The notes under the pieces: generated by a model
Told to the model about the DNA's origin: nothing
The model's database searches: none
What the model saw: the letters and a program-made list of their open reading frames with translations, nothing else
Virus genome (UHGV): UHGV-0212475
Reading direction: 5' to 3' (one strand)
DNA: 38,825 bases
Source: a virus
Shown here: positions 1 to 38,825 of the stretch, piece after piece
How the letters are laid out: every line of letters begins with the position of its first letter
Position numbering within the stretch: position 1 is the stretch's first letter
Translations under genes and position numbers: made by a program

Positions 1-430
1 ATAAAATTTGTCTGCTTCTGTTTGCGATTTAAAAGCTCTTGTTTGCTGGGTTCGCAAATCTTTTACCATGATAGGTTTTGGCGCTGGCATTCGTCAACCT
101 CCTTTGCGTTACATTTTAGTTTAAGAGAAAAAGTCCCTAACAATATTATAGCACAAAAACTGTTCTTTGAGAAACCAGCTTTTGTGCTGTTTATGAGGGA
201 AGAAATTCGTATTAGTGAGATTATGAAACAATGCGTGAAACGTTTGATATTGTTGAAAAGAAACCAGTTTTGAATCGTTTTTTACGAGGGAAAAAGCCTG
301 TTTTGAAACTTCGTTTTTAGAATTCTGTGTGGAAAGAAGGAATCTCCGATTGTAGCCACCAAAATATTGGCGGGGGGTGTTAAAATTTTCAGCTACCATC
401 CCCTCGCTTTTGGTCGTATCCCCCTTGAAA

Positions 431-826
431 TTATTTATTGATAGCCCTACCTGCATTTTTAAAGGAATGAGCGTGGTCCTCTTTGTTGTGACAGGATTGG
501 CAAATTGATTCTAAATTATTAATATCTAAACGTTTTTCCCAACCAGTTGCTGTACGTATTTCCGCCTTATGGTGGACGATAGTGGCAAGCGTCTTGGTGT
601 GGTCATTGCGTTCACATACTTCACACATTGGATTGATACTTAACTTGTATTGTCTTATTCGTTTCCATTCACTTGACTGGTAGAACTCTGCATACCTTTT
701 GTTCTGTGGATTAGTGCGCACATACTTATTGTATTGTGTGGCTGTGTTGCCCTTGTGCTTATCACAATACAGCTCTGGTTGCTTCACATATTCTCTACAT
801 AAAGCAACCTTGCACTTCTTGTACAT
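431..826 (-). CDS. HNH endonuclease, Zn-ribbon type (terminase/cos-associated class)
   Basis: 131 aa; paired Cys motifs (CKVALC, CDKH, CEVC, CQSCH) around an HH...N...H core; TAATG start/stop coupling with the upstream ORF; sits at the end of the minus operon next to the G/C-tract region. Confidence 0.75.
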   Translation of the reverse strand: MYKKCKVALCREYVKQPELYCDKHKGNTATQYNKYVRTNPQNKRYAEFYQSSEWKRIRQYKLSINPMCEVCERNDHTKTLATIVHHKAEIRTATGWEKRLDINNLESICQSCHNKEDHAHSFKNAGRAINK

Positions 827-1041
827 TAGAACGAGTACATGTCTTTCTTAGTTACTGTATCACTAAAGGTGTATGATGTCAAGTGTTGTGGTCCTGTTTG
901 GTCTGTGCATTGCATTGTGTCAGTATCCTTGTTCCTTTGTTCTGTTAGTAATCCCTCCAGTGTTCTGATGTATGCCACTAGGTCCACCTTGTTACTCTTT
1001 AGTAACTGCTTATCTGTCTTGTTATATAGCTCATGTTCCAT
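826..1041 (-). CDS. hypothetical protein (71 aa)
   Basis: ATG with AGGTGA RBS; translationally coupled to neighbours. Confidence 0.4.
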   Translation of the reverse strand: MEHELYNKTDKQLLKSNKVDLVAYIRTLEGLLTEQRNKDTDTMQCTDQTGPQHLTSYTFSDTVTKKDMYSF

Positions 1042-1241
1042 TAGTCGTCACCTCGTTTAGTTGCTTTGAACAGTACACTGAATACAATATTAACAATAAC
1101 TAACCATGCAATAACAGTGTGACCTGTTGCAAACAATACACCTACAATTACCCATAAGATATAGATGTTCAATGCTAACAAACCGAGTGCTAAGATGACT
1201 GCCAATACAAGTGCAATGATATTTCTTACTTCTTTATCCAT
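1041..1241 (-). CDS. small membrane protein (66 aa, 2 predicted TM helices)
   Basis: ATG preceded by GGAGGAAT RBS; strongly hydrophobic sequence. Confidence 0.5.
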   Translation of the reverse strand: MDKEVRNIIALVLAVILALGLLALNIYILWVIVGVLFATGHTVIAWLVIVNIVFSVLFKATKRGDD

Positions 1242-1276
1242 TATTATTCCTCCTAATGTTTTTACTTTACTTCTAT

Positions 1277-1310
1277 ATTATAGCATACTTATTTGTACTT
1301 TAGGGAATAG
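1277..1310 (-). promoter_or_regulatory. putative promoter for the minus operon 1241 down to 431 (extended -10 TGcTATAAT on the minus strand)
   Basis: revcomp of 1277-1285 is TGCTATAAT; weak -35. Confidence 0.3.
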
Positions 1311-1330
1311 ATTAACCATTAACCAGTATG

Positions 1331-1471
1331 AAATGTTCTCGATGTGTTCTCGGTGTTCTCGATGTGTTCTCTGTTTAAGTAACCAGTTAGTCCAATCGAG
1401 AACGCCTGTAAACGTTGATAAACCAACATTCTTAGTCTATTTTATTATAAGTGTTCTCGATGTTCTCTGTA
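1331..1471. repeat. iteron-like cluster I: GTTCTC hexamer x6 in plus polarity, including 4 tandem (T)GTTCTCG(A/G)TG units
   Basis: exact GTTCTC at 1335, 1346, 1355, 1366, 1453, 1462; chance expectation for one hexamer in 300 bp is about 0.15. Confidence 0.8.
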
Positions 1472-1539
1472 TATTCTACTCCATTTGTAGAAAAATAATA
1501 TAATATAAAAAAACGTATATATAGAATGAGTTGAAACAA
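1472..1539. promoter_or_regulatory. AT-rich core between the inverted iteron clusters (candidate DNA-unwinding element)
   Basis: aaaaataatataatataaaaaaacgtatatatagaatg; more than 80% A+T. Confidence 0.4.
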
Positions 1540-1646
1540 TGAGGAACACAGAGACCATGTAGAACAACCCTACTCTCCCAAGGGATTCACATGTTCTCTG
1601 TACGATTTCAATCGAGAACAAACAGAGAACACATGAGGAACATTTC
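1540..1646. repeat. iteron-like cluster II: GAGAAC in opposite polarity, plus the inverted repeat CACATGTTCTCTG...CAGAGAACACATG
   Basis: GAGAAC at 1398, 1614, 1625; GTTCTC at 1593; degenerate GAGGAACA at 1542 and 1635. Confidence 0.75.
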
Positions 1647-1686
1647 ATATTGGTTTCAATATTTAAAAACTTTTTAAACAAAACTA

Positions 1687-1715
1687 TTGACAAATAACCT
1701 AACATGGTTTATTAT
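1687..1715 (+). promoter_or_regulatory. early promoter TTGACA-17-TATTAT
   Basis: -35 at 1687-1692, -10 at 1710-1715, A/T tract upstream. Confidence 0.6.
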
Positions 1716-1763
1716 AATAAATGTAAACCACAACAAACAAAAACAATTTAGGAGGAAATTATT

Positions 1764-2129
1764 ATGAAGAACAAAACAATGAAGGAAATCGTAGGAGTAG
1801 TAAAGGCAATCAAGTATATTGAATCACTGGACGAGAACACAACTGTTATCTCACACACTGTTAATGGAATGTTCCATTATATTATTACTGAAACAGAAGT
1901 CAAACAAGTTGAAAATGAAATACAAAAGCTTGAACAACACATTGAGCGGACACGGAACCATTTCGTAGAAGATTTGAAAAATAGCGTTGACAACATGAAT
2001 TTCTACTACGATAACGGAAATATGATTGATTATAATCTATATAAAGAACAAACTGACGGTATCATAGAACGTTATGGTGAAAAGATGGTAGATTTAAACA
2101 AAAGACTTGACAAACTAAAAAATCAATAG
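1764..2129 (+). CDS. hypothetical early protein (121 aa)
   Basis: AGGAGGAAAT RBS; first gene after the promoter. Confidence 0.6.
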   Translation: MKNKTMKEIVGVVKAIKYIESLDENTTVISHTVNGMFHYIITETEVKQVENEIQKLEQHIERTRNHFVEDLKNSVDNMNFYYDNGNMIDYNLYKEQTDGIIERYGEKMVDLNKRLDKLKNQ

Positions 2130-2164
2130 TACACTGGTTTCATAAGATAAAAGGAGGAAACAAA

Positions 2165-2539
2165 ATGCCATTAAAAATTAAATGCACATACGTAGCAGAA
2201 GGAGAGCCATTCACACTAGGTGAAAAATATAGTATTTATTGCGAAAGCGCAACTAATCGTGTGTATTACATTAAGAATGATTTAGGGTTTAAACTACCAT
2301 ACAGACATGATGAAGATGGACCAGTTATTGACGGCTTACTAGATACATTACACACTGTACACTATTCACATTTTACACCATGTATTACATTAAACGACGA
2401 ACCAGAAAAAGATATTAAAAAAGAAGTATACGAATTACTTGACAAAGCTGTAGAACTGCTTTACAATAATCAAGAAGTATTCAATATCAAATTAGATGAT
2501 TTTGTAACACTAGTTAAAATCAAGGAGGACCTAAAATGA
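2165..2539 (+). CDS. hypothetical early protein (124 aa); member of a 3-gene paralog family (KCT..EPF..G.EY.I N-domain)
   Basis: AAGGAGGAAACAAA RBS; N-terminus similar to the ORFs at 2721 and 4666. Confidence 0.6.
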   Translation: MPLKIKCTYVAEGEPFTLGEKYSIYCESATNRVYYIKNDLGFKLPYRHDEDGPVIDGLLDTLHTVHYSHFTPCITLNDEPEKDIKKEVYELLDKAVELLYNNQEVFNIKLDDFVTLVKIKEDLK

Positions 2540-2724
2540 AAACAGTACACATTGCTATGGACGGAGAAACAGATACAATTTTAACCGTTGGTTTCTCAAA
2601 ATCAACTGTACTTGAAGAACTATTTCAGATTGATGTATATTTTCCAAGCAAACAAGAGTTTTTATCACGATGGCACGAACGCTATTTGATTGAGGTATGG
2701 ACTGTAGGGGAGGAATTGAAATGA
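2536..2724 (+). CDS. hypothetical protein (62 aa)
   Basis: AAGGAGGA RBS; ATGA overlap with the upstream gene. Confidence 0.5.
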   Translation: MKTVHIAMDGETDTILTVGFSKSTVLEELFQIDVYFPSKQEFLSRWHERYLIEVWTVGEELK

Positions 2725-3119
2725 AATATAGAATGAAATGCACAAAACAGACAGTAGAACCATTTTTTACAGAAGGTAAAGAATACTTCATTGCTCACAA
2801 CAATAATATTGGGTACTTTATTAAAGATGATAATAACGAAATTGTAGGAGATGGAAAAACACGTGAAGAATTATTGAATAATTTAAATGAATATTGGGAT
2901 TCGCAATTTGAACTGATTGTGATTGATGGAGATAAAGAAAACAAAGTATTACTAACACTCAATGAAAACAAAGAGTTAAGTATTAATATTAAAAAAGCAG
3001 ATGAAGCAGAAGTGATTTATATGTTAATGGCTGGCTTAATTCGTGTATGTAAAGAAGTTGAAGCAGAACAAGATTTAATGATTAAAACTATTAAAGAACT
3101 TTGGGGGAATGTAGAATGA
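2721..3119 (+). CDS. hypothetical early protein (132 aa; paralog of 2165)
   Basis: internal ATG at 2721 with GGGGAGGAATTGAA RBS preferred over the upstream start; ATGA overlap. Confidence 0.55.
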   Translation: MKYRMKCTKQTVEPFFTEGKEYFIAHNNNIGYFIKDDNNEIVGDGKTREELLNNLNEYWDSQFELIVIDGDKENKVLLTLNENKELSINIKKADEAEVIYMLMAGLIRVCKEVEAEQDLMIKTIKELWGNVE

Positions 3120-3382
3120 AAACCGCATGGTTAGTAAAAGTTGACTATAAAGTTACAACAATGAAAGGCTTCAACTCATATGAGAGCGCACTCAATTATT
3201 ACAATGAAATGGTAGATAAAGTAGAAGAACAAATTGAAGAACGTAACTATGAGAAAATAGAAACATACACTGGTGACGATAAACCACGATTAACAATGTT
3301 CATATACTGGAATGAAGATTACACATTCCGTACAACACTTGGTTTCGTATCAATCAAACAAATTGAATGGGAGGAAGAATAA
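3116..3382 (+). CDS. hypothetical protein (88 aa)
   Basis: ATG at 3116 overlaps the upstream stop (ATGA). Confidence 0.45.
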   Translation: MKTAWLVKVDYKVTTMKGFNSYESALNYYNEMVDKVEEQIEERNYEKIETYTGDDKPRLTMFIYWNEDYTFRTTLGFVSIKQIEWEEE

Positions 3383-3609
3383 TGTTAGTAAGTAAAATGT
3401 ATACAGTAGGTCAATTATTAGACACAGTGTGTTATGGTACAAAGGTTAGACTTGCGAATTATGGGGCAACTGATATTATCACACAATTTATGATGTCAGT
3501 TGATGTTGAATATAAAAAAGAGTTTGAATTGGTAGAACCATATATTGAAAATGAAGTGATGTCAGTAGCAATCACTTCTGACGGAAAACTATATATTGAA
3601 ATAATTTAA
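3382..3609 (+). CDS. hypothetical protein (75 aa)
   Basis: GGGAGGAAGAATA RBS; TAATG overlap. Confidence 0.5.
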   Translation: MLVSKMYTVGQLLDTVCYGTKVRLANYGATDIITQFMMSVDVEYKKEFELVEPYIENEVMSVAITSDGKLYIEII

Positions 3610-3628
3610 AACTTTTTGAACAAAAGTG

Positions 3629-3659
3629 TTGACAACTACTATATCACATGGTATAGTAG
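3629..3659 (+). promoter_or_regulatory. early promoter TTGACA-17-TATAGT with a palindromic operator (CTACTATAT-N7-TATAGTAG) overlapping the -10
   Basis: -35 at 3629-3634, -10 at 3652-3657; palindrome 3636-3659; 1 of 3 copies. Confidence 0.65.
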
Positions 3660-3683
3660 GTACATAAGATAACAACAAACAAA

Positions 3684-4007
3684 TTGGAGGAATTAAAAAT
3701 GACAAACTACGAAAAAGAATTATTCACTAAAATCTTAACAGGTAATATTAAATATGAAATTGCAGGTAAAGAAAACGAAATGTTAGATGGATATATTACA
3801 AGAGATGAATTTAACGAATATAAAGGAATGCTAAACCTATTAAACGTAGCTAATAAAATTTTTAATGAAGCATACACAACTGGTTATTTCAAATCAAGTA
3901 AAACAGATACAGTTATTGAAGCTAAACACGTGAAATTTTTAGGTAATGAAGAACTTGAAATTATCAAAACAACAGCAGTTTTACATGCAACTGTAGCTTT
4001 TAAATAA
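3684..4007 (+). CDS. hypothetical protein (107 aa)
   Basis: TTGGAGGAATTAAAA RBS. Confidence 0.55.
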   Translation: MEELKMTNYEKELFTKILTGNIKYEIAGKENEMLDGYITRDEFNEYKGMLNLLNVANKIFNEAYTTGYFKSSKTDTVIEAKHVKFLGNEELEIIKTTAVLHATVAFK

Positions 4008-4018
4008 AATTAATAAAA

Positions 4019-4051
4019 GGGGTTGACAAGTTCAACCCCAAGTGATATACT
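4019..4051 (+). promoter_or_regulatory. early promoter TTGACA-17-TATACT with its -35 inside an 8-bp-stem hairpin (GGGGTTGAcaagtTCAACCCC)
   Basis: -35 at 4023-4028, -10 at 4046-4051; identical hairpin copy at 8803-8823. Confidence 0.6.
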
Positions 4052-4080
4052 TAGTTCATAAATTAATAGGGGGAATTAGA

Positions 4081-4443
4081 ATGTTAGTATTAAAAAAGAA
4101 ATATGATAAGCTGGTACATGATTACAATTTCTTAGTAGACATTAAAGAGGATTGGAAAGACTCTTACAATCAAATGCAGTCAAACAATGTTAAGTTAGAA
4201 CAACGTATTGGCAGACTTGAAAAAGAACTTGACAAAGCAGATGATGAAGTATTGGACCTAAAACTTGAACGTGACAGGTACAAAGAAGCACATAAACAAG
4301 TACGTCAAAAATATATTGATAAAGATGTTGAACTACAAATTGTTGACCGTATTGTTTTACAGTATGAACAACGAATTAACTTATTAGAGGAGGAAATAGA
4401 AGAACTTAAAAACTATATGGAGGAATTAAAAGAATATGAATAA
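4081..4443 (+). CDS. hypothetical coiled-coil protein (120 aa)
   Basis: internal ATG at 4081 with GGGGGAATTAGA RBS; heptad-rich, Glu/Lys-rich sequence. Confidence 0.5.
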   Translation: MLVLKKKYDKLVHDYNFLVDIKEDWKDSYNQMQSNNVKLEQRIGRLEKELDKADDEVLDLKLERDRYKEAHKQVRQKYIDKDVELQIVDRIVLQYEQRINLLEEEIEELKNYMEELKEYE

Positions 4444-4526
4444 AAACGATTGTATGAAACCACGATACGTTGAGCGTGACGAACCAAGGCAATACAAATG
4501 TATTACAATAAATCATAAAGAAAGTA

Positions 4527-4555
4527 TTGACAATCAAAAACAACCATGGTAATAT
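4527..4555 (+). promoter_or_regulatory. early promoter TTGACA-17-TGgTAATAT
   Basis: -35 at 4527-4532; extended -10 at 4547-4555. Confidence 0.5.
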
Positions 4556-4585
4556 AAATTCATAGAGATAAGGGAGGAAGCAACA

Positions 4586-4669
4586 ATGGCAAGTTTTATT
4601 ATCATGGTTACAATTGGATTTAAAATCGTATTTGCACTATATATGTTAACAGGAGGAACAGAACAATGA
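4586..4669 (+). CDS. small hydrophobic peptide (27 aa, MASFIIMVTIGFKIVFALYMLTGGTEQ)
   Basis: AGGGAGGAAGCAACA RBS; ATGA-coupled to the downstream gene; homologous to the peptide at 5349. Confidence 0.35.
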   Translation: MASFIIMVTIGFKIVFALYMLTGGTEQ

Positions 4670-5283
4670 AATACACAGAAAAAGACTTATACAAAGGTAT
4701 GAAGTTGCGTTGCATTGATGATGGTTTGTACGATTTTTGGACAGAAGGAGCTATCTATACAGTTGAAGAAAGCACATACGGCGGTTTAATTATTAGAGGA
4801 GAAGGTGACCGTAGTGACCGCCCAACATACGACATTTTAAACTATTTGAACGGTAAAACACTAGTAAAAATGGAAATTGTAGAGGAGGAAAAACAAGTGA
4901 CAAAATATGTTGAGATTACAAAATTAATTGATTGGTCACGTGACCCAGAACTATTGGAAGTTGGTAAAGTATACAAAGTAGAAGCAGAGTATAAAGAATC
5001 AATGTATCTTAATGGTGTATCAATTTATATTAATGAAAATGAATCATGCTATTACTTACGTTCAGACCAATTTAAATTTGTTGATGAACCAGTTGCAGAA
5101 ATTAAAGTTGATACATTAGAAGTGATTGAAGCTAAAATTGAACAGTTAGCAAACGAACAAGAAAACTTGTACAACAAAAGAATGCGTATCAAAGAACAAG
5201 AAGAAGCATTGCGTGAAAAACGAATGAAATTAAAAGAAGCTAAAAAAGCACTTGAATTTTTAAAAAAACAAAATTATTTATAA
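4666..5283 (+). CDS. hypothetical protein (205 aa); N-domain related to the 2165/2721 family, C-terminal coiled coil
   Basis: AGGAGGAACAGAACA RBS. Confidence 0.6.
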   Translation: MKYTEKDLYKGMKLRCIDDGLYDFWTEGAIYTVEESTYGGLIIRGEGDRSDRPTYDILNYLNGKTLVKMEIVEEEKQVTKYVEITKLIDWSRDPELLEVGKVYKVEAEYKESMYLNGVSIYINENESCYYLRSDQFKFVDEPVAEIKVDTLEVIEAKIEQLANEQENLYNKRMRIKEQEEALREKRMKLKEAKKALEFLKKQNYL

Positions 5284-5288
5284 AACAC

Positions 5289-5322
5289 TTGACACCTACT
5301 ATATCTAATGGTATAGTAGGTG
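5289..5322 (+). promoter_or_regulatory. early promoter TTGACA-17-TATAGT with an 11-bp-arm palindromic operator (CACCTACTATA-N8-TATAGTAGGTG)
   Basis: -35 at 5289-5294, -10 at 5312-5317; palindrome 5293-5322. Confidence 0.65.
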
Positions 5323-5348
5323 TATAAGATAACTAAGGAGGAATTGAC

Positions 5349-5426
5349 ATGGCAGTATTTGGTTTAGTATTTGTAACAATTGGAATCTGGGGTACTTACA
5401 ACATTATCAAGTATATTGAGGACTAG
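5349..5426 (+). CDS. small hydrophobic peptide (25 aa, MAVFGLVFVTIGIWGTYNIIKYIED)
   Basis: AAGGAGGAATTGAC RBS; first cistron after the promoter. Confidence 0.35.
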   Translation: MAVFGLVFVTIGIWGTYNIIKYIED

Positions 5427-5437
5427 GAGGAAGAAGA

Positions 5438-5662
5438 ATGATAACCAAAACAAATTATCATATTTGTTTAACAAACAATGAGTATATAAACTTGCAAACA
5501 GAAACACCAATTTTAGTAATGTATGAACAAGCGGTTGAAAATGATGAAAAATTATTGAAGTTAGAAAAACCAGAAACGCTTTATATTGATGGTGAAAAAC
5601 AATACACATTTATCACAATTCCACTTGATTCAATCTTATATGTATTGGAGGACGCAAAATGA
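5438..5662 (+). CDS. hypothetical protein (74 aa)
   Basis: TAGGAGGAAGAAGA RBS. Confidence 0.5.
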   Translation: MITKTNYHICLTNNEYINLQTETPILVMYEQAVENDEKLLKLEKPETLYIDGEKQYTFITIPLDSILYVLEDAK

Positions 5663-5877
5663 AAGAAGTTGGCACATTTTGGGAGTTTAAAGGTCAGGAC
5701 CTATATTATTTAATTATTGGTAGATTTGAAACATATAATAGTGTTATCTATTATGATGACTTTTCTAAGTCATTTAGTTATACAACACTAAGTGAAGAAC
5801 AATGCGATATGTTAGTACCGTCAACAAATTTAGAATATAACAATATGTTAATTGAGGAGTTGTCTAATATTGAGTGA
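5659..5877 (+). CDS. hypothetical protein (72 aa)
   Basis: GGAGGACGCAAA RBS; ATGA overlap. Confidence 0.5.
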   Translation: MKEVGTFWEFKGQDLYYLIIGRFETYNSVIYYDDFSKSFSYTTLSEEQCDMLVPSTNLEYNNMLIEELSNIE

Positions 5878-6088
5878 TTCAGTGAAAGTGATTGGGTCAA
5901 TTTGGGCTTCAACTGATGGGTTGAACATTTACAGAATTGACAAGATAGACACACGTGGTTATTTTATCACATTATTAGACAATGAAATACACATGGTTTC
6001 CAAAACATGGATACACAAGCAAGCTACCATGTGTGACACAAAAGCAACTAAAACACAAAAACAACAGTTTGAGGAGGAAACAAAATGA
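5870..6088 (+). CDS. hypothetical protein (about 72 aa; start uncertain, TTG at 5870 or the upstream TTG at 5852)
   Basis: GGAGGAG at 5853-5859. Confidence 0.35.
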   Translation: MSDSVKVIGSIWASTDGLNIYRIDKIDTRGYFITLLDNEIHMVSKTWIHKQATMCDTKATKTQKQQFEEETK

Positions 6089-6276
6089 GTAAATTTGAAG
6101 CATTTATGATGGCATGTATCGCAGTAGCTATGTTAATAGTATTTGGTCTAATACTATTTTCTATTATAATGATTTTATCTGCAATGAAACCAATTGGTTG
6201 GGTTATAATTGGTGTAATCACACTGGTAACTTTATTACTAACTATTGGTATATACCAATACGACAAACATTTTTAA
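6085..6276 (+). CDS. small membrane protein (63 aa, 2 TM)
   Basis: GAGGAGGAAACAAA RBS; ATGA overlap. Confidence 0.5.
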   Translation: MSKFEAFMMACIAVAMLIVFGLILFSIIMILSAMKPIGWVIIGVITLVTLLLTIGIYQYDKHF

Positions 6277-6298
6277 AATTAAATATGCTATGATAAGG

Positions 6299-6347
6299 GA
6301 GAAAGTTAAATAAAACAGTTGACTTTCTCTTTTTTAGATGGTATATT
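6299..6347 (+). terminator. terminator-promoter fusion: GAGAAAGT/ACTTTCTC hairpin plus T6, with TTGACT (6319-6324) in the right arm and TATATT at 6342-6347
   Basis: stem 8 bp, loop 15 nt, U-tract 6330-6336; 17-bp spacing from -35 to -10. Confidence 0.6.
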
Positions 6348-6376
6348 AATGTCATAAGATATTAGGAGGAATAAAG

Positions 6377-7957
6377 ATGGTAAATGAATTACAAAAAGTT
6401 GAATATGACCAACCAGTTGAATTAAGCTTTATCAGCACGCTTGAAAAGACTTTGACACCTAGCAAGCAATATATCAAAGCTTTAAAGGAGTACGAAAAGG
6501 ACCATAAGGAGTGGGAAGTAGACTTCAAAAATGGAGATGCTGCTAAGAATGCAGAACCGCTACGACCAGAACCAACATATGATGGCTTAAATGCTGAAGC
6601 ATTGGCTGTTAACATGGCTAAGGTGTTACCAGTACACGCAAGTTCAACAATAGGTTTACCAGTGGTTTATAACCATGACACAAAAATCTATGAGGTGTCA
6701 GAGGATAACTTGGAAGCTCGTTTATGGCAAAAACTCTACAATGAGTTCATGATGGTATACACACCACATTATGCGGAAAATGCAAAGGTTGCTAACCAGT
6801 TTAGAAATGCAGTCCAAAGAATGGCAAAAAATGCACTTGCTTCTGGTGCTAACCTACCATTTAATGACAAAATGGACCCAAACAAAATAGCCTTTAAAAA
6901 TGGAACATATCGTTTTAAAGAGGACACATTAAAACCAACGGTAAAAGAGGACTACCAAACAACAAGAATTGAATATGATTATATTGAAAAACCTAAACAC
7001 AATATAGTTGCTGAATGGATTGAGTATATTTTAGAAGAGGACGCAAAAACACTATTTCAATTGATTGGACGTATTTTCTACCGCAACCAAGACCCGCAAG
7101 CAATGGTATTTGCAACTGGTGAAGGTAGTAACGGTAAATCTCACGTTATGGCATTTATTGAGGACCTAGTAGGCAAATCAAACACAAGTCATGCAACACT
7201 ATCTAGCTTGTCAGGTAATAATGATAAATTCGCAAGCTCTCAATTATTTGGTAAAATGGTAAATATTGAAACGGATATGCCAGCGCAACACATTAAGCAA
7301 ACAGGTACACTGAAAACACTATCAGGTAATGATGTTATGAGTGCAGAGTATAAAGGTATTAACAAGTTCACATTCACGAACTATGCACTAATGATTTTCA
7401 CAACTAATAACATGCCTACATTTAGTGATACTTCACACGGTTTCTTGCGCCGTATTATCACATTACCATTTAATAAGACAATGGGAAGAGATAACCCAAC
7501 TGATTCAATGTGGCTGGAACGTTCAAAGAATTTCACATATGAAGAAAAGTCAGAGTTTATCAGCTACTGTCTGCAACAATATAGAAATGTACTTTTTGGG
7601 CTAAATGGAGAAACCAAGGGTCACTTCTGGACCAGTGAGAATGCAAATAAATTACGTGACGCATTTATACAAGGAAATGACACAATGGCTAACTTTATTG
7701 ATATGAATGAGATTGAGTTTGTAGAAGATGAAAACTCATTTATCCCAACAAACGAATTATTAGAAGCATATAACGATATGTTAGTTAATGAAGGACTAAT
7801 GACTGTTTCAGCTCGTAAGTTTGTGCCAGAACTACAACGCAAATCGCAGAATATTGTATTAAACAGAGTTAAAAAACGAGTTAACGGACGACCACAATAC
7901 GTTTTGACCAATATTAAATGGGCTAATAACTTTACTGAAACAGATAATATTTTTTAA
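6377..7957 (+). CDS. D5_N domain + SF3 (P4-type) replicative helicase/NTPase
   Basis: 526 aa; Walker A GEGSNGKS; D5_N-like region (LPFNDK...IAFKNGTYRF); AGGAGGAATAAAG RBS. Confidence 0.8.
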   Translation: MVNELQKVEYDQPVELSFISTLEKTLTPSKQYIKALKEYEKDHKEWEVDFKNGDAAKNAEPLRPEPTYDGLNAEALAVNMAKVLPVHASSTIGLPVVYNHDTKIYEVSEDNLEARLWQKLYNEFMMVYTPHYAENAKVANQFRNAVQRMAKNALASGANLPFNDKMDPNKIAFKNGTYRFKEDTLKPTVKEDYQTTRIEYDYIEKPKHNIVAEWIEYILEEDAKTLFQLIGRIFYRNQDPQAMVFATGEGSNGKSHVMAFIEDLVGKSNTSHATLSSLSGNNDKFASSQLFGKMVNIETDMPAQHIKQTGTLKTLSGNDVMSAEYKGINKFTFTNYALMIFTTNNMPTFSDTSHGFLRRIITLPFNKTMGRDNPTDSMWLERSKNFTYEEKSEFISYCLQQYRNVLFGLNGETKGHFWTSENANKLRDAFIQGNDTMANFIDMNEIEFVEDENSFIPTNELLEAYNDMLVNEGLMTVSARKFVPELQRKSQNIVLNRVKKRVNGRPQYVLTNIKWANNFTETDNIF

Positions 7958-7965
7958 AATAATTT

Positions 7966-8015
7966 AAAGAAAGTTGACTAAAACAGTTGACTTTCTTTTT
8001 TTCGCATGGTATACT
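7966..8015 (+). terminator. terminator-promoter fusion: AAAGAAAGT/ACTTTCTTT hairpin plus T7, with TTGACT (7987-7992) and TATACT (8010-8015)
   Basis: 9-bp stem; U-tract 7996-8002; 17-bp spacer. Confidence 0.6.
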
Positions 8016-8046
8016 TAGTTCATAAGTTAAGAGGAGGAATTAAGAA

Positions 8047-8253
8047 ATGAAACCATATTACGTAGAACTAGAAAACACAATTGAGGAATTAGAAGAATTA
8101 TTTGTTAAAAGATACATGGAACTAATGGAATGTGACGAAGATTGGGCTAGAGAAGTTCAAAAAATGGAATGCAACGCACCACACACTAAAGAAGATGTAG
8201 AGTTGATTCTAAAACAAATGTGTTCATTATGTGGAGTTGATTACACATGCTAA
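8047..8253 (+). CDS. hypothetical acidic protein (68 aa)
   Basis: AGAGGAGGAATTAAGAA RBS; conserved leader TATACTTAGTTCATAAGTTAAG. Confidence 0.45.
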   Translation: MKPYYVELENTIEELEELFVKRYMELMECDEDWAREVQKMECNAPHTKEDVELILKQMCSLCGVDYTC

Positions 8254-8567
8254 GTCAAAAAGAAATACTACTGGATAAACACTATCCAGTAGTATTAAAA
8301 TATTTATTATCTGAACTAAAGAAAGCAGATAAGAAACGAGATAGAGCAACCAAGAAACTAATGGAGATGAATGACAGGGATAACATGCACTCGCACACAA
8401 CGCAAAGATACTGGAAAACATCAGGTGATGTTGAATTTTATGAAAATGAAGTTCGTAAATTGGTTTCAGAAGTAAACTCAATTATTGATATTTATGACAT
8501 TAAAAATAAAATGCACCAAGAACGATTTTATTTTATAAAAAGTGTTGACAAACTTCTAAAGGCATGA
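8247..8567 (+). CDS. hypothetical protein (106 aa)
   Basis: overlaps the upstream gene by 7 nt. Confidence 0.45.
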   Translation: MLSQKEILLDKHYPVVLKYLLSELKKADKKRDRATKKLMEMNDRDNMHSHTTQRYWKTSGDVEFYENEVRKLVSEVNSIIDIYDIKNKMHQERFYFIKSVDKLLKA

Positions 8568-8573
8568 TATACT
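8545..8573 (+). promoter_or_regulatory. early promoter TTGACA-17-TGaTATACT
   Basis: -35 at 8545-8550, -10 at 8568-8573; leader shared with the 8010 promoter. Confidence 0.55.
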
Positions 8574-8603
8574 TAATCCATAAGTTAAGGGAGGAATTAA
8601 ACA

Positions 8604-8792
8604 ATGACAACTAAAGAAAAATACGAAAACAAATTACAAAAATTAAACGAAAGATTTGACAAATTAAAAGCTGAAATGATTGAAGCATACGACAAAGGAG
8701 ATAACGAAAAAGGACATAGATTAAACGACAGATTAGAAAACATGTTAGATGTGATTTTACTAACTGAAATGGTATTAGATACTTTTAAATAA
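8604..8792 (+). CDS. hypothetical coiled-coil protein (62 aa)
   Basis: AGGGAGGAATTAAACA RBS. Confidence 0.45.
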   Translation: MTTKEKYENKLQKLNERFDKLKAEMIEAYDKGDNEKGHRLNDRLENMLDVILLTEMVLDTFK

Positions 8793-8802
8793 AATACTAA
8801 AA

Positions 8803-8835
8803 GGGGTTGACAAGTTCAACCCCTACTAATATAAT
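8803..8835 (+). promoter_or_regulatory. early promoter TTGACA-17-TATAAT with the -35 in the GGGGTTGAcaagtTCAACCCC hairpin (second copy)
   Basis: -35 at 8807-8812, -10 at 8830-8835. Confidence 0.6.
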
Positions 8836-8864
8836 AAATGTATAAATTAAAGGGAGGTTATGAG

Positions 8865-9308
8865 ATGGACTTTCAAATTGGAACAGTAAAGAAAACCAAA
8901 GGACAAGTAAAGAAACACGCTTCACAGTTTACACATAAGGAAGTTGCACAAGTATATAAAGCTAGGGAGCGTGTAAAAGATTTATGGCTAAAGCGTGGTA
9001 TTAAGATTGGTTTTCACTTACAAGATAAAATCAGAAATGGTGAAACTAAATTTTCATATGAAATGACCATGAAAACAATGTTAAATAGCACAATTGTAGA
9101 GTACAACGAAACAGGCGCAGACAAGCGCATTTTACTACGTTCACACTATGCAGTAAACAAAGAAGTACAGTGTATTGTGGTATCATTATTAAGTGGTAAA
9201 GTAATTACAAGCTACCTAAACAAAGTAGATGACGTTCACAAGACACTTGACCAAAGGCGATATGACAAAAATTTGAAAATTAATTTACCAAAACACTTGA
9301 CAAAATAA
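8865..9308 (+). CDS. hypothetical basic protein (147 aa)
   Basis: AAGGGAGGTTATGAG RBS before the ATG at 8865. Confidence 0.5.
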   Translation: MDFQIGTVKKTKGQVKKHASQFTHKEVAQVYKARERVKDLWLKRGIKIGFHLQDKIRNGETKFSYEMTMKTMLNSTIVEYNETGADKRILLRSHYAVNKEVQCIVVSLLSGKVITSYLNKVDDVHKTLDQRRYDKNLKINLPKHLTK

Positions 9309-9325
9309 AAACAATCATTTATACT
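9297..9325 (+). promoter_or_regulatory. early promoter TTGACA-17-TATACT
   Basis: -35 at 9297-9302 inside the 3' end of the upstream gene; -10 at 9320-9325. Confidence 0.5.
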
Positions 9326-9356
9326 AAGTATATAATCAATTAGGAGGAATTAAGAT

Positions 9357-9629
9357 ATGAAACACAAAGGATTAATTATTGGATTGGCATTTGGATTAGG
9401 TTTTTCAGTAACTACAGCAATGTTGACAAACAACGTAAACAAACAGAAATTAGATGAGGTAAAACAAGAAGTACATTTATACAAGCAACTTAACGAACGT
9501 CAACAAGATATTATCTTGGAGTACAAAGTAGTATCAGGAATTGAAGTATCAAGTATCACAAAAACATTAGACAATAAAGAGTTAATTAAACAATTAGATG
9601 AAAAAATTAAAAAATTGGAGGAAAAATAA
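9357..9629 (+). CDS. membrane-anchored coiled-coil protein (90 aa; N-terminal TM)
   Basis: TAGGAGGAATTAAGAT RBS. Confidence 0.5.
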   Translation: MKHKGLIIGLAFGLGFSVTTAMLTNNVNKQKLDEVKQEVHLYKQLNERQQDIILEYKVVSGIEVSSITKTLDNKELIKQLDEKIKKLEEK

Positions 9630-9630
9630 G

Positions 9631-9792
9631 ATGAATGAAAGTATGGATATTTTAACAGCTGTATTGGTGGCGCTATTGGTAGGAATTATGACATTTGTGT
9701 TCACAGGAAATTTAGATGCAACTGTGGTAGCTGGTGCATCCTCATTAACAAGTGGTTTTGTGGCAATTAAAACATTTCAGGAGGATAACTAA
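9631..9792 (+). CDS. small membrane protein (53 aa)
   Basis: GGAGGAAAAATAAG RBS before the ATG at 9631. Confidence 0.4.
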   Translation: MNESMDILTAVLVALLVGIMTFVFTGNLDATVVAGASSLTSGFVAIKTFQEDN

Positions 9793-9793
9793 A

Positions 9794-10003
9794 ATGAATC
9801 TATTACAAGCGTATGAAGTGGTTGACAGTCATTTTTTAGTAGTGAAAGAATCAAATGGTATGACTGCATTAGTAATTGACACAACAAGTGACAAGTCAGT
9901 AGCACGATTATTTAATAAGTATAATGAGTTGACAAAGGTATTAAATATCAGTTACAATGAATCGTGGGGCGCAATTGAATTAGTAATTGGAGAGGAAGAA
10001 TAA
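9794..10003 (+). CDS. hypothetical protein (69 aa)
   Basis: GGAGGATAACTAAA RBS. Confidence 0.45.
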   Translation: MNLLQAYEVVDSHFLVVKESNGMTALVIDTTSDKSVARLFNKYNELTKVLNISYNESWGAIELVIGEEE

Positions 10004-10005
10004 AA

Positions 10006-10233
10006 ATGACAAACTTAGAACTTATTGAGAAACTAGACAAAGACACGTACAACATGACACAGGACTTTTTGAAAAAAGGTGTAACACAACATGAAATTGA
10101 TTTATATGTTACAAAAGGTGTTACAATGTATTTAATGCTATTAAAAGAATATGGAGAAAATATTGACAAACACATTGAAAATGGTAAAAATACAATGGAA
10201 CGACTAGAAATTACAGGAGGTACTTTAAAATGA
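10006..10233 (+). CDS. hypothetical protein (75 aa); tandem paralog of 10230..10463
   Basis: GGAGAGGAAGAATAAAA RBS; shared motif KG(V/I)TQ(H/E)EID.YVT. Confidence 0.5.
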   Translation: MTNLELIEKLDKDTYNMTQDFLKKGVTQHEIDLYVTKGVTMYLMLLKEYGENIDKHIENGKNTMERLEITGGTLK

Positions 10234-10463
10234 AAACAGAACGCATTATTGCAATTGATAATATTTTGAGTGAAATGGAAAATGATTTCAGAAGTAAAGG
10301 TATTACACAGGAAGAGATAGACAAATATGTAACATATAGTGTTTTAGGAATGTTAGGACTATTCAGCCAACAAGGAATTGACGTAGAAGAAGCTATTGAA
10401 CGTATAACAAATATGTTACAAGGTAATAAAAAAGGTGGTTCAGTACGTGAAACAAGAAGCTAA
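10230..10463 (+). CDS. hypothetical protein (77 aa); tandem paralog of 10006..10233
   Basis: AGGAGGTACTTTAAA RBS; ATGA overlap. Confidence 0.5.
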   Translation: MKTERIIAIDNILSEMENDFRSKGITQEEIDKYVTYSVLGMLGLFSQQGIDVEEAIERITNMLQGNKKGGSVRETRS

Positions 10464-10821
10464 ATTCAGTAGAAAAGTTGTAGATTATTTGGAAGCTAAA
10501 GGAGCAGTAGTAAACGTCAATACGGCAACCATATATGACCGTGTTGGACGTGCAGACATTGAAGCATGCTACTTAGGTTATTATATTGCTTTAGAGCTTA
10601 AAACAGGCAACTACCAGCCAGACCCACTACAAATCACATACTTACAACAAGTTAGATGTGCTGGCGGATACGGTTTACTATTAAGAGATACGCTTGACGA
10701 TTTAGAGGACCTATTACTTCACTTAAACCAGATGGATAACGGTGTAGAATATCCATTCACCTATGAACAGCCAGATTTACCAGATATTGCAGATGACAAG
10801 TTGGAGGTGTGGTATGACTAA
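10447..10821 (+). CDS. VRR-NUC domain nuclease (PD-(D/E)xK)
   Basis: GTG at 10447 with AAAGGTGG RBS 8 nt upstream (alternative GTG at 10435); motif GRADIE...ELK. Confidence 0.65.
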   Translation: MKQEAKFSRKVVDYLEAKGAVVNVNTATIYDRVGRADIEACYLGYYIALELKTGNYQPDPLQITYLQQVRCAGGYGLLLRDTLDDLEDLLLHLNQMDNGVEYPFTYEQPDLPDIADDKLEVWYD

Positions 10822-12109
10822 GATTGGAAAAATTGAATTATTACCAACGCAAATTGAAGGTATTAAAAAATGGAATACGCACCCTTACGATTTATCAGAT
10901 GCTGGAACAGGTAAGACATTCACTGCATTAGGTGCCTACCTGCAATCTGGATGCAGTAAGTTATTAGTTATCTGTTTAGCACCTAAGGTTGCAGACTTTG
11001 CAGAAGATGGTGCATTGATGGATATTAAGATTACACCACTAAATAAAGGAACAAAGAAAAATAAAGAGTTATTAGCTGAATCAAATAAAGTAGCAATCAG
11101 TTTTGAAAGTGTTTGGCGTATCACTGAATTATTGAAGTGGGTTGATAAAAATACATTCATTATCATTGACGAAGCGCACAAAGTGGGTGTAACCAGTTCC
11201 AAGGTTACAAAGTTTGTAATGAAGTTGACAAAGAAAACCAAGTATGTTAGACTATTAACAGCAACACCAGTTAGTAATGGAAAACTTGAAAATTATTATC
11301 CACAATTGTACATGCTTAATGTATTCCGCAAACCTAAAAAAGAATTTGAAGAACTATTTGTTATTAAGCAAATGCGTCAAATGGGTTCAATGCGATTCAT
11401 GCAAATTGTTGGGTATCAAAACGAGCATTTGTTAAATGACATGATTAATAGCGTTGCGGTGCGTTTTAAGCGTGATAAAGATTACTTCCCAGAAGATTAT
11501 GTATTAAAGACTAAAAAGCCAGCTATGTACGCTAAATTGAAAAAGAATCGCATGTATAAAGCTGATAACGGTGAAGTGATTGAATTAGATAATAGTAGTA
11601 AACTATTTAATGCAATGCGTTGTGTGTCACATGGTTTCTTATTAGGAATCAATAAACAGGTAAGTAAAGAACCATTTGAACGATTGAACCAGATTCTTGA
11701 AACGCACAACGACGAACGAATAGTTATATTTTATAATTACAATGTGGAACTTGAAATGTTGAAACAAGTATTAGACAAGTTAAAACGTCCATATAGTCAA
11801 TATAATGGCGCTAGCAAAGACTTAAAAGCATTTAAAGGTAAATACAACGCTGTTGTGTTAGCACACTACAAATCAGCTTCTACAGGCATTAATGACTTTG
11901 TTATTGCAAATGTGACAATTTACAATTCAATGCCTTTAGAATCAATCAACTATGAACAATCTAAGGCACGCACAGACCGTTATGGTCAAACCAAGAAACC
12001 ACTTTATTATCACATTGTACCTGAAACACCAACTGAAAAAAAGATTTTTGAAACAGTAACAAAGGGTAAAGACTTTACTAATGAAGATATTGAAAACATT
12101 TTAAAATAA
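10814..12109 (+). CDS. SNF2-family helicase (SF2)
   Basis: 431 aa from the ATG at 10814 (GGAGGTGTGGT RBS); motifs I DAGTGKT, II DEAH, III TAT, VI QSKARTDRYGQ. Confidence 0.8.
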   Translation: MTKIGKIELLPTQIEGIKKWNTHPYDLSDAGTGKTFTALGAYLQSGCSKLLVICLAPKVADFAEDGALMDIKITPLNKGTKKNKELLAESNKVAISFESVWRITELLKWVDKNTFIIIDEAHKVGVTSSKVTKFVMKLTKKTKYVRLLTATPVSNGKLENYYPQLYMLNVFRKPKKEFEELFVIKQMRQMGSMRFMQIVGYQNEHLLNDMINSVAVRFKRDKDYFPEDYVLKTKKPAMYAKLKKNRMYKADNGEVIELDNSSKLFNAMRCVSHGFLLGINKQVSKEPFERLNQILETHNDERIVIFYNYNVELEMLKQVLDKLKRPYSQYNGASKDLKAFKGKYNAVVLAHYKSASTGINDFVIANVTIYNSMPLESINYEQSKARTDRYGQTKKPLYYHIVPETPTEKKIFETVTKGKDFTNEDIENILK

Positions 12110-12112
12110 GTA

Positions 12113-12143
12113 TTGACAACTACTATATCACATGATATAGTAG
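12113..12143 (+). promoter_or_regulatory. early promoter TTGACA-17-TATAGT with a palindromic operator (CTACTATAT-N6-ATATAGTAG), third copy
   Basis: -35 at 12113-12118, -10 at 12136-12141; palindrome 12120-12143. Confidence 0.65.
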
Positions 12144-12170
12144 ATACATAATGTAAAGGGAGGATAAATA

Positions 12171-12914
12171 ATGGAACTATTAAGACTTAGAAAAAACGGT
12201 AAAGCACCATACAAAGAAGGTGCTTTCAATGGTGAAGATAAAGCAGAAGTGAAGAAGTGGGTTGCAGAAGGTGGCAACTATGGTATTCTAACTGGTAAAA
12301 TTTCAGGTATTGCAGTGATTGATATTGACACGCATAATGGTGTTAGTGGTGCTGATAACCTCAAAGAGTTTTGCGAAAAGTATGATATTAAGTTACCAGA
12401 TACTAAAACAGTTATGACACCAAGCGGTGGTTTACACATGTATTATATTCTGCCAGCAAAATATGATGATGTACAATTCATTCAAAACCACAAGGAACTT
12501 GAAGGTGTTGACTTCCAAACACATGGACGGTACGTTGTTGGGTGGGGTTCACAGATTGAAGGTGTAAAGTATGAAGTAATTGACAATTCACCAATTACAT
12601 ACCTACCATCAAAATGGTTTGATATTTTCACAGATAAAACAATTCAAAAGCAAAACAAAAAACGTGAACGCAAATGGACTGCAAACCTATTAGGTGATAT
12701 TATCGCTGGTAGTGATGAAGGAGGACGAAACAACTGGATAACGCAAATGATTGGCAAATTGTTTGCTACAGGCTTAGAACATGAAGAAGTGTGGGTATGG
12801 TCACAATATGTAAACCAAATTGGTTGTAATCCACCACTTGATGGAGTAGAGTTAAAACGTACCTATGATTCAGTTAAAAAACGAGAAGAACGGAGAATGG
12901 CAAAAGATGAATAA
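12171..12914 (+). CDS. DNA primase: Prim-Pol N-terminal domain + PriCT-1-like C-terminus
   Basis: 247 aa; IDIDTHNG (DxD) and TPSGGLHMYY motifs; AAGGGAGGATAAATA RBS. Confidence 0.8.
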   Translation: MELLRLRKNGKAPYKEGAFNGEDKAEVKKWVAEGGNYGILTGKISGIAVIDIDTHNGVSGADNLKEFCEKYDIKLPDTKTVMTPSGGLHMYYILPAKYDDVQFIQNHKELEGVDFQTHGRYVVGWGSQIEGVKYEVIDNSPITYLPSKWFDIFTDKTIQKQNKKRERKWTANLLGDIIAGSDEGGRNNWITQMIGKLFATGLEHEEVWVWSQYVNQIGCNPPLDGVELKRTYDSVKKREERRMAKDE

Positions 12915-13113
12915 CGCTCATATGTTTAGAAAATTGTTCCCAAATGGTTGGCTTATTGATGTAAAGCACAACCAAAATGGGTTTGGTGATATGTATAGTA
13001 CAAATTATAACTATTCAGTAATGTTGCAACATGTACAAAGTGGGTTTGTTAGTTTTGAAAATATTGAAACGGCGCAAGAAGTTTTTAAACTTATCGCAAA
13101 ATATGCAAAATAA
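12907..13113 (+). CDS. hypothetical protein (68 aa; start uncertain)
   Basis: ATG at 12907 with a weak GGAGA RBS. Confidence 0.3.
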   Translation: MNNAHMFRKLFPNGWLIDVKHNQNGFGDMYSTNYNYSVMLQHVQSGFVSFENIETAQEVFKLIAKYAK

Positions 13114-13208
13114 AAGACCCCACGCCGTAACGTGAGGTGGTAATAGTTGAAGGTGGGAGGAATCACCTTTGCTATAAATATATTATACCATAAAATAAAA
13201 GTTTTGTG

Positions 13209-13237
13209 TTGACAAATAAGCGTCAATATGGTACAAT
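13209..13237 (+). promoter_or_regulatory. promoter TTGACA-17-TGgTACAAT
   Basis: -35 at 13209-13214; extended -10 at 13229-13237. Confidence 0.5.
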
Positions 13238-13267
13238 AATACTTATAAAACATTAGGAGGAATTTAA

Positions 13268-13762
13268 ATGATTTTACATGATGGAATGTTAGTGAAACGT
13301 AAAGATACTGGGGCTAAAGGTGTAGCACATCAAATTTCTGGTAATATGTGGAAAGTAAAATACCATGATGGAACGCACACATATACCACACAATCAGCTT
13401 TTAAAAAGCATTTTGTTATTCCTGAATTAGAAATTAATTTTGAAGATGAACAAGAAGAAAGTATGACATATGATGAATACTTAAACCAGTCAGATGATGT
13501 TGTTACAAAACATTTAGAAAAAGAAGCACATAAAACAGCTTCTGATTTAATTGACAATCAAAAACATTACACAAATAACGGTATACAACCTATTCAAATC
13601 ATGAAAGCTAACATGACAAAAGAGAAATACCGTGGTTTCCTAGAAGGAAACATTCTAAAGTATCCATTGCGTTATGAGGATAAAAACGGATTAGAGGACC
13701 TTAAAAAAGCAAAAACATACCTAACTTGGCTTATTGAAGATATTGAAGAAAGAGGGTTGTAG
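13268..13762 (+). CDS. hypothetical protein with a DUF3310-like C-terminal domain
   Basis: 164 aa; TAGGAGGAATTTAA RBS; C-terminal NILKYPLRYEDKNGLEDLKKAKTYL pattern. Confidence 0.5.
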   Translation: MILHDGMLVKRKDTGAKGVAHQISGNMWKVKYHDGTHTYTTQSAFKKHFVIPELEINFEDEQEESMTYDEYLNQSDDVVTKHLEKEAHKTASDLIDNQKHYTNNGIQPIQIMKANMTKEKYRGFLEGNILKYPLRYEDKNGLEDLKKAKTYLTWLIEDIEERGL

Positions 13763-13763
13763 T

Positions 13764-13967
13764 ATGGAAAATGTAGAAGTATTTAATAGACCAATTGGAA
13801 ATTATAAAACTATACACCTATTATGTGAGTGGAACAAAGAGGACTATTTAGAAGTAACAAAGTACCCAGATGGTAATATCTGTGTAAGTATGGATACTAA
13901 TATACCAGAAGATAGTATTGTATTAAATATTGAACAACTAGAAAAGTTATTGGAGGAACTTAAATGA
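13764..13967 (+). CDS. hypothetical protein (67 aa)
   Basis: ATG at 13764 with an AGAGGG RBS. Confidence 0.4.
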   Translation: MENVEVFNRPIGNYKTIHLLCEWNKEDYLEVTKYPDGNICVSMDTNIPEDSIVLNIEQLEKLLEELK

Positions 13968-14443
13968 TTGAAAAATTTGAACCATTGTTTGAACCATATG
14001 ACAGATACGCAGTTTCAAACATGGGATATGTGTTAGACCGTGACACAGGTTTAACGGTCTGGAACTCATATGAGGACAACGGCAAACCCTATGTGGTATT
14101 AGAAGGCTCACACAACAAGACACGTAAGTTTTTTATTGCTAACTTAGTAGCTGAATCATTTGTACTAAATAAAGACAATCTAGGCTATCTGTATTACAAA
14201 GATGGTGATGTTAATAACACACACTGTAATAACCTTGGGTGGGCTATTAACCCACAAGAAGGCAAACAACGTGTTGCACGTCCACTGCGTAAAAAAGTAG
14301 AGAATAGACGTCATAGATTAATTATTGAAATTAATAAATGTATTGACAAAGATAAATGGGATACTGCTAAACGACTTGGAAAAGAATTATGGGAATTAGA
14401 AGGCAATCAATGGTCTGAACGCAATACACCATCACAGTATTAG
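13964..14443 (+). CDS. NUMOD4 + HNH_3 homing endonuclease
   Basis: 159 aa; YAVSNMGYV (NUMOD4-like) and YKDGDVNNTHCNNLGWA (HNH core); GGAGGAACTTAA RBS; ATGA overlap. Confidence 0.75.
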   Translation: MIEKFEPLFEPYDRYAVSNMGYVLDRDTGLTVWNSYEDNGKPYVVLEGSHNKTRKFFIANLVAESFVLNKDNLGYLYYKDGDVNNTHCNNLGWAINPQEGKQRVARPLRKKVENRRHRLIIEINKCIDKDKWDTAKRLGKELWELEGNQWSERNTPSQY

Positions 14444-14453
14444 GAGGTAGCAA

Positions 14454-15230
14454 ATGTCATTCAAATGGAACGTACACTACACAGGAAGTAAAGGAAATGC
14501 AGTATCAATTTTTAATAACAATCTAGGTATCTTAGTAGATTTTGGTAAACCATATAAATACATTGAACCATTCTTATATGATGTTCATTTCTTAATTGTA
14601 ACTCATAGACATGGTGACCATTTTAAACCAGCTGTTTATAAGAAGATTCGTGAAAACTTTCCTAACATTAAAATTTTAGCTAATGAAGAAGTAAGTAACT
14701 TAATGTTTGAAAAATCAAAAATTCCAGCAGATGTTGTCTTTAGTGATAACTTTCAATTTCAAATTGGCACAATGAAATTCACAACTATCCAGAACTACCA
14801 TGGTGCTGGTGAAGAATTAGTTGACTGTCATGGCTTCATTATTGAAGATACAGAAACACAAGAGGTATTATTATATGCAACTGATTTAAGCACTACAATA
14901 GACTATCAGGAATATTTAGATAAAAACGCTTTACAAGTAGACTACTTTTTGTTAGAATCTAACTATGACCCACAAGTAATTGAATTTTATGAATCAACGA
15001 AAGCACACACTGGTTTTGATATTTTTAGTAACGGTTCATATCGTCACTTAGCTTCAACAGAACATAAAGAATTTACAGAAAAGTATTGCAAACCAGATTC
15101 AATTGTGGTACCATTACACCAAAGCGAAACATATTCAACTTTTGAAGGACTAATAAAACGTACTAAAAAAGATGAAAATAAAATCACAATGGAGGACGTA
15201 GAAGAGTGGAAAAAGAAAAACCAAAAGTAA
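14454..15230 (+). CDS. metallo-beta-lactamase-fold hydrolase
   Basis: 258 aa; HRHGDH (HxHxDH) motif; TAGGAGGTAGCAA RBS. Confidence 0.75.
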   Translation: MSFKWNVHYTGSKGNAVSIFNNNLGILVDFGKPYKYIEPFLYDVHFLIVTHRHGDHFKPAVYKKIRENFPNIKILANEEVSNLMFEKSKIPADVVFSDNFQFQIGTMKFTTIQNYHGAGEELVDCHGFIIEDTETQEVLLYATDLSTTIDYQEYLDKNALQVDYFLLESNYDPQVIEFYESTKAHTGFDIFSNGSYRHLASTEHKEFTEKYCKPDSIVVPLHQSETYSTFEGLIKRTKKDENKITMEDVEEWKKKNQK

Positions 15231-15406
15231 ATTACGAAACTAATTATAAGGTGTTATTAATGTTAGATTATGGGTTCACAACTAACAACTTAATAGCAAC
15301 ACTTGAAGAACGAACAGACCTAATTAAAATGGGGTTCACATTTAACGAGATTTTCAAAGCTAAGTGGCTACGATTGAAAGCGGAGGACGAACGCAATGGA
15401 ATTTGA
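15206..15406 (+). CDS. hypothetical protein (66 aa; start uncertain, GTG at 15206 or ATG at 15260)
   Basis: overlaps the 3' end of the MBL gene; GGAGGAC 8 nt upstream of the GTG. Confidence 0.3.
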   Translation: MEKEKPKVNYETNYKVLLMLDYGFTTNNLIATLEERTDLIKMGFTFNEIFKAKWLRLKAEDERNGI

Positions 15407-16214
15407 AATTGCAATTAAAACCAATGGTGTTCAGTCAATAGAATTTGCAGACTATGAAAAAATACTAAATGACGCACAGAAGTTGGCTGATAAAATGAAA
15501 GAGCAAGAAGTTACAGAAGAAGCAATCAAAGAGAATAAAAAACTAGTAGCTACAATCAATAAACGAATTAGAGAGCTAGACACACAACGTAAACTAGTGA
15601 AAAGTGAAATCATGACACCTTATGACGAATTAAACGAAAAGATTCAGACTTTAAAGGACGTACTAAAGGAAGGTATAGAACATGTCAATGTACAAATTAA
15701 AACGTTCAACGAGCAAGAACAAAAAGAACGTACATTACAGATTGAAGAACTTTTCAATAAGTACCAAGCTTCATATAATGCGCCACAATGGCTATCTTTT
15801 GATAAGTTCATTGCAAAAAATAGAAGTTTAGTAACTAATAAAGCAACGTCACAAAAGACAATCACACAAGCGGTTGTAATGTATTTTGAACTGTTTAAAC
15901 AGGACTATTCAGACTTGAAAGAACAGGTAACAGATAAAGATGACCGCATGGCAATCCTTATTGCATATTCAAGAAATGGTTTCAATATGAGTGAAGCTAT
16001 TGAAGAATTTAAAGAAATGAAGTCAGAACGTGAACGATTGGAAAAGGAACAACAACGAGTAAGAGAAACAAAAGTTCCTGATATTGTAATTTTAACAGGA
16101 AATGAAGATAAAATTGTTGACAAACCAGTTGAAGTGAGTTATACTAACATTAAGGTTAAGACATCAGACTTATCCAAACTAAAAGAATTAGGAATTGAAT
16201 GGGAGGAAATTTAA
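15396..16214 (+). CDS. hypothetical coiled-coil protein (272 aa)
   Basis: GCGGAGGACGAACGCA RBS; long heptad-like Glu/Lys-rich regions. Confidence 0.55.
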   Translation: MEFEIAIKTNGVQSIEFADYEKILNDAQKLADKMKEQEVTEEAIKENKKLVATINKRIRELDTQRKLVKSEIMTPYDELNEKIQTLKDVLKEGIEHVNVQIKTFNEQEQKERTLQIEELFNKYQASYNAPQWLSFDKFIAKNRSLVTNKATSQKTITQAVVMYFELFKQDYSDLKEQVTDKDDRMAILIAYSRNGFNMSEAIEEFKEMKSERERLEKEQQRVRETKVPDIVILTGNEDKIVDKPVEVSYTNIKVKTSDLSKLKELGIEWEEI

Positions 16215-16508
16215 ATGATTATCAAAGAAGATGTATTGCGTTGTACGTTTTTTTCAAAGAATTTAAAAGAAGCAAGTATCACATTTAAAAAACTGGTAGA
16301 GCGTAGAAATAAATACAATGCACCAGAGTTTGACTTTGATGGTGCTAGATTTTATGTTGAAAGTATGGCAGTAGAATATAAAATAAATGAGTTCCACATT
16401 ATGAGGGCGGCGCTTGTAACTATGGATGGTAGCGGAAAATACGCTGGTGGTAGATTCCATCTTGATGTTGACTACAACGCAAACACAATGACATTGGAGG
16501 AAATTTAA
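16215..16508 (+). CDS. hypothetical protein (97 aa)
   Basis: GGGAGGAAATTTAA RBS; flanked by the 16-bp junction repeat GGAGGAAATTTAAATG. Confidence 0.5.
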   Translation: MIIKEDVLRCTFFSKNLKEASITFKKLVERRNKYNAPEFDFDGARFYVESMAVEYKINEFHIMRAALVTMDGSGKYAGGRFHLDVDYNANTMTLEEI

Positions 16509-16754
16509 ATGGGTTTATTTGATTGGACGTTACATGACCTAAATGGTAAACGTGATGTAGAATTAGTAGTTAGTGTTTCACCAATATTACAAGACATTTA
16601 TATTGATGAAGTACCATATTCATTCCATGACTTCAATATGGTTTCAAATGATGATGAAACCATTATTAGAGGTAGTGTATATGAAGATGGTGGGCTGGAA
16701 CTAGTGAATGTATTTCTAAATTGTAAAAAGAAATATATTTTATTTGGAAAATAA
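16509..16754 (+). CDS. hypothetical protein (81 aa)
   Basis: TTGGAGGAAATTTAA RBS. Confidence 0.5.
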   Translation: MGLFDWTLHDLNGKRDVELVVSVSPILQDIYIDEVPYSFHDFNMVSNDDETIIRGSVYEDGGLELVNVFLNCKKKYILFGK

Positions 16755-16831
16755 GGTACACAAGTTAGGGAAAGTATGTTATACTATTTAAGTAGTAAAA
16801 AATAAAAACAAATTATTGGAGGAATTTTATT

Positions 16832-17539
16832 ATGTCAGAAAAAACAAAATTAGTTATCGTTAGTGTAGAGGATTCAGAAATTTCAACTAAATTACAAGTA
16901 GCAAAATTGGATTATTCAGAAATGTATGATGCAGTAGCGTACAAACAACAATACAACAAAGACACAGAAGAATGGGAAGATTCAAAAGAAGCAACTAAAA
17001 AATATAAAGAAGCACTAGAGGTTGCTGGTGGCTCATTTGAAGAAGATAAGGAAATTGAATTATTTGTTGATGAACAATCAGGCAAAGCATACTTTACAGA
17101 AGGTTCTGGATTTATCAAAATTGAGAAACCGCTGGTCAGCTTAAAACGTATTAAGAAAGCACCAATTGTTGCAATTCAAGATTCACCTAAATGTCGTTCA
17201 GTAGTAATTGAACATAAAGGTAAGCACTACGCATTCAACTTCAACACAGGTGTATGGTTAGAAAAGAAAAAACAATTCATTCCAAACAAAGCAAAAATTG
17301 CAAAAGCAAAAGTACGCTTCAATGAAGTATTTGAAGATGTTGGTGTGGATTGGGACAATGCAAAAGAAAAAGCAATTGGACTGGTTGTTGATGTAACAGT
17401 TAACAAAAACCCATTAGACACAACAAGCAACGTGGGTTGGTTAGAAGCGTTACCACTTGACCCAGATGACCAACCAGAACAAAAACCAGTGGTTGAAGGT
17501 AATTCAATTGATATTGGTGATGACGATTTACCATTCTAA
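16832..17539 (+). CDS. putative ssDNA-binding protein (SSB-like acidic C-terminal tail DDDLPF)
   Basis: 235 aa; the C-terminal ...IGDDDLPF matches the canonical SSB protein-interaction tip; N-terminal region is not a recognisable canonical OB-fold SSB by eye. Confidence 0.5.
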   Translation: MSEKTKLVIVSVEDSEISTKLQVAKLDYSEMYDAVAYKQQYNKDTEEWEDSKEATKKYKEALEVAGGSFEEDKEIELFVDEQSGKAYFTEGSGFIKIEKPLVSLKRIKKAPIVAIQDSPKCRSVVIEHKGKHYAFNFNTGVWLEKKKQFIPNKAKIAKAKVRFNEVFEDVGVDWDNAKEKAIGLVVDVTVNKNPLDTTSNVGWLEALPLDPDDQPEQKPVVEGNSIDIGDDDLPF

Positions 17540-17550
17540 AATAAACAAAC

Positions 17551-17586
17551 AAAACCCTTGACATATGTTAGGGGTTTTGTTATTAT
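17551..17586 (+). terminator. terminator-promoter fusion: AAAACCC/GGGGTTTT hairpin with TTGACA (17558-17563) in the loop and TATTAT (17581-17586) after the U-tract
   Basis: stem 7 bp; downstream TTTTGTTATTAT. Confidence 0.55.
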
Positions 17587-17608
17587 ATACATATAGGAGG
17601 GAATAACA

Positions 17609-17833
17609 ATGAAAAACACATTTAATGTAGGACAATACGTAGAACTTAAAAATGACAATCACAATGGTATTGGTAACAAAGGTGATAAAGTTTATATATT
17701 AGCTAAAGTATTTAAGCCAATTGATGGTGTAGAACTTATCTGTAGATTCGCAAACGGAGCCACGGAAGGGTTTTTACAACGTGAGTTGAAATTAGCAACA
17801 AAAAAACTTGACAAAATTGTAGTTGTAAAGTAA
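17609..17833 (+). CDS. hypothetical protein (74 aa)
   Basis: ATAGGAGGGAATAACA RBS. Confidence 0.5.
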   Translation: MKNTFNVGQYVELKNDNHNGIGNKGDKVYILAKVFKPIDGVELICRFANGATEGFLQRELKLATKKLDKIVVVK

Positions 17834-17866
17834 AATAATAGTATAAACAAATTGGAGGAATTAATA
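17831..17866 (+). repeat. 36-bp direct repeat copy 1 (TAAAATAaTAGTATAAACAAATTGGAGGAATTAATA) immediately 5' of dam
   Basis: 35/36 identical to 18593-18628. Confidence 0.85.
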
Positions 17867-18595
17867 ATGAAATATGTAGGAAGTAAAAATAGACTTAGTA
17901 AAGAGTTAGCACCAATTATTCAATCATACATTAACGATAATACAGTGGCATATATTGAACCTTTTGTAGGTGGAGCAAATATGATTGATAAAATAAAACA
18001 TCATAATAAAATTGGAAGTGACCTACACAAAGAATTAATAGCTTTGCATAAGTTCAATAGAGATTATAGTGATACTTTACCAAATACAATCACAGAAGAA
18101 CAGTATTTAAACGTTAAAAATAACAAGGAGTCATATAGTGATTATATAGTTGGTTTAGTTGGTTTTTGTGCAACGTTTGGGGCTAAATACTTTGGTGGAT
18201 ATGCTAGAGGATATAAAGCTGACGGAGTCACACCACGTGACTTACCTAATGAAGCAATAAGAAACTTACAAAAACAAGCACCAAACATTCAAGGGATTAA
18301 GTTTGAATGTAAGTCATTTACTGATTATAACCCTTCTGATTATAAAAATTGCGTGTTCTACTTAGACCCACCATATAGAAAAACATTATCATATTCAACC
18401 GGTGGTTTTCCATATGAAGAATTTGATAAATGGGCTATAGAGTTAGCAAAAAACAACACTGTATTAATAAGTGAATATGAATTACCTGAAGATAAATTTG
18501 AATGCATCTGGAGTAAAGATGTTAAAGTTGGGATAAGTGGTCAAGGAGATATAAAAAATAAAAAAAGAGTTGAAAAATTATTTAAAGTACGTTAA
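17867..18595 (+). CDS. dam: DNA N6-adenine methyltransferase, D12/Dam family
   Basis: 242 aa from the ATG at 17867; N-terminal KYVGSKNRL, EPFVGGANM and DPPY motifs. Confidence 0.85.
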   Translation: MKYVGSKNRLSKELAPIIQSYINDNTVAYIEPFVGGANMIDKIKHHNKIGSDLHKELIALHKFNRDYSDTLPNTITEEQYLNVKNNKESYSDYIVGLVGFCATFGAKYFGGYARGYKADGVTPRDLPNEAIRNLQKQAPNIQGIKFECKSFTDYNPSDYKNCVFYLDPPYRKTLSYSTGGFPYEEFDKWAIELAKNNTVLISEYELPEDKFECIWSKDVKVGISGQGDIKNKKRVEKLFKVR

Positions 18596-18628
18596 AATAC
18601 TAGTATAAACAAATTGGAGGAATTAATA
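18593..18628 (+). repeat. 36-bp direct repeat copy 2 immediately 3' of dam and 5' of polB
   Basis: TAAAATAcTAGTATAAACAAATTGGAGGAATTAATA. Confidence 0.85.
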
Positions 18629-18629
18629 C

Positions 18630-20921
18630 ATGAAGAACATTGCAGAATTTAAAAAGGCACCAGAACTAGCTGAAAAATTATTGGAGGTATTCAGCAATTT
18701 AAAAGGTAATTCACGAAGTCTTGACCCTATGAGAGCTGGTCAACATGATGTGGTTGTCATTGAATCTACCAAAAAGTTATCAGCAAAAGGAAAAGAAATG
18801 AAAGTAGTTAAAATGCGTTCATTAGAAGATGGTAGGGACGTTACAAGCTACATCATGAAGTTTCGCAAATATGACTGGGACAAATGGAAAAATGTTGAAG
18901 TTGGTGACCGTTTATTAATTGACTTGAAATTTAGCAATGGTTTTGCTACAGTCAAACCTATTAGAAGTATTTCAAAAGGTAATGAAACACCGTTCAAACC
19001 AAGCGAAGCATTAACAAAGCAAACCATTTTATTATTTGATATTGAGATTTTTAAACATGACAGTTTATTTGTATTTCGTGATTACTTTACCAAAGAATGG
19101 TTTATCATTAATAATGACCTTGACGAATTACGCAAGTTTTACCTTGAATACCGTGATTCAATGTTTATTGGGTATAACAATGCGTCATATGATAACAATG
19201 TAATGCGTGGATATTTACAAGGCAAAAACGCTTATCAGATGTCTAAGACAATTATTGAATCAGATAACAGGGGTCTAGTTTACAAGATGTTTGATAGTCA
19301 TAAAACACCGCTGTTTGGAATGGACCTGTACCAAGATAACAAAGGTTTTAGCTTAAAAGAGCATTCAGCTTTCTTAGGTATTAACATTAAAGAAACAGAA
19401 GTAGATTTTGACATGGATAGACCATTGACAGATGAAGAAAAAGAGAAAAATGTTGCATATTGCATGAATGATGTGTTAGCAACTGAAAAACGTTTTGAGC
19501 AAAACATTGGTATGTTATTGGCTAAAGCAACCATTGCTTTAATGTTTGATATGGATAAGACAGACCTATTACAAACCAATGCTAATTTAACAGCTAAGTT
19601 ACTTGGTGCAACTAAACAAGAAGTTAGACAAGACTTGACAGACCCATTAGAATTAGATAAACGATTAAATATCAATACAAAAGAGATTGCAGAAGCATAC
19701 TTGAACCATGAGTTTGAACTAAATGAAGATGGTAAATTGAACGTGTCATTAGAGTACACGGACGACGATGGATATACAATGATTTTTGGTAGTGGTGGTG
19801 TACATGGTGCTAAATCTAGTTACATTCACATTGGAATGTTCCCAATGCGTGACTGGGGTTCACTATATCCAAACACAATGGAACAATTTAATTTACTATC
19901 AAGAAATATTCCAAAGGATAAAATTCACCGCTACGGTGACTTACTAAAACAACGTATGGACGCCAAGTATTCAGGTGAAGAAGTGGCAAACATTAAAGGT
20001 GTAGAAGTGCCAACATATGTAATGATTAACGGTATCAAGTTACCATTGAACACTAAGTTTGGAGCAAGTGGTGCGCAGTTCAATGGTTTATATGACCCAA
20101 GAAACCAATTCTTAGTTTGTGCAACTGGTCAATTGATTATGACAAACATGTATGAATTAATTAAAGGTAAAGCACAATTCATTCAATCAAATACAGATGC
20201 ACATGCATATATTCCAAACAGTGAAGCAGATGATAAAGCTATTGATGAAGCATTAGATGAATTTGCTAACAAGATTGGGCTAACATTGGATAAGGATATG
20301 TTCCGTGAAATTTGGCAAAAAGATGTAAATAACTACATTGCAGTACAACCAAATGGAAAAGTAAAAGTAAAAGGCGCTATTGGCTTAACAGGTGGAATGA
20401 AAGTGTCAAAAGCTATTGTATCTAATGCATTCATCAATTATCTGGTAGCTGGTAAAGATTATAAAGAGTTTATCAATGAATGTAATGAACTAAGACAGTT
20501 TCAAATTATTACTAAAACAGGTTGGACCTTTGATAGAACGGTTGCACGTGATAGTGAAGGTAATGAGTTCAACGCACAGAAGGTTAACCGTGTGTTTGCA
20601 GTAAAAGATAAAACTAATGCAGTAGAATTATTTAAGGTCAAAGAAGGTCAATTATTAGATATTGAAGCAGATGAATTTAAGGATAACATTTCATATACAA
20701 AAGGATTGGCAAACGCACCCGAATACTACACAATCAGTAATGAAGCGATTGGTGAAGGTATTACAATTGATGAAGTTGACAAACAATACTATATTGACCA
20801 AGTAGAAGATACGCTTGAACTTTGGTTTGGTGAGAACTGGAAAGAACGTATTGAACAAGCGCATCATGAACGTAATGCACAAGGATTCAAACCAGTGGAA
20901 GTAAAAAATTATATTGATTAG
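18630..20921 (+). CDS. family-B DNA polymerase with 3'-5' exonuclease domain
   Basis: 763 aa; Exo I LLFDIEIF, motif A DWGSLYPN (DxxSLYPS), motif B K-x3-NTKFG, motif C-like QSNTDAH. Confidence 0.8.
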   Translation: MKNIAEFKKAPELAEKLLEVFSNLKGNSRSLDPMRAGQHDVVVIESTKKLSAKGKEMKVVKMRSLEDGRDVTSYIMKFRKYDWDKWKNVEVGDRLLIDLKFSNGFATVKPIRSISKGNETPFKPSEALTKQTILLFDIEIFKHDSLFVFRDYFTKEWFIINNDLDELRKFYLEYRDSMFIGYNNASYDNNVMRGYLQGKNAYQMSKTIIESDNRGLVYKMFDSHKTPLFGMDLYQDNKGFSLKEHSAFLGINIKETEVDFDMDRPLTDEEKEKNVAYCMNDVLATEKRFEQNIGMLLAKATIALMFDMDKTDLLQTNANLTAKLLGATKQEVRQDLTDPLELDKRLNINTKEIAEAYLNHEFELNEDGKLNVSLEYTDDDGYTMIFGSGGVHGAKSSYIHIGMFPMRDWGSLYPNTMEQFNLLSRNIPKDKIHRYGDLLKQRMDAKYSGEEVANIKGVEVPTYVMINGIKLPLNTKFGASGAQFNGLYDPRNQFLVCATGQLIMTNMYELIKGKAQFIQSNTDAHAYIPNSEADDKAIDEALDEFANKIGLTLDKDMFREIWQKDVNNYIAVQPNGKVKVKGAIGLTGGMKVSKAIVSNAFINYLVAGKDYKEFINECNELRQFQIITKTGWTFDRTVARDSEGNEFNAQKVNRVFAVKDKTNAVELFKVKEGQLLDIEADEFKDNISYTKGLANAPEYYTISNEAIGEGITIDEVDKQYYIDQVEDTLELWFGENWKERIEQAHHERNAQGFKPVEVKNYID

Positions 20922-20936
20922 AATTTTCTAATCAAT
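20913..20936 (+). promoter_or_regulatory. perfect palindrome ATTGATTAGAA-tt-TTCTAATCAAT overlapping the polB stop codon
   Basis: 11-bp arms, no U-tract; terminator-like hairpin or protein-binding site. Confidence 0.4.
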
Positions 20937-21014
20937 ATCTTATTTAAATCTAAATACAAATAAGCGCTGATAATGTATACTATTAGTATAAGATAAAGAG
21001 AGGAAGTAATAGAA

Positions 21015-21185
21015 ATGAAAAAAATACTTATCAGTGCTTATTATTTAACAGACAGACACCCTGATGGAGGAATTGTAAAAGTAGTTAATATGAATAATGA
21101 AACTGCCACTGTTTACTATGTATTTGATAGAAGTAAAAAACAGTTCACAGTTAAAGTATCAGATTTATATTTTGATGAAGATTAA
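21015..21185 (+). CDS. hypothetical small protein (56 aa)
   Basis: AGAGAGGAAGTAATAGAA RBS; preceded by TGtATACT extended -10 (20973-20981). Confidence 0.4.
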   Translation: MKKILISAYYLTDRHPDGGIVKVVNMNNETATVYYVFDRSKKQFTVKVSDLYFDED

Positions 21186-21199
21186 TAGGAGGAATTTAA

Positions 21200-21427
21200 A
21201 TGATTACAGTATATACTAAAAACAATTGCATGCCTTGCAAAATGACAAAACGTAAATTACAAGAGTTAGGAGTTAGCTATAAAGAAATTAATGTAGATGA
21301 AGATTTGAGTGCATTAGAATATTTAATGGAATGTGGATTTCGTTCTTTACCTGTTGTGTTCAATAATGATGGTCCTATTGTAATTGGTGGATATGCACCA
21401 AACATCTTAGAAACCATTGTTTCATAG
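21200..21427 (+). CDS. nrdH: NrdH-like glutaredoxin
   Basis: 75 aa; CMPC redox motif near the N-terminus; TAGGAGGAATTTAA RBS. Confidence 0.75.
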   Translation: MITVYTKNNCMPCKMTKRKLQELGVSYKEINVDEDLSALEYLMECGFRSLPVVFNNDGPIVIGGYAPNILETIVS

Positions 21428-21431
21428 GAGC

Positions 21432-21516
21432 ATTCTAAGCACGTTTCAGATTCAAAGTAAGGTGATTATACATTAAAACGCAAATAAAGACACCCAATAT
21501 AGGGTGTCTTTTTGTT
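21432..21516. repeat. about 65-bp direct repeat copy A plus bidirectional intrinsic terminator (AAAGACACCC-aatata-GGGTGTCTTT); right boundary of the lysis cassette
   Basis: ATTCTAAGCacGTTTCAGATTcAAAGTAAGGTGATTATacATTAAAAcGCAAATAAAgACACC is about 90% identical to 23204-23267; U-tracts on both strands. Confidence 0.8.
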
Positions 21517-22614
21517 TTATACTAATGTTCCCCACGTGTTGTTAGGGTCGCCGTCATCTGGTCCAATTGGTAAGTAAATACGTGTACCATTAGTGTCTGT
21601 TCCACCAATCCACACATAACCATCACCAACTGTTATTTCATCATACTTGAATACTGCACCTTGTTTCCATGTTCCATATACTGGCGCATATACGCTTGGT
21701 CGTCCACTGCGTAAAATAATAGCGCCAACACCAATTGTAAACTGATTGACTGGTTTACTTGGTTTTGGTGGGAACTTAGTGTTAAGGTCCTCTAAGTCGC
21801 CAGCGTTAGCATATGTTACAAATTTACCACTGTTTTCAATCTTATAAGGATTGACTGCACCTTGTTTCACTTCTGTAATTGTACCAACTTGGGTCCAAAG
21901 ACTTGCACCAGCTACGAATGGTACCACTGGTCCATTGTATGATTTGTGACCGTTATAAATATAAACATTTTGACCTTTTTTGAATGTCTTTGGTTTGCTT
22001 GGTGTTGGTTTTACTGATTCACCAGATACCCCATTGGCTAAGTCTTTAGCTAGTTGCGCTTTACTAATTCCCATTTCTGCTAAGTAACCATATGGGTCTG
22101 TGTGGTCACCCCATACATAATCTGATACCCATTTGTGAGAGATAACACCTTTTTCCCAAACAGAAGAACCTTGGTCAAGTGTCATAGGAATACCAAACTT
22201 TTTACCCATGTCCCTTGTATAATCAATATATGCTTTATAGTTCTTTTTGAACAACTCTTTATCATGTGTGTGTTGTAACTCAATTTGAATAGGTGCGTAT
22301 GGGTTTGCATTACCAGCACCCCATGAAATATTGCCCTCTGGTGCAATCTTATAAACAATACCACCGTCACCAATGATAGCTGTTGTATGTGCATTAAACC
22401 AGTTATTTTTCATGTACGTTGCTTCATTTCGTCCTGTGGCACGTTCATTGGCAGTTTCGTGTAAGATAATCTTATTAGGTACTGCAACCTGTCCTGAACC
22501 TTCCCAAGGGCTTAAATTGAACTCGTTATTAACTTCATATGCGTTAGCTGTTTGCATTCCAGCAAACAAACCAATGGTTGCTAATGCACCAAATAAAATA
22601 CCTTTTAATTTCAT
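21517..22614 (-). CDS. endolysin: Sec signal peptide + N-acetylmuramoyl-L-alanine amidase (amidase_2/PGRP) + 2x SH3b
   Basis: 365 aa; N-terminal MKLKGILFGALATIGLFAGMQTANA (signal peptide-like, predicted cleavage after ANA); amidase_2-like HETANERATG...ELQHTH; C-terminal SH3b-like repeats; AGGAGGA RBS. Confidence 0.85.
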   Translation of the reverse strand: MKLKGILFGALATIGLFAGMQTANAYEVNNEFNLSPWEGSGQVAVPNKIILHETANERATGRNEATYMKNNWFNAHTTAIIGDGGIVYKIAPEGNISWGAGNANPYAPIQIELQHTHDKELFKKNYKAYIDYTRDMGKKFGIPMTLDQGSSVWEKGVISHKWVSDYVWGDHTDPYGYLAEMGISKAQLAKDLANGVSGESVKPTPSKPKTFKKGQNVYIYNGHKSYNGPVVPFVAGASLWTQVGTITEVKQGAVNPYKIENSGKFVTYANAGDLEDLNTKFPPKPSKPVNQFTIGVGAIILRSGRPSVYAPVYGTWKQGAVFKYDEITVGDGYVWIGGTDTNGTRIYLPIGPDDGDPNNTWGTLV

Positions 22615-22616
22615 AC

Positions 22617-22850
22617 TTATTTGTCCTCCTTATTGTCTTTAATACCTTTTGTTGTTGGGTCTATAACTACCCCTAAAATACTTAATACAACGAATACCGC
22701 ATTAACAACATCAATTAGTTGTTGGCTCAAACCAGTTAGGTTTGATAAGTCTAATCCAAAAATGTTTCCCACAACTTGAATCAGAACAATTACTGCTGGA
22801 ATTAAAGCAATCCAGAACGCTTTGTTTTTGATACGTGTTTTCCAATCCAT
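22617..22850 (-). CDS. holin (phiLC3/LL-H-like, 2 TM)
   Basis: 78 aa from the internal ATG at 22850 with AAGGAGAG RBS; MDWKTRIKNKAFWIALIPAVIVL...; charged C-terminus. Confidence 0.75.
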   Translation of the reverse strand: MDWKTRIKNKAFWIALIPAVIVLIQVVGNIFGLDLSNLTGLSQQLIDVVNAVFVVLSILGVVIDPTTKGIKDNKEDK

Positions 22851-22864
22851 TTTTAACACTCTCC

Positions 22865-23110
22865 TTATAATATAGTTATAATAGCACCAATAACAGCAAC
22901 AATAATTGCCCCTGATACTGTGCGTGTTAGCCAAGTTAAACGGTCATTTATACTAGCAATGTCTTTCTCATTTTGAATTGAACGGTGATGGGTTTCACTC
23001 AATAAATTATTGTTTGCCTTTAATTCATTTTTCAAGTCTGGAATACCTTCCAAGTTTGATTCAATTCTAGCTAGTTGTACTTTTATTTCCATGAAGTCCT
23101 TATCTTCCAT
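22865..23110 (-). CDS. XhlA-like protein (coiled coil + C-terminal TM; lysis accessory)
   Basis: 81 aa; GGGAGATG RBS; amphipathic N-terminus with C-terminal TM GAIIVAVIGAIITIL. Confidence 0.55.
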   Translation of the reverse strand: MEDKDFMEIKVQLARIESNLEGIPDLKNELKANNNLLSETHHRSIQNEKDIASINDRLTWLTRTVSGAIIVAVIGAIITIL

Positions 23111-23203
23111 GCCTACATCTCCCTATCTTATTATAATCACCGCCTTTCAGCTACTATTATAGTATAGCATTTAAATAAGGGAAATAGTGTGCTTCACAGG
23201 ATG

Positions 23204-23285
23204 ATTCTAAGCGTTTTTCAGATTAAAAGTAAGGTGATTATGTATTAAAAAGCAAATAAAAAACACCCCAAAAAGAGGTGTTTTT
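23204..23285. repeat. about 65-bp direct repeat copy B plus intrinsic terminator (AAAAACACC-ccaaaaaga-GGTGTTTTT) 3' of tal; left boundary of the lysis cassette
   Basis: homologous to 21432-21494. Confidence 0.8.
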
Positions 23286-23288
23286 ACC

Positions 23289-25604
23289 TTATTTGAACAC
23301 TTTTGTTATTTGACAAGCTGGTACACTTGATATGAAGCTGTACTTATTTGCTTCAACTGAAATACGTATACCAACAAACTGGTCTTTTTTAAGCTCTAAT
23401 ACAAATGAACCTGTAGAAATCCATCTGAAACTTAGTGAGCTACCACCATTATTACCAATTGCATGTAAATACCCAGCACCACCATTTGTTATCAATCCCC
23501 CTATATCATCTGCAACAATCATTTCTGTATATACATATCGTGATTGTGTGCTTGTTCCATCTCCTTGATGTCGCAGTGTAACATCAAATTTTAGTATGCA
23601 ATCCTCTTTTACCTGCATTGCATCACGATTAGGATTAAACCATATTAATTTATTATGTTCAGCTTCTGATGTGTTGAAGTCTGTACCACTAAATGGTCCA
23701 ATTGGTAATAGGGTTCTTGTTGGTGATTTATCTAAACTTGCACCAGCACTATAAAAGGCGCTAAATTGCTTTTTATTATTTACTGTGATACCTTCTGCTT
23801 CTAACTTAGTGTTGTTAGTTAGAACACCACCTTCAATCTTTTGGATTGACATGTTACCACTACCAATTGTTGTATTGGTTTGTATGTTTTTAGTGTAGTC
23901 ATTTGTATCAATTGTCATTGAGCCATCGCTTAGTGTTGCGATGTCTTGATGTTCTACTGTTGTGCCTGTTGCTAGGTCATATGACTTTGATGTGTTTGTT
24001 AGTCTTGCGTATTGAATAAGTGTGTTTTCTTCACTTCTTAGTTTCTCTGTTCCGCCTGTTACTGTTACAAATGTGTCATTATCTTGGAATATTTTACCAT
24101 CACCAATTGTTGTAGTCCCAACACGTCTTGCAGTTCCACCAATGATAGCTTCTGTTTTATTCCATGTGTTGATAAATTCAGAACCATTGATAATTGAACC
24201 ATTGATGTTTACTGCGTTTAATGTTTCAATGTTAAGCACAGATTGGTCAATTGTTTGGTCTTGCCATTGACCACCTTTATACACCTTGTATGCACTAACC
24301 TTCTGTTCTGGCTCTGGTTCTGCTAATGGTGCTACACTTCTAAATAGTGTAGTACGTTGTACTGATTCTTGAACCCACCAGATATCATTTTCTTTTGGCA
24401 ACTCTGGTTCGTCTGGTTGTACAAAAACACGTGGTACACTATTAAATTTCGCTGTTGTTTCATTGTCAATTTTAATTTGAATATCTCGCAACTGTTCAGC
24501 AATTCCAGATTGTAAACGTACAAAATTAGATAGAACTGCTTCACAAGTGTTTGATTCATAATTAAATGTCAATTGTTGAACACGTGAGCTAAGATATAGT
24601 TTTTCGTTTTCGTCAACTAGTTCAACGGTATCACCTACCTGCAAAATGTCAGGAATGTTTGCAATGTCTACAATGTAATTCGTTACTGGTTGACTGTATT
24701 TTTTAAGATGTGAAACCACGTTATTTACTAGCGTTGTTTTGTTAGTTGTTTCATATGTCTTATATTGTACAAAATAATGTGAATTGTTGTTTTCACGTGA
24801 CCATTGCTTGATGTTCTGCGTATCACGTATAATACCATCACTCTTGTTTAATACAAAGCGTCCTTCTGGGTCCGTCCATGTAAAGCCTTTTAAATTTATA
24901 GGTGTATCCTTACCTTCTTCTGTTCCACCTGTTGCATAGATAGCATTCACAAGTTCGTAAATATCTTCTTCAACTACGATTGAGTGGATATCTCTATTCA
25001 CATACATTCTGTGAAAATCTGTTGTACCACGTTTTTTCTTGATGTCAATGTAGCGTTGTTTTAATTCGTTACCTACAAAGTCAAAACTAAATTCTAGTTC
25101 TGCATTATCAAATTGAGTTGCTACTGATTGAATGCGTTCTAATGCTGTTGCTTCACCTTCCCATTCCAGTTTTCGTGTAAGGTTTGGTATTTCATTTACA
25201 CCAATCTTAAAACCACTGTCAGAAGTGAATTTATTAATGTAATACGCAATGTTGTAAGCCTTGTCTGCTTTGTAGTCACTTACTGTTTCATTTAATAAGT
25301 CCAGTCCAGCATCTTCACATTCTAATGTTCTAACCTGTGTGAGTGGATTGTGTGTTGCTTTTAATATTGTCATCCACTCATATTTACCATTCAAGTCAAT
25401 ATACAGTACATAGTTACCAACTTTGAAAAAGTCTTTTGCTTGGTCTGTTGTTGATGGTGTGAAGCTGATTTCCATTGTCATTCTACGTGAAGATGTTTCA
25501 AGAGTAGAAACATCTTCCGCAGAAATTACTTTAAATGGTGTATCACCGTTTGTGCTTGTTACTGTTTTTAATTGAAAAGTTCTGTCTGTGATATAAAAGT
25601 CCAT
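23289..25604 (-). CDS. tail-associated lysin / baseplate hub (Tal) with extended C-terminal receptor-binding region
   Basis: 771 aa; N-terminus MDFYITDRTFQLK... resembles Tal/gp27-like (prophage-tail) proteins; GGAGGAAT RBS; immediately follows dit. Confidence 0.75.
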   Translation of the reverse strand: MDFYITDRTFQLKTVTSTNGDTPFKVISAEDVSTLETSSRRMTMEISFTPSTTDQAKDFFKVGNYVLYIDLNGKYEWMTILKATHNPLTQVRTLECEDAGLDLLNETVSDYKADKAYNIAYYINKFTSDSGFKIGVNEIPNLTRKLEWEGEATALERIQSVATQFDNAELEFSFDFVGNELKQRYIDIKKKRGTTDFHRMYVNRDIHSIVVEEDIYELVNAIYATGGTEEGKDTPINLKGFTWTDPEGRFVLNKSDGIIRDTQNIKQWSRENNNSHYFVQYKTYETTNKTTLVNNVVSHLKKYSQPVTNYIVDIANIPDILQVGDTVELVDENEKLYLSSRVQQLTFNYESNTCEAVLSNFVRLQSGIAEQLRDIQIKIDNETTAKFNSVPRVFVQPDEPELPKENDIWWVQESVQRTTLFRSVAPLAEPEPEQKVSAYKVYKGGQWQDQTIDQSVLNIETLNAVNINGSIINGSEFINTWNKTEAIIGGTARRVGTTTIGDGKIFQDNDTFVTVTGGTEKLRSEENTLIQYARLTNTSKSYDLATGTTVEHQDIATLSDGSMTIDTNDYTKNIQTNTTIGSGNMSIQKIEGGVLTNNTKLEAEGITVNNKKQFSAFYSAGASLDKSPTRTLLPIGPFSGTDFNTSEAEHNKLIWFNPNRDAMQVKEDCILKFDVTLRHQGDGTSTQSRYVYTEMIVADDIGGLITNGGAGYLHAIGNNGGSSLSFRWISTGSFVLELKKDQFVGIRISVEANKYSFISSVPACQITKVFK

Positions 25605-25615
25605 TATGATTCCTC

Positions 25616-27700
25616 CTATAAATATCTTTCGTTTACTGAAACACTAACTTCTGGTGTTAATGCAAAGTCAGAAAACACTGGTTTTATTATTGTTTCACCT
25701 ATTGGTAATACAAATTTTTCCCAGTCATTACCTAATGTGTTTAGTACTCCGTTTGGTGTTCCATTAACGTAAAGTGTACGTGTTGCAGTATCAATCGTCA
25801 CCAAGTCACCGTTACGGAATACGTTCTTCACATCTTGTAAATATGGTGTATCACGCCACCGCATTTTAGCATCAGTGATTCCCATTGTAATTGGTTTTAT
25901 ATCTTTCCACTGCATAAACCATGTTCCAAAGCTCATAATTTGTTGTTTGTTTTCAACATTATGCACATACTTATATTCATCTTTAACACGTACATTATCA
26001 TTTTTACTATCAATTTCTAAAATAGAACATAGCCGCCAAGTGATTTTATCGTCCCAGCGCTCAAAATTTATTTCGCGCCAACCATATTGAAATTTCTTTT
26101 TGTCAATATTGTATGTTTTTAGTATCTTACCTTGATATATTAACTCCATATAGATATTATCATTGTTCTTTGCTGAATCTCTAAATACAACACCCATTAC
26201 ATACGCGCCTGTAGTATCTACTAAGTTAATTTCCATACGACCCATAGCTTCTAAAAGCTTGTCAAAATAAAAAGTAAAACGTATGTTAGCTGTGAAATTA
26301 TGTGTTCTATCGTTGTCAGATGGTGGTGTTATTGGTGCGGTCATCGCTGGACCATGCCAGTACTTGTCTGCACCATCACCAAAAGCTGGAACAACTGCGT
26401 CTGGGTCTTTTGTCATATCTAATGAACCATCAAAAGTATTAGGCGTGTCTAAGTTACCACCATAGTTTGGATAACTAGAAACAAAGTCTTGATTAAGTTT
26501 AAATTCTGGTGGTAGTGTATTACCCCAAAAAGTCCACCATTTTACAGTTTCTAAACGCGTTTTCTCAATATAATCTTGTTCTGATGGATAGCCAAACTGC
26601 AACACATTGCCTTTACCATCAACTAAACCACAGAAGCCATTGTCACTGTTCATGCTGAAATGGTATGTTGGGTATGACTTATATGTTCCATTATTTTGAA
26701 TTGTTATATTTTCGTTATATTGTGCTTCTGAAGGTACATATATACCTGTTTGCGTTGGGTTTAGGTACATGTATGGACGTGACCATGCAACACTAAATTC
26801 ACTTCCAAATGCGCAGTACTGAAAATTGATACCTTTTACATCTGGTGATTCTAATCTGACATCTAAAAAGAAATGGGTCCATTCTGTAGTACCTTTAGGT
26901 ATATCCTTAGTATATGTCTTTAGTTTTCTTAGTGGTGCATCGCCCCATTCCTGAATGACTATGCGACCCGCCAATTCTTGATTGTCATCATCAACATATG
27001 ACTTAAATGTGATTCCAGCAACAACCCTATCACCAACTTTTAAACTTGGGTTCATTCGTCTAGTGAAGTTATCTATTTGAAACCATGCTTGGTCTTTTGT
27101 ACTAAGTTTTTCGTAGTTAAAAGGTATTCCTGTTGTAAAATCAGCACCAACGACTGTACTGTTTAATCTTTTTTCTGGTAATACTTTAACCCAAGGTTTC
27201 AAATATTGGTCAATCTTTTTATACTCACTATCGTATATTAAATTAATATTACCGCTTTTAACATTTGTAAACCCTGCTGGGTATAGTGCATGTGCTAATC
27301 CGTCAGGTACATCAAATGTTAATGTTAACGGTGTATACTTAGTGTCTGTTGCGTCATACTCTTCTGTTCCTGTAAAGATAGCGCTAAAGTATCTATCTGG
27401 GAATAGGTCTAAAATTAACTCCTTTGGTTCGTCTGTGTTGATGATTTTAACTAGTTCATCTTTTGTTTCTGAAACACTCATACCACTATTGTCTGTGATA
27501 ATGAAACCATCTATACTAAGTGTATATTCACCTAATCTAGTATTTCTAAAATGTTTTCCGTCTGTATTACCAACGGTGAAAAAATCATTGTCTTTTGATA
27601 AAAACGGTATGTTCACTTTAGCAATTTGAAATAGGTGACTTGTTTCTTTACCGTCAAATGTAAAACTTCTTAAAAAATCATAATTTTCAGCCATTCTCAT
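25616..27700 (-). CDS. distal tail protein (Dit), long/evolved form
   Basis: 694 aa; N-terminal siphovirus tail-component pattern (F.FDGK.S..F.I.KVN.P...G..F..L..L.I.GFI); AAAGGAGA RBS. Confidence 0.75.
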   Translation of the reverse strand: MRMAENYDFLRSFTFDGKETSHLFQIAKVNIPFLSKDNDFFTVGNTDGKHFRNTRLGEYTLSIDGFIITDNSGMSVSETKDELVKIINTDEPKELILDLFPDRYFSAIFTGTEEYDATDTKYTPLTLTFDVPDGLAHALYPAGFTNVKSGNINLIYDSEYKKIDQYLKPWVKVLPEKRLNSTVVGADFTTGIPFNYEKLSTKDQAWFQIDNFTRRMNPSLKVGDRVVAGITFKSYVDDDNQELAGRIVIQEWGDAPLRKLKTYTKDIPKGTTEWTHFFLDVRLESPDVKGINFQYCAFGSEFSVAWSRPYMYLNPTQTGIYVPSEAQYNENITIQNNGTYKSYPTYHFSMNSDNGFCGLVDGKGNVLQFGYPSEQDYIEKTRLETVKWWTFWGNTLPPEFKLNQDFVSSYPNYGGNLDTPNTFDGSLDMTKDPDAVVPAFGDGADKYWHGPAMTAPITPPSDNDRTHNFTANIRFTFYFDKLLEAMGRMEINLVDTTGAYVMGVVFRDSAKNNDNIYMELIYQGKILKTYNIDKKKFQYGWREINFERWDDKITWRLCSILEIDSKNDNVRVKDEYKYVHNVENKQQIMSFGTWFMQWKDIKPITMGITDAKMRWRDTPYLQDVKNVFRNGDLVTIDTATRTLYVNGTPNGVLNTLGNDWEKFVLPIGETIIKPVFSDFALTPEVSVSVNERYL

Positions 27701-27736
27701 TCTCCTTTATAATTTACTATACTAGTATTATAACAC

Positions 27737-27766
27737 AAAAGGCAACCCTTGTAAAGGGGTTGCCTT
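27737..27766. terminator. hairpin AAAAGGCAACCC-ttgtaaa-GGGGTTGCCTTT between tmp and dit
   Basis: 12-bp stem; U-rich on both sides; followed on the minus strand by TGtTATAAT. Confidence 0.6.
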
Positions 27767-27773
27767 TATGTTT

Positions 27774-30700
27774 TTAAACAATACCTAAGTCACGTGAACG
27801 ATTACGTTCTGCGGTCTTATTTAGGTTGTTAAGTTCCTTGTTAAGCTTCTTACCGTCCAATAACACATCTGTATTTTTGGCTAAGATAGCTTGCAACAAT
27901 TCATTCTGTTGTTGCATTAAAGCAATGACTGTTCCTAAGTCTGTTGATGTTCCTTGCTTAGGTGTGTTGCGTTCTTCCTTCACTCCTAACGCTTGTTTAG
28001 CTTGGTTAAGCAATGCCATTGCTCTTCCTCGTTTAGCTGGTTCAGTTGGAATGATAAATTCTGGATAACCATTTTCAGCAAGTTTTGCAATTTGTGGACC
28101 TTTTGCAATACCACCATTATAATAACCTCTAATGCGTCCACCAGATGGACCCCAACCAGATTTTCCATAAGGTAAGTCTTGACGCCAGTTAGTGTTGTTA
28201 AAGAATGCTAGTAATTGGTCATAACCTGAATAAATATTGCCATGTCCTTTTACCTTGTACGCGTCAAACGTTTGTGGGATATATTGAAGCAAGCCGCGTG
28301 CTGGGTTTCCGCTTGCGGTGTTGACGTCCCATACTGCTGAACTTTGAACAATCTTTTCATTACCACCTGATTCACGTTGAATCTGTGCTAAGATACCATT
28401 GATTTCACTTTCACTAGCATTTGCACCCATTTCTTTGGAAGCTTTGATGACCAATGCGCGCCAGTTGCCATCTACAGGACCGCTAACACGTTCTTCCTCT
28501 TCTTTCTTTTTGAATAATGCTTTCACTTTTTCGGCAAATGCAGTTGTAGCTTTTGTTCCTAAACCTTTTGCCATGTCTAATGCTACGTGTGTTAGACCTC
28601 CTAAGTCCATTGCACCCATAATTGCATTTCGTGCTAAGTCTAATGGATTGCCTACCCAGTCCATAATATCGCCAATGGTTTGTTTTACCTTGTTGATACC
28701 ATTACCCACAAATGACTTGGTATTGTCCCACATGTTGCGAACTCCGTCCATGAAACCAGTTCCTTTTTTATAGAATGGAATGCGTCCTTTTTGACCTAAT
28801 ACCATTGATGTTTCTTTGGCATTTAGTACTTGTGTGCCAGCTGGTGCATTCATCATAACGTTTCTACCTTTTGGAATCATTGCTTGACCGTTTGGTGCTA
28901 TTACCATTTCAGCTCCACCACCGTCATTTACTACCATAGGTCCGCCTATGTGACCATCAGTACCGCTTGCATATTGTGGTACGTCCCATTTAGGAATTTG
29001 AGGTGCGCCAAACTTTTCTAACACCCAGTTAGCACCACCAATGATACCATTTACTGGACCACCAATTGCGCTCAATACCTTATTGAAAATACCTTTAAAT
29101 GCACCAGTAACATGCTTAGCACCACCACTAATTGCACCGCCTAAACGTTCTGGCAAACCAGTAAACCAGCGTACAATAGTGTCAATACCACCACTGAATG
29201 TGTTTTTGATTCCCTTCCAAAGGGATGATATAGTTCCTGAAACATTACTTCTAAGCTCACGTGCAATGCGTGTTACATTACTAAACCAACCAGAAACAGC
29301 ACCATTTACATTTGATATACCACCTTTAAAGAAGTTTTTGACAGCGTCCCACATGCCAGAAATTGCACCTTTAAATGTTCCGCCAAAACCTTTTACACCT
29401 TTTAGAATTTTACCAAAGAATGAAATATTAATCCAGTTCCAAATAACTTGGATAGCACCCCAAACTAATTGTTTGATACCGTCCCAAATTAATTTCCAAT
29501 CACCGTTGAAAATACCTTTAAAGATTTTTGTTGCCCCTTCAATTACATTAAAGAAACCTTCAATCAAACCAACTACTGAATCAACAAAACTCATTACAAT
29601 ATCAATTGCAATTTTAAAAATTGGTGTTAATAATTCTAACCATTTTTTAATTGCATTCATTATTGCTTGTCCGTTCTCGTTCCACCACTTAGTCACCTTA
29701 TCAAAAACAGCACCCAACCTATCCCCAAGTTCTTGAAGCTTAGGCATGATGTAAGGTATTAAGTCATCTGCAATATACTTAATCACAACACCCATAATGT
29801 CGCCCGCAACCTTGAAAGATGTACCAAGATATTGCGTTAACTTTTCAAGAATTGGCTGTGCAAACTCCCACATTTTTTCCAATGCTGGTTGGACCATTGG
29901 TAGAATTTTCTTGGTAAAGTTTGTGATACCGTCTGCCATTCCACCAAACATTGGGTTCAATGAGATACCAATTTCATTTCCTAATGCTTTTAATGCTGAT
30001 TTAAAGGCGTCCATTCCAGTTGTGTTGCTCATTGCGTTGTTCATTGCGTCTTGTGCGCCTTCTACGTTATCATATGCCATTGATGTATTGTTTAATGACT
30101 TGATAACAGCCAATGAATTATCTTCACCTAATGCGGACCAGATTGTCCCAGCTTTGTTCAGTGCGTCATATTGGTTTTCCATACCTCCAAAGTCGCTAAT
30201 CATTGAACGAATGACGTCCGCTTGTGTTGCTCCGCCTTGTTGCCATTGTCTAAACAATTCTTGTGTTTGACCGCTGAACATACCTATGTTGTCCTCGAAA
30301 CGACCATCTGTTAAAGAAATAGCCATTTCTTTAATTAAGTCATTGACTTTGTCTAAGTTGTATGCTCCATTATCTAAACCGCTTTGTAACATGTCAAATG
30401 TCTGTTCTGCTGTGAAACCAGCTTGACCAAAAATCTGTGAATACTCCGCCATGTTATCGCCTAGTTCGTCTGTTTGGTCAAGTCCTAACTGTGCGCCACG
30501 TGCCATCAAGTCCCAAGCGTGGTCTGCGTCAATACCAAAGTTAGTCATCATTTTACCAATACCACGAATAGTCTCGTTTACGTCTGCCCCTGTATTTTTA
30601 GAAAATGCAATTGCATTACGTGTCATGCGTTGTAGCATATCATCGTCCATGCCGTTGGCACCCATTACATTTTGTACACGTATCATTGCGTCTGCCACTT

Positions 30701-31661
30701 CGTTGATGTCGTCTGAATAACCTTCAGCAACTAATTGGTTAGCTAATCTTGAAACAGCTTGGGCGCTCTCTGCGTCCCAGTCAAAGGCTCCTTTGAATTT
30801 ATCAACCGCTTCAATACCAGCATTAATATTTTCAACAACTTCTGAAACAGCGTCACTAATCATATCAATTGCTTTAGTAGCTACCGCCATACCAACACCA
30901 GCAACCAAACCTTGTAGCCCTTTACTTGCTAGTCCTAAACCTTCACTAGTTTCACCGCTTGACTTACCTAATTCTTGCATTCCTTTAGATACTGAATCTA
31001 GTTCACCATCTGTATTATCAAGTGACTTTTTAAACTCTTGTAATTCTTTTTCAGCCTTGCTAACTTCTGTTGAATTTTTACCAAACTTTTGCGTTAACTG
31101 TTGGATTGCGTTTTCTTGACCAGCAATAGCTTGTTTAGTTAGGTCTGATTGACGTTTTAAACCAGCTTGTTTTGTTTCCAAAGCACCCATTTTGTCGCCT
31201 GCTTTATCCATTGCATTGGCTTGTGTTTGGAAGTCTTTTGCGTTATCTTTAATTTCTTGACCTAGCTTATCTAAACCATTCTCAAACTTGATAACGTCAG
31301 CTGTTGTTTTTTGCAAATCTTTTTGCATTCCGTTATATTTAGCACTAGCATTGTTTAATTGGGTTGTTAGTGTTTTAACTTGGTTTGATTCTTCGCCATA
31401 TTTTGCAATAGCGTCTTGACGTTTCTTACTTAGTAATTCAACTTTCTTACCTTGTAAGTCCGTAGCTGTTGCCAAGTCTTTTTCTTTTTGTTGCAATTTC
31501 TCAATACTTTGTCCTGATTTATCAAACACTGATAAATTGGCTTTCATTGCTGATTCTTGCTGTTTAATTGACTTGTTTAATTTGTCTAATGTATTAATGG
31601 TCTGGTCTACGCCATCAACACCAATACCAAACTTCATATTGCCAATAACTTTGTCTGCCAT
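27774..31661 (-). CDS. tail tape measure protein with a C-terminal lytic transglycosylase (SLT) domain
   Basis: 1295 aa; long coiled-coil N-terminus; Gly/Phe-rich K..F.G repeats; ILAQIQRESGGN...GLLQYIPQTF SLT signature; AAGGAGAG RBS. Confidence 0.9.
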   Translation of the reverse strand: MADKVIGNMKFGIGVDGVDQTINTLDKLNKSIKQQESAMKANLSVFDKSGQSIEKLQQKEKDLATATDLQGKKVELLSKKRQDAIAKYGEESNQVKTLTTQLNNASAKYNGMQKDLQKTTADVIKFENGLDKLGQEIKDNAKDFQTQANAMDKAGDKMGALETKQAGLKRQSDLTKQAIAGQENAIQQLTQKFGKNSTEVSKAEKELQEFKKSLDNTDGELDSVSKGMQELGKSSGETSEGLGLASKGLQGLVAGVGMAVATKAIDMISDAVSEVVENINAGIEAVDKFKGAFDWDAESAQAVSRLANQLVAEGYSDDINEVADAMIRVQNVMGANGMDDDMLQRMTRNAIAFSKNTGADVNETIRGIGKMMTNFGIDADHAWDLMARGAQLGLDQTDELGDNMAEYSQIFGQAGFTAEQTFDMLQSGLDNGAYNLDKVNDLIKEMAISLTDGRFEDNIGMFSGQTQELFRQWQQGGATQADVIRSMISDFGGMENQYDALNKAGTIWSALGEDNSLAVIKSLNNTSMAYDNVEGAQDAMNNAMSNTTGMDAFKSALKALGNEIGISLNPMFGGMADGITNFTKKILPMVQPALEKMWEFAQPILEKLTQYLGTSFKVAGDIMGVVIKYIADDLIPYIMPKLQELGDRLGAVFDKVTKWWNENGQAIMNAIKKWLELLTPIFKIAIDIVMSFVDSVVGLIEGFFNVIEGATKIFKGIFNGDWKLIWDGIKQLVWGAIQVIWNWINISFFGKILKGVKGFGGTFKGAISGMWDAVKNFFKGGISNVNGAVSGWFSNVTRIARELRSNVSGTISSLWKGIKNTFSGGIDTIVRWFTGLPERLGGAISGGAKHVTGAFKGIFNKVLSAIGGPVNGIIGGANWVLEKFGAPQIPKWDVPQYASGTDGHIGGPMVVNDGGGAEMVIAPNGQAMIPKGRNVMMNAPAGTQVLNAKETSMVLGQKGRIPFYKKGTGFMDGVRNMWDNTKSFVGNGINKVKQTIGDIMDWVGNPLDLARNAIMGAMDLGGLTHVALDMAKGLGTKATTAFAEKVKALFKKKEEEERVSGPVDGNWRALVIKASKEMGANASESEINGILAQIQRESGGNEKIVQSSAVWDVNTASGNPARGLLQYIPQTFDAYKVKGHGNIYSGYDQLLAFFNNTNWRQDLPYGKSGWGPSGGRIRGYYNGGIAKGPQIAKLAENGYPEFIIPTEPAKRGRAMALLNQAKQALGVKEERNTPKQGTSTDLGTVIALMQQQNELLQAILAKNTDVLLDGKKLNKELNNLNKTAERNRSRDLGIV

Positions 31662-31867
31662 TATTCAATCTCTCCTTTTGCTTTTGCTAGGTCTGTTGGT
31701 GATAGGACAGTGCCAAAAAATGCTAATGGGTCTTGTTTATCTTCTTTTTTCTCTTTAGTATTATCACTGAATAATTCCAATAAAAGAAGGTAGTCAGCTT
31801 CGCTAACATCATTAACGGTCCAACCACCTTCCATGTATGAATTATATAATTTGTTTAGTGATTCCAA
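31661..31867 (-). CDS. tail assembly chaperone T segment (in the -1 frame relative to G; probably expressed as a G-T fusion)
   Basis: in-frame TTG only, no RBS; the frame opens 4 codons before the G stop; TAATG coupling to tmp. Confidence 0.4.
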   Translation of the reverse strand: MESLNKLYNSYMEGGWTVNDVSEADYLLLLELFSDNTKEKKEDKQDPLAFFGTVLSPTDLAKAKGEIE

Positions 31868-31899
31868 AGATTCGTCCCAGTTAACTTCTACACCGTCCT

Positions 31900-32232
31900 C
31901 TAGGCTTCCTTTGAATCATCAACCCCCATGATAGTTCCTAAAATGTTTTCTAAAACGTCTACTAAGTCATCAGATTCAATTGAATTTTCAATTGCTTCAA
32001 ATGTAACTTCTGGGTGTTCAAAGATTTCAACTAATAATACAATCATTGAATCTAATAATTCTAATTGGTCAACTTCTACACCATTAGCCATGTCTTTTTG
32101 TACGTTTTCCATATCACGGTAATACTTCATAATACTACGCATTGTCTTAACTTTGACGCCTTTTTTTGTAATTTTGCGGTTTTTTCCGTCAATAATTAAG
32201 TTAATACTGAATGATTTTGTTTGTTTTGCCAT
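31900..32232 (-). CDS. tail assembly chaperone (gpG-like), acidic
   Basis: 110 aa; GGAGGAAT RBS; positioned directly upstream of tmp. Confidence 0.55.
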   Translation of the reverse strand: MAKQTKSFSINLIIDGKNRKITKKGVKVKTMRSIMKYYRDMENVQKDMANGVEVDQLELLDSMIVLLVEIFEHPEVTFEAIENSIESDDLVDVLENILGTIMGVDDSKEA

Positions 32233-32267
32233 GTTTATTCCTCCAAATAATTTTATTTACTATAGTT

Positions 32268-32302
32268 ATTATAGCATTAAAAACAGTGATTGTGGGTGTT
32301 GG
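32268..32302 (-). promoter_or_regulatory. late promoter L1: CCAACACCCACAA-N13-TGcTATAAT (minus strand)
   Basis: motif = revcomp of 32290-32302; -10 = revcomp of 32268-32276. Confidence 0.6.
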
Positions 32303-32313
32303 TGAAACCAGTT

Positions 32314-32342
32314 AAATAAAAAAGAGAGCCGTTAAGCTCTCT
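32314..32342 (-). terminator. intrinsic terminator 3' of the capsid gene (AGAGAGC-cgttaa-GCTCTCT + U-tract on the minus strand)
   Basis: stem 7 bp; A-run 32314-32322 on the plus strand = U-run on the minus transcript. Confidence 0.65.
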
Positions 32343-32405
32343 TAAGTCAATTCAATTGTTACACTTGTGTCTGCTGGCGTCACCTGTCCGACCACAGGTG
32401 GGGTG

Positions 32406-33623
32406 CTAGGGTGTAGTAATGTTGTTTATGAATTTTCCAGCCGCTGGGTCTACTACTTTAGCATCAAAACGCATGAAGATTGCTAAGTATTGACCATAAA
32501 TTTCATGGTCAATCCAACGTGCAGTAGTTTCGGCACGATTGAAGAATGTTGCAAATGCCACTGGGTCACCTAAGAATGCTACTTTAGCACCTTTTTCACC
32601 TAACATTTCATCTTTCAACACTGTTACTGGAACACCAAACAATGATTTTCCAGACTGTGCTGTAATATCAGTTTGTAATAAGTAGCGTCCTTCACCGTCT
32701 TTCATGATGTCAACTGCGTTGTAGAATGATTGAGTAACAATCAATTCCAATCCGTAAGCTGGGTCGAAACCAGTGTTAATCTGTGTTTTGATGTCATCTA
32801 ATGATGTAGCGGCTACTGCTGAAGCTGTTTTTAACAAGTTAGCTAAAACAAAGTTAGTTGTGTTTAAACCTTGGCGTTGTACTGAATCAGCAATAATTCC
32901 AGCTAAGTCGTCCGCTGAATCATCTAATGATTCTTGTGATACAACAATTTGACCACGATAAGTTGATACATTGTAAGGAACTTCTTCAAATTCAGGTTTT
33001 GCCAATGCTGGGTTTTTTGCCAACTCTTCAACTGTTACCATTTTTGCAGTAGTTGATTTCAAGATTGGGTATTTACCGCCAGATGTTTTAACTTTGATAC
33101 TGTTCACTTTATTACGTAAGTCAACAACTGTGTCTGGTAATTTACGTGCTTTAGTGATAATATCTTCTGGGATAATTGCTTCTGCGTCTGTTGATTTAAC
33201 TTGTCCGTCATCAACCGCACGTGTTTCATTAAATGATTTTACGCTAGTTGATTTTGAAGTTACGTAGTCTAAAAACGCACGTTGTTCTGTTACTGGCTCT
33301 GCTAACTCTTTACCATTGATTTTTACTTTCTCCATGTCAATATCTTCTCCTTTTGCGTTCTCAATTGAACGTTCTTCTTTTTTTGGTTCTTCCTTTGGTT
33401 CGTCTTTGACTTCGTCTTTAGGTTCGTCCTTTGGTTCTTCTTTAGGCTCTTCCTTTTTGACTTCGTCTTTAGGTGCTTCTGCTTTATCTTCTGCACGTTC
33501 TTCGTTTTCAGCTGGTGTTTCATCTTTCAAAGCTTCTAACTGTTCAATAACTTTTTTAGCTTCGTCAAGTTTACCTTCTGCCAACAAAGATTTTGCTTGC
33601 GCTTCTAACTCTGCCTTGTTCAT
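32406..33623 (-). CDS. major capsid protein, HK97 fold, with acidic Lys/Glu/Pro-rich N-terminal delta/scaffold region
   Basis: 405 aa; the central and C-terminal region (about residues 150-405) shows an HK97-family capsid pattern by eye; AAAGGAG RBS; follows the prohead protease. Confidence 0.75.
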   Translation of the reverse strand: MNKAELEAQAKSLLAEGKLDEAKKVIEQLEALKDETPAENEERAEDKAEAPKDEVKKEEPKEEPKDEPKDEVKDEPKEEPKKEERSIENAKGEDIDMEKVKINGKELAEPVTEQRAFLDYVTSKSTSVKSFNETRAVDDGQVKSTDAEAIIPEDIITKARKLPDTVVDLRNKVNSIKVKTSGGKYPILKSTTAKMVTVEELAKNPALAKPEFEEVPYNVSTYRGQIVVSQESLDDSADDLAGIIADSVQRQGLNTTNFVLANLLKTASAVAATSLDDIKTQINTGFDPAYGLELIVTQSFYNAVDIMKDGEGRYLLQTDITAQSGKSLFGVPVTVLKDEMLGEKGAKVAFLGDPVAFATFFNRAETTARWIDHEIYGQYLAIFMRFDAKVVDPAAGKFINNITTP

Positions 33624-33662
33624 GCTGTAAACTCCTTTACATATTATTTTCTTACTAAAGAT

Positions 33663-33697
33663 AGTATATCATGAACAAGGTAAGTTGTGGGTGTTAC
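33663..33697 (-). promoter_or_regulatory. late promoter L2: GTAACACCCACAA-N13-TGaTATACT
   Basis: motif = revcomp of 33685-33697; -10 = revcomp of 33663-33671. Confidence 0.6.
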
Positions 33698-33699
33698 TC

Positions 33700-34254
33700 T
33701 TACAAGGTCGCTAGTCGTAACTGTAATTCTAGTTTTCGTTTTTCCATTTCGTTAACTTCCATGTTTTCAAGTGAGCGTTTAGCCACTGCAACATCTGTGT
33801 CATCATATGCTGGAATTGAAACCAGTGAGATTTCAGCTAGTGTATTGATTTTTTTGATAGTTCTAACTGGTTGACCATCTCTCCGTTCCCATTCATCTTC
33901 TGCAACCGTAAACCCAAACGAACACTGACTAAGGTCACCACGTTTTACAAGTTCCATCACATCATTTCCAAGTGTTGTGTTTGGTAACTCACAACGGAAT
34001 TTCAACCCCACTTCATCAACTGATAATTGAAGTGTACCGCTCTTTGTTCTTCCAAGTAAGTTGCCTGAATCATGATTTAAGAATAATTTTACATCGTCCA
34101 TATTAACGCCGTCCAATGCTCTTGCGTCAATAGTTTCAATAAAACCACCTAAGTCTTTCGATGGTTTATTGAATTTTAATGCGTAACCTTCAACAACATT
34201 GTTGTCATTCACGAACTCATGTAGTTGTCTAATTTCCAGTTCCGTCTGTTTCAT
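33700..34254 (-). CDS. prohead protease (HK97/U35-S78 family)
   Basis: 184 aa from the ATG at 34254 (AGAGGAAG RBS); overlaps the portal 3' end by 26 nt. Confidence 0.8.
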   Translation of the reverse strand: MKQTELEIRQLHEFVNDNNVVEGYALKFNKPSKDLGGFIETIDARALDGVNMDDVKLFLNHDSGNLLGRTKSGTLQLSVDEVGLKFRCELPNTTLGNDVMELVKRGDLSQCSFGFTVAEDEWERRDGQPVRTIKKINTLAEISLVSIPAYDDTDVAVAKRSLENMEVNEMEKRKLELQLRLATL

Positions 34255-35407
34255 TCTTGTACACTTCCTCTTCTTTATTCTCTGTTTTAACTGTTGTTTC
34301 ACCATCTTCTAAAGGTTCATACCCATAATATGCACGAACTTCATTTTCTTTGATAGTTGATAATAACTCTTTACTTGCTTTTCCACTAAACAATTGTTTG
34401 CGTCTGTCATCTAATGTATCATTCATTAGACTTGAAAAGTCCATTTCCAAAACATTACCTGTTTTAATTGCTATTTCGTCACAGATTGCAGATTCATATT
34501 GACTAATTGTTGATGCAATATAGATGTCATTTTGTCCGCTATCAGTTGAGTTGACTAATTCCATACCAAAACGGTTTAATGGAATACCTAAAACTTTTGC
34601 AATTTGTTGCGTACTGAATTTGTTTGATTGAATCAATTTCAAAATATCAGTATTCATTTTGTACTCCGTGAAGTCTGTTGCTTCATCTAAAACGATAACA
34701 CCATTACTGTTTGTGCTTCCACCGTTAGCTCTTTCAAAATCTTCACGAATTTTCTTTTTGGTTGCGTTGTCTACATAACCTTTTTTGAGTTTTAAGATTC
34801 CGCCGCCGAAAACACCATTAGCAAAGAACTTGGATAAAATCTTATTACCGTTTGTTTGCATTCCTATTTCATCACGTAAAGATAGTAAAGGACTGCGACC
34901 AATGAAACCGTCAACTACTGAAATTCTAAAATGTAAGATGTCACGTGGTTCACATCGTAACATGTGGTTTCCATAGTCTAACGTTACATCATAGCGCCAT
35001 TCACCTGTTGTCATATCTTGAATGAGGTTCACTTGGTCTGCTGTTACAAACTCTAATGACTTAATTTGTGAGTTATAATCATTCTCTTTTTCTCTATGAA
35101 TGATTGCATATGAATTACCATAAAGAATCAGCTGTGCAACTGTTGCATACATGAATGTATAATGACTTTGTTTCTCATGTGGTCGCTTGTTAATTAGTTG
35201 TAAAAAATCTTTGTCTGCGTGTTCGTCTGGAACTTTTCTGAATAGTGATTTACCAATGTCACCACCAATGATATTAACACCTGTGAACACGTCTGAATTT
35301 TGTAATGCTCGTTCACCTGTCAAATATCCTAAGTTATCCATTCCGCTTTCAATATAATCAATAAAATTCTTCTCTGCTTTAGTCTGTGGTGCAATAAATA
35401 CGCCCAT
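34229..35407 (-). CDS. portal protein (HK97-family)
   Basis: 392 aa; position between terL and the protease; portal-like sequence. Confidence 0.85.
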   Translation of the reverse strand: MGVFIAPQTKAEKNFIDYIESGMDNLGYLTGERALQNSDVFTGVNIIGGDIGKSLFRKVPDEHADKDFLQLINKRPHEKQSHYTFMYATVAQLILYGNSYAIIHREKENDYNSQIKSLEFVTADQVNLIQDMTTGEWRYDVTLDYGNHMLRCEPRDILHFRISVVDGFIGRSPLLSLRDEIGMQTNGNKILSKFFANGVFGGGILKLKKGYVDNATKKKIREDFERANGGSTNSNGVIVLDEATDFTEYKMNTDILKLIQSNKFSTQQIAKVLGIPLNRFGMELVNSTDSGQNDIYIASTISQYESAICDEIAIKTGNVLEMDFSSLMNDTLDDRRKQLFSGKASKELLSTIKENEVRAYYGYEPLEDGETTVKTENKEEEVYKNETDGTGN

Positions 35408-35411
35408 TTAA

Positions 35412-35576
35412 CTATTCACCTTCTTTCAATTCTAGGTATAATACTACTGCTGGTACTAATAATGATAGTCCTAATGCTACTAAACCAGCTACAATACTAA
35501 CAAAAAACATGCTTGTTACAAGCGCTAATACGCCTAAAACGTAAAATAGCACTACATAAATTACTGGATTTTTCAT
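35412..35576 (-). CDS. small membrane protein (54 aa, 2 TM)
   Basis: ATG at 35576 with TAGGAGGG RBS (the longer ORF runs to 35615). Confidence 0.45.
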   Translation of the reverse strand: MKNPVIYVVLFYVLGVLALVTSMFFVSIVAGLVALGLSLLVPAVVLYLELKEGE

Positions 35577-35651
35577 ATTAAACCCTCCTATACACCTTAT
35601 TTTAACACAAAACATATAAAAAAAGAGTGGTGTTTAACCACTCTTTATAGT

Positions 35652-35906
35652 TTAGATTAGTTTCCGTAATGTTTTACCTTCATCATTTAATAAATAAGCT
35701 TGTGTGACTTTGCTTGTTTCAGTGTAAACTTGATTTGTTTGAATATAGTTTCCTACTTTTTCTAGCATAACAACACGTTCATCATGGAATTTAACTTTAT
35801 AACCGTTTGCATGTCCGAATGCTCCGTTAACTCCGTCTAAAAAGTCAACTACTACTTTGTGTTTTCCGTCCTCTAATGGTACTACTCTGTCTAATTGTAA
35901 AATCAT
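35652..35906 (-). CDS. hypothetical protein (84 aa)
   Basis: AAAGGAAG RBS; first gene after late promoter L3. Confidence 0.45.
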   Translation of the reverse strand: MILQLDRVVPLEDGKHKVVVDFLDGVNGAFGHANGYKVKFHDERVVMLEKVGNYIQTNQVYTETSKVTQAYLLNDEGKTLRKLI

Positions 35907-35967
35907 TTTAAATCTTCCTTTCTATCTGTCTATTATTTTTTTTTGTTACTATTTCTAGTACTCATAT

Positions 35968-36002
35968 AGTATAACATGTTTTCCTAAACTTGTGGGTGTT
36001 GG
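35968..36002 (-). promoter_or_regulatory. late promoter L3: CCAACACCCACAA-N13-TGtTATACT
   Basis: motif = revcomp of 35990-36002, abutting the terL stop; -10 = revcomp of 35968-35976. Confidence 0.6.
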
Positions 36003-37730
36003 TTAAACACCAAAGCCGAATGTGCCTTGCTCTAACATGTTTTCAAAACTTGAATATCCAAAGTCATAATACATTGCTTCACTCATTGCATTTATTAAAG
36101 CATCCAATGAATCAATCTTGTTGCGATTCATTTTCTTTTCAATTGCTATGTTGTCAGCAAACTCTTTCATATACGCATTATATATCGCTGTATTGAGTAG
36201 TGGGTTGTTTTGATGTATTATATCACCTTTGTATATTGCGTCCCTTAGATACTTTGTGGGGGCGTTTAAATACTGTATGCGTTGCGGTACTTCAATTAGA
36301 TACCGTTCGCCGAAAACTTCCGCTAATCGCAAGACTGATTGTGACGCTTGGTGACCATCATAGAAAATACCTTGTAGGTCCAAGTCATATGTTTCAACAA
36401 AATCAACTATCCAGTCGCACATATCCGCATGGTCAATCAATCCTGATTCTAACTTACTAATTGAAACGATTCCTTCATTTTCATATTGGCGGTATGGTAT
36501 TTTATCTTCCTGAATTTTCTTTTCAATACCTCCAATTGATGAAATGAAACCATGTGTATTTACAAGTAACTTCTCTTCTTCTGCAATTGGTATAATCCAG
36601 CTAACCGCCGTTATATCTTTTGTGCGTGATAAGTCCATTCCAATAAATACAGGACGTTTTCTAATATCATATTCTTTTGTTGCTTTGATTGCGTCCCAGC
36701 TTTCTTTATCCATGAAACTATCTTGTGAAGCTTGTACCCAGAAGTTCATTTCTTTAGTTAGCCAACCACTCATGTCACCTTTTGCTTTATACTCTGCCAA
36801 TGAATTAACCTTATGTTCGTACATGGTTTCATACAATTGTGTATTCTCAAACAGTGGGTTTGATTTTATCCAATTGGCTTGGTCGTCAACTTCGCTGATA
36901 CTATCCATTTCCCAACATAAAGCAAGGTATGCGTCTGCTTCAACCTCTTCATTTAATAGCTTAGTTATAAATGGATATTCTATGCTGTGCATTGGTCCAT
37001 TAAGATTTTTAGTTGTTGTACTAATAATCAAAATTAAACCTTGTGGTTGTTGTGATTGTGAACTTTCTAATACCTCAATTAATGCTGTGCTTTTTGCTTC
37101 TCCGTATTCATCTAATACACCACAAAGTACGTCTAGTCCGTCTAAGCTGTCTGCGTCACTTGCTAAAGGTTTAACAGTTGATTCATCTTCTAAGTGTTCA
37201 ATGTCATATTTGTTCACCTTAGTAATTTTACGCACACTATCACTTGAATTTCTCAATGCTTTCAGCTGTGATTTCAACATACGGAATACAATTCCAGCTT
37301 GTTCTTTAGTATTTGCGCCAGCTACAATCTGTCTTGAAGCTTTTGGGTATTGCCCTAAGATGAACTCATACAATGAAATACCAGCAACCAGAATTGATTT
37401 ACCGTTTTTACGTGCTAAACTTATATATACTTTTCTGAATCTACGCATTTTATTACTCTTTTTGCGCCACCCATAAATTAAAGCCACAATAAACTTCTGG
37501 AACTTAGCTAGTTTATTTGTCTTTTTACTCTTTGGGTCTGGTAACATTTCAATAAATGCCACTGGTTCATATGTTTCTTTTGGGTCGTAATAGTATGGAT
37601 AATCTGGGTCTTTTGATTTTTCTAAGTCTTTCTCATGACGTCTAATTGCTTGTTTTATTTTATTACCTATTGGTATTTGATTATCTTTTATATAATTGAT
37701 ATAATCAGCTACAAAATCTATATTATTCAT
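36003..37730 (-). CDS. terL: terminase large subunit
   Basis: 575 aa; N-terminal ATPase region ARKNGKS (Walker A-like); Terminase_1-like overall pattern; AAGGAGGT RBS. Confidence 0.9.
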   Translation of the reverse strand: MNNIDFVADYINYIKDNQIPIGNKIKQAIRRHEKDLEKSKDPDYPYYYDPKETYEPVAFIEMLPDPKSKKTNKLAKFQKFIVALIYGWRKKSNKMRRFRKVYISLARKNGKSILVAGISLYEFILGQYPKASRQIVAGANTKEQAGIVFRMLKSQLKALRNSSDSVRKITKVNKYDIEHLEDESTVKPLASDADSLDGLDVLCGVLDEYGEAKSTALIEVLESSQSQQPQGLILIISTTTKNLNGPMHSIEYPFITKLLNEEVEADAYLALCWEMDSISEVDDQANWIKSNPLFENTQLYETMYEHKVNSLAEYKAKGDMSGWLTKEMNFWVQASQDSFMDKESWDAIKATKEYDIRKRPVFIGMDLSRTKDITAVSWIIPIAEEEKLLVNTHGFISSIGGIEKKIQEDKIPYRQYENEGIVSISKLESGLIDHADMCDWIVDFVETYDLDLQGIFYDGHQASQSVLRLAEVFGERYLIEVPQRIQYLNAPTKYLRDAIYKGDIIHQNNPLLNTAIYNAYMKEFADNIAIEKKMNRNKIDSLDALINAMSEAMYYDFGYSSFENMLEQGTFGFGV

Positions 37731-37769
37731 ATGTATACCTCCTTATTTCTATTATAGCACAAATAAAAA

Positions 37770-37818
37770 GACTTAGGTCATGAGTTTATCCAAAGGGGAT
37801 AACAAACTTACCTAAGTC
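37770..37818. promoter_or_regulatory. nested palindrome in the 200-bp terS-terL spacer (outer GACTTAGGT/ACCTAAGTC, inner TTTATCC/GGATAAC)
   Basis: seen directly; second palindrome CGCAAG-N10-CTTGCG at 37827-37848. Confidence 0.5.
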
Positions 37819-37930
37819 AACATGTCCGCAAGCTCTACCAAACTTGCGCCTGAATAATACTGCCCAATATTATTCTAATCTACAAATAATCTGGAAGGCG
37901 TTTTCCGTAAATACATTATAACACAAAATG

Positions 37931-38404
37931 TTAACCTTGTGCGCGCATTTTAAGCAATTGACCTAATGGGTCTTTGCTTTCGTCCTCTACTTCTTTTGGT
38001 GCTACCAGTTTCAATCTTGAATTGATAGTTAAACCTAAGTCATTCGTTGCGCTTTTTAGTTCCTTAGAATAAGAGTTCATAGCCGTTACTTTAGGATTTA
38101 GCTTTCCATCTTCTGTCAAAGGTCCTTCATATGCAACTTGTTCAGCCATTTCTGAATATAGGTAACTATAATTGCAATACCTAACCATTGCTTGTTGGTC
38201 CAGTTCTGAAATTGGTAGGTCACCAATGAAATGCGAAATTCGTTCCCACTCGTGGTAGGCTTGTTTCAACAAACCAGCTGGATAATATGAAAAGTCTAAC
38301 TTCTCAAAGTTCATTAGCTTTTCTTCTTCCTTTTGTCGTTTGTATTGTTGCTCTTGTGTAAGGTTCCCAACTTGGGCATTTAATAATTTTCTTGGTCTAC
38401 CCAT
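37931..38404 (-). CDS. terS: terminase small subunit (P27-like)
   Basis: 157 aa; AAGGTGGTGA RBS; basic N-terminus MGRPRKLLN...; position directly before terL. Confidence 0.75.
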   Translation of the reverse strand: MGRPRKLLNAQVGNLTQEQQYKRQKEEEKLMNFEKLDFSYYPAGLLKQAYHEWERISHFIGDLPISELDQQAMVRYCNYSYLYSEMAEQVAYEGPLTEDGKLNPKVTAMNSYSKELKSATNDLGLTINSRLKLVAPKEVEDESKDPLGQLLKMRAQG

Positions 38405-38406
38405 TT

Positions 38407-38742
38407 TTATTCACCACCTTTTGCCCAACTCTTCCTATTTCTGTTTTGGTCTGATACTGATTTCCATTCTAGGTTACTTGCTTTGTTGTTGTGTCTGTTG
38501 CGGTCTTTGTGGTCTACTGTGTGTCCGTCTTGTTTACCTTTTACAAATGCTTCCGCAACTAAGATGTGAACTCGTTTACCAGTTCTTTGACCGTTCTTAT
38601 ATAGGTCTACATTCAAATATCCATTATCCTTTGCATATGGCTTTAGTGGGTTTTTAGTTGTTCCGTCATTGTATGCGACATTACCATATGATGAAATTAA
38701 GTATCCATCATATCCATTTATTTTGGACCACTGTTCACTCAT
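38407..38742 (-). CDS. NUMOD4 + HNH_3 homing-type endonuclease
   Basis: 111 aa; WSKINGYDGYLISSYGNV (NUMOD4-like) and VDHKDRNRHNNKASNLEW (HNH); GAGGTGGT RBS. Confidence 0.75.
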   Translation of the reverse strand: MSEQWSKINGYDGYLISSYGNVAYNDGTTKNPLKPYAKDNGYLNVDLYKNGQRTGKRVHILVAEAFVKGKQDGHTVDHKDRNRHNNKASNLEWKSVSDQNRNRKSWAKGGE

Positions 38743-38825
38743 TATACCACCTCAATAATTTCATAATGGCGATTCTTGCCACCTAGTTTAGTTTTAATGT
38801 CTTTGAAGTAACCTGATTTTTTACC

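What the first reader, a model, noticed from the sequence alone, without database searches (positions are those of the whole stretch)
1331..1646. Dense GTTCTC/GAGAAC iteron array in two inverted clusters flanking an AT-rich core in the divergent control region: candidate replication origin or master switch
Within about 300 bp the hexamer occurs at least 10 times exactly (about 0.15 expected), plus 3 degenerate copies. The left cluster (1335-1467) is GTTCTC on the plus strand, including a 4x tandem (T)GTTCTCG(A/G)TG array with 9-11-bp periodicity. The right cluster (1542-1642) has GAGAAC polarity and contains the inverted repeat CACATGTTCTCTG...CAGAGAACACATG. Two 9-mer families recur in both orientations: ATCGAGAAC x6 and CAGAGAAC(A) x4-5. 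Between the clusters lies a more than 80% A+T segment (1472-1539). This sits exactly between the divergently transcribed minus operon (start at 1241) and the first early promoter (1687). The architecture fits an iteron-type ori with a DNA-unwinding element, served by the D5/SF3 helicase and PrimPol encoded downstream. Alternatively it is an operator array for a regulator controlling both divergent promoters. No repressor gene is evident, which favours the ori reading.
Basis: partly seen in the sequence, partly recalled or inferred. Interest (0 to 1): 0.66.

Follow-up and report, generated by a model that had tools for sequence, protein, structure and literature searches.

The report
Phage replication origin with helicase-matched iterons
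The repeat cluster is almost certainly the replication origin of an Enterococcus phage: about 14 short binding sites around an easily melted A/T-rich core, whose sequence changes across related phages together with the DNA-binding tail of the phage's own replicative helicase.

Summary
GTTCTC occurs 14 times in the 38.8-kb window, 10 of them in 1335-1630. The 9-mer GTTCTC[GT][AG]T occurs 10 times, all there.

The window is an Efquatrovirus, a virulent E. faecalis siphophage. Region 1242-1763 is the non-coding divergent region between the late/structural operon (minus strand) and the early/replication operon (plus strand). About 14 ten-bp sites (TGTTCTYNRT) form two mirror-image sets pointing at an A/T-rich core. 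That core holds the least stable 40-bp duplex in the window.

Related phages keep this layout but replace every repeat: GTTAYGCTT, GTAACRCTT, GTTACACTT, GTGACCA, TGGGACYGAT, GGAACAY, ATGACA. Each switch coincides with a swap of the last ~90 residues of the D5/SF3-type helicase (6377-7957). The rest of that protein can stay 97-98% identical, and no other early protein covaries. About 90 GenBank records partition consistently.

The helicase models onto SaPI5 PriRep5, and its C-terminal domain is predicted to be a winged helix. I conclude this is a SaPI-Rep-type iteron origin.

A 2026 paper on phage Abitsa predicted the same in one sentence, so the kind is known. The covariation evidence and the set of specificity groups were not in the parts of that paper I read. 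A pure operator reading is not supported.

The parts
1276..1285 (-). Late-operon promoter: extended -10 TGCTATAATA with no recognisable -35
   Evidence: Exact copies occur only 4 times in the window, all on the minus strand and all intergenic. The block is invariant in 17 relatives. It flanks the origin but is not part of the repeat array.
1334..1374 (+). Left outer iteron set: four tandem 10-mers (TGTTCTCGAT, TGTTCTCGGT, TGTTCTCGAT, TGTTCTCTGT), spacing 11/9/11 bp, pointing towards the A/T core
   Evidence: Positions are conserved in relatives. Every copy is replaced by another word in phages with another helicase C-terminal domain.
1395..1404 (-). Single iteron in the opposite sense (CGTTCTCGAT on the minus strand)
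   Evidence: The same position and sense are kept in the other specificity types, for example CTAAGCATAACACC in IME_EF3 and AAAGTGTAACGC in Nonaheksakonda.
1410..1425 (.). Box AAACGTTGATAAACCA, independent of iteron type
   Evidence: Invariant in the 17 relatives aligned. Related AACGTTGATATATCAACGTT palindromes occur in the IME_EF3, AL3, Nonaheksakonda and L029 origins. Its binder is unknown.
1452..1470 (+). Left inner iteron pair (TGTTCTCGAT, TGTTCTCTGT; 9-bp spacing) abutting the A/T core
1475..1491 (.). Conserved small inverted repeat TCTAC-N7-GTAGA at the left edge of the A/T core
   Evidence: Read. Conserved in all TGTTCT-type relatives. Not conserved in the other types.
1472..1539 (.). 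A/T-rich core, the putative DNA-unwinding element; the least stable part is 1483-1523
   Evidence: 81% A+T over 1472-1539. 1483-1523 is 90% A+T and ranks first of all 40-bp windows for low duplex stability. An A/T-rich core sits at the same place in every related origin type.
1539..1567 (-). Right inner set of three degenerate iterons (TGTTCCTCAT, TGGTCTCTGT, TGTTCTACAT on the minus strand)
   Evidence: In relatives these positions carry better copies (ATGAAGAACA).
1568..1584 (.). CCCT-N9-AGGG element (CCCTACTCTCCCAAGGG); function unknown
   Evidence: Related CTTACTCTCCCAAGG is present in the IME_EF3 and Ef6.4 origins (left half) and in the distant phage IME-EFm5.
1592..1601 (+). Single iteron in the opposite sense in the right half (TGTTCTCTGT)
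1611..1642 (-). Right outer iteron set: ATCGAGAACA, ACAGAGAACA, ATGAGGAACA as read on the plus strand; 11-bp spacing; pointing towards the A/T core
   Evidence: (I1: 34-nt arms 1321-1354 / 1622-1655, 85% complementary).
1687..1715 (+). Early promoter TTGACA-17-TATTAT
   Evidence: 11 of 12 matches. Conserved in all relatives and in the other origin types.
6377..7957 (+). Initiator / replicative helicase (526 aa): D5_N, SF3-type ATPase (DUF5906) and a C-terminal winged-helix domain
   Evidence: Pfam. PDB sequence match to 7OLA, SaPI5 PriRep5, E = 7e-15. AF2 model pLDDT 84.6. Best fold match 7OLA chains A-C, E = 5e-22, TM 0.70.
7667..7954 (+). C-terminal domain (aa 431-526) of the helicase: the predicted iteron-recognition module
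   Evidence: Identity to the window's domain is 99% in phages with the same iterons. It is 58-61% in IME_EF3 and Ef6.4, whose aa 1-430 are 97-98% identical but whose iterons differ. Predicted winged helix with closest folds among RFX DNA-binding domains, TM 0.70.
12171..12914 (+). PrimPol (Prim-Pol + PriCT_1), the likely primase acting at the opened origin
18630..20921 (+). Phage DNA polymerase
   Evidence: Annotated as DNA polymerase in relatives, 95% identical to the Sigurd protein. Pfam gave no hit.

Best explanation
Region ~1334-1642 is the origin of replication of this Efquatrovirus phage. It is built like the origins of staphylococcal pathogenicity islands (SaPIs).

Proposed mechanism:
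1. Host RNA polymerase transcribes the early operon from the promoter at 1687-1715.
2. That operon encodes a 526-aa self-loading SF3/D5-type helicase (6377-7957).
3. The helicase's C-terminal winged-helix domain (aa ~431-526) recognises the 10-bp iterons TGTTCTYNRT.
4. Seven sites lie on each side of an A/T-rich core. All but one per side point towards the core, with about one helical turn between neighbours.
5. Binding assembles one helicase ring on each side. The core (1483-1523) melts and the two rings move apart.
6. The phage PrimPol (12171-12914) primes and the phage polymerase (18630-20921) extends, giving bidirectional replication.

Shown here by computation:
- The array and its significance.
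- Conservation of the layout across relatives.
- Strict co-switching of iteron sequence with the helicase C-terminal domain, and with no other early protein.
- Homology and fold match to SaPI5 PriRep5.
- The predicted winged-helix fold of the C-terminal domain.
- The low duplex stability of the core.

Inferred by analogy with SaPI Reps:
- Direct binding.
- Double-ring loading and ATP-independent melting.
- Priming by PrimPol.
- Bidirectionality.
For: (1) Clustering. 10 of 14 GTTCTC copies, and all 10 GTTCTC[GT][AG]T copies, lie in 1335-1630. This is the top k-mer cluster in the window.

(2) Conservation. In 17 congeners the sites keep position and sense, with the core (T)GTTCT invariant.

(3) Motif switching with the same layout.
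- IME_EF3: GTTAYGCTT
- AL3 and Ef6.4: GTAACRCTT
- Nonaheksakonda: GTTACACTT
- Metagenomic relatives: GTAACACTT, GGAACAY, GTGACCA, TGGGACYGAT
- IME-EFm5: ATGACA
The five named Efquatrovirus phages all infect E. faecalis, so the binder is phage-encoded.

(4) The helicase C-terminal domain covaries.
- Window versus IME_EF3 or Ef6.4: aa 1-430 are 97-98% identical, aa 431-526 are 58-61%.
- Sigurd and SHEF5, with the same iterons: 99% in aa 431-526.
- P0005 versus P0003: body 93%, C-terminal domain 47%, different iterons.
- Related C-terminal domains go with related iterons. P0003 is 79% identical to the window's domain, with TGGGACCGAT versus TGTTCTCGAT. EF3, AL3 and Nona share GTWAYRCTT.

(5) Database-wide partition.
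- C-terminal-domain classes by tblastn: 76, 22, 4 and 3 records.
- The Nonaheksakonda-type origin core hits exactly the 3 records of its class.
- The AL3-type core hits the 22 records of its class, plus one 13%-coverage hit.
- The window-type core hits 61 records. None of the 60 listed belongs to another class.

(6) Exclusion of other proteins. No other early-region protein (window ORFs up to 12109, the span covered in all five genomes) has the required pattern across Sigurd, SHEF5, Ef6.4, IME_EF3 and Nonaheksakonda. This includes the 72-aa protein that IME_EF3 annotates as a transcriptional regulator. It is 97% identical between the window and IME_EF3 but 44% to Sigurd.

(7) Homology to a known initiator.
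- Only PDB sequence relative: SaPI5 PriRep5, 7OLA.
- Best fold match is the same protein, and alignments are longest for the chains that include the C-terminal domain.
- SaPI Reps bind iterons through a C-terminal winged helix. Their origins have 6-12 iterons around an A/T-rich centre, with opposite orientation on the two sides (PMC9371898).

(8) The C-terminal domain modelled alone has winged-helix topology. Its top matches are RFX DNA-binding domains (TM 0.70), then PadR, Orc1/Cdc6 WHD on origin DNA, RTP and RepE.

(9) 1483-1523 is the least stable 40-mer in the window.

(10) Independent in-silico proposal of the same kind for the congener Abitsa (PMC13517437).
Against: - There is no experimental evidence for replication initiation here or in any Efquatrovirus.
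- Covariation demonstrates a specific protein-DNA partnership, not origin firing.
- Unlike SaPIs, the array is not immediately downstream of the helicase gene. It lies 4.7 kb upstream, between two promoters, so a regulatory role of the same binding is conceivable.
- At 60 and 80 bp the A/T core is only the 4th and 8th least stable segment.
- The C-terminal domain fold matches are weak (no Foldseek hit at E <= 0.001).
- GC skew supports the location but is confounded with transcription direction.
- Within TGTTCT-type genomes, positions 7-9 of the iteron vary (TCGA, TCTG, TTCA, TCGG), so the true recognition determinants are not defined.
Confidence: 0.8

Rival explanations
1. The array binds the helicase C-terminal domain, but only for regulation. 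One version is autoregulation of the early operon or replication-independent activation of the late promoter. The true origin would lie elsewhere.
For: The array lies between the early promoter (1687-1715) and the -35-less late promoter (1276-1285). In SaPIs the origin lies just downstream of rep, which is not the case here.
Against: - No other iteron-like cluster exists in the window. The 90-bp gap downstream of the helicase gene has no repeats.
- The inverted two-set layout around the least stable duplex is origin-like.
- In the relative L029 the helicase gene directly adjoins the array.
- The sites end 28 bp and 45 bp from the expected -35 positions, so there is no promoter occlusion.
Confidence: 0.07
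2. The array is an operator set for a dedicated phage transcription factor (repressor or late activator) that controls both divergent promoters: a master early/late switch.
For: Position between divergent early and late promoters. Helically phased direct repeats upstream of a -35-less promoter resemble activator sites such as TP901-1 Alt (from memory).
Against: - Pfam found no HTH or regulator domain in 40 early proteins.
- No early protein other than the helicase C-terminal domain switches with the repeats.
- The other exact late promoters TGCTATAATA (144-153, 32267-32276, 37750-37759) have no such sites, and the 9-mer is absent outside 1335-1630.
Confidence: 0.05
3. The repeats are binding sites for a host protein, for example an OmpR/WalR-type response regulator that binds hexamer direct repeats at 11-bp spacing.
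For: TGTTCT-N5-TGTTCT resembles the direct-repeat layout of OmpR-family sites. WalR TGTWAH-N5-TGTWAH is recalled from memory.
Against: Phages infecting the same species (E. faecalis) carry at least four unrelated or altered words at the same positions. Each is matched to a phage protein domain.
Confidence: 0.02
4. The array is a packaging signal, that is, terminase recognition sites next to cos.
For: It lies about 1 kb from the HNH/terminase end of the late operon. Several GenBank records start near it.
Against: - Records that appear to be opened at the physical ends start about 970 bp away from the array.
- Cohesive ends were mapped experimentally in IME-EF4 (PMC4445525).
- TerS does not covary with the repeats: 75% to Sigurd (same iterons) versus 74-82% to phages with other iterons.
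Confidence: 0.01

Closest known systems
SaPI replicons of Staphylococcus aureus: Rep / PriRep self-loading helicase plus iteron ori (Ubeda 2007; Qiao 2022, PMC9371898)
   Same: - The initiator is an SF3-like hexameric helicase with a C-terminal winged-helix domain. It is the only PDB sequence relative and the best fold match.
- The origin is made of short repeats (5-6 bp in SaPIs) in two sets around an A/T-rich centre, with opposite orientation on the two sides.
- Specificity is cognate between Rep and its own iterons.
   Different: - The host element is a virulent 40-kb siphophage, not a chromosomal island.
- The origin is not directly downstream of rep but 4.7 kb upstream, in the divergent early/late promoter region.
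- There are more sites (~14) with a 10-bp unit.
- Sequence identity to PriRep5 is only ~19% and limited to the helicase core.
- PrimPol is a separate gene.
Predicted origin of Efquatrovirus phage Abitsa (Viruses 2026;18:842, PMC13517437)
   Same: Same genus and same idea. [quoted passage not shown]
   Different: That proposal is a one-sentence in-silico statement for one phage. The passages my term searches returned contain no comparative test, no identification of the recognition domain, and no specificity groups.
Satellite phage P4: alpha protein with ori and crr
   Same: D5/P4-family helicase with a C-terminal winged-helix origin-binding domain that recognises short iterons. The octamer TGTTCACC is recalled from memory and was not verified in the paper library.
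   Different: - P4 alpha carries a fused primase domain. Here Pfam finds only D5_N and DUF5906.
- P4 needs a second cis site, crr. Here there is a single cluster.
Polyomavirus (SV40) and papillomavirus origins
   Same: An SF3 helicase initiator loads as two rings on inverted short repeats next to an A/T tract. In SV40 the origin sits in the divergent early/late control region (textbook knowledge).
   Different: The DNA-binding domain is unrelated (the origin-binding domain precedes the helicase there). Those are eukaryotic viruses, and there is no detectable sequence relation beyond the SF3 core.
Iteron origins of plasmids (RepA, pi, RepE) and lambda O/ori
   Same: Phased short direct repeats bound by a winged-helix initiator next to an A/T-rich unwinding element.
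   Different: Those initiators are not helicases and recruit host DnaB. Here the initiator is itself the helicase, and the repeats form two inverted sets.

Membership tests
SaPI-Rep-type replicon (self-loading helicase + iteron origin) | Initiator with an SF3/D5-type AAA+ helicase core homologous to SaPI Rep/PriRep | tested here: met
   Pfam D5_N and DUF5906. phmmer against PDB gives only 7OLA, E = 7e-15. Foldseek top hits are 7OLA/7OM0, E = 5e-22, TM 0.70.
SaPI-Rep-type replicon (self-loading helicase + iteron origin) | C-terminal winged-helix domain that reads the iterons | tested here: met
   The AF2 C-terminal domain has helix-strand-strand-helix-helix-hairpin topology. Its best folds are winged-helix DNA-binding domains: RFX TM 0.70, then PadR, Orc1/Cdc6 WHD, RTP. 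This is a prediction only, and the E-values are weak (4e-3 at best).
SaPI-Rep-type replicon (self-loading helicase + iteron origin) | 6-12 or more short iterons in two sets around an A/T-rich centre, at least 2 per side in opposite orientation | tested here: met
   Seven sites on each side of 1472-1539. Orientation is + + + + - + + | AT | - - - + - - -. The core is the least stable 40-mer.
SaPI-Rep-type replicon (self-loading helicase + iteron origin) | Cognate specificity between the initiator C-terminal domain and its own iterons | tested here: met
   Co-switching in at least 8 lineages and a consistent partition of ~90 GenBank records. This is computational covariation, not binding.
SaPI-Rep-type replicon (self-loading helicase + iteron origin) | Origin located immediately downstream of the rep ORF | tested here: not met
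   The array lies 4.7 kb upstream of the gene, in the divergent promoter region. In relative L029 the array is immediately upstream of rep.
SaPI-Rep-type replicon (self-loading helicase + iteron origin) | Element is a phage-inducible chromosomal island (integrase, Stl-type repressor, helper dependence) | tested here: not met
   The window is a virulent siphophage genome with its own structural, lysis and polymerase genes. Only the replicon type is shared, so it is not a SaPI.
SaPI-Rep-type replicon (self-loading helicase + iteron origin) | Initiator binds and melts the origin in vitro, and the fragment supports Rep-dependent replication | not testable with these tools
   Needs EMSA or footprinting, permanganate probing, and a plasmid replication assay.
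P4 alpha / ori-crr system | Primase domain fused to the helicase, and a second cis-acting repeat region (crr) | tested here: not met
   No primase domain was detected in the 526-aa protein, and PrimPol is a separate gene. There is a single repeat cluster in the window.
Operator array of a phage transcription regulator (CI/Cro-type or late activator) | A dedicated DNA-binding regulator gene, with sites overlapping or adjoining every regulated promoter | tested here: not met
   No regulator domain in 40 early proteins. No covarying protein other than the helicase. Sites are absent from the other late promoters.
Plasmid-type iteron origin (RepA/pi/RepE with host DnaA/DnaB) | A non-helicase WH1-WH2 initiator | tested here: not met
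   The only covarying protein is itself an SF3 helicase. DnaA boxes were not searched for.

The most novel reading that the evidence does not exclude
The origin may double as the early-to-late switch. It sits between the strong early promoter and a -35-less late promoter. Loading of two helicase rings, or passage of the first forks, could shut down or re-direct early transcription and open the late promoter. That would couple late gene expression to replication, as large T antigen does at the SV40 control region.

A second non-excluded reading concerns the at least 8 interchangeable iteron / C-terminal-domain cassettes. They may be maintained by selection as replicon 'incompatibility' groups that decide the outcome of co-infection, or that evade origin-titrating or origin-hijacking elements.
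Probability: 0.2. Interest if true: 0.7.

Novelty: new member of a known kind. Interest (0 to 1): 0.48.

Why it matters
Efquatrovirus phages are widely isolated as candidates for therapy against E. faecalis, yet their origin and initiator have not been tested experimentally.

This analysis pins the origin to ~310 bp and names the protein domain that most likely reads it. It also shows that the genus is split into several origin/initiator specificity groups that recombine as matched pairs even though the two parts lie 5-6 kb apart.

That gives:
- A ready-made natural data set for working out how a winged-helix domain reads 10-bp iterons.
- Predictions about competition or complementation between phages in cocktails.
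- A simple route to origin-based tools, such as origin plasmids that titrate the initiator, or engineered replicons.

It does not reveal a new kind of mechanism.

Tried and rejected
- Rfam at gathering threshold over the whole window: no RNA family. ARAGORN on the window and on type-B relatives whose origin contains a GGTTCAATCC-like string: no tRNA.
- Pfam on 40 early proteins and PHROGs on 10 of them, looking for a repressor or activator: nothing beyond the replication proteins.
- cos reading: the IME-EF4 cohesive-end nonamer and its flanks are not in the window. The cos reading was rejected on position and on lack of TerS covariation instead.
- The search for related loci in IMG/VR with the first early protein gave only 2 loci. 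One of them (L002, an IME_EF3-type genome) proved useful.
- Candidate internal promoters (TTGATA-17-TATTTT at 1415-1443; TATACA-18-TATAAT on the minus strand at 1473-1444) were not pursued. Their -10 parts are not conserved in relatives.
- Two small proteins (3101-3382, 3367-3609) looked like possible covarying partners after three genomes. They were excluded with SHEF5 and Ef6.4.
- The P4 iteron sequence could not be verified in the paper library. It is used only as a recollection.
- The SaPI replicon paper PMC1964853 is not held. SaPI features are taken from PMC9371898.
Full report
WHAT THE WINDOW IS

The window is 88-92% identical at the nucleotide level to Enterococcus faecalis siphophages of the genus Efquatrovirus (Ef6.4, G01, Sigurd, EfaCPT1).

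By synteny with the well-annotated phage Sigurd, the minus-strand genes left of 1241 open the late operon. They encode a membrane protein, a small protein and an HNH endonuclease, followed around the genome ends by terminase, head, tail and lysis genes. The plus-strand genes from 1764 are the early/replication operon.

Region 1242-1763 is therefore the non-coding divergent region between late and early transcription.

Yes.
- GTTCTC/GAGAAC occurs 14 times in 38.8 kb, which is ordinary in total (shuffles give 11.7). But 10 copies fall within 1335-1630.
- The 9-mer GTTCTC[GT][AG]T occurs 10 times and only there.
- A scan of all strand-collapsed hexamers ranks this cluster first in the window.

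With degenerate copies there are 14 ten-bp sites of consensus TGTTCTYNRT.
- Seven lie left of the A/T-rich segment 1472-1539 and seven lie right of it.
- Neighbours are spaced 9-11 bp apart.
- Orientation is + + + + - + + | AT | - - - + - - -. All but one site per side point at the core.

The core is 81% A+T. Its centre, 1483-1523, is the least stable 40-bp duplex of the whole window.

The polarity of each cluster is not perfectly uniform. Otherwise the description holds.

COMPARATIVE ANATOMY

The intergenic region is found in 123 phage records. An alignment with 17 congeners shows:
- The sites keep position and sense.
- (T)GTTCT is invariant, while the next three or four bases vary even within one genome.

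Other invariant blocks are:
- The late promoter, an extended -10 TGCTATAATA without a -35.
- The early promoter TTGACA-17-TAKTAT.
- The box AAACGTTGATAAACCA.
- A small inverted repeat TCTAC-N7-GTAGA at the edge of the A/T core.

THE DECISIVE RESULT: CONCERTED MOTIF SWITCHING

Some relatives keep the whole layout: late promoter, tandem set, single inverted site, inner pair, A/T core, mirror-image right half, early promoter. Yet every repeat is a different word.

| Phage or contig | Iteron word |
|---|---|
| Window, Sigurd, SHEF5 and others | TGTTCTY |
| IME_EF3 | GTTAYGCTT |
| AL3, Ef6.4 | GTAACRCTT |
| Nonaheksakonda | GTTACACTT |
| Metagenomic L028 (P0005) | GTAACACTT |
| Metagenomic L029 (P0012) | GGAACAY |
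| Metagenomic L030 (P0004) | GTGACCA |
| Metagenomic L031 (P0003) | TGGGACYGAT |
| IME-EFm5 (E. faecium phage) | ATGACA |

Several of these phages infect the same species. A host factor is therefore unlikely and a phage-encoded reader is implied.

WHICH PROTEIN COVARIES?

I compared the window's early-region proteins with five genomes:
- Two with the same iterons: Sigurd and SHEF5.
- Three with other iterons: Ef6.4, IME_EF3 and Nonaheksakonda.

Only one item fits the pattern: the C-terminal ~95 residues of the 526-aa D5/SF3 helicase encoded at 6377-7957.

| Compared with window | aa 1-430 | aa 431-526 | Iterons |
|---|---|---|---|
| Sigurd | 98% | 99% | same |
| SHEF5 | 97% | 99% | same |
| Ef6.4 | 98% | 61% | different |
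| IME_EF3 | 97% | 58% | different |

Further points:
- Two metagenomic proteins (P0005 and P0003) share a 93% identical body but 47% identical C-terminal domains, and their iterons differ.
- Related C-terminal domains go with related words. P0003's domain is 79% identical to the window's, with TGGGACCGAT versus TGTTCTCGAT. The IME_EF3, AL3 and Nonaheksakonda domains go with GTWAYRCTT.
- The 72-aa protein that IME_EF3 annotates as a transcriptional regulator is anti-correlated. It is 97% identical to IME_EF3 but 44% to Sigurd.
- TerS does not covary.

DATABASE-WIDE CHECK

tblastn with the IME_EF3 C-terminal domain splits 105 records into four classes: 76, 22, 4 and 3 records. Reciprocal blastn with the origin cores gives:
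- Nonaheksakonda-type core: exactly the 3 records of its class.
- AL3-type core: the 22 records of its class, plus one 13%-coverage hit.
- IME_EF3 core: only members of the two related classes.
- Window-type core: 61 records, of which none of the 60 listed belongs to another class.

I saw no exception.

Ef6.4 and G01 are the window's closest relatives overall, yet they carry the other origin type together with the other C-terminal domain. The two parts lie 5-6 kb apart. Matched pairs are therefore maintained through recombination.

WHAT THE PROTEIN IS

- Pfam finds D5_N and the SF3 P-loop domain DUF5906.
- The only PDB sequence relative is SaPI5 PriRep5, 7OLA.
- An AlphaFold2 model (pLDDT 84.6) has 7OLA as best fold match (E = 5e-22, TM 0.70). 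Alignments are longest for the chains in which the C-terminal domain is built. ASFV PrimPol, mpox E5 and vaccinia D5 follow.
- The C-terminal domain modelled alone has a winged-helix topology. Its best matches are RFX DNA-binding domains (TM 0.70), then PadR, Orc1/Cdc6 WHD on origin DNA, RTP and RepE. All are at weak E-values.

According to Qiao et al. 2022 (PMC9371898):
- SaPI Reps are self-loading helicases whose C-terminal winged helix recognises penta- or hexanucleotide iterons.
- 6-12 iterons surround an A/T-rich centre, with at least two per side in opposite orientation.
- Two hexamers are thought to load, one on each side.

The present array matches this description point by point, except for its position relative to the gene.

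MECHANISM

Most likely (confidence 0.8), 1334-1642 is the phage origin.
1. The early-expressed helicase binds the iterons through its C-terminal domain.
2. It assembles on both sides of the core and melts 1483-1523.
3. The two rings translocate outward.
4. PrimPol (12171-12914) and the phage polymerase (18630-20921) complete the replisome.

Binding, melting and bidirectionality are inferred by analogy. The partnership itself is shown by covariation.

RIVALS

- Pure operator array: disfavoured. There is no regulator domain in 40 early proteins and no other covarying protein. The sites stop 28 and 45 bp short of the -35 positions. The other late promoters with the same TGCTATAATA (144-153, 32267-32276, 37750-37759) have no such sites.
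- Helicase binds here only for regulation, with the origin elsewhere: no second repeat cluster exists.
- Host-factor sites: contradicted by the motif switching.
- Packaging sites: contradicted by the distance to the genome ends and by TerS.
- A secondary regulatory effect of helicase loading on the two flanking promoters remains open. It is the most novel reading not excluded.

NOVELTY

A paper of August 2026 on the congener Abitsa (PMC13517437) makes three statements in one sentence and one figure:
- Its helicase is homologous to PriRep5.
- GC skew suggests a single bidirectional origin near a genome end.

The kind of element, and its presence in this genus, are therefore already proposed in silico. 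My term searches of that paper returned nothing on three points, which are added here:
- The comparative proof of a specific partnership.
- The assignment of recognition to the last ~90 residues.
- The existence of at least eight interchangeable specificity pairs.

I file it as a new member of a known kind. It is not a SaPI, because it is a virulent phage and the origin is not downstream of rep. It is not a P4-type system either, because there is no fused primase and no crr.

Noticed in passing
window, genome-wide (e.g. 172-178, 261-267, 32305-32311; 26 sites): The heptamer CTGGTTT occurs 26 times against 7.1 +/- 2.5 expected. 22 of the 26 copies are on the minus strand, in both the early (+) and late (-) gene blocks. 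Variants AAACCAGT / ACTGGTTT flank the iteron arrays in every origin type. A strand-biased, over-represented word could be Chi-like or a priming signal.
   Followed up: partly
window 144-153, 1276-1285, 32267-32276, 37750-37759 (minus strand); near-copies at 27726-27735 and 23155-23164: Exact TGCTATAATA (extended -10, no -35) marks intergenic sites upstream of late genes. These are apparently a family of late promoters. How their timing is set is unknown, since no late activator gene was recognised.
   Followed up: partly
window 1410-1425; L002 ~1575-1597; L025; L029 6425-6445: The box AAACGTTGATA(A/T)A, a full palindrome AACGTTGATATATCAACGTT in some relatives, is conserved in all origin types whatever the iteron word. 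It may be a site for a second, conserved factor.
   Followed up: no
window 1568-1584; L002 ~1418-1436; L021 37399-37415: The element CTTACTCTCCCAAGG (CCTT-N8-AAGG; type-B relatives have CCTTGTGGCTCTAAGG) recurs in the origin regions. It sits on different sides of the A/T core in different phages and is present even in the distant E. faecium phage IME-EFm5.
   Followed up: no
window 31900-33623: Only 173 bp separate the major capsid gene (32406-33623) from the tape-measure chaperone gene (31900-32232). Nonaheksakonda and Sigurd have ~2.5 kb there, with head-tail connector, adaptor and major tail genes. tblastn finds none of these anywhere in the window. The cause is either a deletion or assembly gap, or a defective genome.
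   Followed up: partly
window 1510-1600 versus relatives: The right inner part of the origin exists in two versions among TGTTCT-type phages. Type A is found in the window, RioGrande, EFap02, MF-DL, Alamo and SHEF4. Type B is found in Sigurd and most others, and carries a perfect palindrome TGTTCTTCA-A-TGAAGAACA.
   Followed up: no
window 17852-18595: A D12-class (Dam-like) adenine methyltransferase is present in the window, IME_EF3 and IME-EFm5 but absent from Sigurd and Nonaheksakonda. I saw no GATC when reading the array sequence.
   Followed up: no
L032 1-690 (metagenomic relative of the helicase, P0011): Here a ~600-bp non-coding stretch with two different repeat families (CCTCCCTTGG-like and ATAACC) around a long A/T tract lies downstream of the conserved early promoter and just upstream of the helicase gene. 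This is a differently organised origin region.
   Followed up: no
window 1-340 and 38407-38825: The IME-EF4 cohesive-end nonamer TCATCACCG and its flanks are absent. By synteny the cos site should lie near the window ends, so the window may be opened close to, or lack, the cos region.
   Followed up: partly
window 18630-20921: The 763-aa protein annotated as DNA polymerase in relatives gave no Pfam hit at E <= 0.01.
   Followed up: no

What the first reader, a model, noticed from the sequence alone, without database searches (positions are those of the whole stretch)
17831..18628. Orphan Dam methyltransferase gene is an exact insertion flanked by 36-bp direct repeats (duplicated stop-to-RBS junction)
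The sequences TAAAATA(A/C)TAGTATAAACAAATTGGAGGAATTAATA immediately before the dam ATG (17831-17866) and immediately before the polB ATG (18593-18628) are 35/36 identical, so dam occupies a duplicated intergenic junction upstream of polB. That is a hallmark of a moron or cassette gain. An orphan D12 N6-adenine MTase (likely GATC-type) in a lytic-type phage is most simply an anti-restriction device. The repeat would let the cassette be lost by homologous deletion, so presence/absence polymorphism among relatives is expected. A similar 16-bp junction duplication (GGAGGAAATTTAAATG at 16202-16217 and 16496-16511) flanks ORF 16215..16508.
Basis: partly seen in the sequence, partly recalled or inferred. 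Interest (0 to 1): 0.55.

Follow-up and report, generated by a model that had tools for sequence, protein, structure and literature searches.

The report
Repeat-flanked methyltransferase gene cassette in Enterococcus phage
A DNA methyltransferase gene sits just upstream of the DNA polymerase gene of an Enterococcus phage, flanked by two copies of the short gene-junction sequence; many relatives lack the gene and have exactly one copy, but the usual explanation (protecting GATC sites from restriction) fails because this phage has no GATC sites.

Summary
Window 17831-17866 and 18593-18628 are 35/36 identical and 762 nt apart, where chance gives none. The window is an Efquatrovirus, a lytic Enterococcus faecalis siphovirus.

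The predicted polymorphism exists. Sixteen of 26 IMG/VR relatives, and about 60% of the GenBank relatives listed in a spread sample (e.g. G01, phiSHEF11), lack dam. They carry one junction, and their orf74-to-polB gap is 35-38 nt against 799 nt here. Carriers and non-carriers interleave on the polB tree.

At least four divergent dam alleles (74-96% aa) occupy this one slot, mixed in the tree with alleles from other Enterococcus phage lineages. In a Saphexavirus and in an E. faecium-phage lineage, dam again sits between duplicated copies of that recipient's own junction. The downstream copy there starts like this window's junction and ends like the recipient's.

I read this as a single-gene cassette moved by recombination at short gene-junction homologies. 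It is akin to T4-type "PeSL" modular shuffling, and it is not a classical moron.

The GATC anti-restriction idea is not supported. The window has 0 GATC (66-122 expected), as do dam-less relatives. The protein scores below the NCBIfam Dam-family cut-off, yet it is under purifying selection (dN/dS 0.05-0.14). Its target is unknown.

The second, 16-nt duplication around ORF 16215-16508 is also confirmed.

The parts
17558..17586 (+). Sigma-70-like promoter (TTGACA-17-TATTAT with TG) inside a stem-loop (AAAACCC...GGGGTTTT). It is the likely start of the orf74-dam-polB transcript.
   Evidence: 11/12 match; sequence. The orthologous site in phage Max is annotated as an overlapping promoter and terminator. 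Function is inferred, not shown.
17609..17833 (+). orf74, a conserved 74-aa protein of unknown function (PHROG 9882). It is the left neighbour of the insertion slot.
   Evidence: It is present in all relatives with and without dam.
17808..17836 (+). Promoter-like TTGACA-17-TAAAAT that overlaps the orf74 3' end and the first 6 nt of the junction.
   Evidence: 11/12 match. TTGACA is invariant in 29 unique relatives, including the E. faecium-phage lineage. It is also present in dam-less phages. Function untested.
17831..17866 (+). Upstream copy of junction J: orf74 stop codon, unstructured leader and Shine-Dalgarno GGAGG, ending at the dam ATG.
   Evidence: Minimum free energy 0 kcal/mol.
17867..18595 (+). 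dam, a 242-aa alpha-class (D12) DPPY DNA methyltransferase. It is an orphan and its target is unknown.
   Evidence: Pfam PF02086, 53.3 bits against a cut-off of 22. DPPY at 167-170 and EPFVGGAN at 31-38 are conserved. dN/dS is 0.05-0.14.
18593..18629 (+). Downstream copy of junction J: dam stop codon, leader and Shine-Dalgarno sequence for polB. This copy also follows dam in other phage genera.
18630..20921 (+). DNA polymerase gene (763 aa), the right neighbour of the slot.
   Evidence: PHROG 1252, E = 2e-172. No Pfam hit. Relatives annotate it as a B-family polymerase.
16202..16511 (+). Second cassette: ORF 16215-16508 (97 aa, PHROG 20271) between two exact copies of GGAGGAAATTTAAATG (16202-16217 and 16496-16511).
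   Evidence: only 2 copies. The ORF is absent, with a single junction, in G01, Sigurd, L074 and L093, and other ORFs follow the same junction in further relatives.
3677..3702 (+). Partial third copy of the J core (AAACAAATTGGAGGAATTAAAAATGA) behind an early promoter.
   Evidence: families D10 and D11.

Best explanation
The 762-bp unit (the dam ORF plus one copy of the junction) is a single-gene accessory cassette. It sits in a hyperplastic slot between orf74 and the DNA polymerase gene of an Efquatrovirus. The junction J is the stop-to-start linker: stop codon, an unstructured A/T-rich leader and the Shine-Dalgarno sequence. Having J on both sides gives dam and polB the same translation-initiation region. 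It also provides 33-36 nt of direct-repeat homology. Inferred steps: recombination between the two J copies deletes the cassette exactly, leaving one J and possibly releasing a dam+J circle. The reverse reaction, or crossovers between a donor's two J copies and a recipient's single J-like leader during co-infection, inserts the cassette and duplicates the recipient's junction. Shown by comparison: the cassette has been gained, lost and swapped many times within the genus. It has also been transplanted, with its 3' leader, into at least two other lineages, and probably a third (A40), whose empty site was not examined. The encoded protein is a functional alpha-class DPPY DNA methyltransferase without a partner nuclease. 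It is most likely a counter-defence enzyme that modifies a motif other than GATC, or it acts on non-phage DNA; this functional part is inference only.
For: 1. The repeat is real and non-random.

2. Empty sites exist. Sixteen of 26 IMG/VR relatives lack dam and have one J, with an orf74-stop-to-polB-ATG gap of 35-38 nt. The gap is 786-802 nt in most dam carriers (1034 nt in two that carry an extra ORF) and 799 nt here, so the difference is 762. In a spread sample of GenBank phages, about 60% of the listed relatives cover 64% of the query with a ~1240-nt span, i.e. they lack dam.

3. Carriers and non-carriers interleave on the polB tree. The window's nearest polB relatives (99% aa) lack dam.

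4. The dam genes at this one site fall into at least 4 clades (74-96% aa). These clades interleave with dam genes of an E. cecorum phage (88%), E. faecium phages (84%), glutaredoxin-site copies (80%) and a Saphexavirus. A Saphexavirus dam is 89.8% nt identical to that of Efquatrovirus LM99.

5. The J-type 3' leader follows dam in A40 and in Saphexavirus EFap05-1, where it precedes unrelated genes.

6. Two further empty/occupied pairs show the same pattern. For the Saphexaviruses fHoEfa06 (empty) and EFap05-1 (occupied), and for the E. faecium lineage L099 (empty) and L010/L020 (occupied), the recipient's own junction is duplicated around dam. The downstream copy is a hybrid of J (5' part) and the recipient junction (3' part).

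7. Identity between allele classes drops inside dam and jumps back to 97-98% exactly at the 3' end of dam and J.

8. In vB_EfaS_159-like phages a 59-aa ORF is inserted inside the upstream J, so the slot is re-used.

9. ORF 16215-16508 shows the same pattern with a 16-nt junction.

10. A precedent exists: recombination between short regulatory cassettes deletes and inserts ORFs and forms mini-circles in T4-type phages (PMC2839356).

11. Enzyme: Pfam D12 hit, conserved DPPY and FxGxG motifs, and dN/dS of 0.05-0.14, similar to polB at 0.03-0.10.
Against: No recombination event was observed directly; everything rests on comparison of finished genomes.

The two hybrid junctions in the Saphexavirus do not share one crossover point. 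A simple single-crossover circle integration therefore does not fit that case, and two crossovers or later changes are needed.

Exchange among close relatives could proceed through the long homologous flanks (orf74 and polB) without any role for J.

Within-genome identity of the two J copies (mean 0.886) is no higher than cross-genome upstream-versus-downstream identity (0.893). J may therefore simply be a conserved functional leader at both positions.

No phage single-strand-annealing recombinase was recognised among the neighbouring genes scanned.

The methylation target and any counter-defence role are untested.
Confidence: 0.68

Rival explanations
1. GATC-specific Dam as a self-protective anti-restriction device. 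The enzyme would methylate GATC on phage DNA and block MboI/DpnII-type host nucleases.
For: There is a D12-class fold signature, and relatives annotate the gene as Dam. The profile's best solved-structure match is E. coli Dam, at 1.5e-9. Enterococcus phages of other lineages that also carry this gene do contain GATC sites, at roughly a third to three-quarters of expectation, so a GATC enzyme could be useful there.
Against: The window has 0 GATC (66-122 expected). Efquatroviruses with and without dam have equally few GATC sites. The score against TIGR00571 is below half its cut-off. The Dam DNA-recognition hairpin region aligns poorly. An N4-cytosine methyltransferase matches nearly as well (PMC8616854). 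Strong purifying selection continues among alleles resident in GATC-free genomes.
Confidence: 0.12
2. J is only a shared functional leader, with no role in recombination. The two copies are alike because each gene needs the same optimal promoter -10, leader and ribosome-binding site. The exact boundaries reflect selection among random illegitimate recombinants.
For: J is completely unstructured and carries a consensus Shine-Dalgarno sequence. Its core recurs at 3677-3702. TTGACA-17-TAAAAT-type sites precede both copies, and TTGACA is invariant in relatives. There is no within-genome homogenisation of the two copies. Duplicating the recipient's junction is the only way to keep both genes translated.
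Against: The first ~14 nt of J (TAAAATAATAGTAT) are not needed for ribosome binding, yet they are duplicated and travel with dam into other genera. The hybrid downstream junctions switch within shared sequence. Empty sites are exact to the nucleotide in dozens of genomes.
Confidence: 0.15
3. dam with two J copies is ancestral at this site, and the polymorphism is due only to repeated deletions, with no gains.
For: Direct repeats favour deletion. The SANTOR1 copy appears frameshifted at a poly-A run, which suggests decay.
Against: More distant relatives are dam-less: L095 and L090/91, dArtagnan and the polB slot of RG1, and, by alignment coverage only, most other E. faecium-lineage phages. Several divergent allele clades occupy the slot and interleave with other genera. 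Rare carriers in the Saphexavirus (5 of 118 matching records) and in the E. faecium lineage have hybrid junctions that indicate gain.
Confidence: 0.05

Closest known systems
PeSL (promoter-early stem-loop) mobile regulatory cassettes of T4-type phages (Arbiol et al. 2010, PMC2839356; PMC4122927)
   Same: Short conserved regulatory sequences flank non-essential ORFs in hyperplastic regions. Recombination between them explains exact insertions, deletions and replacements between close relatives, and can release circles that carry one ORF plus one repeat.
   Different: J is a stop-to-start translational junction (leader plus Shine-Dalgarno sequence). It has no stem-loop or terminator and at best a weak promoter. 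It is only 33-36 nt long, lies in a Gram-positive siphovirus, and its 3' copy is carried into other genera. True PeSL-like promoter/stem-loop composites do occur elsewhere in the window (e.g. 3999-4073, 8783-8857, 17549-17590).
Morons of lambdoid and other phages (Hendrix/Juhala concept; from my own knowledge)
   Same: An extra gene lies between two genes that are adjacent in relatives. It is dispensable and probably benefits the phage in some hosts.
   Different: There is no own terminator and no cassette-specific promoter. It is translated from a duplicated copy of the neighbour's leader inside an operon, in a strictly lytic phage.
Phage orphan DNA methyltransferases (T4 Dam, P1 Dmt, lactococcal 936-phage methyltransferases; from my own knowledge and as cited in PMC13517437)
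   Same: An alpha-class DPPY enzyme without a cognate nuclease, in a phage replication module.
   Different: It scores below the Dam-family cut-off. The carrying genome has no GATC, so the classical substrate is absent and the specificity is unknown.
Botstein-type modular exchange at conserved 'linker' sequences at gene boundaries (from my own knowledge)
   Same: Crossovers map to short conserved sequences at gene boundaries, so whole genes are swapped.
   Different: Here the same linker is present on both sides of one gene, which makes insertion duplicative and excision exact.

Membership tests
D12 / alpha-class exocyclic-amino DNA methyltransferase (Pfam PF02086) | Profile match above the curated threshold | tested here: met
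   53.3 bits against a cut-off of 22, E = 4.3e-14. PHROG 56 'DNA methyltransferase', E = 5.9e-41.
D12 / alpha-class exocyclic-amino DNA methyltransferase (Pfam PF02086) | Catalytic DPPY motif and N-terminal AdoMet-binding FxGxG motif, in alpha-class order | tested here: met
   D167-P-P169-Y170 and E31-P-F-V-G-G-A-N38. D167, P169, Y170, E31, P32, F33, G35, G36 and N38 are invariant in 21 homologues; the other residues vary.
Dam family, GATC-specific (NCBIfam TIGR00571) | Score at or above the family's curated cut-off | tested here: not met
   57.8 bits against a cut-off of 114.85. The equivalog NF008152 gives 23.6 against 441.
Dam family, GATC-specific (NCBIfam TIGR00571) | GATC-contacting hairpin residues (e.g. 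E. coli Dam R124, P134; from my own knowledge) | tested here: inconclusive
   The profile alignment to 2G1P in that segment has low posterior confidence and no matching residues. The AlphaFold model was too poor to use (pLDDT 51.9).
Dam family, GATC-specific (NCBIfam TIGR00571) | Methylates GATC | not testable with these tools
   The genome offers no GATC substrate. This needs methylome sequencing or heterologous expression.
Orphan (solitary) methyltransferase | No cognate restriction endonuclease gene adjacent | tested here: met
   The neighbours are orf74 (PHROG 9882, unknown function, 74 aa) and the DNA polymerase. The same holds in four other genomic contexts.
Moron | Inserted between two genes that are adjacent in related phages | tested here: met
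   orf74 and polB are adjacent in 16 of 26 relatives.
Moron | Own promoter | tested here: inconclusive
   TTGACA-17-TAAAAT lies at 17808-17836, but the same site exists in dam-less phages, so it is not cassette-borne.
Moron | Own terminator | tested here: not met
   No terminator-like site lies between 17600 and 21480 on the + strand.
PeSL-type mobile regulatory cassette | The same short regulatory motif on both sides of a variable ORF, with exact presence/absence in relatives | tested here: met
PeSL-type mobile regulatory cassette | The motif combines a strong early promoter with a terminator stem-loop | tested here: not met
   J folds to between 0 and -1.2 kcal/mol, weaker than the mean of its shuffles. 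The promoter match uses the upstream coding sequence.
PeSL-type mobile regulatory cassette | Circular excision products | not testable with these tools
   This needs outward-facing PCR or read-level data from lysates.

The most novel reading that the evidence does not exclude
J-dam-J is a self-transplanting gene cassette with a portable leader. Because it carries the same leader on both sides, it can excise exactly and re-insert upstream of any gene that has a similar leader. It then brings a ready ribosome-binding site for whatever gene lies downstream, and this lets one methyltransferase circulate among at least three Enterococcus phage lineages, and probably a fourth. In addition, the enzyme is kept by selection in genomes that lack GATC. 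It would therefore have a non-GATC target or act on host DNA, for example against a methylation-reading defence such as BREX, or to mark host DNA.
Probability: 0.3. Interest if true: 0.6.

Novelty: new variant of a known kind. Interest (0 to 1): 0.45.

Why it matters
This is a clean natural example, resolved to the nucleotide, of how single accessory genes enter and leave lytic phage genomes. The crossover sites lie in the translation-initiation junction, and there are three independent pairs of empty and occupied sites in three phage lineages.

That matters for phage therapy, because Efquatroviruses and Saphexaviruses are used against E. faecalis. A counter-defence gene can appear or disappear, or jump between cocktail members, through 30-40 nt of homology.

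It also corrects a routine annotation. 'Dam' in these phages cannot be protecting GATC sites, so its real target, and the host defence it answers, remain to be found.

Tried and rejected
1. Motif hunt for the methyltransferase target. I compared all 4-6-mers between ~230 kb of dam-carrying and ~273 kb of dam-less relatives. CTGAAG stood out: 25 vs 2 in that comparison. Per genome and outside dam it was 16 vs 3 (which adds one more dam-less locus, ~290 kb). It did not replicate in the other halves of the same genomes (0.54 vs 0.29 per 10 kb, p = 0.25), so I rejected it as a multiple-testing artefact. ACCAGG and CCAGG failed likewise.

2. Structure route to specificity. The permitted shallow alignment A2 gave a pLDDT of 51.9, too poor for a fold search, so none was run.

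3. PQ519978.1, labelled 'IME_EF3' and lacking dam, looked like a possible laboratory deletion of dam-carrying IME_EF3. It is only 87-98% identical to KF728385.2, so it is a different phage and gives no real-time evidence.

4. Concerted evolution of the two J copies was not seen.

5. An RNA element in J is ruled out at this sensitivity: no Rfam match and no structure.

6. Direct repeats at other indel sites. The apparent 16-46-nt overlaps in BLAST chaining at 10027/10227, 8845/9320 and similar sites are not true repeats in the window. Only the dam and orf97 sites were confirmed there. The boundaries at 8003-8037 and 8561-8595 look like repeated promoter-leaders by eye, but I did not test this.

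7. A phage recombinase was not recognised among the replication-module ORFs I scanned against Pfam and PHROGs.

8. Literature: I found no paper describing this junction duplication. The Abitsa paper only suggests that the Dam-like enzyme 'may protect' the phage.

Full report
**What the window is.** Megablast of 16800-19800 finds 116 phage records, almost all Enterococcus phages, at up to 93% identity (IME_EF3, LY0322, IME-EF4 and others). The annotated records belong to the genus Efquatrovirus, which are lytic siphoviruses of about 41 kb. The Dam protein is 100% identical to a GenBank 'MAG TPA: DNA adenine methylase [Caudoviricetes sp.]' entry.

The finding lies in the rightward replication module. 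The gene order is a primase-polymerase, a nucleotide kinase, an HNH endonuclease, a metallo-hydrolase, a DUF1351 protein, orf97, orf81, a 235-aa protein, orf74, dam, the DNA polymerase, a small ORF and glutaredoxin. A bidirectional terminator at 21486-21511 closes the module.

**Checking the observation.** They are 35/36 identical and 762 nt apart, and a 3-mismatch search finds no others, with zero expected. Each copy runs from the stop codon of the upstream gene to the start codon of the next gene. The only correction is one extra C before the polB ATG, which is at 18630.

The 20-nt 3' core (AAACAAATTGGAGGAATTAA) has a third copy at 3677-3702. The 16-nt repeat GGAGGAAATTTAAATG around ORF 16215-16508 is exact and occurs only twice.

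**The predicted polymorphism exists.** I ran a sensitive BLASTN of 17300-19300. About 40% of the relatives listed in a spread sample align end to end. The remaining ~60% (G01, phiSHEF11, Ef212, KEF1, EnP, EfaCPT1, AUEF3 and others) align in two pieces that cover 64% of the query and span about 1240 nt, which is 2001 minus 762.

Read directly, dam-less G01 and Sigurd have a single junction, TAA[A/G]ATA[G/A]TA[G/C]TATAAACAAATTGGAGGAATTAAACAT, followed by the polB ATG.

Among 26 close relatives fetched from IMG/VR with the polymerase as query, 16 lack dam. Their orf74-stop-to-polB-ATG distance is 35-38 nt. Ten carry dam, at 786-802 nt, or 1034 nt in two that hold an extra ORF.

On a polB neighbour-joining tree the two states interleave. 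The window's nearest polB relatives (99% aa identity) are dam-less.

**The slot is re-used and the cassette travels.** The dam genes at this one site fall into at least four clades, 74-96% aa identical to the window. In the tree they interleave with dam genes from an E. cecorum phage (A40, 88%), from E. faecium phages (84%), from copies placed upstream of glutaredoxin (about 80%) and from a Saphexavirus.

Between allele classes, nucleotide identity falls to 55-73% inside dam and returns to 97-98% exactly at the last ~35 nt of dam plus J.

In A40 and in Saphexavirus EFap05-1, dam is followed by the same J-type leader (TAAACTAGTA..ATAAACAAATTGGAGGAA). There it precedes unrelated genes.

For the Saphexavirus an empty site is available (fHoEfa06). 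Its native junction, AAAACAAATTACGGGGAGGGAATTTAAT followed by ATG, appears on both sides of dam in EFap05-1. The downstream copy is J-like at its 5' end and native at its 3' end. That dam is 89.8% nt identical to the dam of Efquatrovirus LM99, and only 5 of 118 matching records cover at least 80% of the query and so carry dam. This points to a recent transfer from an Efquatrovirus.

In the sister E. faecium-phage lineage, L099 has the empty slot promoter-J_B-polB (sequence); dArtagnan and RG1 also lack dam upstream of polB (annotation). The occupied state (L010, L020; vB_Efm8_KEN21 aligns over the full query) has J_B (TATATTCAAACGAGAGAGGAAGTAA) on both sides. Its downstream copy begins with the Efquatrovirus-like tail TAATATA[A/G]TAG.

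This gives three independent pairs of empty and occupied sites. In each, the recipient's own junction is duplicated. In the two lineages other than this window's, the downstream copy is a hybrid.

In vB_EfaS_159-like phages a further 59-aa ORF is inserted inside the upstream J, splitting it.

ORF 16215-16508 shows the same behaviour. It is absent with a single junction in G01, Sigurd, L074 and L093, and other ORFs follow the same junction in further relatives.

The replication module contains more than a dozen further indel sites between relatives.

**Mechanism.** The anatomy and the comparisons are shown. The recombination steps are inferred.

Two direct copies of J permit exact deletion, giving a single-J genome and formally a dam+J circle. 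A cassette bounded by J on both sides can recombine with any J-like leader and thereby duplicate it. The hybrid downstream junctions are what such crossovers predict.

In the Saphexavirus the upstream and downstream copies do not share one switch point. That case therefore needs two crossovers, or later change, and a single Campbell-type integration does not fit.

Selection must contribute too, because only recombinants that keep a ribosome-binding site for both genes are viable.

Within genomes the two copies are no more alike than copies from different genomes (0.886 vs 0.893). J is therefore conserved at both positions and is not being homogenised.

J is unstructured and matches no Rfam family.

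A TTGACA-17-TAAAAT site overlaps the orf74 3' end and J. Its TTGACA is invariant in 29 relatives, even where the encoded residue changes, so a weak internal promoter is possible but untested. The better promoter candidate is at 17558-17586, inside a stem-loop.

The closest described system is PeSL-mediated modular shuffling in T4-type phages, for which mini-circles were shown experimentally (PMC2839356).

**The enzyme.** The protein passes the Pfam D12 threshold and has the DPPY and FxGxG motifs. It is an orphan in every context examined.

dN/dS among Efquatrovirus-resident alleles is 0.05-0.14, like the polymerase at 0.03-0.10, so it is functional there. One copy (SANTOR1) appears frameshifted at a poly-A run.

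The window contains no GATC, against 66 expected by Markov model and 122 by base composition. It also has no GGCC, one CCGG and eight TCGA. Relatives with and without dam are equally GATC-free in both halves of the genome.

The protein scores 57.8 bits against the NCBIfam Dam family, whose cut-off is 114.85. A profile built from 21 homologues matches E. coli Dam at 1.5e-9 and the N4-cytosine methyltransferase M.CbeI (7M6B) at 1.8e-7 over its full length (PMC8616854).

A GATC-specific self-protective role is therefore not tenable for this genome, and the target is unknown. A k-mer contrast suggested CTGAAG, but that failed replication.

**Verdict.** It extends to cross-genus mobility and recurrent junction duplication. 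The functional interpretation (GATC Dam, anti-restriction, moron) is not supported as stated.

The gene itself is already annotated in many relatives. I did not find the junction architecture and its recurrence described in the papers I could search.

I rate it a new variant of a known kind, with moderate interest.

Noticed in passing
window 1-38825: There is extreme avoidance of short palindromes: 0 GATC, 0 GGCC, 1 CCGG and 8 TCGA. Most 6-bp palindromes containing C or G are absent, and GAATTC occurs once against 13 expected. The GATC, GGCC, CCGG and TCGA avoidance is shared by relatives with or without dam.
   Followed up: partly
window 21418-21520 and 23190-23292: A 103-nt direct repeat (75% identity), each copy ending in a G+C-rich terminator hairpin, brackets the lysis module (endolysin 21517-22614 on the minus strand plus small ORFs). 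Relatives show replacements starting at 21520. This may be another repeat-bounded exchangeable module.
   Followed up: no
window 3999-4073, 8783-8857, 7963-8037, 8521-8595, 12089-12163, 17549-17590: [quoted passage not shown] AAAAGGGGTTGACAAGTTCAACCCC...TATACT), followed by a shared leader (CATAAGATAA..GGAGGAA). These are PeSL-like composites. Some relatives lack 8050-8563, apparently with breakpoints in these repeats.
   Followed up: partly
L007 2233-2500 (IMG/VR contig 3300045988_009927); also L008: A 59-aa ORF with its own Shine-Dalgarno sequence is inserted inside the upstream junction copy, splitting it into TAAGATAGTAGTATAAACA and CAAATTGGAGGAATTAAATAT. GenBank phages vB_EfaS_159, LM99 and SZ1 also show a ~210-240-nt extra segment in this region; in LM99 the extra ORF lies upstream of orf74, not inside the junction.
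   Followed up: partly
L012 (IME-EFm5) 2501-3445; L011, L013, L021: In some E. faecium phages dam sits behind its own promoter upstream of glutaredoxin, and its last codons are fused to the glutaredoxin ribosome-binding site (..KVKGGK*). In IME-EFm5 the reading frame runs on to 314 aa, and the record annotates a thioredoxin domain under the match. RG1 carries dam at a second position in its genome (~15.5-16.2 kb), just downstream of polB, while its polB slot is empty.
   Followed up: no
L032 / L096 (phage SANTOR1), dam 3' end: Two single-A losses in the AAAAAATAAAAAAA run truncate dam before the conserved RVEKLF C-terminus. This is either decay of the gene or a homopolymer sequencing error.
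   Followed up: no
window 1331-1477: A cluster of GTGTTCTCG-type 9-11-nt repeats is probably the replication-origin iterons described for phage Abitsa (PMC13517437).
   Followed up: no
window 33363-33500 (minus-strand ORF 32406-33623): A 12-nt periodic repeat (7 overlapping copies) lies inside a coding region and encodes a short repeated peptide tract in a 405-aa minus-strand ORF of unknown function.
   Followed up: no
window 18630-20921: The 763-aa DNA polymerase has no Pfam-A or NCBIfam hit at E < 0.01 and is recognised only by PHROG 1252. It is a divergent polymerase family.
   Followed up: no
GenBank PQ519978.1 (L185): This record is labelled 'UNVERIFIED Enterococcus phage IME_EF3 partial genome', but it is only 87-98% identical to IME_EF3 (KF728385.2) and lacks dam. 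It is probably mislabelled.
   Followed up: yes

What the first reader, a model, noticed from the sequence alone, without database searches (positions are those of the whole stretch)
21432..23285. Lysis cassette (XhlA-like, holin, secreted endolysin) bracketed by about 65-bp direct repeats that each end in a terminator hairpin
ATTCTAAGC(A)CGTTT(TT)CAGATT(C/A)AAAGTAAGGTGATTAT(AC/GT)ATTAAAA(C/A)GCAAATAAA(G/A)ACACC occurs at 21432-21494, 3' of the endolysin gene where it also terminates the convergent nrdH transcript, and at 23204-23267, 3' of tal and 5' of the XhlA-like gene. Each copy is followed by a different-loop but similar-stem terminator. The repeats precisely delimit the 3-gene lysis module. 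This is either a duplication footprint from illegitimate insertion, or a recombination linker that lets lysis modules be swapped between phages. It also implies the lysis genes have their own late transcription unit rather than reading through from tal.
Basis: seen in the sequence. Interest (0 to 1): 0.6.

Follow-up and report, generated by a model that had tools for sequence, protein, structure and literature searches.

The report
Conserved repeats bracketing phage lysis genes
Two copies of a conserved, non-coding stretch of about 70 bases, each next to a transcription terminator, sit on either side of the three lysis genes of this Enterococcus phage and of at least one other group of Enterococcus phages, so they look like a functional border element of unknown mechanism and not an insertion scar.

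Summary
The window, a near-complete Efquatrovirus-like Enterococcus phage genome, holds exactly two copies of the element, both on the + strand (about 21407-21520 and 23179-23292). They match at 60 of 71 bases without gaps. Each is followed by a terminator hairpin, and together they bracket XhlA, holin and endolysin.

The same pair occurs in about 100 Efquatrovirus genomes and in the IME-EFm5-like E. faecium phages. Copy-specific signatures are shared between these two groups, so the duplication is old and both copies have been kept. This rules out a recent insertion footprint.

The element never varies in length across 73 distinct copies. It has two conserved blocks (..GAGCATTCTAAGC.. and GGTGATTA) around a variable spacer. 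It has no consensus RNA fold, no Rfam match and no conserved ORF, and upstream genes are translated into it.

A conserved extended -10 promoter lies between copy B and xhlA, so the lysis genes probably form their own transcription unit.

Copies occasionally exchange sequence and lie at mosaic junctions, but breakpoints also occur inside the cassette. The "module-swapping linker" idea is therefore only partly supported.

My best guess, not shown, is a DNA-level two-part protein-binding border or insulator unit. A resemblance to tracrRNA was tested and rejected.

The parts
21407..21482 (+). Element copy A. Block 1 is 21418-21442, with the near-invariant ATTCTAAG at 21432-21439. Block 2, GGTGATTA, is at 21461-21468. 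The element overlaps the last codons and the TAG stop (21425-21427) of nrdH.
21483..21516 (.). A-rich tract plus bidirectional intrinsic terminator (hairpin 21486-21511) between the convergent nrdH (+) and endolysin (-) genes.
23179..23254 (+). Element copy B. Block 1 is 23190-23214, with ATTCTAAG at 23204-23211. Block 2, GGTGATTA, is at 23233-23240. The 5' part is B-type, while the middle (ATTAAAAGTAAGG) is A-like, which suggests an old A-to-B sequence exchange.
23255..23288 (-). Intrinsic terminator of tal (hairpin 23285-23259 on the - strand, followed by UUUUUUAUUUGCUUUUU). It is weaker on the + strand.
23161..23169 (-). Predicted lysis-cassette promoter with an extended -10, TGCTATACT, and no recognisable -35. 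It lies 17 nt downstream (on the - strand) of the end of element B. The equivalent TGnTATAAT-type motif is conserved in three other phage lineages.
   Evidence: read from sequence; not called by the two-hexamer scan
23111..23160 (-). Leader of the lysis transcript. It holds a 5'-proximal Shine-Dalgarno-like motif, GGCGGTGATTATA (23146-23134), that is complementary to block 2 of element B, and then the true ribosome-binding site GGGAGA upstream of the xhlA ATG at 23110.
22865..23110 (-). XhlA-like holin partner (81 aa).
   Evidence: PF10779, E=1.3e-10
22617..22850 (-). Holin (77 aa).
   Evidence: PF04531, E=2.3e-23
21517..22614 (-). Exported endolysin (365 aa) with a signal-like N-terminus, Amidase_2 and SH3_5 domains.
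   Evidence: PMC13517437
21200..21427 (+). NrdH/glutaredoxin-like gene, the last gene of the + strand (early/replication) arm. Its 3' end lies inside element A.
23289..25604 (-). Tal / tail-associated protein gene. Its 3' end is the variable sequence adjoining terminator B.

Best explanation
The two repeats are ancient paralogous copies of a functional, orientation-fixed cis element of about 65-80 bp. Together with the adjoining terminator, each copy forms a border unit on one side of the lysis cassette.

Shown:
- The pair brackets XhlA, holin and endolysin in Efquatrovirus and in IME-EFm5-like phages.
- The core is kept without a single indel.
- It has two conserved blocks, ..GAGCATTCTAAGC.. 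and GGTGATTA, 21 nt apart around a freely varying spacer.
- It is followed by a terminator.
- A conserved extended -10 promoter sits between copy B and xhlA.

Inferred:
- The element acts at the DNA level as a two-part binding site for a conserved phage or host protein.
- Bound at both borders, it would insulate the lysis cassette. At B it lies at about -36 to -100 of the lysis promoter, just behind the tal terminator, so it could set when that promoter fires and block read-through from the late structural operon.
- At A it would guard the convergence point of the early and late arms.
- The two sites might cooperate by looping the 1.77-kb cassette.

Side effect: because the unit is conserved, it serves as a patch of homology where phages, and occasionally the two copies themselves, recombine. 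This contributes to the mosaicism of endolysin and tail-tip genes.
For: - The window holds exactly two copies, far beyond chance.
- The pair is present in about 100 Efquatrovirus records and in IME-EFm5/EFm1/Aramis-like phages about 1790 nt apart around lysin, holin and XhlA.
- The upstream gene differs between lineages: nrdH, a nucleoside/thymidylate kinase, or DNA polymerase in phage A40. The element therefore belongs to the border and not to a particular gene.
- A-type (AAnnAAGGTGATTA) and B-type (GGTGGGTGATTAT) middles are each shared across the two phage groups, so the duplication is old and both copies are retained.
- The element is more conserved than neighbouring third codon positions: 0.943 against 0.79-0.90 among 13 close relatives.
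- 45 unique copies align in 79 columns with no gaps, and 73 unique copies line up without gaps when extracted in fixed register. The pattern is conserved blocks, variable spacer, fixed length.
- RNAalifold finds no consensus structure on either strand, and Rfam finds nothing.
- nrdH and kinase ORFs run into the element and stop at different places in it. An HNH gene inserted after block 2 separates it from its terminator in the LY0322 clade. Both facts argue against a + strand RNA-structure role and fit DNA recognition.
- The terminators are supported, and the conserved extended -10.
- Recombination at the unit: Vaquero has a tandem, A-type element at site B; L078 has an A-type 3' half and terminator at B; some A copies carry B-type variants; and the same element A plus terminator is joined to two different lysin 3' ends.
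Against: - No binding protein is identified. The one annotated small regulator is far too variable to correlate with the element.
- The blocks show no dyad or direct-repeat symmetry typical of operators (by eye, from the alignments).
- Phage A40 has only copy A, with its lysis promoter lacking the element. Phage 268 has only copy B. Neither copy is therefore indispensable, and looping cannot be general.
- EG103P3 and a 72-kb contig carry a single copy in a long non-coding region away from any lysis cassette and without an obvious terminator.
- There is no promoter next to copy A, so an 'upstream activating site' role cannot apply to both copies.
- Both blocks also look like Shine-Dalgarno sequences on the + strand, and like -10 hexamers or an anti-SD on the - strand. 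An RNA-level or RNA-polymerase-level reading is therefore not excluded.
- No transcript data exist for these phages.
Confidence: 0.4

Rival explanations
1. Recombination linker only. The conserved patches have no regulatory role of their own. They persist because they let lysis and tail-tip modules be exchanged between co-infecting phages by homologous recombination. This is the first reader's second option and resembles the PeSL cassettes of T4-type phages.
For: - Identical element A plus terminator adjoins different endolysin 3' ends.
- Terminator B adjoins about 10 different tal 3' ends.
- Homology with most relatives stops exactly at the tal stop next to terminator B.
- A/B chimeras and a tandem duplication exist.
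- Mosaic Tal tips and endolysin domain shuffling are reported for the genus (PMC13517437).
- PeSLs work this way (PMC2839356).
Against: - Selection for future recombination is weak, yet blocks 1 and 2 are kept, with exact spacing, between phage groups whose lysis proteins are clearly diverged.
- Breakpoints are just as frequent inside the cassette.
- The left edge of the commonly shared block is the nrdH start, not a repeat.
- Within-genome A-B identity is no higher than between genomes (0.760 against 0.762, p=0.63), so exchange between the two copies is rare.
- Direct repeats would also delete the essential cassette.
Confidence: 0.15
2. RNA-level element. One option is a + strand 3'-UTR or small RNA consisting of the element plus its terminator, whose two Shine-Dalgarno-like blocks would bind ribosomes or another RNA. 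The other is a - strand element present only in transcripts that read through the tal or lysin terminators, whose anti-SD-like AUAAUCACC would pair with the SD-like GGUGAUUAUA at the 5' end of the lysis leader and silence read-through copies.
For: - Orientation is strictly conserved, and a terminator follows on the + strand.
- Block 2 serves as the ribosome-binding site of the inserted HNH gene in FX417.
- A 7-10-bp complementarity between block 2 and the leader motif is seen in several lineages and appears in the - strand consensus fold.
- A short helix, GUGYUU/AAGCRY, with G-U pairs that work only on the + strand can be drawn in most variants (by eye).
Against: - There is no consensus structure or covariation signal and no Rfam match.
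- Copy A is translated through in several lineages.
- No + strand promoter is evident upstream of copy B (by eye; the scan finds only an antisense-oriented site about 300 nt away).
- The - strand pairing explains copy B only.
- Complementarity between an SD-like and an anti-SD-like sequence is expected by chance.
Confidence: 0.15
3. Promoter or RNA-polymerase-interacting sequence on the - strand. The -10-like hexamers TAGAAT (block 1) and nATAAT (block 2) just behind each terminator would act as promoters or as sigma-dependent traps. This would make the unit a terminator-promoter cassette like a PeSL.
For: - GCTTAGAAT is nearly invariant, and (T/C/G)ATAATCACC is widespread.
- The order terminator, then -10-like, then gene matches PeSL architecture.
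Against: - There is no conserved -35 and no correctly spaced TGn (by eye; not called).
- Block 2 reads GGTAAT in the IME-EFm5-like A copies.
- At copy A such a promoter would fire antisense into the early genes.
- A separate, better extended -10 already lies downstream of copy B.
Confidence: 0.1
4. Duplication footprint of an illegitimate insertion of the lysis cassette, or a relic flank of a mobile HNH endonuclease gene, without function.
For: - Direct repeats flanking an insert are what an insertion would leave.
- An HNH gene sits exactly after block 2 at site A in the LY0322 clade and next to the element in a 72-kb contig.
Against: - Paralogue-specific signatures are shared across phage groups with diverged cassettes, so both copies are old and constrained.
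- Single-copy lineages keep the cassette in the same place.
- The HNH proteins near the element are only 31-37% identical to each other, and most copies have no HNH nearby.
Confidence: 0.05
5. Polar barrier at the replication terminus. Two same-orientation sites at the point where the two replication forks and the two transcription arms meet would stop forks or polymerases coming from the early arm before they run head-on into late transcription.
For: - Copy A lies at the cumulative GC-skew maximum and strand switch.
- A single bidirectional origin near a genome end is proposed for this genus (PMC13517437).
- The sites share one orientation, with a 'back-up' 1.8 kb further on.
- Recognition appears to be at the DNA level.
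Against: - No Ter-binding protein is known in Enterococcus or in these phages.
- GC skew here simply follows gene orientation.
- The EG103P3 and L069 copies are not at a strand switch.
Confidence: 0.05

Closest known systems
PeSLs (promoter-early stem-loop cassettes) of T4-type phages (Arbiol et al. 2010, PMC2839356; Comeau et al. 2014, PMC4122927)
   Same: Both are short conserved composite intergenic cassettes that include a terminator stem-loop, sit at gene or module borders and flank plastic genes. Both act as patches of homology for modular shuffling. Direct copies can recombine: PeSLs form mini-circles, and here chimeric and tandem copies are seen.
   Different: PeSLs contain a consensus sigma-70 promoter and occur about 50 times per genome in hyperplastic regions. 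This element has no recognisable promoter inside the repeat and occurs only twice, at the two borders of one essential cassette. It has a long conserved non-promoter core with fixed spacing and is conserved across phage groups. Circles were not looked for here.
Module 'boundary' or linker sequences of lambdoid and dairy phages (Susskind and Botstein's modular theory; boundary sequences described for HK97/HK022/HK620; from my own knowledge, not checked here)
   Same: Both are short conserved sequences at junctions between exchangeable modules and coincide with mosaic breakpoints.
   Different: Those are usually very short, lie at gene starts or ends, and do not form a paired direct repeat around one module. 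Here the breakpoints are not confined to the repeats.
Bidirectional intrinsic terminators between convergent operons
   Same: Hairpin A, with its A-tract and U-tract, terminates both nrdH and the endolysin gene. The conserved AAAAGCAAATAAA part of the repeat is simply the A/U tract of that terminator.
   Different: The 60-nt conserved core 5' of the A-tract is not part of any terminator model, and it stays conserved while the hairpin sequences are swapped.
Paired operators that act by DNA looping (lambda OL/OR, gal, lac). This is a functional analogy only.
   Same: Two copies of one site lie 1.8 kb apart around a transcription unit, one of them next to its promoter.
   Different: No binding protein is known, the site has no dyad symmetry, and some lineages have only one copy.

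Membership tests
PeSL-type terminator/promoter shuffling cassette | Repeated conserved intergenic motif at gene or module borders | tested here: met
   Two copies lie at the cassette borders and are conserved in >100 phages.
PeSL-type terminator/promoter shuffling cassette | Contains a stem-loop that terminates upstream transcription | tested here: met
   (prediction only)
PeSL-type terminator/promoter shuffling cassette | Contains a strong sigma-70 consensus promoter within the repeat | tested here: not met
   The scan found no promoter-like site inside either copy. Only isolated -10-like hexamers are present, without a -35 or TGn. The lysis promoter lies outside the repeat.
PeSL-type terminator/promoter shuffling cassette | Many copies clustered in hyperplastic regions | tested here: not met
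   The window holds exactly two copies.
PeSL-type terminator/promoter shuffling cassette | Recombination between copies creates indels, replacements or mini-circles | tested here: inconclusive
   Chimeric A/B copies, a tandem duplication and different neighbours are seen. However, there is no excess within-genome similarity, and circles cannot be tested with these tools.
Rho-independent terminator | G+C-rich hairpin followed by a U-tract, downstream of a stop codon | tested here: met
   Hairpin A qualifies on both strands and hairpin B on the - strand. This accounts only for the 3' 35 nt of each repeat.
Known structured RNA family (Rfam) | Match to a covariance model, or a conserved secondary structure | tested here: not met
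   There are no gathering-level hits in the window and only noise at E<5. RNAalifold gives an empty consensus on both strands.
tracrRNA / CRISPR-repeat mimic (RNA anti-CRISPR) | Significant similarity or complementarity to the host type II-A repeat or tracrRNA (anti-repeat, nexus, terminator) | tested here: not met
   The best ungapped match to real tracrRNA cores is 22/33. It ranks first of 77,650 positions but only one match above the next. nhmmer finds nothing in either direction. The reverse complements of the Enterococcus repeats do not rank the element among their top matches.
Target-site duplication / insertion footprint | Recent, lineage-restricted and free to decay | tested here: not met
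   The A-type and B-type versions are each conserved across two phage groups.
Site-specific recombination sites (att-like) | A cognate integrase or recombinase encoded nearby, and a core with inverted arm sites | tested here: not met
   No recombinase is annotated in a relative's genome, the genus is reported to lack integrases (PMC13517437), and the element has no inverted core.
Protein-coding sequence | A conserved ORF in one frame | tested here: not met
   Only mini-ORFs are present, and they are lost in many copies. Upstream genes end at four different positions inside the element.
Protein-binding operator or boundary site | Specific binding by a protein | not testable with these tools
   Support is indirect only: fixed spacing, conserved blocks, no RNA structure, and tolerance of translation through the element.

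The most novel reading that the evidence does not exclude
The pair is a previously unknown lysis-timing device. A conserved host or phage protein binds the two-part site at both borders of the lysis cassette. It either loops out the 1.77-kb cassette or acts as a polar roadblock to polymerases or replication forks. The holin and endolysin genes would then stay silent and shielded from read-through until a defined late signal. This would be a DNA-level lysis clock shared by several groups of Enterococcus siphophages.
Probability: 0.12. Interest if true: 0.75.

Novelty: new variant of a known kind. Interest (0 to 1): 0.45.

Why it matters
Efquatrovirus and related phages are among the most used candidates for therapy against Enterococcus faecalis and E. 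faecium, and their endolysins and tail tips are being engineered.

A conserved border unit on both sides of the lysis cassette would matter in three ways:
- It marks natural, tolerated junctions for swapping lysins or receptor-binding modules.
- It warns that direct repeats can delete or duplicate engineered inserts.
- It points to an unstudied layer of control over lysis-gene expression: a separate promoter, insulation from the late operon, and possibly a bound factor.

I found no description of these repeats in the genome papers I could search.

Tried and rejected
1. tracrRNA or CRISPR-repeat mimic.
- I noticed CATTCTAAnCA and AAAnTAAGG at tracrRNA-like spacing.
- I confirmed the E. faecalis repeat from papers.
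- I fetched real tracrRNAs from two metagenome contigs and from upstream of an Enterococcus-type cas9.
- The ungapped match of 22/33 is top-ranked in the genome but marginal. nhmmer finds nothing in either direction. Rejected.

2. Structured RNA. RNAalifold on 45 unique copies and on the whole B intergenic region finds no supported structure. Rfam at gathering and at E<5 finds nothing.

3. Coding. Mini-ORFs on both strands are not conserved.

4. Sigma-A promoter inside the repeat. No -35 or TGn is present on either strand (and by eye). By eye I also compared the element with SigH, ECF and SPO1-type promoters, cre, CodY, parS and dif consensus sequences recalled from memory, and found no convincing match.

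5. Presence in bacteria or plasmids. A strict A-type pattern gave no hit in 185,579 genomes, and there is no plasmid hit.

6. A mis-spaced pattern wasted one viral scan. The corrected pattern gave the second phage group. Hits L054, L056 and L070 lie in coding regions and are chance matches.

7. Continuous concerted evolution. The permutation test within Efquatrovirus is negative (p=0.63). An earlier 'significant' result was an artefact of mixing two phage groups.

8. HNH association. The HNH genes near the element are only distantly related to each other, and the EG103P3 neighbour is not an HNH or Mom-like gene.

9. Cognate regulator. The one annotated small regulator is too variable to be informative.

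10. The look-up of encoding contigs for the endolysin gave no record. No transcriptome paper exists for these phages.
Full report
WHAT THE WINDOW IS

The 38.8-kb window is a nearly complete genome of an Enterococcus siphophage of the Efquatrovirus type. Its closest record is phage MSF2, at 95% identity over the region.
- Genes on the + strand run from 1 to 21427. This is the replication/early arm, ending with DNA polymerase, a 56-aa ORF and nrdH.
- Genes on the - strand run from 38742 down to 21517: packaging, head, tail, Tal, then XhlA, holin and endolysin.
- The two arms converge at 21428-21516, which is also the maximum of cumulative GC skew.

CHECK OF THE OBSERVATION

The repeat is real.
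- The repeat finder reports one 103-nt family, 21418-21520 and 23190-23292, with a spacing of 1772.
- Ungapped identity is 60/71 over 21418-21488. Random pairs of the same length in this genome share 19.5 +/- 3.9 bases, with a maximum of 37.
- A degenerate 23-mer with up to three mismatches and a profile HMM each find exactly these two sites.
- Hairpin A (21486-21511) is a terminator on both strands, and hairpin B (23259-23285) is a good terminator on the - strand. Free energies are -17.3/-16.6 kcal/mol for A and -11.9/-15.6 for B, with z about -5 to -6.

THE ELEMENT IN OTHER PHAGES

Blast of either copy finds about 110 Enterococcus phage records, most with two places per record. I fetched annotated regions and IMG/VR contigs and extracted every copy with a profile HMM.

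1. The conserved core is separate from the hairpin.
- The hairpin sequence differs between phages (GACACCC.., GACCTCC.., AACCCCC.., AACCACTGG..), while the core stays the same.
- The conserved AAAAGCAAATAAA stretch just before the hairpin is the A-tract/U-tract of the terminator.

2. The core never changes length.
- 45 unique copies align in 79 columns without a gap, and 73 unique copies line up without gaps when extracted in fixed register.
- The consensus is ..GTGTnTCnnnnGAGCATTCTAAGCnnnTTTnA(13 variable)GGTGATTAnnCAtTTAAAA.. .
- Two blocks are conserved, the spacer between them is free to vary, and the distance is fixed.

3. A second phage group has the same arrangement.
- The group comprises IME-EFm5, IME-EFm1, Aramis, dArtagnan, RG1 and relatives. 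These are unclassified and mostly infect E. faecium.
- One copy follows the last early gene, which here is a nucleoside/thymidylate kinase whose stop codon is the TAA inside ATTCTAAG. The other copy lies between xhlA and the tail genes, about 1790 nt away.
- Their XhlA, holin and lysin are clearly diverged from those of the window (compared by eye).
- The middle part of their A copies resembles the Efquatrovirus A copies (AAnnAAGGTGATTA). The middle of their B copies resembles the Efquatrovirus B-type (GGTGGGTGATTAT).
- The duplication therefore predates the split of these groups, and both copies have been kept. This excludes a recent insertion footprint.
- Among 13 close relatives, element A (mean pairwise identity 0.943) is better conserved than neighbouring third codon positions (0.79-0.90).

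4. Exceptions exist.
- E. cecorum phage A40 has only copy A, directly after DNA polymerase. E. hirae phage 268 has only copy B.
- EG103P3 (59.7 kb) and a 72-kb contig have one copy in an 880-nt gene-free region that is not next to lysis genes.
- In the LY0322 clade, an HNH endonuclease gene is inserted right after block 2 of copy A and uses it as its ribosome-binding site.

WHAT THE ELEMENT IS NOT

- Known or structured RNA. Rfam gives nothing. RNAalifold gives an empty consensus on both strands. Folding the whole B intergenic region gives only a weak long-range pairing with no covariation support.
- Coding sequence. Mini-ORFs come and go, and upstream genes end at four different positions inside the element. 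Since ribosomes read into copy A, a + strand RNA-structure role is unlikely.
- Sigma-A promoter. The scan finds none inside the repeats. The -10-like hexamers on the - strand lack a -35 or a properly placed TG.
- Bacterial or plasmid sequence, as far as tested. A strict pattern found nothing in 185,579 bacterial genomes, and there is no plasmid hit.

THE tracrRNA IDEA

I followed one exciting lead. The + strand reads CATTCTAAGCA ... AAAGTAAGG ... hairpin, at the spacing of a type II-A tracrRNA (anti-repeat, nexus, terminator).
- The E. faecalis repeat GTTTTAGAGTCATGTTGTTTAGAATGGTACCAAAAC was confirmed from two papers.
- Real tracrRNAs were obtained from metagenome contigs and from the region upstream of an Enterococcus-type cas9.
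- Copy A is the best ungapped match in the whole genome to the tracrRNA core, but only 22/33 against 21 for the next position.
- Profile searches in both directions find nothing, even at E=50-100.
- I therefore reject this lead as not significant.

TRANSCRIPTION OF THE LYSIS GENES

- On the - strand, 17 nt after the end of element B, lies TGCTATACT (23169-23161). This is an extended -10 promoter without a -35.
- The equivalent position reads TGCTATAAT in the IME-EFm5 group and TGTTATACT in phage 268. A40, which lacks copy B, has TGGTATAAT directly behind its terminator.
It is a prediction, because I found no transcript data.

RECOMBINATION

- Typing eleven segments across 29 loci shows mosaicism everywhere: inside the endolysin gene (3' domain swaps), between holin and xhlA, between the leader and element B, and above all between terminator B and the tal 3' end.
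- The same element A plus terminator joins two different lysin 3' ends, so the unit does serve as a crossover patch.
- Breakpoints are not confined to the repeats. The block shared with most relatives runs from the nrdH start to the tal stop.
- Exchange between the two copies happens. Vaquero carries a tandem, fully A-type element at site B. Contig L078 has an A-type 3' half and terminator at B. The window's own B copy has an A-like middle. Some A copies carry B-type variants.
- Such exchange is episodic. Within Efquatrovirus, the A and B copies of one genome are no more alike than A and B copies from different genomes (0.760 against 0.762, p=0.63).

MOST LIKELY MECHANISM

- Shown: an ancient, selected, orientation-fixed element lies at both borders of the lysis cassette, each copy next to a terminator, with a separate promoter for the cassette.
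- Inferred: the following features fit recognition of double-stranded DNA by a protein better than any RNA role. They are fixed spacing of two blocks, a free spacer, no RNA fold, tolerance of translation through the element, and tolerance of being separated from the terminator.
- At B the site covers about -36 to -100 of the lysis promoter. At A it marks the meeting point of the two arms.
- I therefore favour a protein-bound border or insulator unit that controls or shields lysis-gene expression, with recombination as a by-product (confidence about 0.4).
- I cannot name the protein. The single-copy lineages and the copies outside lysis regions show that this picture is incomplete.
- The rivals are a pure recombination linker, an RNA-level role, a promoter-like role on the - strand, a relic, and a terminus barrier. 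They are listed with their tests in the rival explanations.

COMPARISON WITH KNOWN SYSTEMS

- The closest described thing is the PeSL cassette of T4-type phages: conserved terminator/promoter units at gene borders that mediate modular shuffling and form mini-circles (PMC2839356, PMC4122927).
- This element shares the border position, the stem-loop and the recombination side effect.
- It fails two defining features, having no internal consensus promoter and only two copies rather than about 50. It also has a long conserved non-promoter core.
- I file it as a new variant of that general kind, not as a member.
- The Efquatrovirus literature I could search does not mention it.

VERDICT

The finding is of moderate interest: a clearly functional but mechanistically unexplained conserved element in therapeutically relevant phages.

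Noticed in passing
L005 (phage FX417) 4001-4575; also L025 (LY0322): An HNH homing-endonuclease gene is inserted exactly after block 2 of element copy A and uses the block's AAAGGTGGG as its ribosome-binding site. nrdH in this clade reads through the element to a TAA in block 2. The intact element may be the endonuclease's homing site.
   Followed up: partly
L008 (phage Vaquero) 6757-6911: There is a tandem duplication of a 77-bp unit (element plus half a terminator) at site B. Both units match the first 45 nt of the window's copy A exactly and carry a CPT1-type 3' end. They sit next to a different, shorter tail gene.
   Followed up: partly
window 22853-22882 (+): A near-consensus promoter-like site, TTAACA-18-TATAAT (11 of 12 matches), lies at the holin/xhlA junction and points antisense to xhlA. 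A + strand transcript from it would run into element B and its hairpin.
   Followed up: no
window 23133-23142 versus 23232-23241: There is a 9-10-nt inverted repeat, TATAATCACC / GGTGATTATG. An SD-like motif at the very 5' end of the predicted lysis leader is complementary to block 2 of element B. Weaker versions are seen in the other lineages. It could be an mRNA-stabilising SD-like sequence or a chance SD/anti-SD match.
   Followed up: partly
window 20922-21199: The slot between DNA polymerase and nrdH is a variable locus. It holds a 56-aa ORF here (21015-21185), a Mom-like gene in MSF2 and Vaquero, and an HNH endonuclease in several others. In LM99 and EfaCPT1 nrdH follows the polymerase directly. 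Homology with most relatives starts only at the nrdH start codon.
   Followed up: partly
window 21038-21062 versus 21501-21525: A 25-nt inverted repeat (80% complementary) links a sequence inside the 56-aa ORF (..GACAGACACCCT) to the right arm of terminator A. This is a third partial copy of the hairpin arm and is probably chance.
   Followed up: no
L004 (EG103P3) 3686-4565 and L069 4362-5240: Regions of about 880 nt, free of ORFs of 50 aa or more, in 60-72-kb Enterococcus phages carry one copy of the element. They also hold short repeated motifs (GGTAGCTATAC three times; AATGAGAAAATTTTTTC twice). In EG103P3 an 8-bp inverted repeat (TGTCAGAG/CTCTGACA) encloses the element. The function of these regions is unknown.
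   Followed up: partly
L084 38-125 (- strand): A clear tracrRNA lies upstream of an Enterococcus-type cas9: GGGACTATTCTAAACAACATAGCAAGTTAAAATAAGGTTTTAACCGTAATCAACTGTAAAGTGGCGCTGTTTCGGCGCTTTTTTT. It was recovered while testing the tracrRNA-mimic idea.
   Followed up: yes
L082 (Vaquero) 11110-12995: The tape-measure gene of this relative is annotated as joined from two pieces and split into two CDSs, and the genome carries five HNH endonuclease genes. This suggests intron or homing-endonuclease activity in the genus. The window's own tape-measure ORF (27774-31661) is intact.
   Followed up: no

What the first reader, a model, noticed from the sequence alone, without database searches (positions are those of the whole stretch)
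32233..32405. No major tail protein, head-tail connector, head-closure or tail-terminator genes between capsid and tail chaperone
The minus late operon reads HNH-TerS-TerL-portal-protease-MCP and then, after only 173 bp carrying a terminator and a late promoter, goes straight into gpG/T-TMP-Dit-Tal-lysis. In every characterised siphovirus with this HK97-like layout, 4-6 genes (adaptor, head closure, tail completion, tail terminator, major tail/tube protein, about 2.5-3 kb) sit exactly at this junction, and a tube protein is indispensable for a TMP/Dit/Tal-type tail. None of the other ORFs in the window (all six frames inspected) resembles a tube protein, and the late arm is about 3 kb shorter than usual. 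Possible explanations: (a) a deletion derivative or defective element that relies on a co-resident helper for tube and connector proteins, a reverse satellite-like dependency; (b) the missing genes lie outside the window; (c) an assembly or chimera artefact; (d) a genuinely non-canonical tube or connector solution among the unannotated small ORFs.
Basis: partly seen in the sequence, partly recalled or inferred. Interest (0 to 1): 0.78.

Follow-up and report, generated by a model that had tools for sequence, protein, structure and literature searches.

The report
Six tail genes lost between repeats
This Enterococcus phage genome really lacks its tail-tube and head-tail connector genes, but the 2.4-kb gap lies in register between two copies of a short repeat that every relative carries and that breaks short-read assemblies, so it is most likely an assembly dropout or a dead-end deletion, not a new kind of tail.

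Summary
The capsid gene (32406-33623, minus strand) is followed after 173 bp by the tail chaperone gene, and no tube, terminator, completion, head-closure or adaptor gene exists anywhere in the window.

The window is a complete Efquatrovirus-type genome, 95-96% identical and colinear with Enterococcus phages MSF2 and G01. Its two ends abut in G01, so nothing lies outside the window.

Every relative examined keeps a six-gene, 2,378-bp block at this spot: 132 phage records, 9 IMG/VR contigs and 10 long metagenome contigs.

In all of them the block is bounded by two copies of a ~70-nt cassette (CCC_TAG plus a 21-codon +1-frame ORF), one at the end of the capsid gene and one at the end of the tube gene. 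The window keeps a single copy, joined in register.

Public short-read (Logan) assemblies break at this cassette. They leave the six genes as an orphan contig of exactly 2,378 bp.

- **Most likely cause:** the block was dropped during assembly or finishing (about 0.6).
- **Alternative:** a genuine repeat-associated deletion giving a non-viable, helper-dependent genome (about 0.3).
- **Ruled out:** no non-canonical tube.

By-product: the cassette looks like an unannotated +1 frameshift tag shared by capsid and tube proteins. It may be half of a split fibronectin-III domain.

The parts
32428..33623 (-). Part of the major capsid protein gene that derives from the capsid gene of the parent (codons 1-398/399, ending ...GKFI).
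   Evidence: PHROG phrog_10, E 1e-55. It is 92-94% identical to the capsid genes of G01, MSF2 and Ef6.4. Positions 1-22 of the 53-nt junction query match only capsid genes.
32412..32427 (-). Last 16 nt before CCC_TAG (AAACAACATTACTACA, encoding NNITT). These derive from the 3' end of the major TAIL protein gene. The breakpoint 32428/32427 lies at their upstream edge.
   Evidence: The same 14-16 nt precede CCCTAG in the tube genes of G01, L008, L043 and L045. They never do so in any of more than 30 capsid genes. Junction query positions 23-53 match tube genes at 90-93.5%.
32406..32411 (-). CCC_TAG: the zero-frame stop of the hybrid capsid ORF and the putative +1 'shifty stop' frameshift site.
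   Evidence: 46 of 50 cassette copies in relatives have CCC_T(AG). The proven +1 sites of Listeria phages PSA, A118 and A500 are CCC_UGA and ACA_CCC (PMC5009743).
32342..32407 (-). A +1-frame ORF of 21 codons plus TAA (STPPVVGQVTPADTSVTIELT*). It is the only remaining copy of the cassette, which relatives carry twice (capsid gene end and tube gene end). The copy here is of the tube-gene type.
   Evidence: Translation; single copy in the window. Across 50 copies (32 distinct), all keep exactly 21 open codons followed by a stop in this frame, and both other frames carry stops in 32 of 32. A serine codon switches between AGT and TCA. Tube-type SNPs (GACGCC, GGTCGG) are shown.
32381..32400 (-). 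7-bp hairpin CACCUGU-N6-ACAGGUG, starting 8 nt after CCC. It is a possible frameshift stimulator.
   Evidence: It forms in the centroid structure. The stem is invariant and only the loop varies among copies. Overall folding energy is not exceptional (z = +0.7), so the support is weak.
32322..32343 (-). Intrinsic terminator that natively follows the tube gene.
   Evidence: Terminator scan. The same element follows the tube gene in G01, L004 and L045.
32233..32321 (-). Native intergenic region between the tube gene and the chaperone gene, with the extended -10 box TGCTATAAT (32276-32268) and the ribosome-binding site of the chaperone gene.
   Evidence: A continuous 96-97% alignment to MSF2 and G01 runs from the tape measure gene through this region into the cassette.
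31900..32232 (-). Tail assembly chaperone (gpG-like), intact.
   Evidence: Pfam Phage_TAC_19, E 4.9e-19. It is 100% identical to the MSF2 protein and the exact protein is listed in 1,277 blocks of the public collection.

Best explanation
The window is the complete genome of an ordinary Efquatrovirus-type Enterococcus siphophage. One 2,378-bp block of six genes has been removed from it. The six genes are a 66-aa virion protein, the head-tail connector, the head-closure, tail-completion and terminator-like proteins, and the major tail (tube) protein.

In every relative this block is bounded by two direct copies of a ~70-nt cassette: CCC_TAG followed by a conserved 21-codon +1-frame ORF. One copy ends the capsid gene and the other ends the tube gene. 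In the window the capsid gene is joined in register to the tube-gene copy. The 173-bp 'gap' is therefore simply the native tube-to-chaperone intergenic region.

The most likely cause is assembly or finishing. In a short-read assembly graph the block is a loop hanging on the repeat. It is emitted as a separate ~2.4-kb contig, and the main contig closes across the repeat without it. The real phage would then have a normal tube and connector.

Shown: the absence, the repeat, the in-register junction, and the orphan contigs in other data sets. Inferred: that the same thing happened to this sequence.
For: (1) Nearest relatives MSF2 and G01 are 95-96% identical on both flanks, but their match spans 11,076 bp against 8,697 bp of query, in two pieces. 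The extra DNA is the six annotated genes.

(2) The two flank alignments overlap by 80 nt in the window (32349-32428). The block is therefore bounded by a direct repeat with a period of 2,378 bp.

(3) The repeat is present at both positions in every relative examined.

(4) No relative shows the junction:
- 132 phage records, none covering at least 80% of a junction-spanning query
- 9 IMG/VR loci
- 10 contigs of 35-42 kb from ENA, JGI and Logan
- a gapped pattern specific for the capsid-to-tube-cassette arrangement hits only the window

(5) The six-gene block occurs as a stand-alone Logan contig of exactly 2,378 bp, seen in 3 samples, with both ends inside the cassette copies. At least 10 protein clusters of the 66-aa gene have a longest contig of 2,372-2,383 bp. 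Short-read assemblers therefore demonstrably break here.

(6) The rest of the genome is intact and colinear with G01.

(7) The missing proteins are real virion components in the relative vB_EfaS-271, by mass spectrometry (PMC7503890). A genome without them cannot make infectious particles, which argues against it being the dominant genotype of a propagated phage.
Against: No reads are available, so nothing shows directly that the block existed in the sample.

The junction is not inside the part of the repeat shared in known relatives. Tube-type sequence starts 16 nt upstream of CCCTAG, where capsid and tube genes are unrelated. A de Bruijn assembler cannot invent such k-mers. The artefact reading therefore needs the parent's capsid gene to have carried a longer repeat already, converted from the tube copy. 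That arrangement is not seen in more than 30 relatives.

The exact capsid, tape measure and Tal proteins of this strain are not in the public collection, so the source could not be traced.
Confidence: 0.6

Rival explanations
1. The deletion is genuine. Recombination, single-strand annealing or copy-choice between the two cassette copies removed the block in real DNA molecules. The result is a defective genome that can replicate and build heads and baseplates but no tail tube or connector. At 94% of unit length it could still be packaged. It would persist only by complementation from co-infecting full-length phage, like a defective interfering genome.
For: A direct repeat of 70 nt or more flanks the block in all relatives. 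The junction is exactly in register and in frame (16 nt to CCCTAG on both sides), as expected from a pairing-based process. The whole retained cassette is of one parental type, as in single-strand annealing products. The hybrid k-mers must exist in some real molecules unless the parent had a longer repeat. The cassette alleles reassort between the two positions in different phages, so the two copies do recombine in nature.
Against: Six essential virion genes are lost (one search gives mass-spectrometry evidence in a relative), so such a genome cannot be the majority in a plaque-purified stock. The junction was found in no other record or contig. The crossover lies 16 nt outside the shared homology, which simple homologous recombination or slippage does not predict.
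Confidence: 0.3
2. The missing genes lie outside the window, elsewhere in the same replicon.
For: None found.
Against: The window's first and last bases map to adjacent positions of G01 (39484 and 39481 of the reverse complement), and the whole genome is colinear. 38,825 + 2,378 = 41,203 bp, which matches the 41,189 bp of G01. tblastn of the six proteins against the window finds nothing.
Confidence: 0.01
3. The phage has a non-canonical tube and connector encoded by unannotated small ORFs, or borrows those of a resident prophage.
For: None. ORF 1764-2129 hits a PHROG labelled 'tape measure', but it is a 121-aa early-region protein on the other strand that relatives also have.
Against: The window has no extra coding capacity compared with G01 apart from a DNA methyltransferase insert. 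The chaperone, tape measure protein and Dit are 96-100% identical to those of phages that use the standard Phage_TTP_1 tube. The Enterococcus prophage phiEf11 uses an unrelated tube family, PF06199.
Confidence: 0.02

Closest known systems
Enterococcus phages MSF2 (MK982307) and G01 (OR797478), Efquatrovirus-type siphophages
   Same: 95-96% nucleotide identity across the late operon, the same gene order, and whole-genome colinearity.
   Different: They carry the 2,378-bp six-gene block and two cassette copies. The window has neither the block nor the capsid-type cassette copy.
Repeat-bounded loop dropout in short-read assemblies, and classical deletions between direct repeats in phage genomes (general knowledge)
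   Same: The missing segment is exactly one repeat period, one repeat copy is retained, and the junction is in register. Orphan contigs of the looped-out segment exist in other data sets.
   Different: The switch point lies 16 nt outside the portion of the repeat that known relatives share.
Programmed +1 frameshifting in the capsid (cps) and tail (tsh) genes of Listeria phages PSA, A118 and A500 (Zimmer 2003; reviewed in PMC5009743)
   Same: A CCC proline codon sits directly before a stop codon at the 3' end of both the capsid and the tube gene, and a conserved ORF is open in the +1 frame.
   Different: Here the stop is UAG, the extension is only 21 aa and is the same peptide on both proteins, and no protein evidence exists. 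The records seen do not annotate it.
Enterococcus phage phiEf11 capsid protein ORF10, proposed -1 frameshift giving a 21-aa extension (PMC5221750)
   Same: A 21-aa C-terminal extension (IEAPKVESVIPTTDGASIVLS) homologous to the in-frame C-terminus of its own tube protein (SPSVESVTPTFDGASTELS). It is followed by a separate gene that starts like the Efquatrovirus 66-aa protein.
   Different: A different phage lineage, a different recoding mode (-1 at A_AAA_AAA, or none) and a different tube family.
Split or strand-complemented beta-sandwich domains: anastellin (an Fn3 fragment lacking strands A and B), donor-strand complementation in pili, SpyTag/SpyCatcher (from memory)
   Same: The 66-aa protein models as Fn3 strands C, C', E, F and G, with the E strand unpaired. 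Anastellin is among its Foldseek matches. The 21-aa tag has the length and pattern of strands A-B.
   Different: Complementation has not been shown. Sequence support for Fn3 is below Pfam's threshold, and profile comparison aligns only strands E-F.

Membership tests
Efquatrovirus-type Enterococcus siphophage | High nucleotide identity and colinear genome with classified members | tested here: met
   95.5% identity to MSF2, which is classified in Efquatrovirus, over 97% of a 9-kb query. Colinear with G01 over the whole genome.
Efquatrovirus-type Enterococcus siphophage | Complete siphovirus morphogenesis module (adaptor, head closure, tail completion, terminator, Phage_TTP_1 tube) | tested here: not met
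   All six genes are absent. They are present in every relative.
Repeat-bounded deletion or assembly collapse | Direct repeats flank the missing segment in intact relatives, and one copy remains | tested here: met
   80-nt overlap of the flank alignments, period 2,378 bp. Two copies in all relatives. One copy in the window.
Repeat-bounded deletion or assembly collapse | Junction lies within the shared repeat | tested here: inconclusive
   The junction is in register but 16 nt upstream of the shared part. This needs a longer repeat in the unknown parent.
Repeat-bounded deletion or assembly collapse | Read-level evidence (coverage, pairs, orphan contig in the same data set) | not testable with these tools
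   No reads are available, and the strain's proteins are not on record. Orphan 2,378-bp contigs exist in other samples.
Phage satellite or helper-dependent element (PICI, P4-like) | Lacks most structural genes, carries its own integration, replication and helper-hijacking genes, and is much smaller than the helper | tested here: not met
   The window keeps terminase, portal, protease, capsid, chaperone, tape measure, Dit, Tal, lysis and replication genes of a full phage. It has 94% of full length.
+1 programmed frameshift at CCC_stop (PSA-type) | CCC codon immediately 5' of the zero-frame stop | tested here: met
   CCC_TAG at 32406-32411. 46 of 50 copies in relatives have it. Precedent CCC_UGA.
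+1 programmed frameshift at CCC_stop (PSA-type) | +1 ORF under protein-level selection | tested here: met
   21 open codons plus a stop in 32 of 32 distinct cassettes, stops in both other frames, a conserved peptide, and a serine AGT/TCA codon switch.
+1 programmed frameshift at CCC_stop (PSA-type) | Extended protein detected | not testable with these tools
   The mass-spectrometry study of vB_EfaS-271 lists only annotated ORFs. Two capsid bands were seen only in phiEf11, which uses a -1 site.
Fibronectin type III domain (Pfam PF00041) for the 66-aa protein | Score above the Pfam gathering threshold | tested here: not met
   13.9 bits against a cut-off of 25, E 0.063, matching profile positions 36-81 of 84 only. 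The fold-level resemblance is supportive.

The most novel reading that the evidence does not exclude
The 66 nt directly after the capsid stop codon (32342-32407) are translated by +1 frameshifting at CCC_UAG. The same 21-aa tag is added to a fraction of both capsid and tail-tube subunits. The tag supplies strands A-B of a fibronectin-III domain whose remaining strands (C-G) are made as a separate 66-aa virion protein, encoded right after the capsid gene. This would be a natural split-domain, tag-and-catcher way of decorating head and tail with one protein.

The design recurs with different recoding solutions in phiEf11, Staphylococcus Triavirus and Kayvirus. The two tag cassettes are the repeat that bounds the gap. 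This reading concerns the repeat, not the gap itself.
Probability: 0.4. Interest if true: 0.65.

Novelty: not a real feature. Interest (0 to 1): 0.22.

Why it matters
Taken at face value, the finding would mean a siphovirus with a tape measure, Dit and Tal but no tube. The evidence shows instead an ordinary phage genome missing exactly one repeat period.

- **The record:** it should not be used as evidence for tube-less tails, 'reverse satellites' or a reduced core genome. It should be flagged for re-assembly.
- **Genome curation:** the paired cassette at the capsid and tube gene ends is a systematic assembly hazard for this widely used group of therapeutic Enterococcus phages. Orphan 2.38-kb contigs are common in public assemblies.
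- **Biology:** the cassette appears to be an unannotated +1 recoding signal present twice in more than 130 genomes. It may be part of a split decoration domain, which deserves an experimental test.

Tried and rejected
- **Junction searches.** The exact 26-mer and a degenerate 22-mer were searched in IMG/VR, metagenome and genome collections. Only chance hits appeared, with no similarity beyond the pattern.
- **Exact-protein look-ups.** The hybrid capsid protein, the tape measure protein and Tal were looked up to trace the source sample. None is on record.
- **Gapped capsid-to-tube-cassette pattern in IMG/VR.** No hit.
- **RNA folding of the region after CCC_UAG.** A 7-bp hairpin forms, but the energy is no better than in shuffles (z +0.7), so a stimulatory structure is not established.
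- **Pfam scan of the tag plus 66-aa chimera.** The fn3 match did not extend into the tag.
- **phmmer of the chimera against PDB sequences.** Nothing meaningful.
- **hhalign of the chimeras against canonical Fn3 domains.** Only strands E-F aligned, at 44% probability.
- **Deliberate edit at gene boundaries.** Considered and rejected, because the breakpoints are not at CDS boundaries and are in register with the repeat.
- **Out-of-register CATTAC microhomology.** Considered and rejected, because that join would give a product 9 nt shorter than observed.

Full report
**1.

- HNH endonuclease 38407-38742
- TerS 37931-38404
- TerL 36003-37730
- two small ORFs
- portal 34229-35407
- protease 33700-34305
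- major capsid protein 32406-33623
- after 173 bp, a tail assembly chaperone at 31900-32232 (Pfam Phage_TAC_19, E 5e-19)
- a 68-aa ORF
- tape measure protein 27774-31661
- Dit 25616-27700
- Tal 23289-25604
- two holins and an endolysin

The 173 bp contain a terminator at 32343-32322 and an extended -10 box, TGCTATAAT, at 32276-32268.

**2. What the window is**

Megablast places it among Enterococcus siphophages. MSF2 (Efquatrovirus) matches at 95.5% and G01 at 96%. In both, the 8.7 kb of matched query corresponds to about 11.1 kb of record, in two pieces.

The extra DNA carries six annotated genes between the capsid and chaperone genes:
- a 66-aa protein
- a head-tail connector (Phage_connect_1)
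- a 110-aa protein (Phage_HCP)
- a 135-aa protein (HK97-gp10-like)
- a 121-aa protein
- a 188-aa Phage_TTP_1 major tail protein

tblastn of these six proteins against the window gives only noise, whereas the two neighbouring chaperone ORFs match at 98-100%.

The whole window is colinear with the 41,189-bp G01 genome, and its two ends map to adjacent G01 positions. The window is therefore a whole genome and nothing lies outside it. 38,825 + 2,378 = 41,203 bp, the normal size for this group.

The only window-specific insert of note encodes a DNA methyltransferase at 17852-18595.

**3. Anatomy of the gap**

The left and right flank alignments to MSF2 and G01 overlap by 80 nt in the window, at 32349-32428. 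In the relatives the block is therefore bounded by a direct repeat, with a period of 2,378 bp.

Alignment shows what the repeat is. Both the capsid gene and the tube gene end with CCC_TAG followed by 63 conserved nucleotides and a stop.

The window retains one copy. All its diagnostic SNPs, and the terminator behind it, are of the tube-gene type. Tube-type sequence begins 16 nt upstream of CCCTAG. The hybrid capsid protein ends ...GKFI-NNITTP instead of ...GKFITLTPAP.

A 53-nt query across the join confirms this. Positions 1-22 match only capsid genes and positions 23-53 match tube genes. The breakpoint is at 32428/32427.

The join is exactly in register, with 16 nt to CCCTAG on both sides, and in frame. 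But it lies outside the part of the repeat that capsid and tube genes share in any of more than 30 relatives.

I cannot explain this overshoot with simple recombination, slippage or graph collapse. The simplest assumption is that the unknown parent had a longer repeat, made by gene conversion. Conversion does move the repeat boundary in some clades: L009-L012 share CAATTGCCCTAG at both sites.

**4. Is the junction seen anywhere else?**

No.
- 132 phage records match a junction-spanning query, always as two separate places. None spans it.
- Nine IMG/VR relatives all keep the six genes.
- Ten long ENA, JGI and Logan contigs all keep the six genes.
- Junction k-mers occur in the large collections only as chance hits.
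- A gapped pattern specific for 'capsid gene followed by tube-type cassette' matches only the window.

**5. Why I favour an artefact**

A protein search that returned the 66-aa gene showed that many Logan contigs carrying it are 2,372-2,383 bp long.

One of them (L041) is 2,378 bp, was seen in three samples, and holds exactly the six genes. It starts inside the capsid-end cassette and ends inside the tube-end cassette.

Short-read graph assemblers therefore do cut this genome at the cassette pair. They emit the six-gene block as an orphan contig of exactly the size missing here. Taking the large contig, or closing it across the repeat, reproduces the window's architecture.

The six proteins include virion components detected by mass spectrometry in the relative vB_EfaS-271: both 'major tail proteins' and two head-tail joining proteins (PMC7503890). 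A genome without them cannot be the dominant genotype of a propagated phage.

The caveat is the hybrid 16 nt described in section 3. No reads or source sample could be traced.

My estimates are about 0.6 for an assembly or finishing artefact and about 0.3 for a genuine repeat-associated deletion. A genuine deletion would give a packagable genome of 94% length that is defective and could survive only on co-infecting full-length phage.

**6. What the repeat is (by-product)**

In 50 copies (32 distinct sequences) the +1 frame after CCC_T is open for exactly 21 codons and then stops. Both other frames contain stops in all 32.

The peptide is conserved: (S/A)(T/A/N)PPV(V/L)GQVT(P/T)(A/T)(D/E)(T/K)S(V/A)(T/S)IEL(S/T). 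Two allelic forms reassort between the capsid and tube positions, and a serine switches between AGT and TCA codons.

CCC followed by a stop is the proven +1 shift site of the tail genes of Listeria phages PSA, A118 and A500. ACA_CCC is the site in the PSA capsid gene (PMC5009743). A 7-bp hairpin follows 8 nt downstream, but it is not statistically exceptional. None of the records I inspected annotates this extension.

**7. A possible split domain**

The 66-aa gene after the capsid gene encodes a virion protein. Several results bear on its fold:
- It matches Pfam fn3 only over profile positions 36-81, below threshold.
- AlphaFold models it with pLDDT 88 as strands C, C', F and G. The invariant PVTITGL segment, which is the Fn3 E strand, has no partner.
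- Foldseek finds phage Fn3-like domains (the Bxb1 tail tip at probability 1.0), fibronectin modules and anastellin. From memory, anastellin is an Fn3 fragment lacking strands A and B.

The 21-aa tag has the length and pattern of strands A-B. The same pairing of tag and fragment recurs in three other lineages:
- **phiEf11.** The capsid gains IEAPKVESVIPTTDGASIVLS by the -1 shift proposed in PMC5221750, where two capsid bands were seen. The tube protein ends in frame with SPSVESVTPTFDGASTELS. The next gene begins with the fragment.
- **Staphylococcus Triavirus.** The tube gene ends TTA_CCC_AGC_TAA, with ANPQNVEVAVNSKSATVSAE in the +1 frame. The fragment gene follows.
- **Kayvirus G1.** ORF080 consists of the fragment, a Big_2 domain and the tag, and is followed by ORF189, another fragment.

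I infer strand complementation between tag and fragment. This is not shown. The profile comparison was inconclusive and the chimera could not be modelled.

**8. Verdict**

The absence is real in the sequence, but its cause is mundane. It is one repeat period lost, most likely in silico. It is not a new tail architecture or satellite-like strategy.

Noticed in passing
window 32342-32411 (minus strand); both cassette copies in L001, L003-L012, L032-L035 and L043-L052: CCC_TAG followed by a conserved 21-codon +1 ORF (STPPVVGQVTPADTSVTIELT*) lies at the 3' end of both the capsid and the tube genes across the genus. It looks like an unannotated +1 programmed frameshift of the Listeria PSA type, adding the same tag to both proteins.
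   Followed up: partly
L001 8461-8661 (the 66-aa gene, deleted in the window); L036 1501-2031 and L038 2560-2720 (phiEf11); L040 1040-1650 (Staphylococcus phage phiSa2wa_st5); L039 374-1128 (Staphylococcus phage G1): In four unrelated Firmicute phage lineages, a ~20-aa C-terminal tag on the capsid, tube or a decoration protein is paired with a separate gene that starts at Fn3 strand C. The tag is reached by a +1 shift, a -1 shift or in frame. This suggests a split Fn3 domain completed in trans.
   Followed up: partly
L041 (Logan SRR24741439 contig, 2,378 bp) and the protein clusters: The six-gene connector and tube block is frequently assembled as an orphan contig of 2,372-2,383 bp whose ends lie inside the two cassette copies. 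This is a systematic assembly hazard for this phage group.
   Followed up: yes
window 32412-32428: The junction is in register and in frame but lies 16 nt upstream of the repeat shared by known relatives. No relative's capsid gene carries this AAACAACATTACTA stretch. Simple recombination or graph collapse does not explain it.
   Followed up: partly
L009 about 10179-10200 and L048 about 3818-3840 (tube gene ends): Two metagenomic relatives replace CCC_TAG_TAC_A with CCC_AGC_TAA_T. That gives the same TTACCCAGCTAA 12-mer found at the tube gene end of Staphylococcus Triavirus. It may be an alternative +1 site (CCC_A) or evidence of horizontal exchange of the recoding signal.
   Followed up: no
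L032-L035 (phiSHEF2, SANTOR1, SSMH02, EfaCPT1), cassette copies: Two cassette alleles (…TPADTSV… and …TTTETSA…) occur in all combinations at the capsid and tube positions. The cassette stays almost identical between phages whose capsid genes are only ~70% identical. This points to concerted evolution or gene conversion between the two sites.
   Followed up: partly
window 17852-18595 (+): A 247-aa ORF (TTG start) matching DNA methyltransferase PHROG 56 sits in a ~730-bp stretch that is absent from G01 at the corresponding position.
   Followed up: partly
window 1764-2129 (+): A 121-aa early-region ORF matches phrog_10739, which is labelled 'tail length tape measure protein' (E 5e-43). Given its size, strand and context, this is almost certainly a mislabelled family and not a structural gene.
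   Followed up: no
window 1 and 38825: The window's ends map to adjacent positions about 1.7 kb into G01, between a homing endonuclease gene and the HNH/TerS genes. They may be the physical cos ends of the genome.
   Followed up: no

What the first reader, a model, noticed from the sequence alone, without database searches (positions are those of the whole stretch)
32268..36002. Three late promoters share a conserved motif CCAACACCCACAA at fixed spacing from an extended -10, and have no sigma-A -35
On the minus strand at three intergenic sites (upstream of the chaperone G gene, of the capsid gene, and of the 84-aa ORF + portal) the same geometry occurs: (C/G)(C/T)AACACCCACAA, then 13 nt, then TGnTATA(A/C)T. 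The motif sits where a -35 would be but does not resemble TTGACA. All 13 early plus-strand promoters have canonical TTGACA-17-TATAnT instead. This is the signature of activator-dependent late promoters (as for Alt-, RinA-, ArpU- or LtrC-type phage systems), yet the motif itself is not one I recognise. The factor, phage-encoded or host, is unidentified; candidates are small early ORFs of unknown function. The exact 11-mer AACACCCACAA occurs three times and only in these late intergenic regions.
Basis: seen in the sequence. Interest (0 to 1): 0.72.

Follow-up and report, generated by a model that had tools for sequence, protein, structure and literature searches.

The report
Conserved box in enterococcal phage late promoters
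Three late-gene promoters of this Enterococcus phage carry the same 11-base box where the usual -35 element should be; it is conserved across related phages, and the protein that reads it is unknown.

Summary
AACACCCACAA occurs exactly three times, all on the minus strand, each 13 nt upstream of TGnTATAnT (0.014 exact copies expected). The window is a circularly permuted genome of an Enterococcus faecalis siphophage of the genus Efquatrovirus. The box sits at the same gene junctions in about 30 related genomes. There it is as conserved as the extended -10, while the 13-nt spacer drifts. Relatives have a fourth copy before the major tail protein gene, which the window has lost in a 2.3-kb deletion.

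The box occupies -39..-29. Its last bases (ACAA) are in register with the early promoters' TTGACAA, so 'no -35' is only partly right: TTG is replaced by CCC. All late-strand promoters lack TTGAC and mostly use TATAAT. Early-strand promoters use GTTGACA plus TGnTATA(G/C)T.

I read the sites as sigma-A extended -10 late promoters whose -35 region is a phage-specific box, resembling T4 MotA-box middle promoters in layout. No RinA, ArpU, Ltr, MotA/AsiA or sigma domain was found, and no Alt-like regulator family surfaced in the scans. No Enterococcus genome carries the exact composite. The only recognisable DNA-binding candidate is a 57-aa stand-alone homing-endonuclease-type HTH protein next to terS. 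Its link to the box is inference. Activator dependence is untested.

The parts
35990..36000 (-). Late-promoter box AACACCCACAA (about -39..-29) of the promoter for the 84-aa ORF. It starts 2 nt after the TerL stop codon.
35968..35976 (-). Extended -10, TGTTATACT, of the 84-aa ORF promoter, 13 nt downstream of the box.
35622..35646 (-). Intrinsic-terminator-like hairpin with a T run that closes the 84-aa ORF cassette (promoter, ORF, terminator).
33685..33695 (-). Late-promoter box AACACCCACAA of the major capsid gene promoter.
33663..33671 (-). Extended -10, TGATATACT, of the capsid promoter. It is followed by the conserved leader ATCTTTAGTAAGAAAA.
32290..32300 (-). Late-promoter box AACACCCACAA of the tail-assembly-chaperone / tape-measure promoter.
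   Evidence: (Phage_TAC_19)
32268..32276 (-). Extended -10, TGCTATAAT, of the chaperone promoter. It is followed by the leader AACTATAGTAAATAAAA.
32322..32343 (-). Intrinsic-terminator-like hairpin immediately upstream of the chaperone promoter. In relatives it follows the major tail protein gene.
23183..23193 (-). Weak box variant AGCACACTATT, 13 nt upstream of TGCTATACT (23161-23169), before the holin genes. It matches 9/11 to the AACACCCTATT box of a relative's tail promoter.
1299..1309 (-). Weak box variant TATTCCCTAAA, 13 nt upstream of TGCTATAAT (1277-1285). This is the first promoter of the late strand, and it shares CCCTAAA with the relatives' major-tail box GACRCCCTAAA.
16753..16785 (+). 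Late-like promoter on the early strand: AAGGTACACAA-N13-TGTTATACT, with no TTG, before the 235-aa ORF that ends in an SSB-like tail (DDDLPF). It is conserved in relatives.
1..90 (-). 5' part of a 57-aa ORF that runs across the window ends (90..1, then 38825..38742). It is a candidate DNA-binding factor with a stand-alone homing-endonuclease-type HTH fold. The candidacy is inference only.
38742..38825 (-). 3' part of the same 57-aa ORF. Its stop codon overlaps the start of the HNH_3 endonuclease gene that lies upstream of terS.

Best explanation
The three boxes are the -35-region element of a phage-specific class of late promoters, read by host sigma-A RNA polymerase through a near-perfect extended -10 (TGnTATAAT/TATACT). 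The class is found in Efquatrovirus phages and their Enterococcus faecium-phage relatives. The box (consensus RACRCCC[A/T][C/A]AA, at -39..-29) replaces the TTG of the early GTTGACAA element with CCC and adds AACA upstream. Sigma region 4 should therefore bind poorly. I infer that a factor made during infection, most likely phage-encoded and binding as a monomer to this non-palindromic site, occupies the box and stabilises or recruits polymerase. The layout matches T4 middle promoters, where a MotA box stands in place of the -35 element and a good -10 is required. Each box promoter sits just after a stop codon or terminator. It restarts transcription in front of heavily used structural genes: capsid, major tail protein and the chaperone/tape-measure genes, plus an inserted 84-aa cassette. 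What is shown: the sites, their geometry, their conservation, their restriction to this phage group, and the absence of known activator families. What is inferred: late timing, positive action, and the identity of the factor.
For: Exact geometry occurs three times against 0.014-0.14 expected. The same box lies at the same gene junctions in 32 IMG/VR loci from Efquatrovirus-like contigs. In an unbiased set anchored on the portal gene, box identity is 0.87-0.97, spacer 0.64-0.82 and extended -10 0.97-0.99. Relatives have a fourth site before the major tail protein gene: GACRCCCTAAA, 13 nt, TGATATAAT. The two strands carry two promoter grammars in five genomes. Early promoters read GTTGAC(A/T)n, 13 nt, TG(G/A)TATA(G/C)T, followed by the leader CATAAGnTAAGAGGAGGAA. 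Late promoters have no TTGAC, mostly TATAAT, and the leader TAGTAAGAAAA. The box is asymmetric, and the C positions carry the most information. The exact composite is absent from all Enterococcus representative genomes; the 28 hits in unrelated taxa look like chance. It is also absent from structural modules of phages whose portal is only 31-35% identical. T4 middle promoters have the same layout: the MotA box replaces the -35 element at 12+/-1 bp from the -10, the -10 requirement is stringent, and about half carry TGn (PMC2988021). A phage switch from -10/-35 promoters to extended -10 promoters is documented for Thermus phage P23-45 (PMC3950348).
Against: No transcript data exist for this phage group in the searched literature, so neither start sites nor timing are known. 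Extended -10 promoters can work without any -35 contact, so an activator is not logically required. Early promoters also carry TGn, so a simple block of sigma region 4 would not switch them off. No protein with a known activator, sigma or MotA/AsiA domain was found. Other late-strand promoters (terL, Dit, the 57-aa ORF) lack the box yet look equally good. In one relative the chaperone promoter box is AAGGCACACAA, and in a distant one the capsid box is ATCACACATAA, so the box is not indispensable at every site.
Confidence: 0.55

Rival explanations
1. The sites are factor-independent extended -10 promoters. Host sigma-A holoenzyme uses them unaided from the start of infection. The box is conserved because it tunes strength, for example through ACA contacts with sigma region 4 or through DNA shape, or because it is an operator for a repressor that delays or limits late expression.
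For: The extended -10 elements are perfect or near perfect. ACA(A) is kept in register with TTGACA(A). Other late-strand promoters have no box. No activator homologue was found. A site overlapping the -35 region is equally typical of repressors (general knowledge).
Against: The most informative positions are the C's at -37, -35, -34 and -33, not the ACA shared with sigma-A promoters. G at -33, a key sigma-A contact, never appears in the box promoters. A non-palindromic single site is unusual for classical dimeric repressors. The box sits before the most abundant virion proteins, which fits a boost better than a brake.
Confidence: 0.25
2. A host transcription factor or minor sigma factor of Enterococcus recognises the box, and the phage has copied a host regulon signal.
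For: No phage-encoded regulator is recognisable by sequence. The CACAA end resembles half-sites of some Firmicute regulators (from memory, not tested).
Against: The exact composite box-N13-TGnTATAnT is not found in any Enterococcus representative genome among 185,579 species; the 28 hits are scattered over unrelated taxa. The -10 is a sigma-A type extended -10, not that of an alternative sigma factor. The scan required exact matches, so degenerate host sites would be missed.
Confidence: 0.08
3. The box is not a transcription signal. It would instead be a recombination, packaging or RNA-processing signal, or a remnant of a duplicated promoter cassette kept by gene conversion.
For: The similarity of paralogous promoters extends into the leader (TAGTAAGAAAA) and into an upstream T/G-rich stretch. 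The window itself shows that repeats in this region recombine.
Against: The spacing to the extended -10 is fixed at all sites and in all genomes. Spacers between box and -10 differ almost completely among paralogues (2-5/13), which rules out recent duplication or conversion of a single block. Orthologues about 25-30% diverged in flanking DNA keep the box. Rfam finds no RNA family here.
Confidence: 0.05

Closest known systems
Bacteriophage T4 middle promoters (MotA box plus sigma-70 -10; MotA/AsiA sigma appropriation)
   Same: An asymmetric phage-specific box of about 10 bp stands in place of the -35 element at a fixed distance from a host-type -10. The -10 requirement is stringent and TGn is frequent. 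Early promoters of the same phage are strong -35/-10 promoters (PMC2988021).
   Different: The box sequence is unrelated (RACRCCCACAA against (a/t)(a/t)(a/t)TGCTTtA). It lies about 3 bp further upstream (16 bp against 12+/-1 bp from the -10 hexamer). No MotA or AsiA homologue was detected (Pfam scans). The host is a Firmicute. The class is presumed late rather than middle.
Late-operon activators of Gram-positive phages: RinA, ArpU, LtrA (sigma-70 region 4-like), LtrB (DUF1492), LtrC, and TP901-1 Alt
   Same: These are phage-encoded proteins needed to switch on morphogenesis and lysis genes using host polymerase. The activator gene lies immediately upstream of terS, which is where the 57-aa HTH ORF of this phage lies (PMC3753634).
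   Different: Those systems use one promoter upstream of terS, with two or three direct repeats distal to the activator gene as the binding site. Here the box is single-copy, overlaps the -35 region, is absent upstream of terS, and recurs at three or four internal junctions. No homologue of any of these families is present.
Extended -10 middle/late promoters of Thermus phage P23-45 with gp39/gp76
   Same: Early transcription uses the -10/-35 class. Later genes use TGn plus -10 promoters without a -35 consensus, which allows a switch by interfering with sigma region 4 (PMC3950348).
   Different: P23-45 late promoters have no conserved box in the -35 region. Here the early promoters also carry TGn, so blocking sigma region 4 alone would not silence them. 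No gp39-like protein was recognised.
Moron cassettes of lambdoid and other tailed phages (promoter, ORF, terminator inserted between late genes)
   Same: The 84-aa ORF between terL and portal has its own promoter and terminator. It is absent from IME-EF4 and Nonaheksakonda and is only 35% identical in MSF2.
   Different: Its promoter is the phage's own late box promoter rather than an independent constitutive promoter. That would make it late-expressed, not lysogen-expressed.

Membership tests
Sigma-A/sigma-70 extended -10 promoter class | A TGn motif immediately upstream of a good -10 hexamer | tested here: met
   The three sites read TGTTATACT, TGATATACT and TGCTATAAT. The element is conserved at 0.97-0.99 in orthologues.
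Sigma-A/sigma-70 extended -10 promoter class | No discernible -35 consensus at 16-18 bp | tested here: met
   The -35 slot reads CCCACA, which is 3/6, with TTG replaced by CCC. The promoter scan does not list these sites.
Sigma-A/sigma-70 extended -10 promoter class | Transcription starts 6-9 nt downstream of the -10 and is independent of sigma region 4 | not testable with these tools
   This needs 5'-RACE or dRNA-seq and in vitro transcription. No transcriptome of this genus was found.
T4-type middle promoter / sigma appropriation | A phage-specific box replaces the -35 element at fixed spacing from a host-type -10 | tested here: met
   The box lies at -39..-29, exactly 13 nt before TGn, at all sites and in all genomes.
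T4-type middle promoter / sigma appropriation | MotA (box binder) and AsiA (sigma region 4 remodeller) homologues are encoded | tested here: not met
   No such Pfam or PHROG hit in any ORF scanned. Fold-level relatives cannot be excluded, because only two proteins were modelled.
T4-type middle promoter / sigma appropriation | The MotA box sequence (a/t)(a/t)(a/t)TGCTTtA | tested here: not met
   The box is RACRCCCACAA, compared with PMC2988021.
Ltr-type late activation (RinA/ArpU/LtrA/LtrB/LtrC) | An activator protein of one of these families | tested here: not met
   No ArpU, RinA, Sigma70_r4 or DUF1492 match in Pfam at E<=0.1 (E<=1 for the 57-aa ORF) or in PHROGs at E<=0.001.
Ltr-type late activation (RinA/ArpU/LtrA/LtrB/LtrC) | A single inducible promoter just upstream of terS drives the whole late operon | tested here: not met
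   There is no box upstream of terS (37931-38404). The boxes lie after terL, before the capsid gene and before the chaperone gene.
Ltr-type late activation (RinA/ArpU/LtrA/LtrB/LtrC) | The binding site consists of 2-3 direct repeats upstream of the promoter | tested here: not met
   Each promoter has one box, overlapping the -35 region. No repeated copies flank it. The defining feature is taken from PMC3753634.
Ltr-type late activation (RinA/ArpU/LtrA/LtrB/LtrC) | A small DNA-binding protein is encoded directly upstream of terS on the late strand | tested here: inconclusive
   A 57-aa HTH-fold ORF is at that position and is 72% identical in IME-EFm1. It belongs to a different fold family, and its function is untested.
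Stand-alone homing-endonuclease C-terminal HTH domain (I-HmuI / I-TevI / sCTP-23166 fold), for the 57-aa ORF | A beta1-beta2-alpha1-alpha2-beta3 topology that superposes on solved members | tested here: met
   [not shown]
Stand-alone homing-endonuclease C-terminal HTH domain (I-HmuI / I-TevI / sCTP-23166 fold), for the 57-aa ORF | Sequence-level family membership | tested here: not met
   No Pfam hit at E<=1. No PDB profile hit at E<=10.

The most novel reading that the evidence does not exclude
The box is read by the 57-aa stand-alone homing-endonuclease-type HTH protein encoded next to terS. On this reading a nuclease DNA-binding module has been domesticated as a monomeric late-promoter specificity factor that stands in for sigma-A region 4. 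That would be a MotA-like 'sigma appropriation' arrangement in a Gram-positive siphophage, built from an unrelated fold.
Probability: 0.12. Interest if true: 0.75.

Novelty: new variant of a known kind. Interest (0 to 1): 0.45.

Why it matters
Efquatrovirus phages are among the most commonly isolated lytic phages of E. faecalis and are being developed for therapy and as engineered payload carriers. One searched paper drives payload genes from an unspecified 'late promoter' in enterococcal phage scaffolds (PMC10359290). Nothing on the transcription programme of this genus was found in the searched literature. This analysis gives a compact, portable late-promoter unit: box, 13 nt, extended -10 and a conserved leader. 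It also gives a clean early/late promoter grammar. Together these provide a testable handle on how the phages time their structural genes without any recognisable activator.

Tried and rejected
1. I searched for a known late activator or sigma factor. PHROGs and Pfam (E<=0.1) were run on nearly all early ORFs and on the small late-strand ORFs. This gave no HTH, sigma, ArpU, RinA or DUF1492 hit. The only hit was a PHROG label 'transcriptional regulator' for the acidic 72-aa ORF 5659-5877, with no Pfam support.

3. I looked for a host regulon. The exact composite is absent from Enterococcus representative genomes.

4. I looked for wider distribution. Phages with a portal only 31-35% identical lack the architecture.

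5. I looked for dyad symmetry in the extended site. TTGT-N13-ACAA and GGTGTT-N5-AACACC occur at individual promoters but not consistently, so I dropped the idea.

6. I tried covariation between box variants and the 57-aa protein. Only two informative divergent genomes were obtained (CACCCCCACAA and ATCACACATAA), which is too few.

7. Rfam and tRNA scans of the window found nothing.

8. The literature search found no Efquatrovirus transcriptome and no mention of the box in a phage context.


Full report
**What the window is.** The late region is about 95% identical to Enterococcus phage MSF2 and its close relatives, and 70-77% identical to IME-EF4, EFAP-1, AL2/AL3, the phiSHEF phages and others, all classified in or near the genus Efquatrovirus. 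Replication and early genes lie on the + strand (about 1764-21427). Lysis, tail, head and packaging genes lie on the - strand (21517-38742, continuing at 1705-121). A 57-aa ORF identical to MSF2 gp16 is intact only when the two ends of the window are joined. The window is therefore a circularly permuted whole contig.

**Check of the observation.** AACACCCACAA occurs exactly at 32290-32300, 33685-33695 and 35990-36000, all on the - strand, and nowhere else. From base composition 0.014 copies are expected. Each copy is followed by 13 nt and then TGnTATAnT. With up to three mismatches allowed the composite still has only these three matches, against 0.14 expected. A weight matrix built from relatives gives 18.7 bits for the three sites and at most 12.9 bits elsewhere. 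None of the weaker sites lies next to an extended -10. Among the three paralogous promoters the box is 11/11 identical, the extended -10 is 7-8/9 and the spacer only 2-5/13. The box is therefore not part of a longer duplicated block.

**Three corrections to the observation.**
- With TATAAT at -12..-7, the box spans -39..-29. The hexamer at the canonical 17-bp spacing is CCCACA. Early promoters read GTTGACAA-N13-TGn, so ACAA at -32..-29 is common to both classes. The late-specific part is AACACCC in place of nnnGTTG.
- The 84-aa ORF served by the first promoter is closed by its own terminator at 35622-35646. The next genes, a 67-aa membrane protein and the portal, have a separate TGTTAAAAT element.
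- The apparent order 'capsid, then chaperone' is an artefact of a deletion in this window, described under side observations.

**Conservation in relatives.** A scan of IMG/VR for the exact composite returned 34 loci. Thirty-two are Efquatrovirus-like contigs with the box at the same three junctions, and two look like chance.

I then built a set that does not depend on the box. It was anchored on the portal protein and contains 27 loci with at least 50% portal identity, and I extracted the promoters in front of three genes.
- Capsid: AAC[A/G]CCCACAA or GACGCCCACAA in Efquatrovirus. AAAGCCCACAA in the E. faecium phages related to IME-EFm1.
- Chaperone: AACACCCACAA in 23 loci. AAGGCACACAA in the Nonaheksakonda lineage. 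TAnTTnCACAA in the E. faecium phages.
- Major tail protein: GAC[A/G]CCCTAAA, AACACCCTATT or AACACACACAA. This is a fourth member that the window has lost.

Mean column identity across distinct orthologous sequences is 0.87-0.97 for the box, 0.64-0.82 for the spacer and 0.97-0.99 for the extended -10. Weak variants precede the holin genes (AGCACACTATT) and sit at the start of the late strand (TATTCCCTAAA). The C positions of the box carry the most information. A T/G-rich stretch at about -52..-40 (GGTTGTnnAAGT) recurs among paralogues, even where it overlaps the last codons of three different genes. A leader ending in TAGTAAGAAAA follows the -10. Phages whose portal is only 31-35% identical do not have this architecture.

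**Two promoter grammars.** In five complete genomes the two strands differ consistently.
- Early-strand promoters read GTTGAC(A/T)n, 13 nt, TG(G/A)TATA(G/C)T, with the leader CATAAGnTAAGAGGAGGAA.
- Late-strand promoters never have TTGAC, mostly use TATAAT, and have a different leader.

One promoter on the early strand is of the late type: AAGGTACACAA-N13-TGTTATACT at 16753-16785. It precedes a 235-aa protein ending in DDDLPF, which I read as an SSB-like acidic tail.

**Search for the factor.** PHROGs and Pfam (E<=0.1) on nearly all early ORFs, and on the small late-strand ORFs, gave no HTH, sigma, ArpU, RinA or DUF1492 match. The exact composite is absent from every Enterococcus representative genome. 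The 28 hits lie in unrelated taxa. This argues against a host regulon, although degenerate host sites would be missed.

The basic 147-aa early protein (8865-9308) folds confidently but resembles RelE/MqsR-type toxins, not DNA-binding proteins.

The one recognisable DNA-binding candidate is the 57-aa ORF that spans the window ends.
- It is very basic.
- It is 72% identical to its IME-EFm1 homologue, compared with 54% for the portal and 64% for the DNA polymerase.
- It is confined to this phage group.
- It lies directly upstream of terS, with an inserted HNH_3 endonuclease gene between them in this window.
- Its AF2 model (pLDDT 84) has beta1-beta2-alpha1-alpha2-beta3 topology.
- PMC10319021 describes this fold as a monomeric major-groove binder and says it was not found stand-alone outside Paulinella.

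A monomeric reader would suit a non-palindromic box. However, the position next to an HNH gene, terS and terL fits a role in packaging equally well. The link to the box is inference only. Two divergent genomes gave too little variation for a covariation test.

**Mechanism.** I take it as near certain that these sites are promoters. My best estimate, at about 0.55, is the following. They are sigma-A extended -10 late promoters. Their -35 region is a phage-specific box bound by a factor made during infection, and that factor compensates for the lost TTG contact.

This is the layout of T4 middle promoters. There a MotA box replaces the -35 element at 12+/-1 bp from a stringent -10, and about half of the promoters carry TGn (PMC2988021). 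Here the box sequence is unrelated, it lies about 3 bp further upstream, and there is no MotA or AsiA homologue.

It is not an Ltr-type system. Those have one promoter upstream of terS, direct-repeat binding sites, and RinA, ArpU or LtrA-C proteins (PMC3753634). None of these three features is met here.

The main rival, at about 0.25, is that the promoters need no factor, as with the extended -10 late promoters of Thermus phage P23-45 (PMC3950348). On that reading the box tunes strength or serves as an operator. A host factor (0.08) and a non-transcriptional role (0.05) are less likely. None of these can be settled without transcript mapping and reporter assays.

**Novelty.** The searched library has no paper that mentions the box in a phage context. 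No study of Efquatrovirus transcription was found; one genome paper only lists software-predicted promoters. The finding is a new variant of a familiar kind of element. It would not astonish a specialist. It does give a precise, testable entry into late regulation in a therapeutically used phage genus that lacks all known late activators.

**Side observations.**
- The window lacks the 2.3 kb that in MSF2 encodes a 66-aa ORF, four head-tail connector proteins and the major tail protein. No homologue of these is present anywhere in the window.
- The deletion junction (32349-32428) lies in a 62-80 nt element that in MSF2 follows both the capsid and the major tail protein stop codons.
- That element begins CCC-TAG. 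In the +1 frame it encodes the same 21-22 aa tail (STPPVVGQVTPADTSVTIEL-) after both genes, so a programmed +1 frameshift is possible.
- The divergent early/late control region (about 1320-1660) is packed with TGTTCTC iterons in both orientations.
- Three early promoters carry a CTACTATA-N8-TATAGTAG palindrome across the -10.

Noticed in passing
window 32349-32428 (junction); compare L001 (MSF2) 12130-12209 and 14508-14587: The window lacks about 2.3 kb that in MSF2 and all other relatives encodes a 66-aa ORF, four head-tail connector/terminator proteins and the major tail protein. tblastn finds no copy elsewhere in the window. The junction lies inside a 62-80 nt direct repeat. This is either a non-viable deletion variant or an assembly collapse.
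   Followed up: yes
window 32342-32411 (-); L001 12147-12209 and 14528-14590: The same ~62-nt element follows the stop codons of both the capsid and the major tail protein genes. It starts CCC-TAG. In the +1 frame it encodes an identical 21-22 aa tail (STPPVVGQVTPADTSVTIEL[T/S]) that ends at the terminator. It also contains a CACCTG...CAGGTG hairpin. A programmed +1 frameshift may add a shared C-terminal extension to both proteins.
   Followed up: partly
window 1320-1660: The ~520-bp divergent region between the first late-strand promoter (1277-1309) and the first early promoter (1687-1715) holds a dozen or more copies of TGTTCTC(G/T) in both orientations, forming long inverted arrays. It is a likely replication origin or operator array. 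The 86-aa ORF 1445-1705 called there is probably not a gene.
   Followed up: partly
[not shown]
   Followed up: yes
[not shown]
   Followed up: partly
window 3629-3657, 5289-5317, 12113-12141 (+): Three early promoters share the spacer/-10 sequence CTACTATA-N8-TATAGTAG, a perfect 8-bp inverted repeat across the -10. It also scores as a promoter on the opposite strand. It could be an operator for shutting off a subset of early promoters.
   Followed up: no
window 35622-36000 (-): The 84-aa ORF between terL and portal is a self-contained cassette of box promoter, ORF and terminator. It is absent from IME-EF4 and Nonaheksakonda and only 35% identical in MSF2, where it is annotated 'serine recombinase' with no support. 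It has moron-like architecture and unknown function (phrog_9473).
   Followed up: partly
window 16753-17539 (+): The 235-aa protein ends in DDDLPF, like bacterial SSB tails, but has no Pfam hit. Its promoter is of the late type (AAGGTACACAA-N13-TGTTATACT, no TTG) although it lies on the early strand. The arrangement is conserved in MSF2, IME-EF4, Nonaheksakonda and IME-EFm1.
   Followed up: partly
window 37730-37931 (-); L001 6339-6825; L037 913-1514: The terS-terL intergenic region is 200 bp here but about 490-600 bp in relatives. It carries two or three extended -10 elements. The content of the longer versions was not examined.
   Followed up: no
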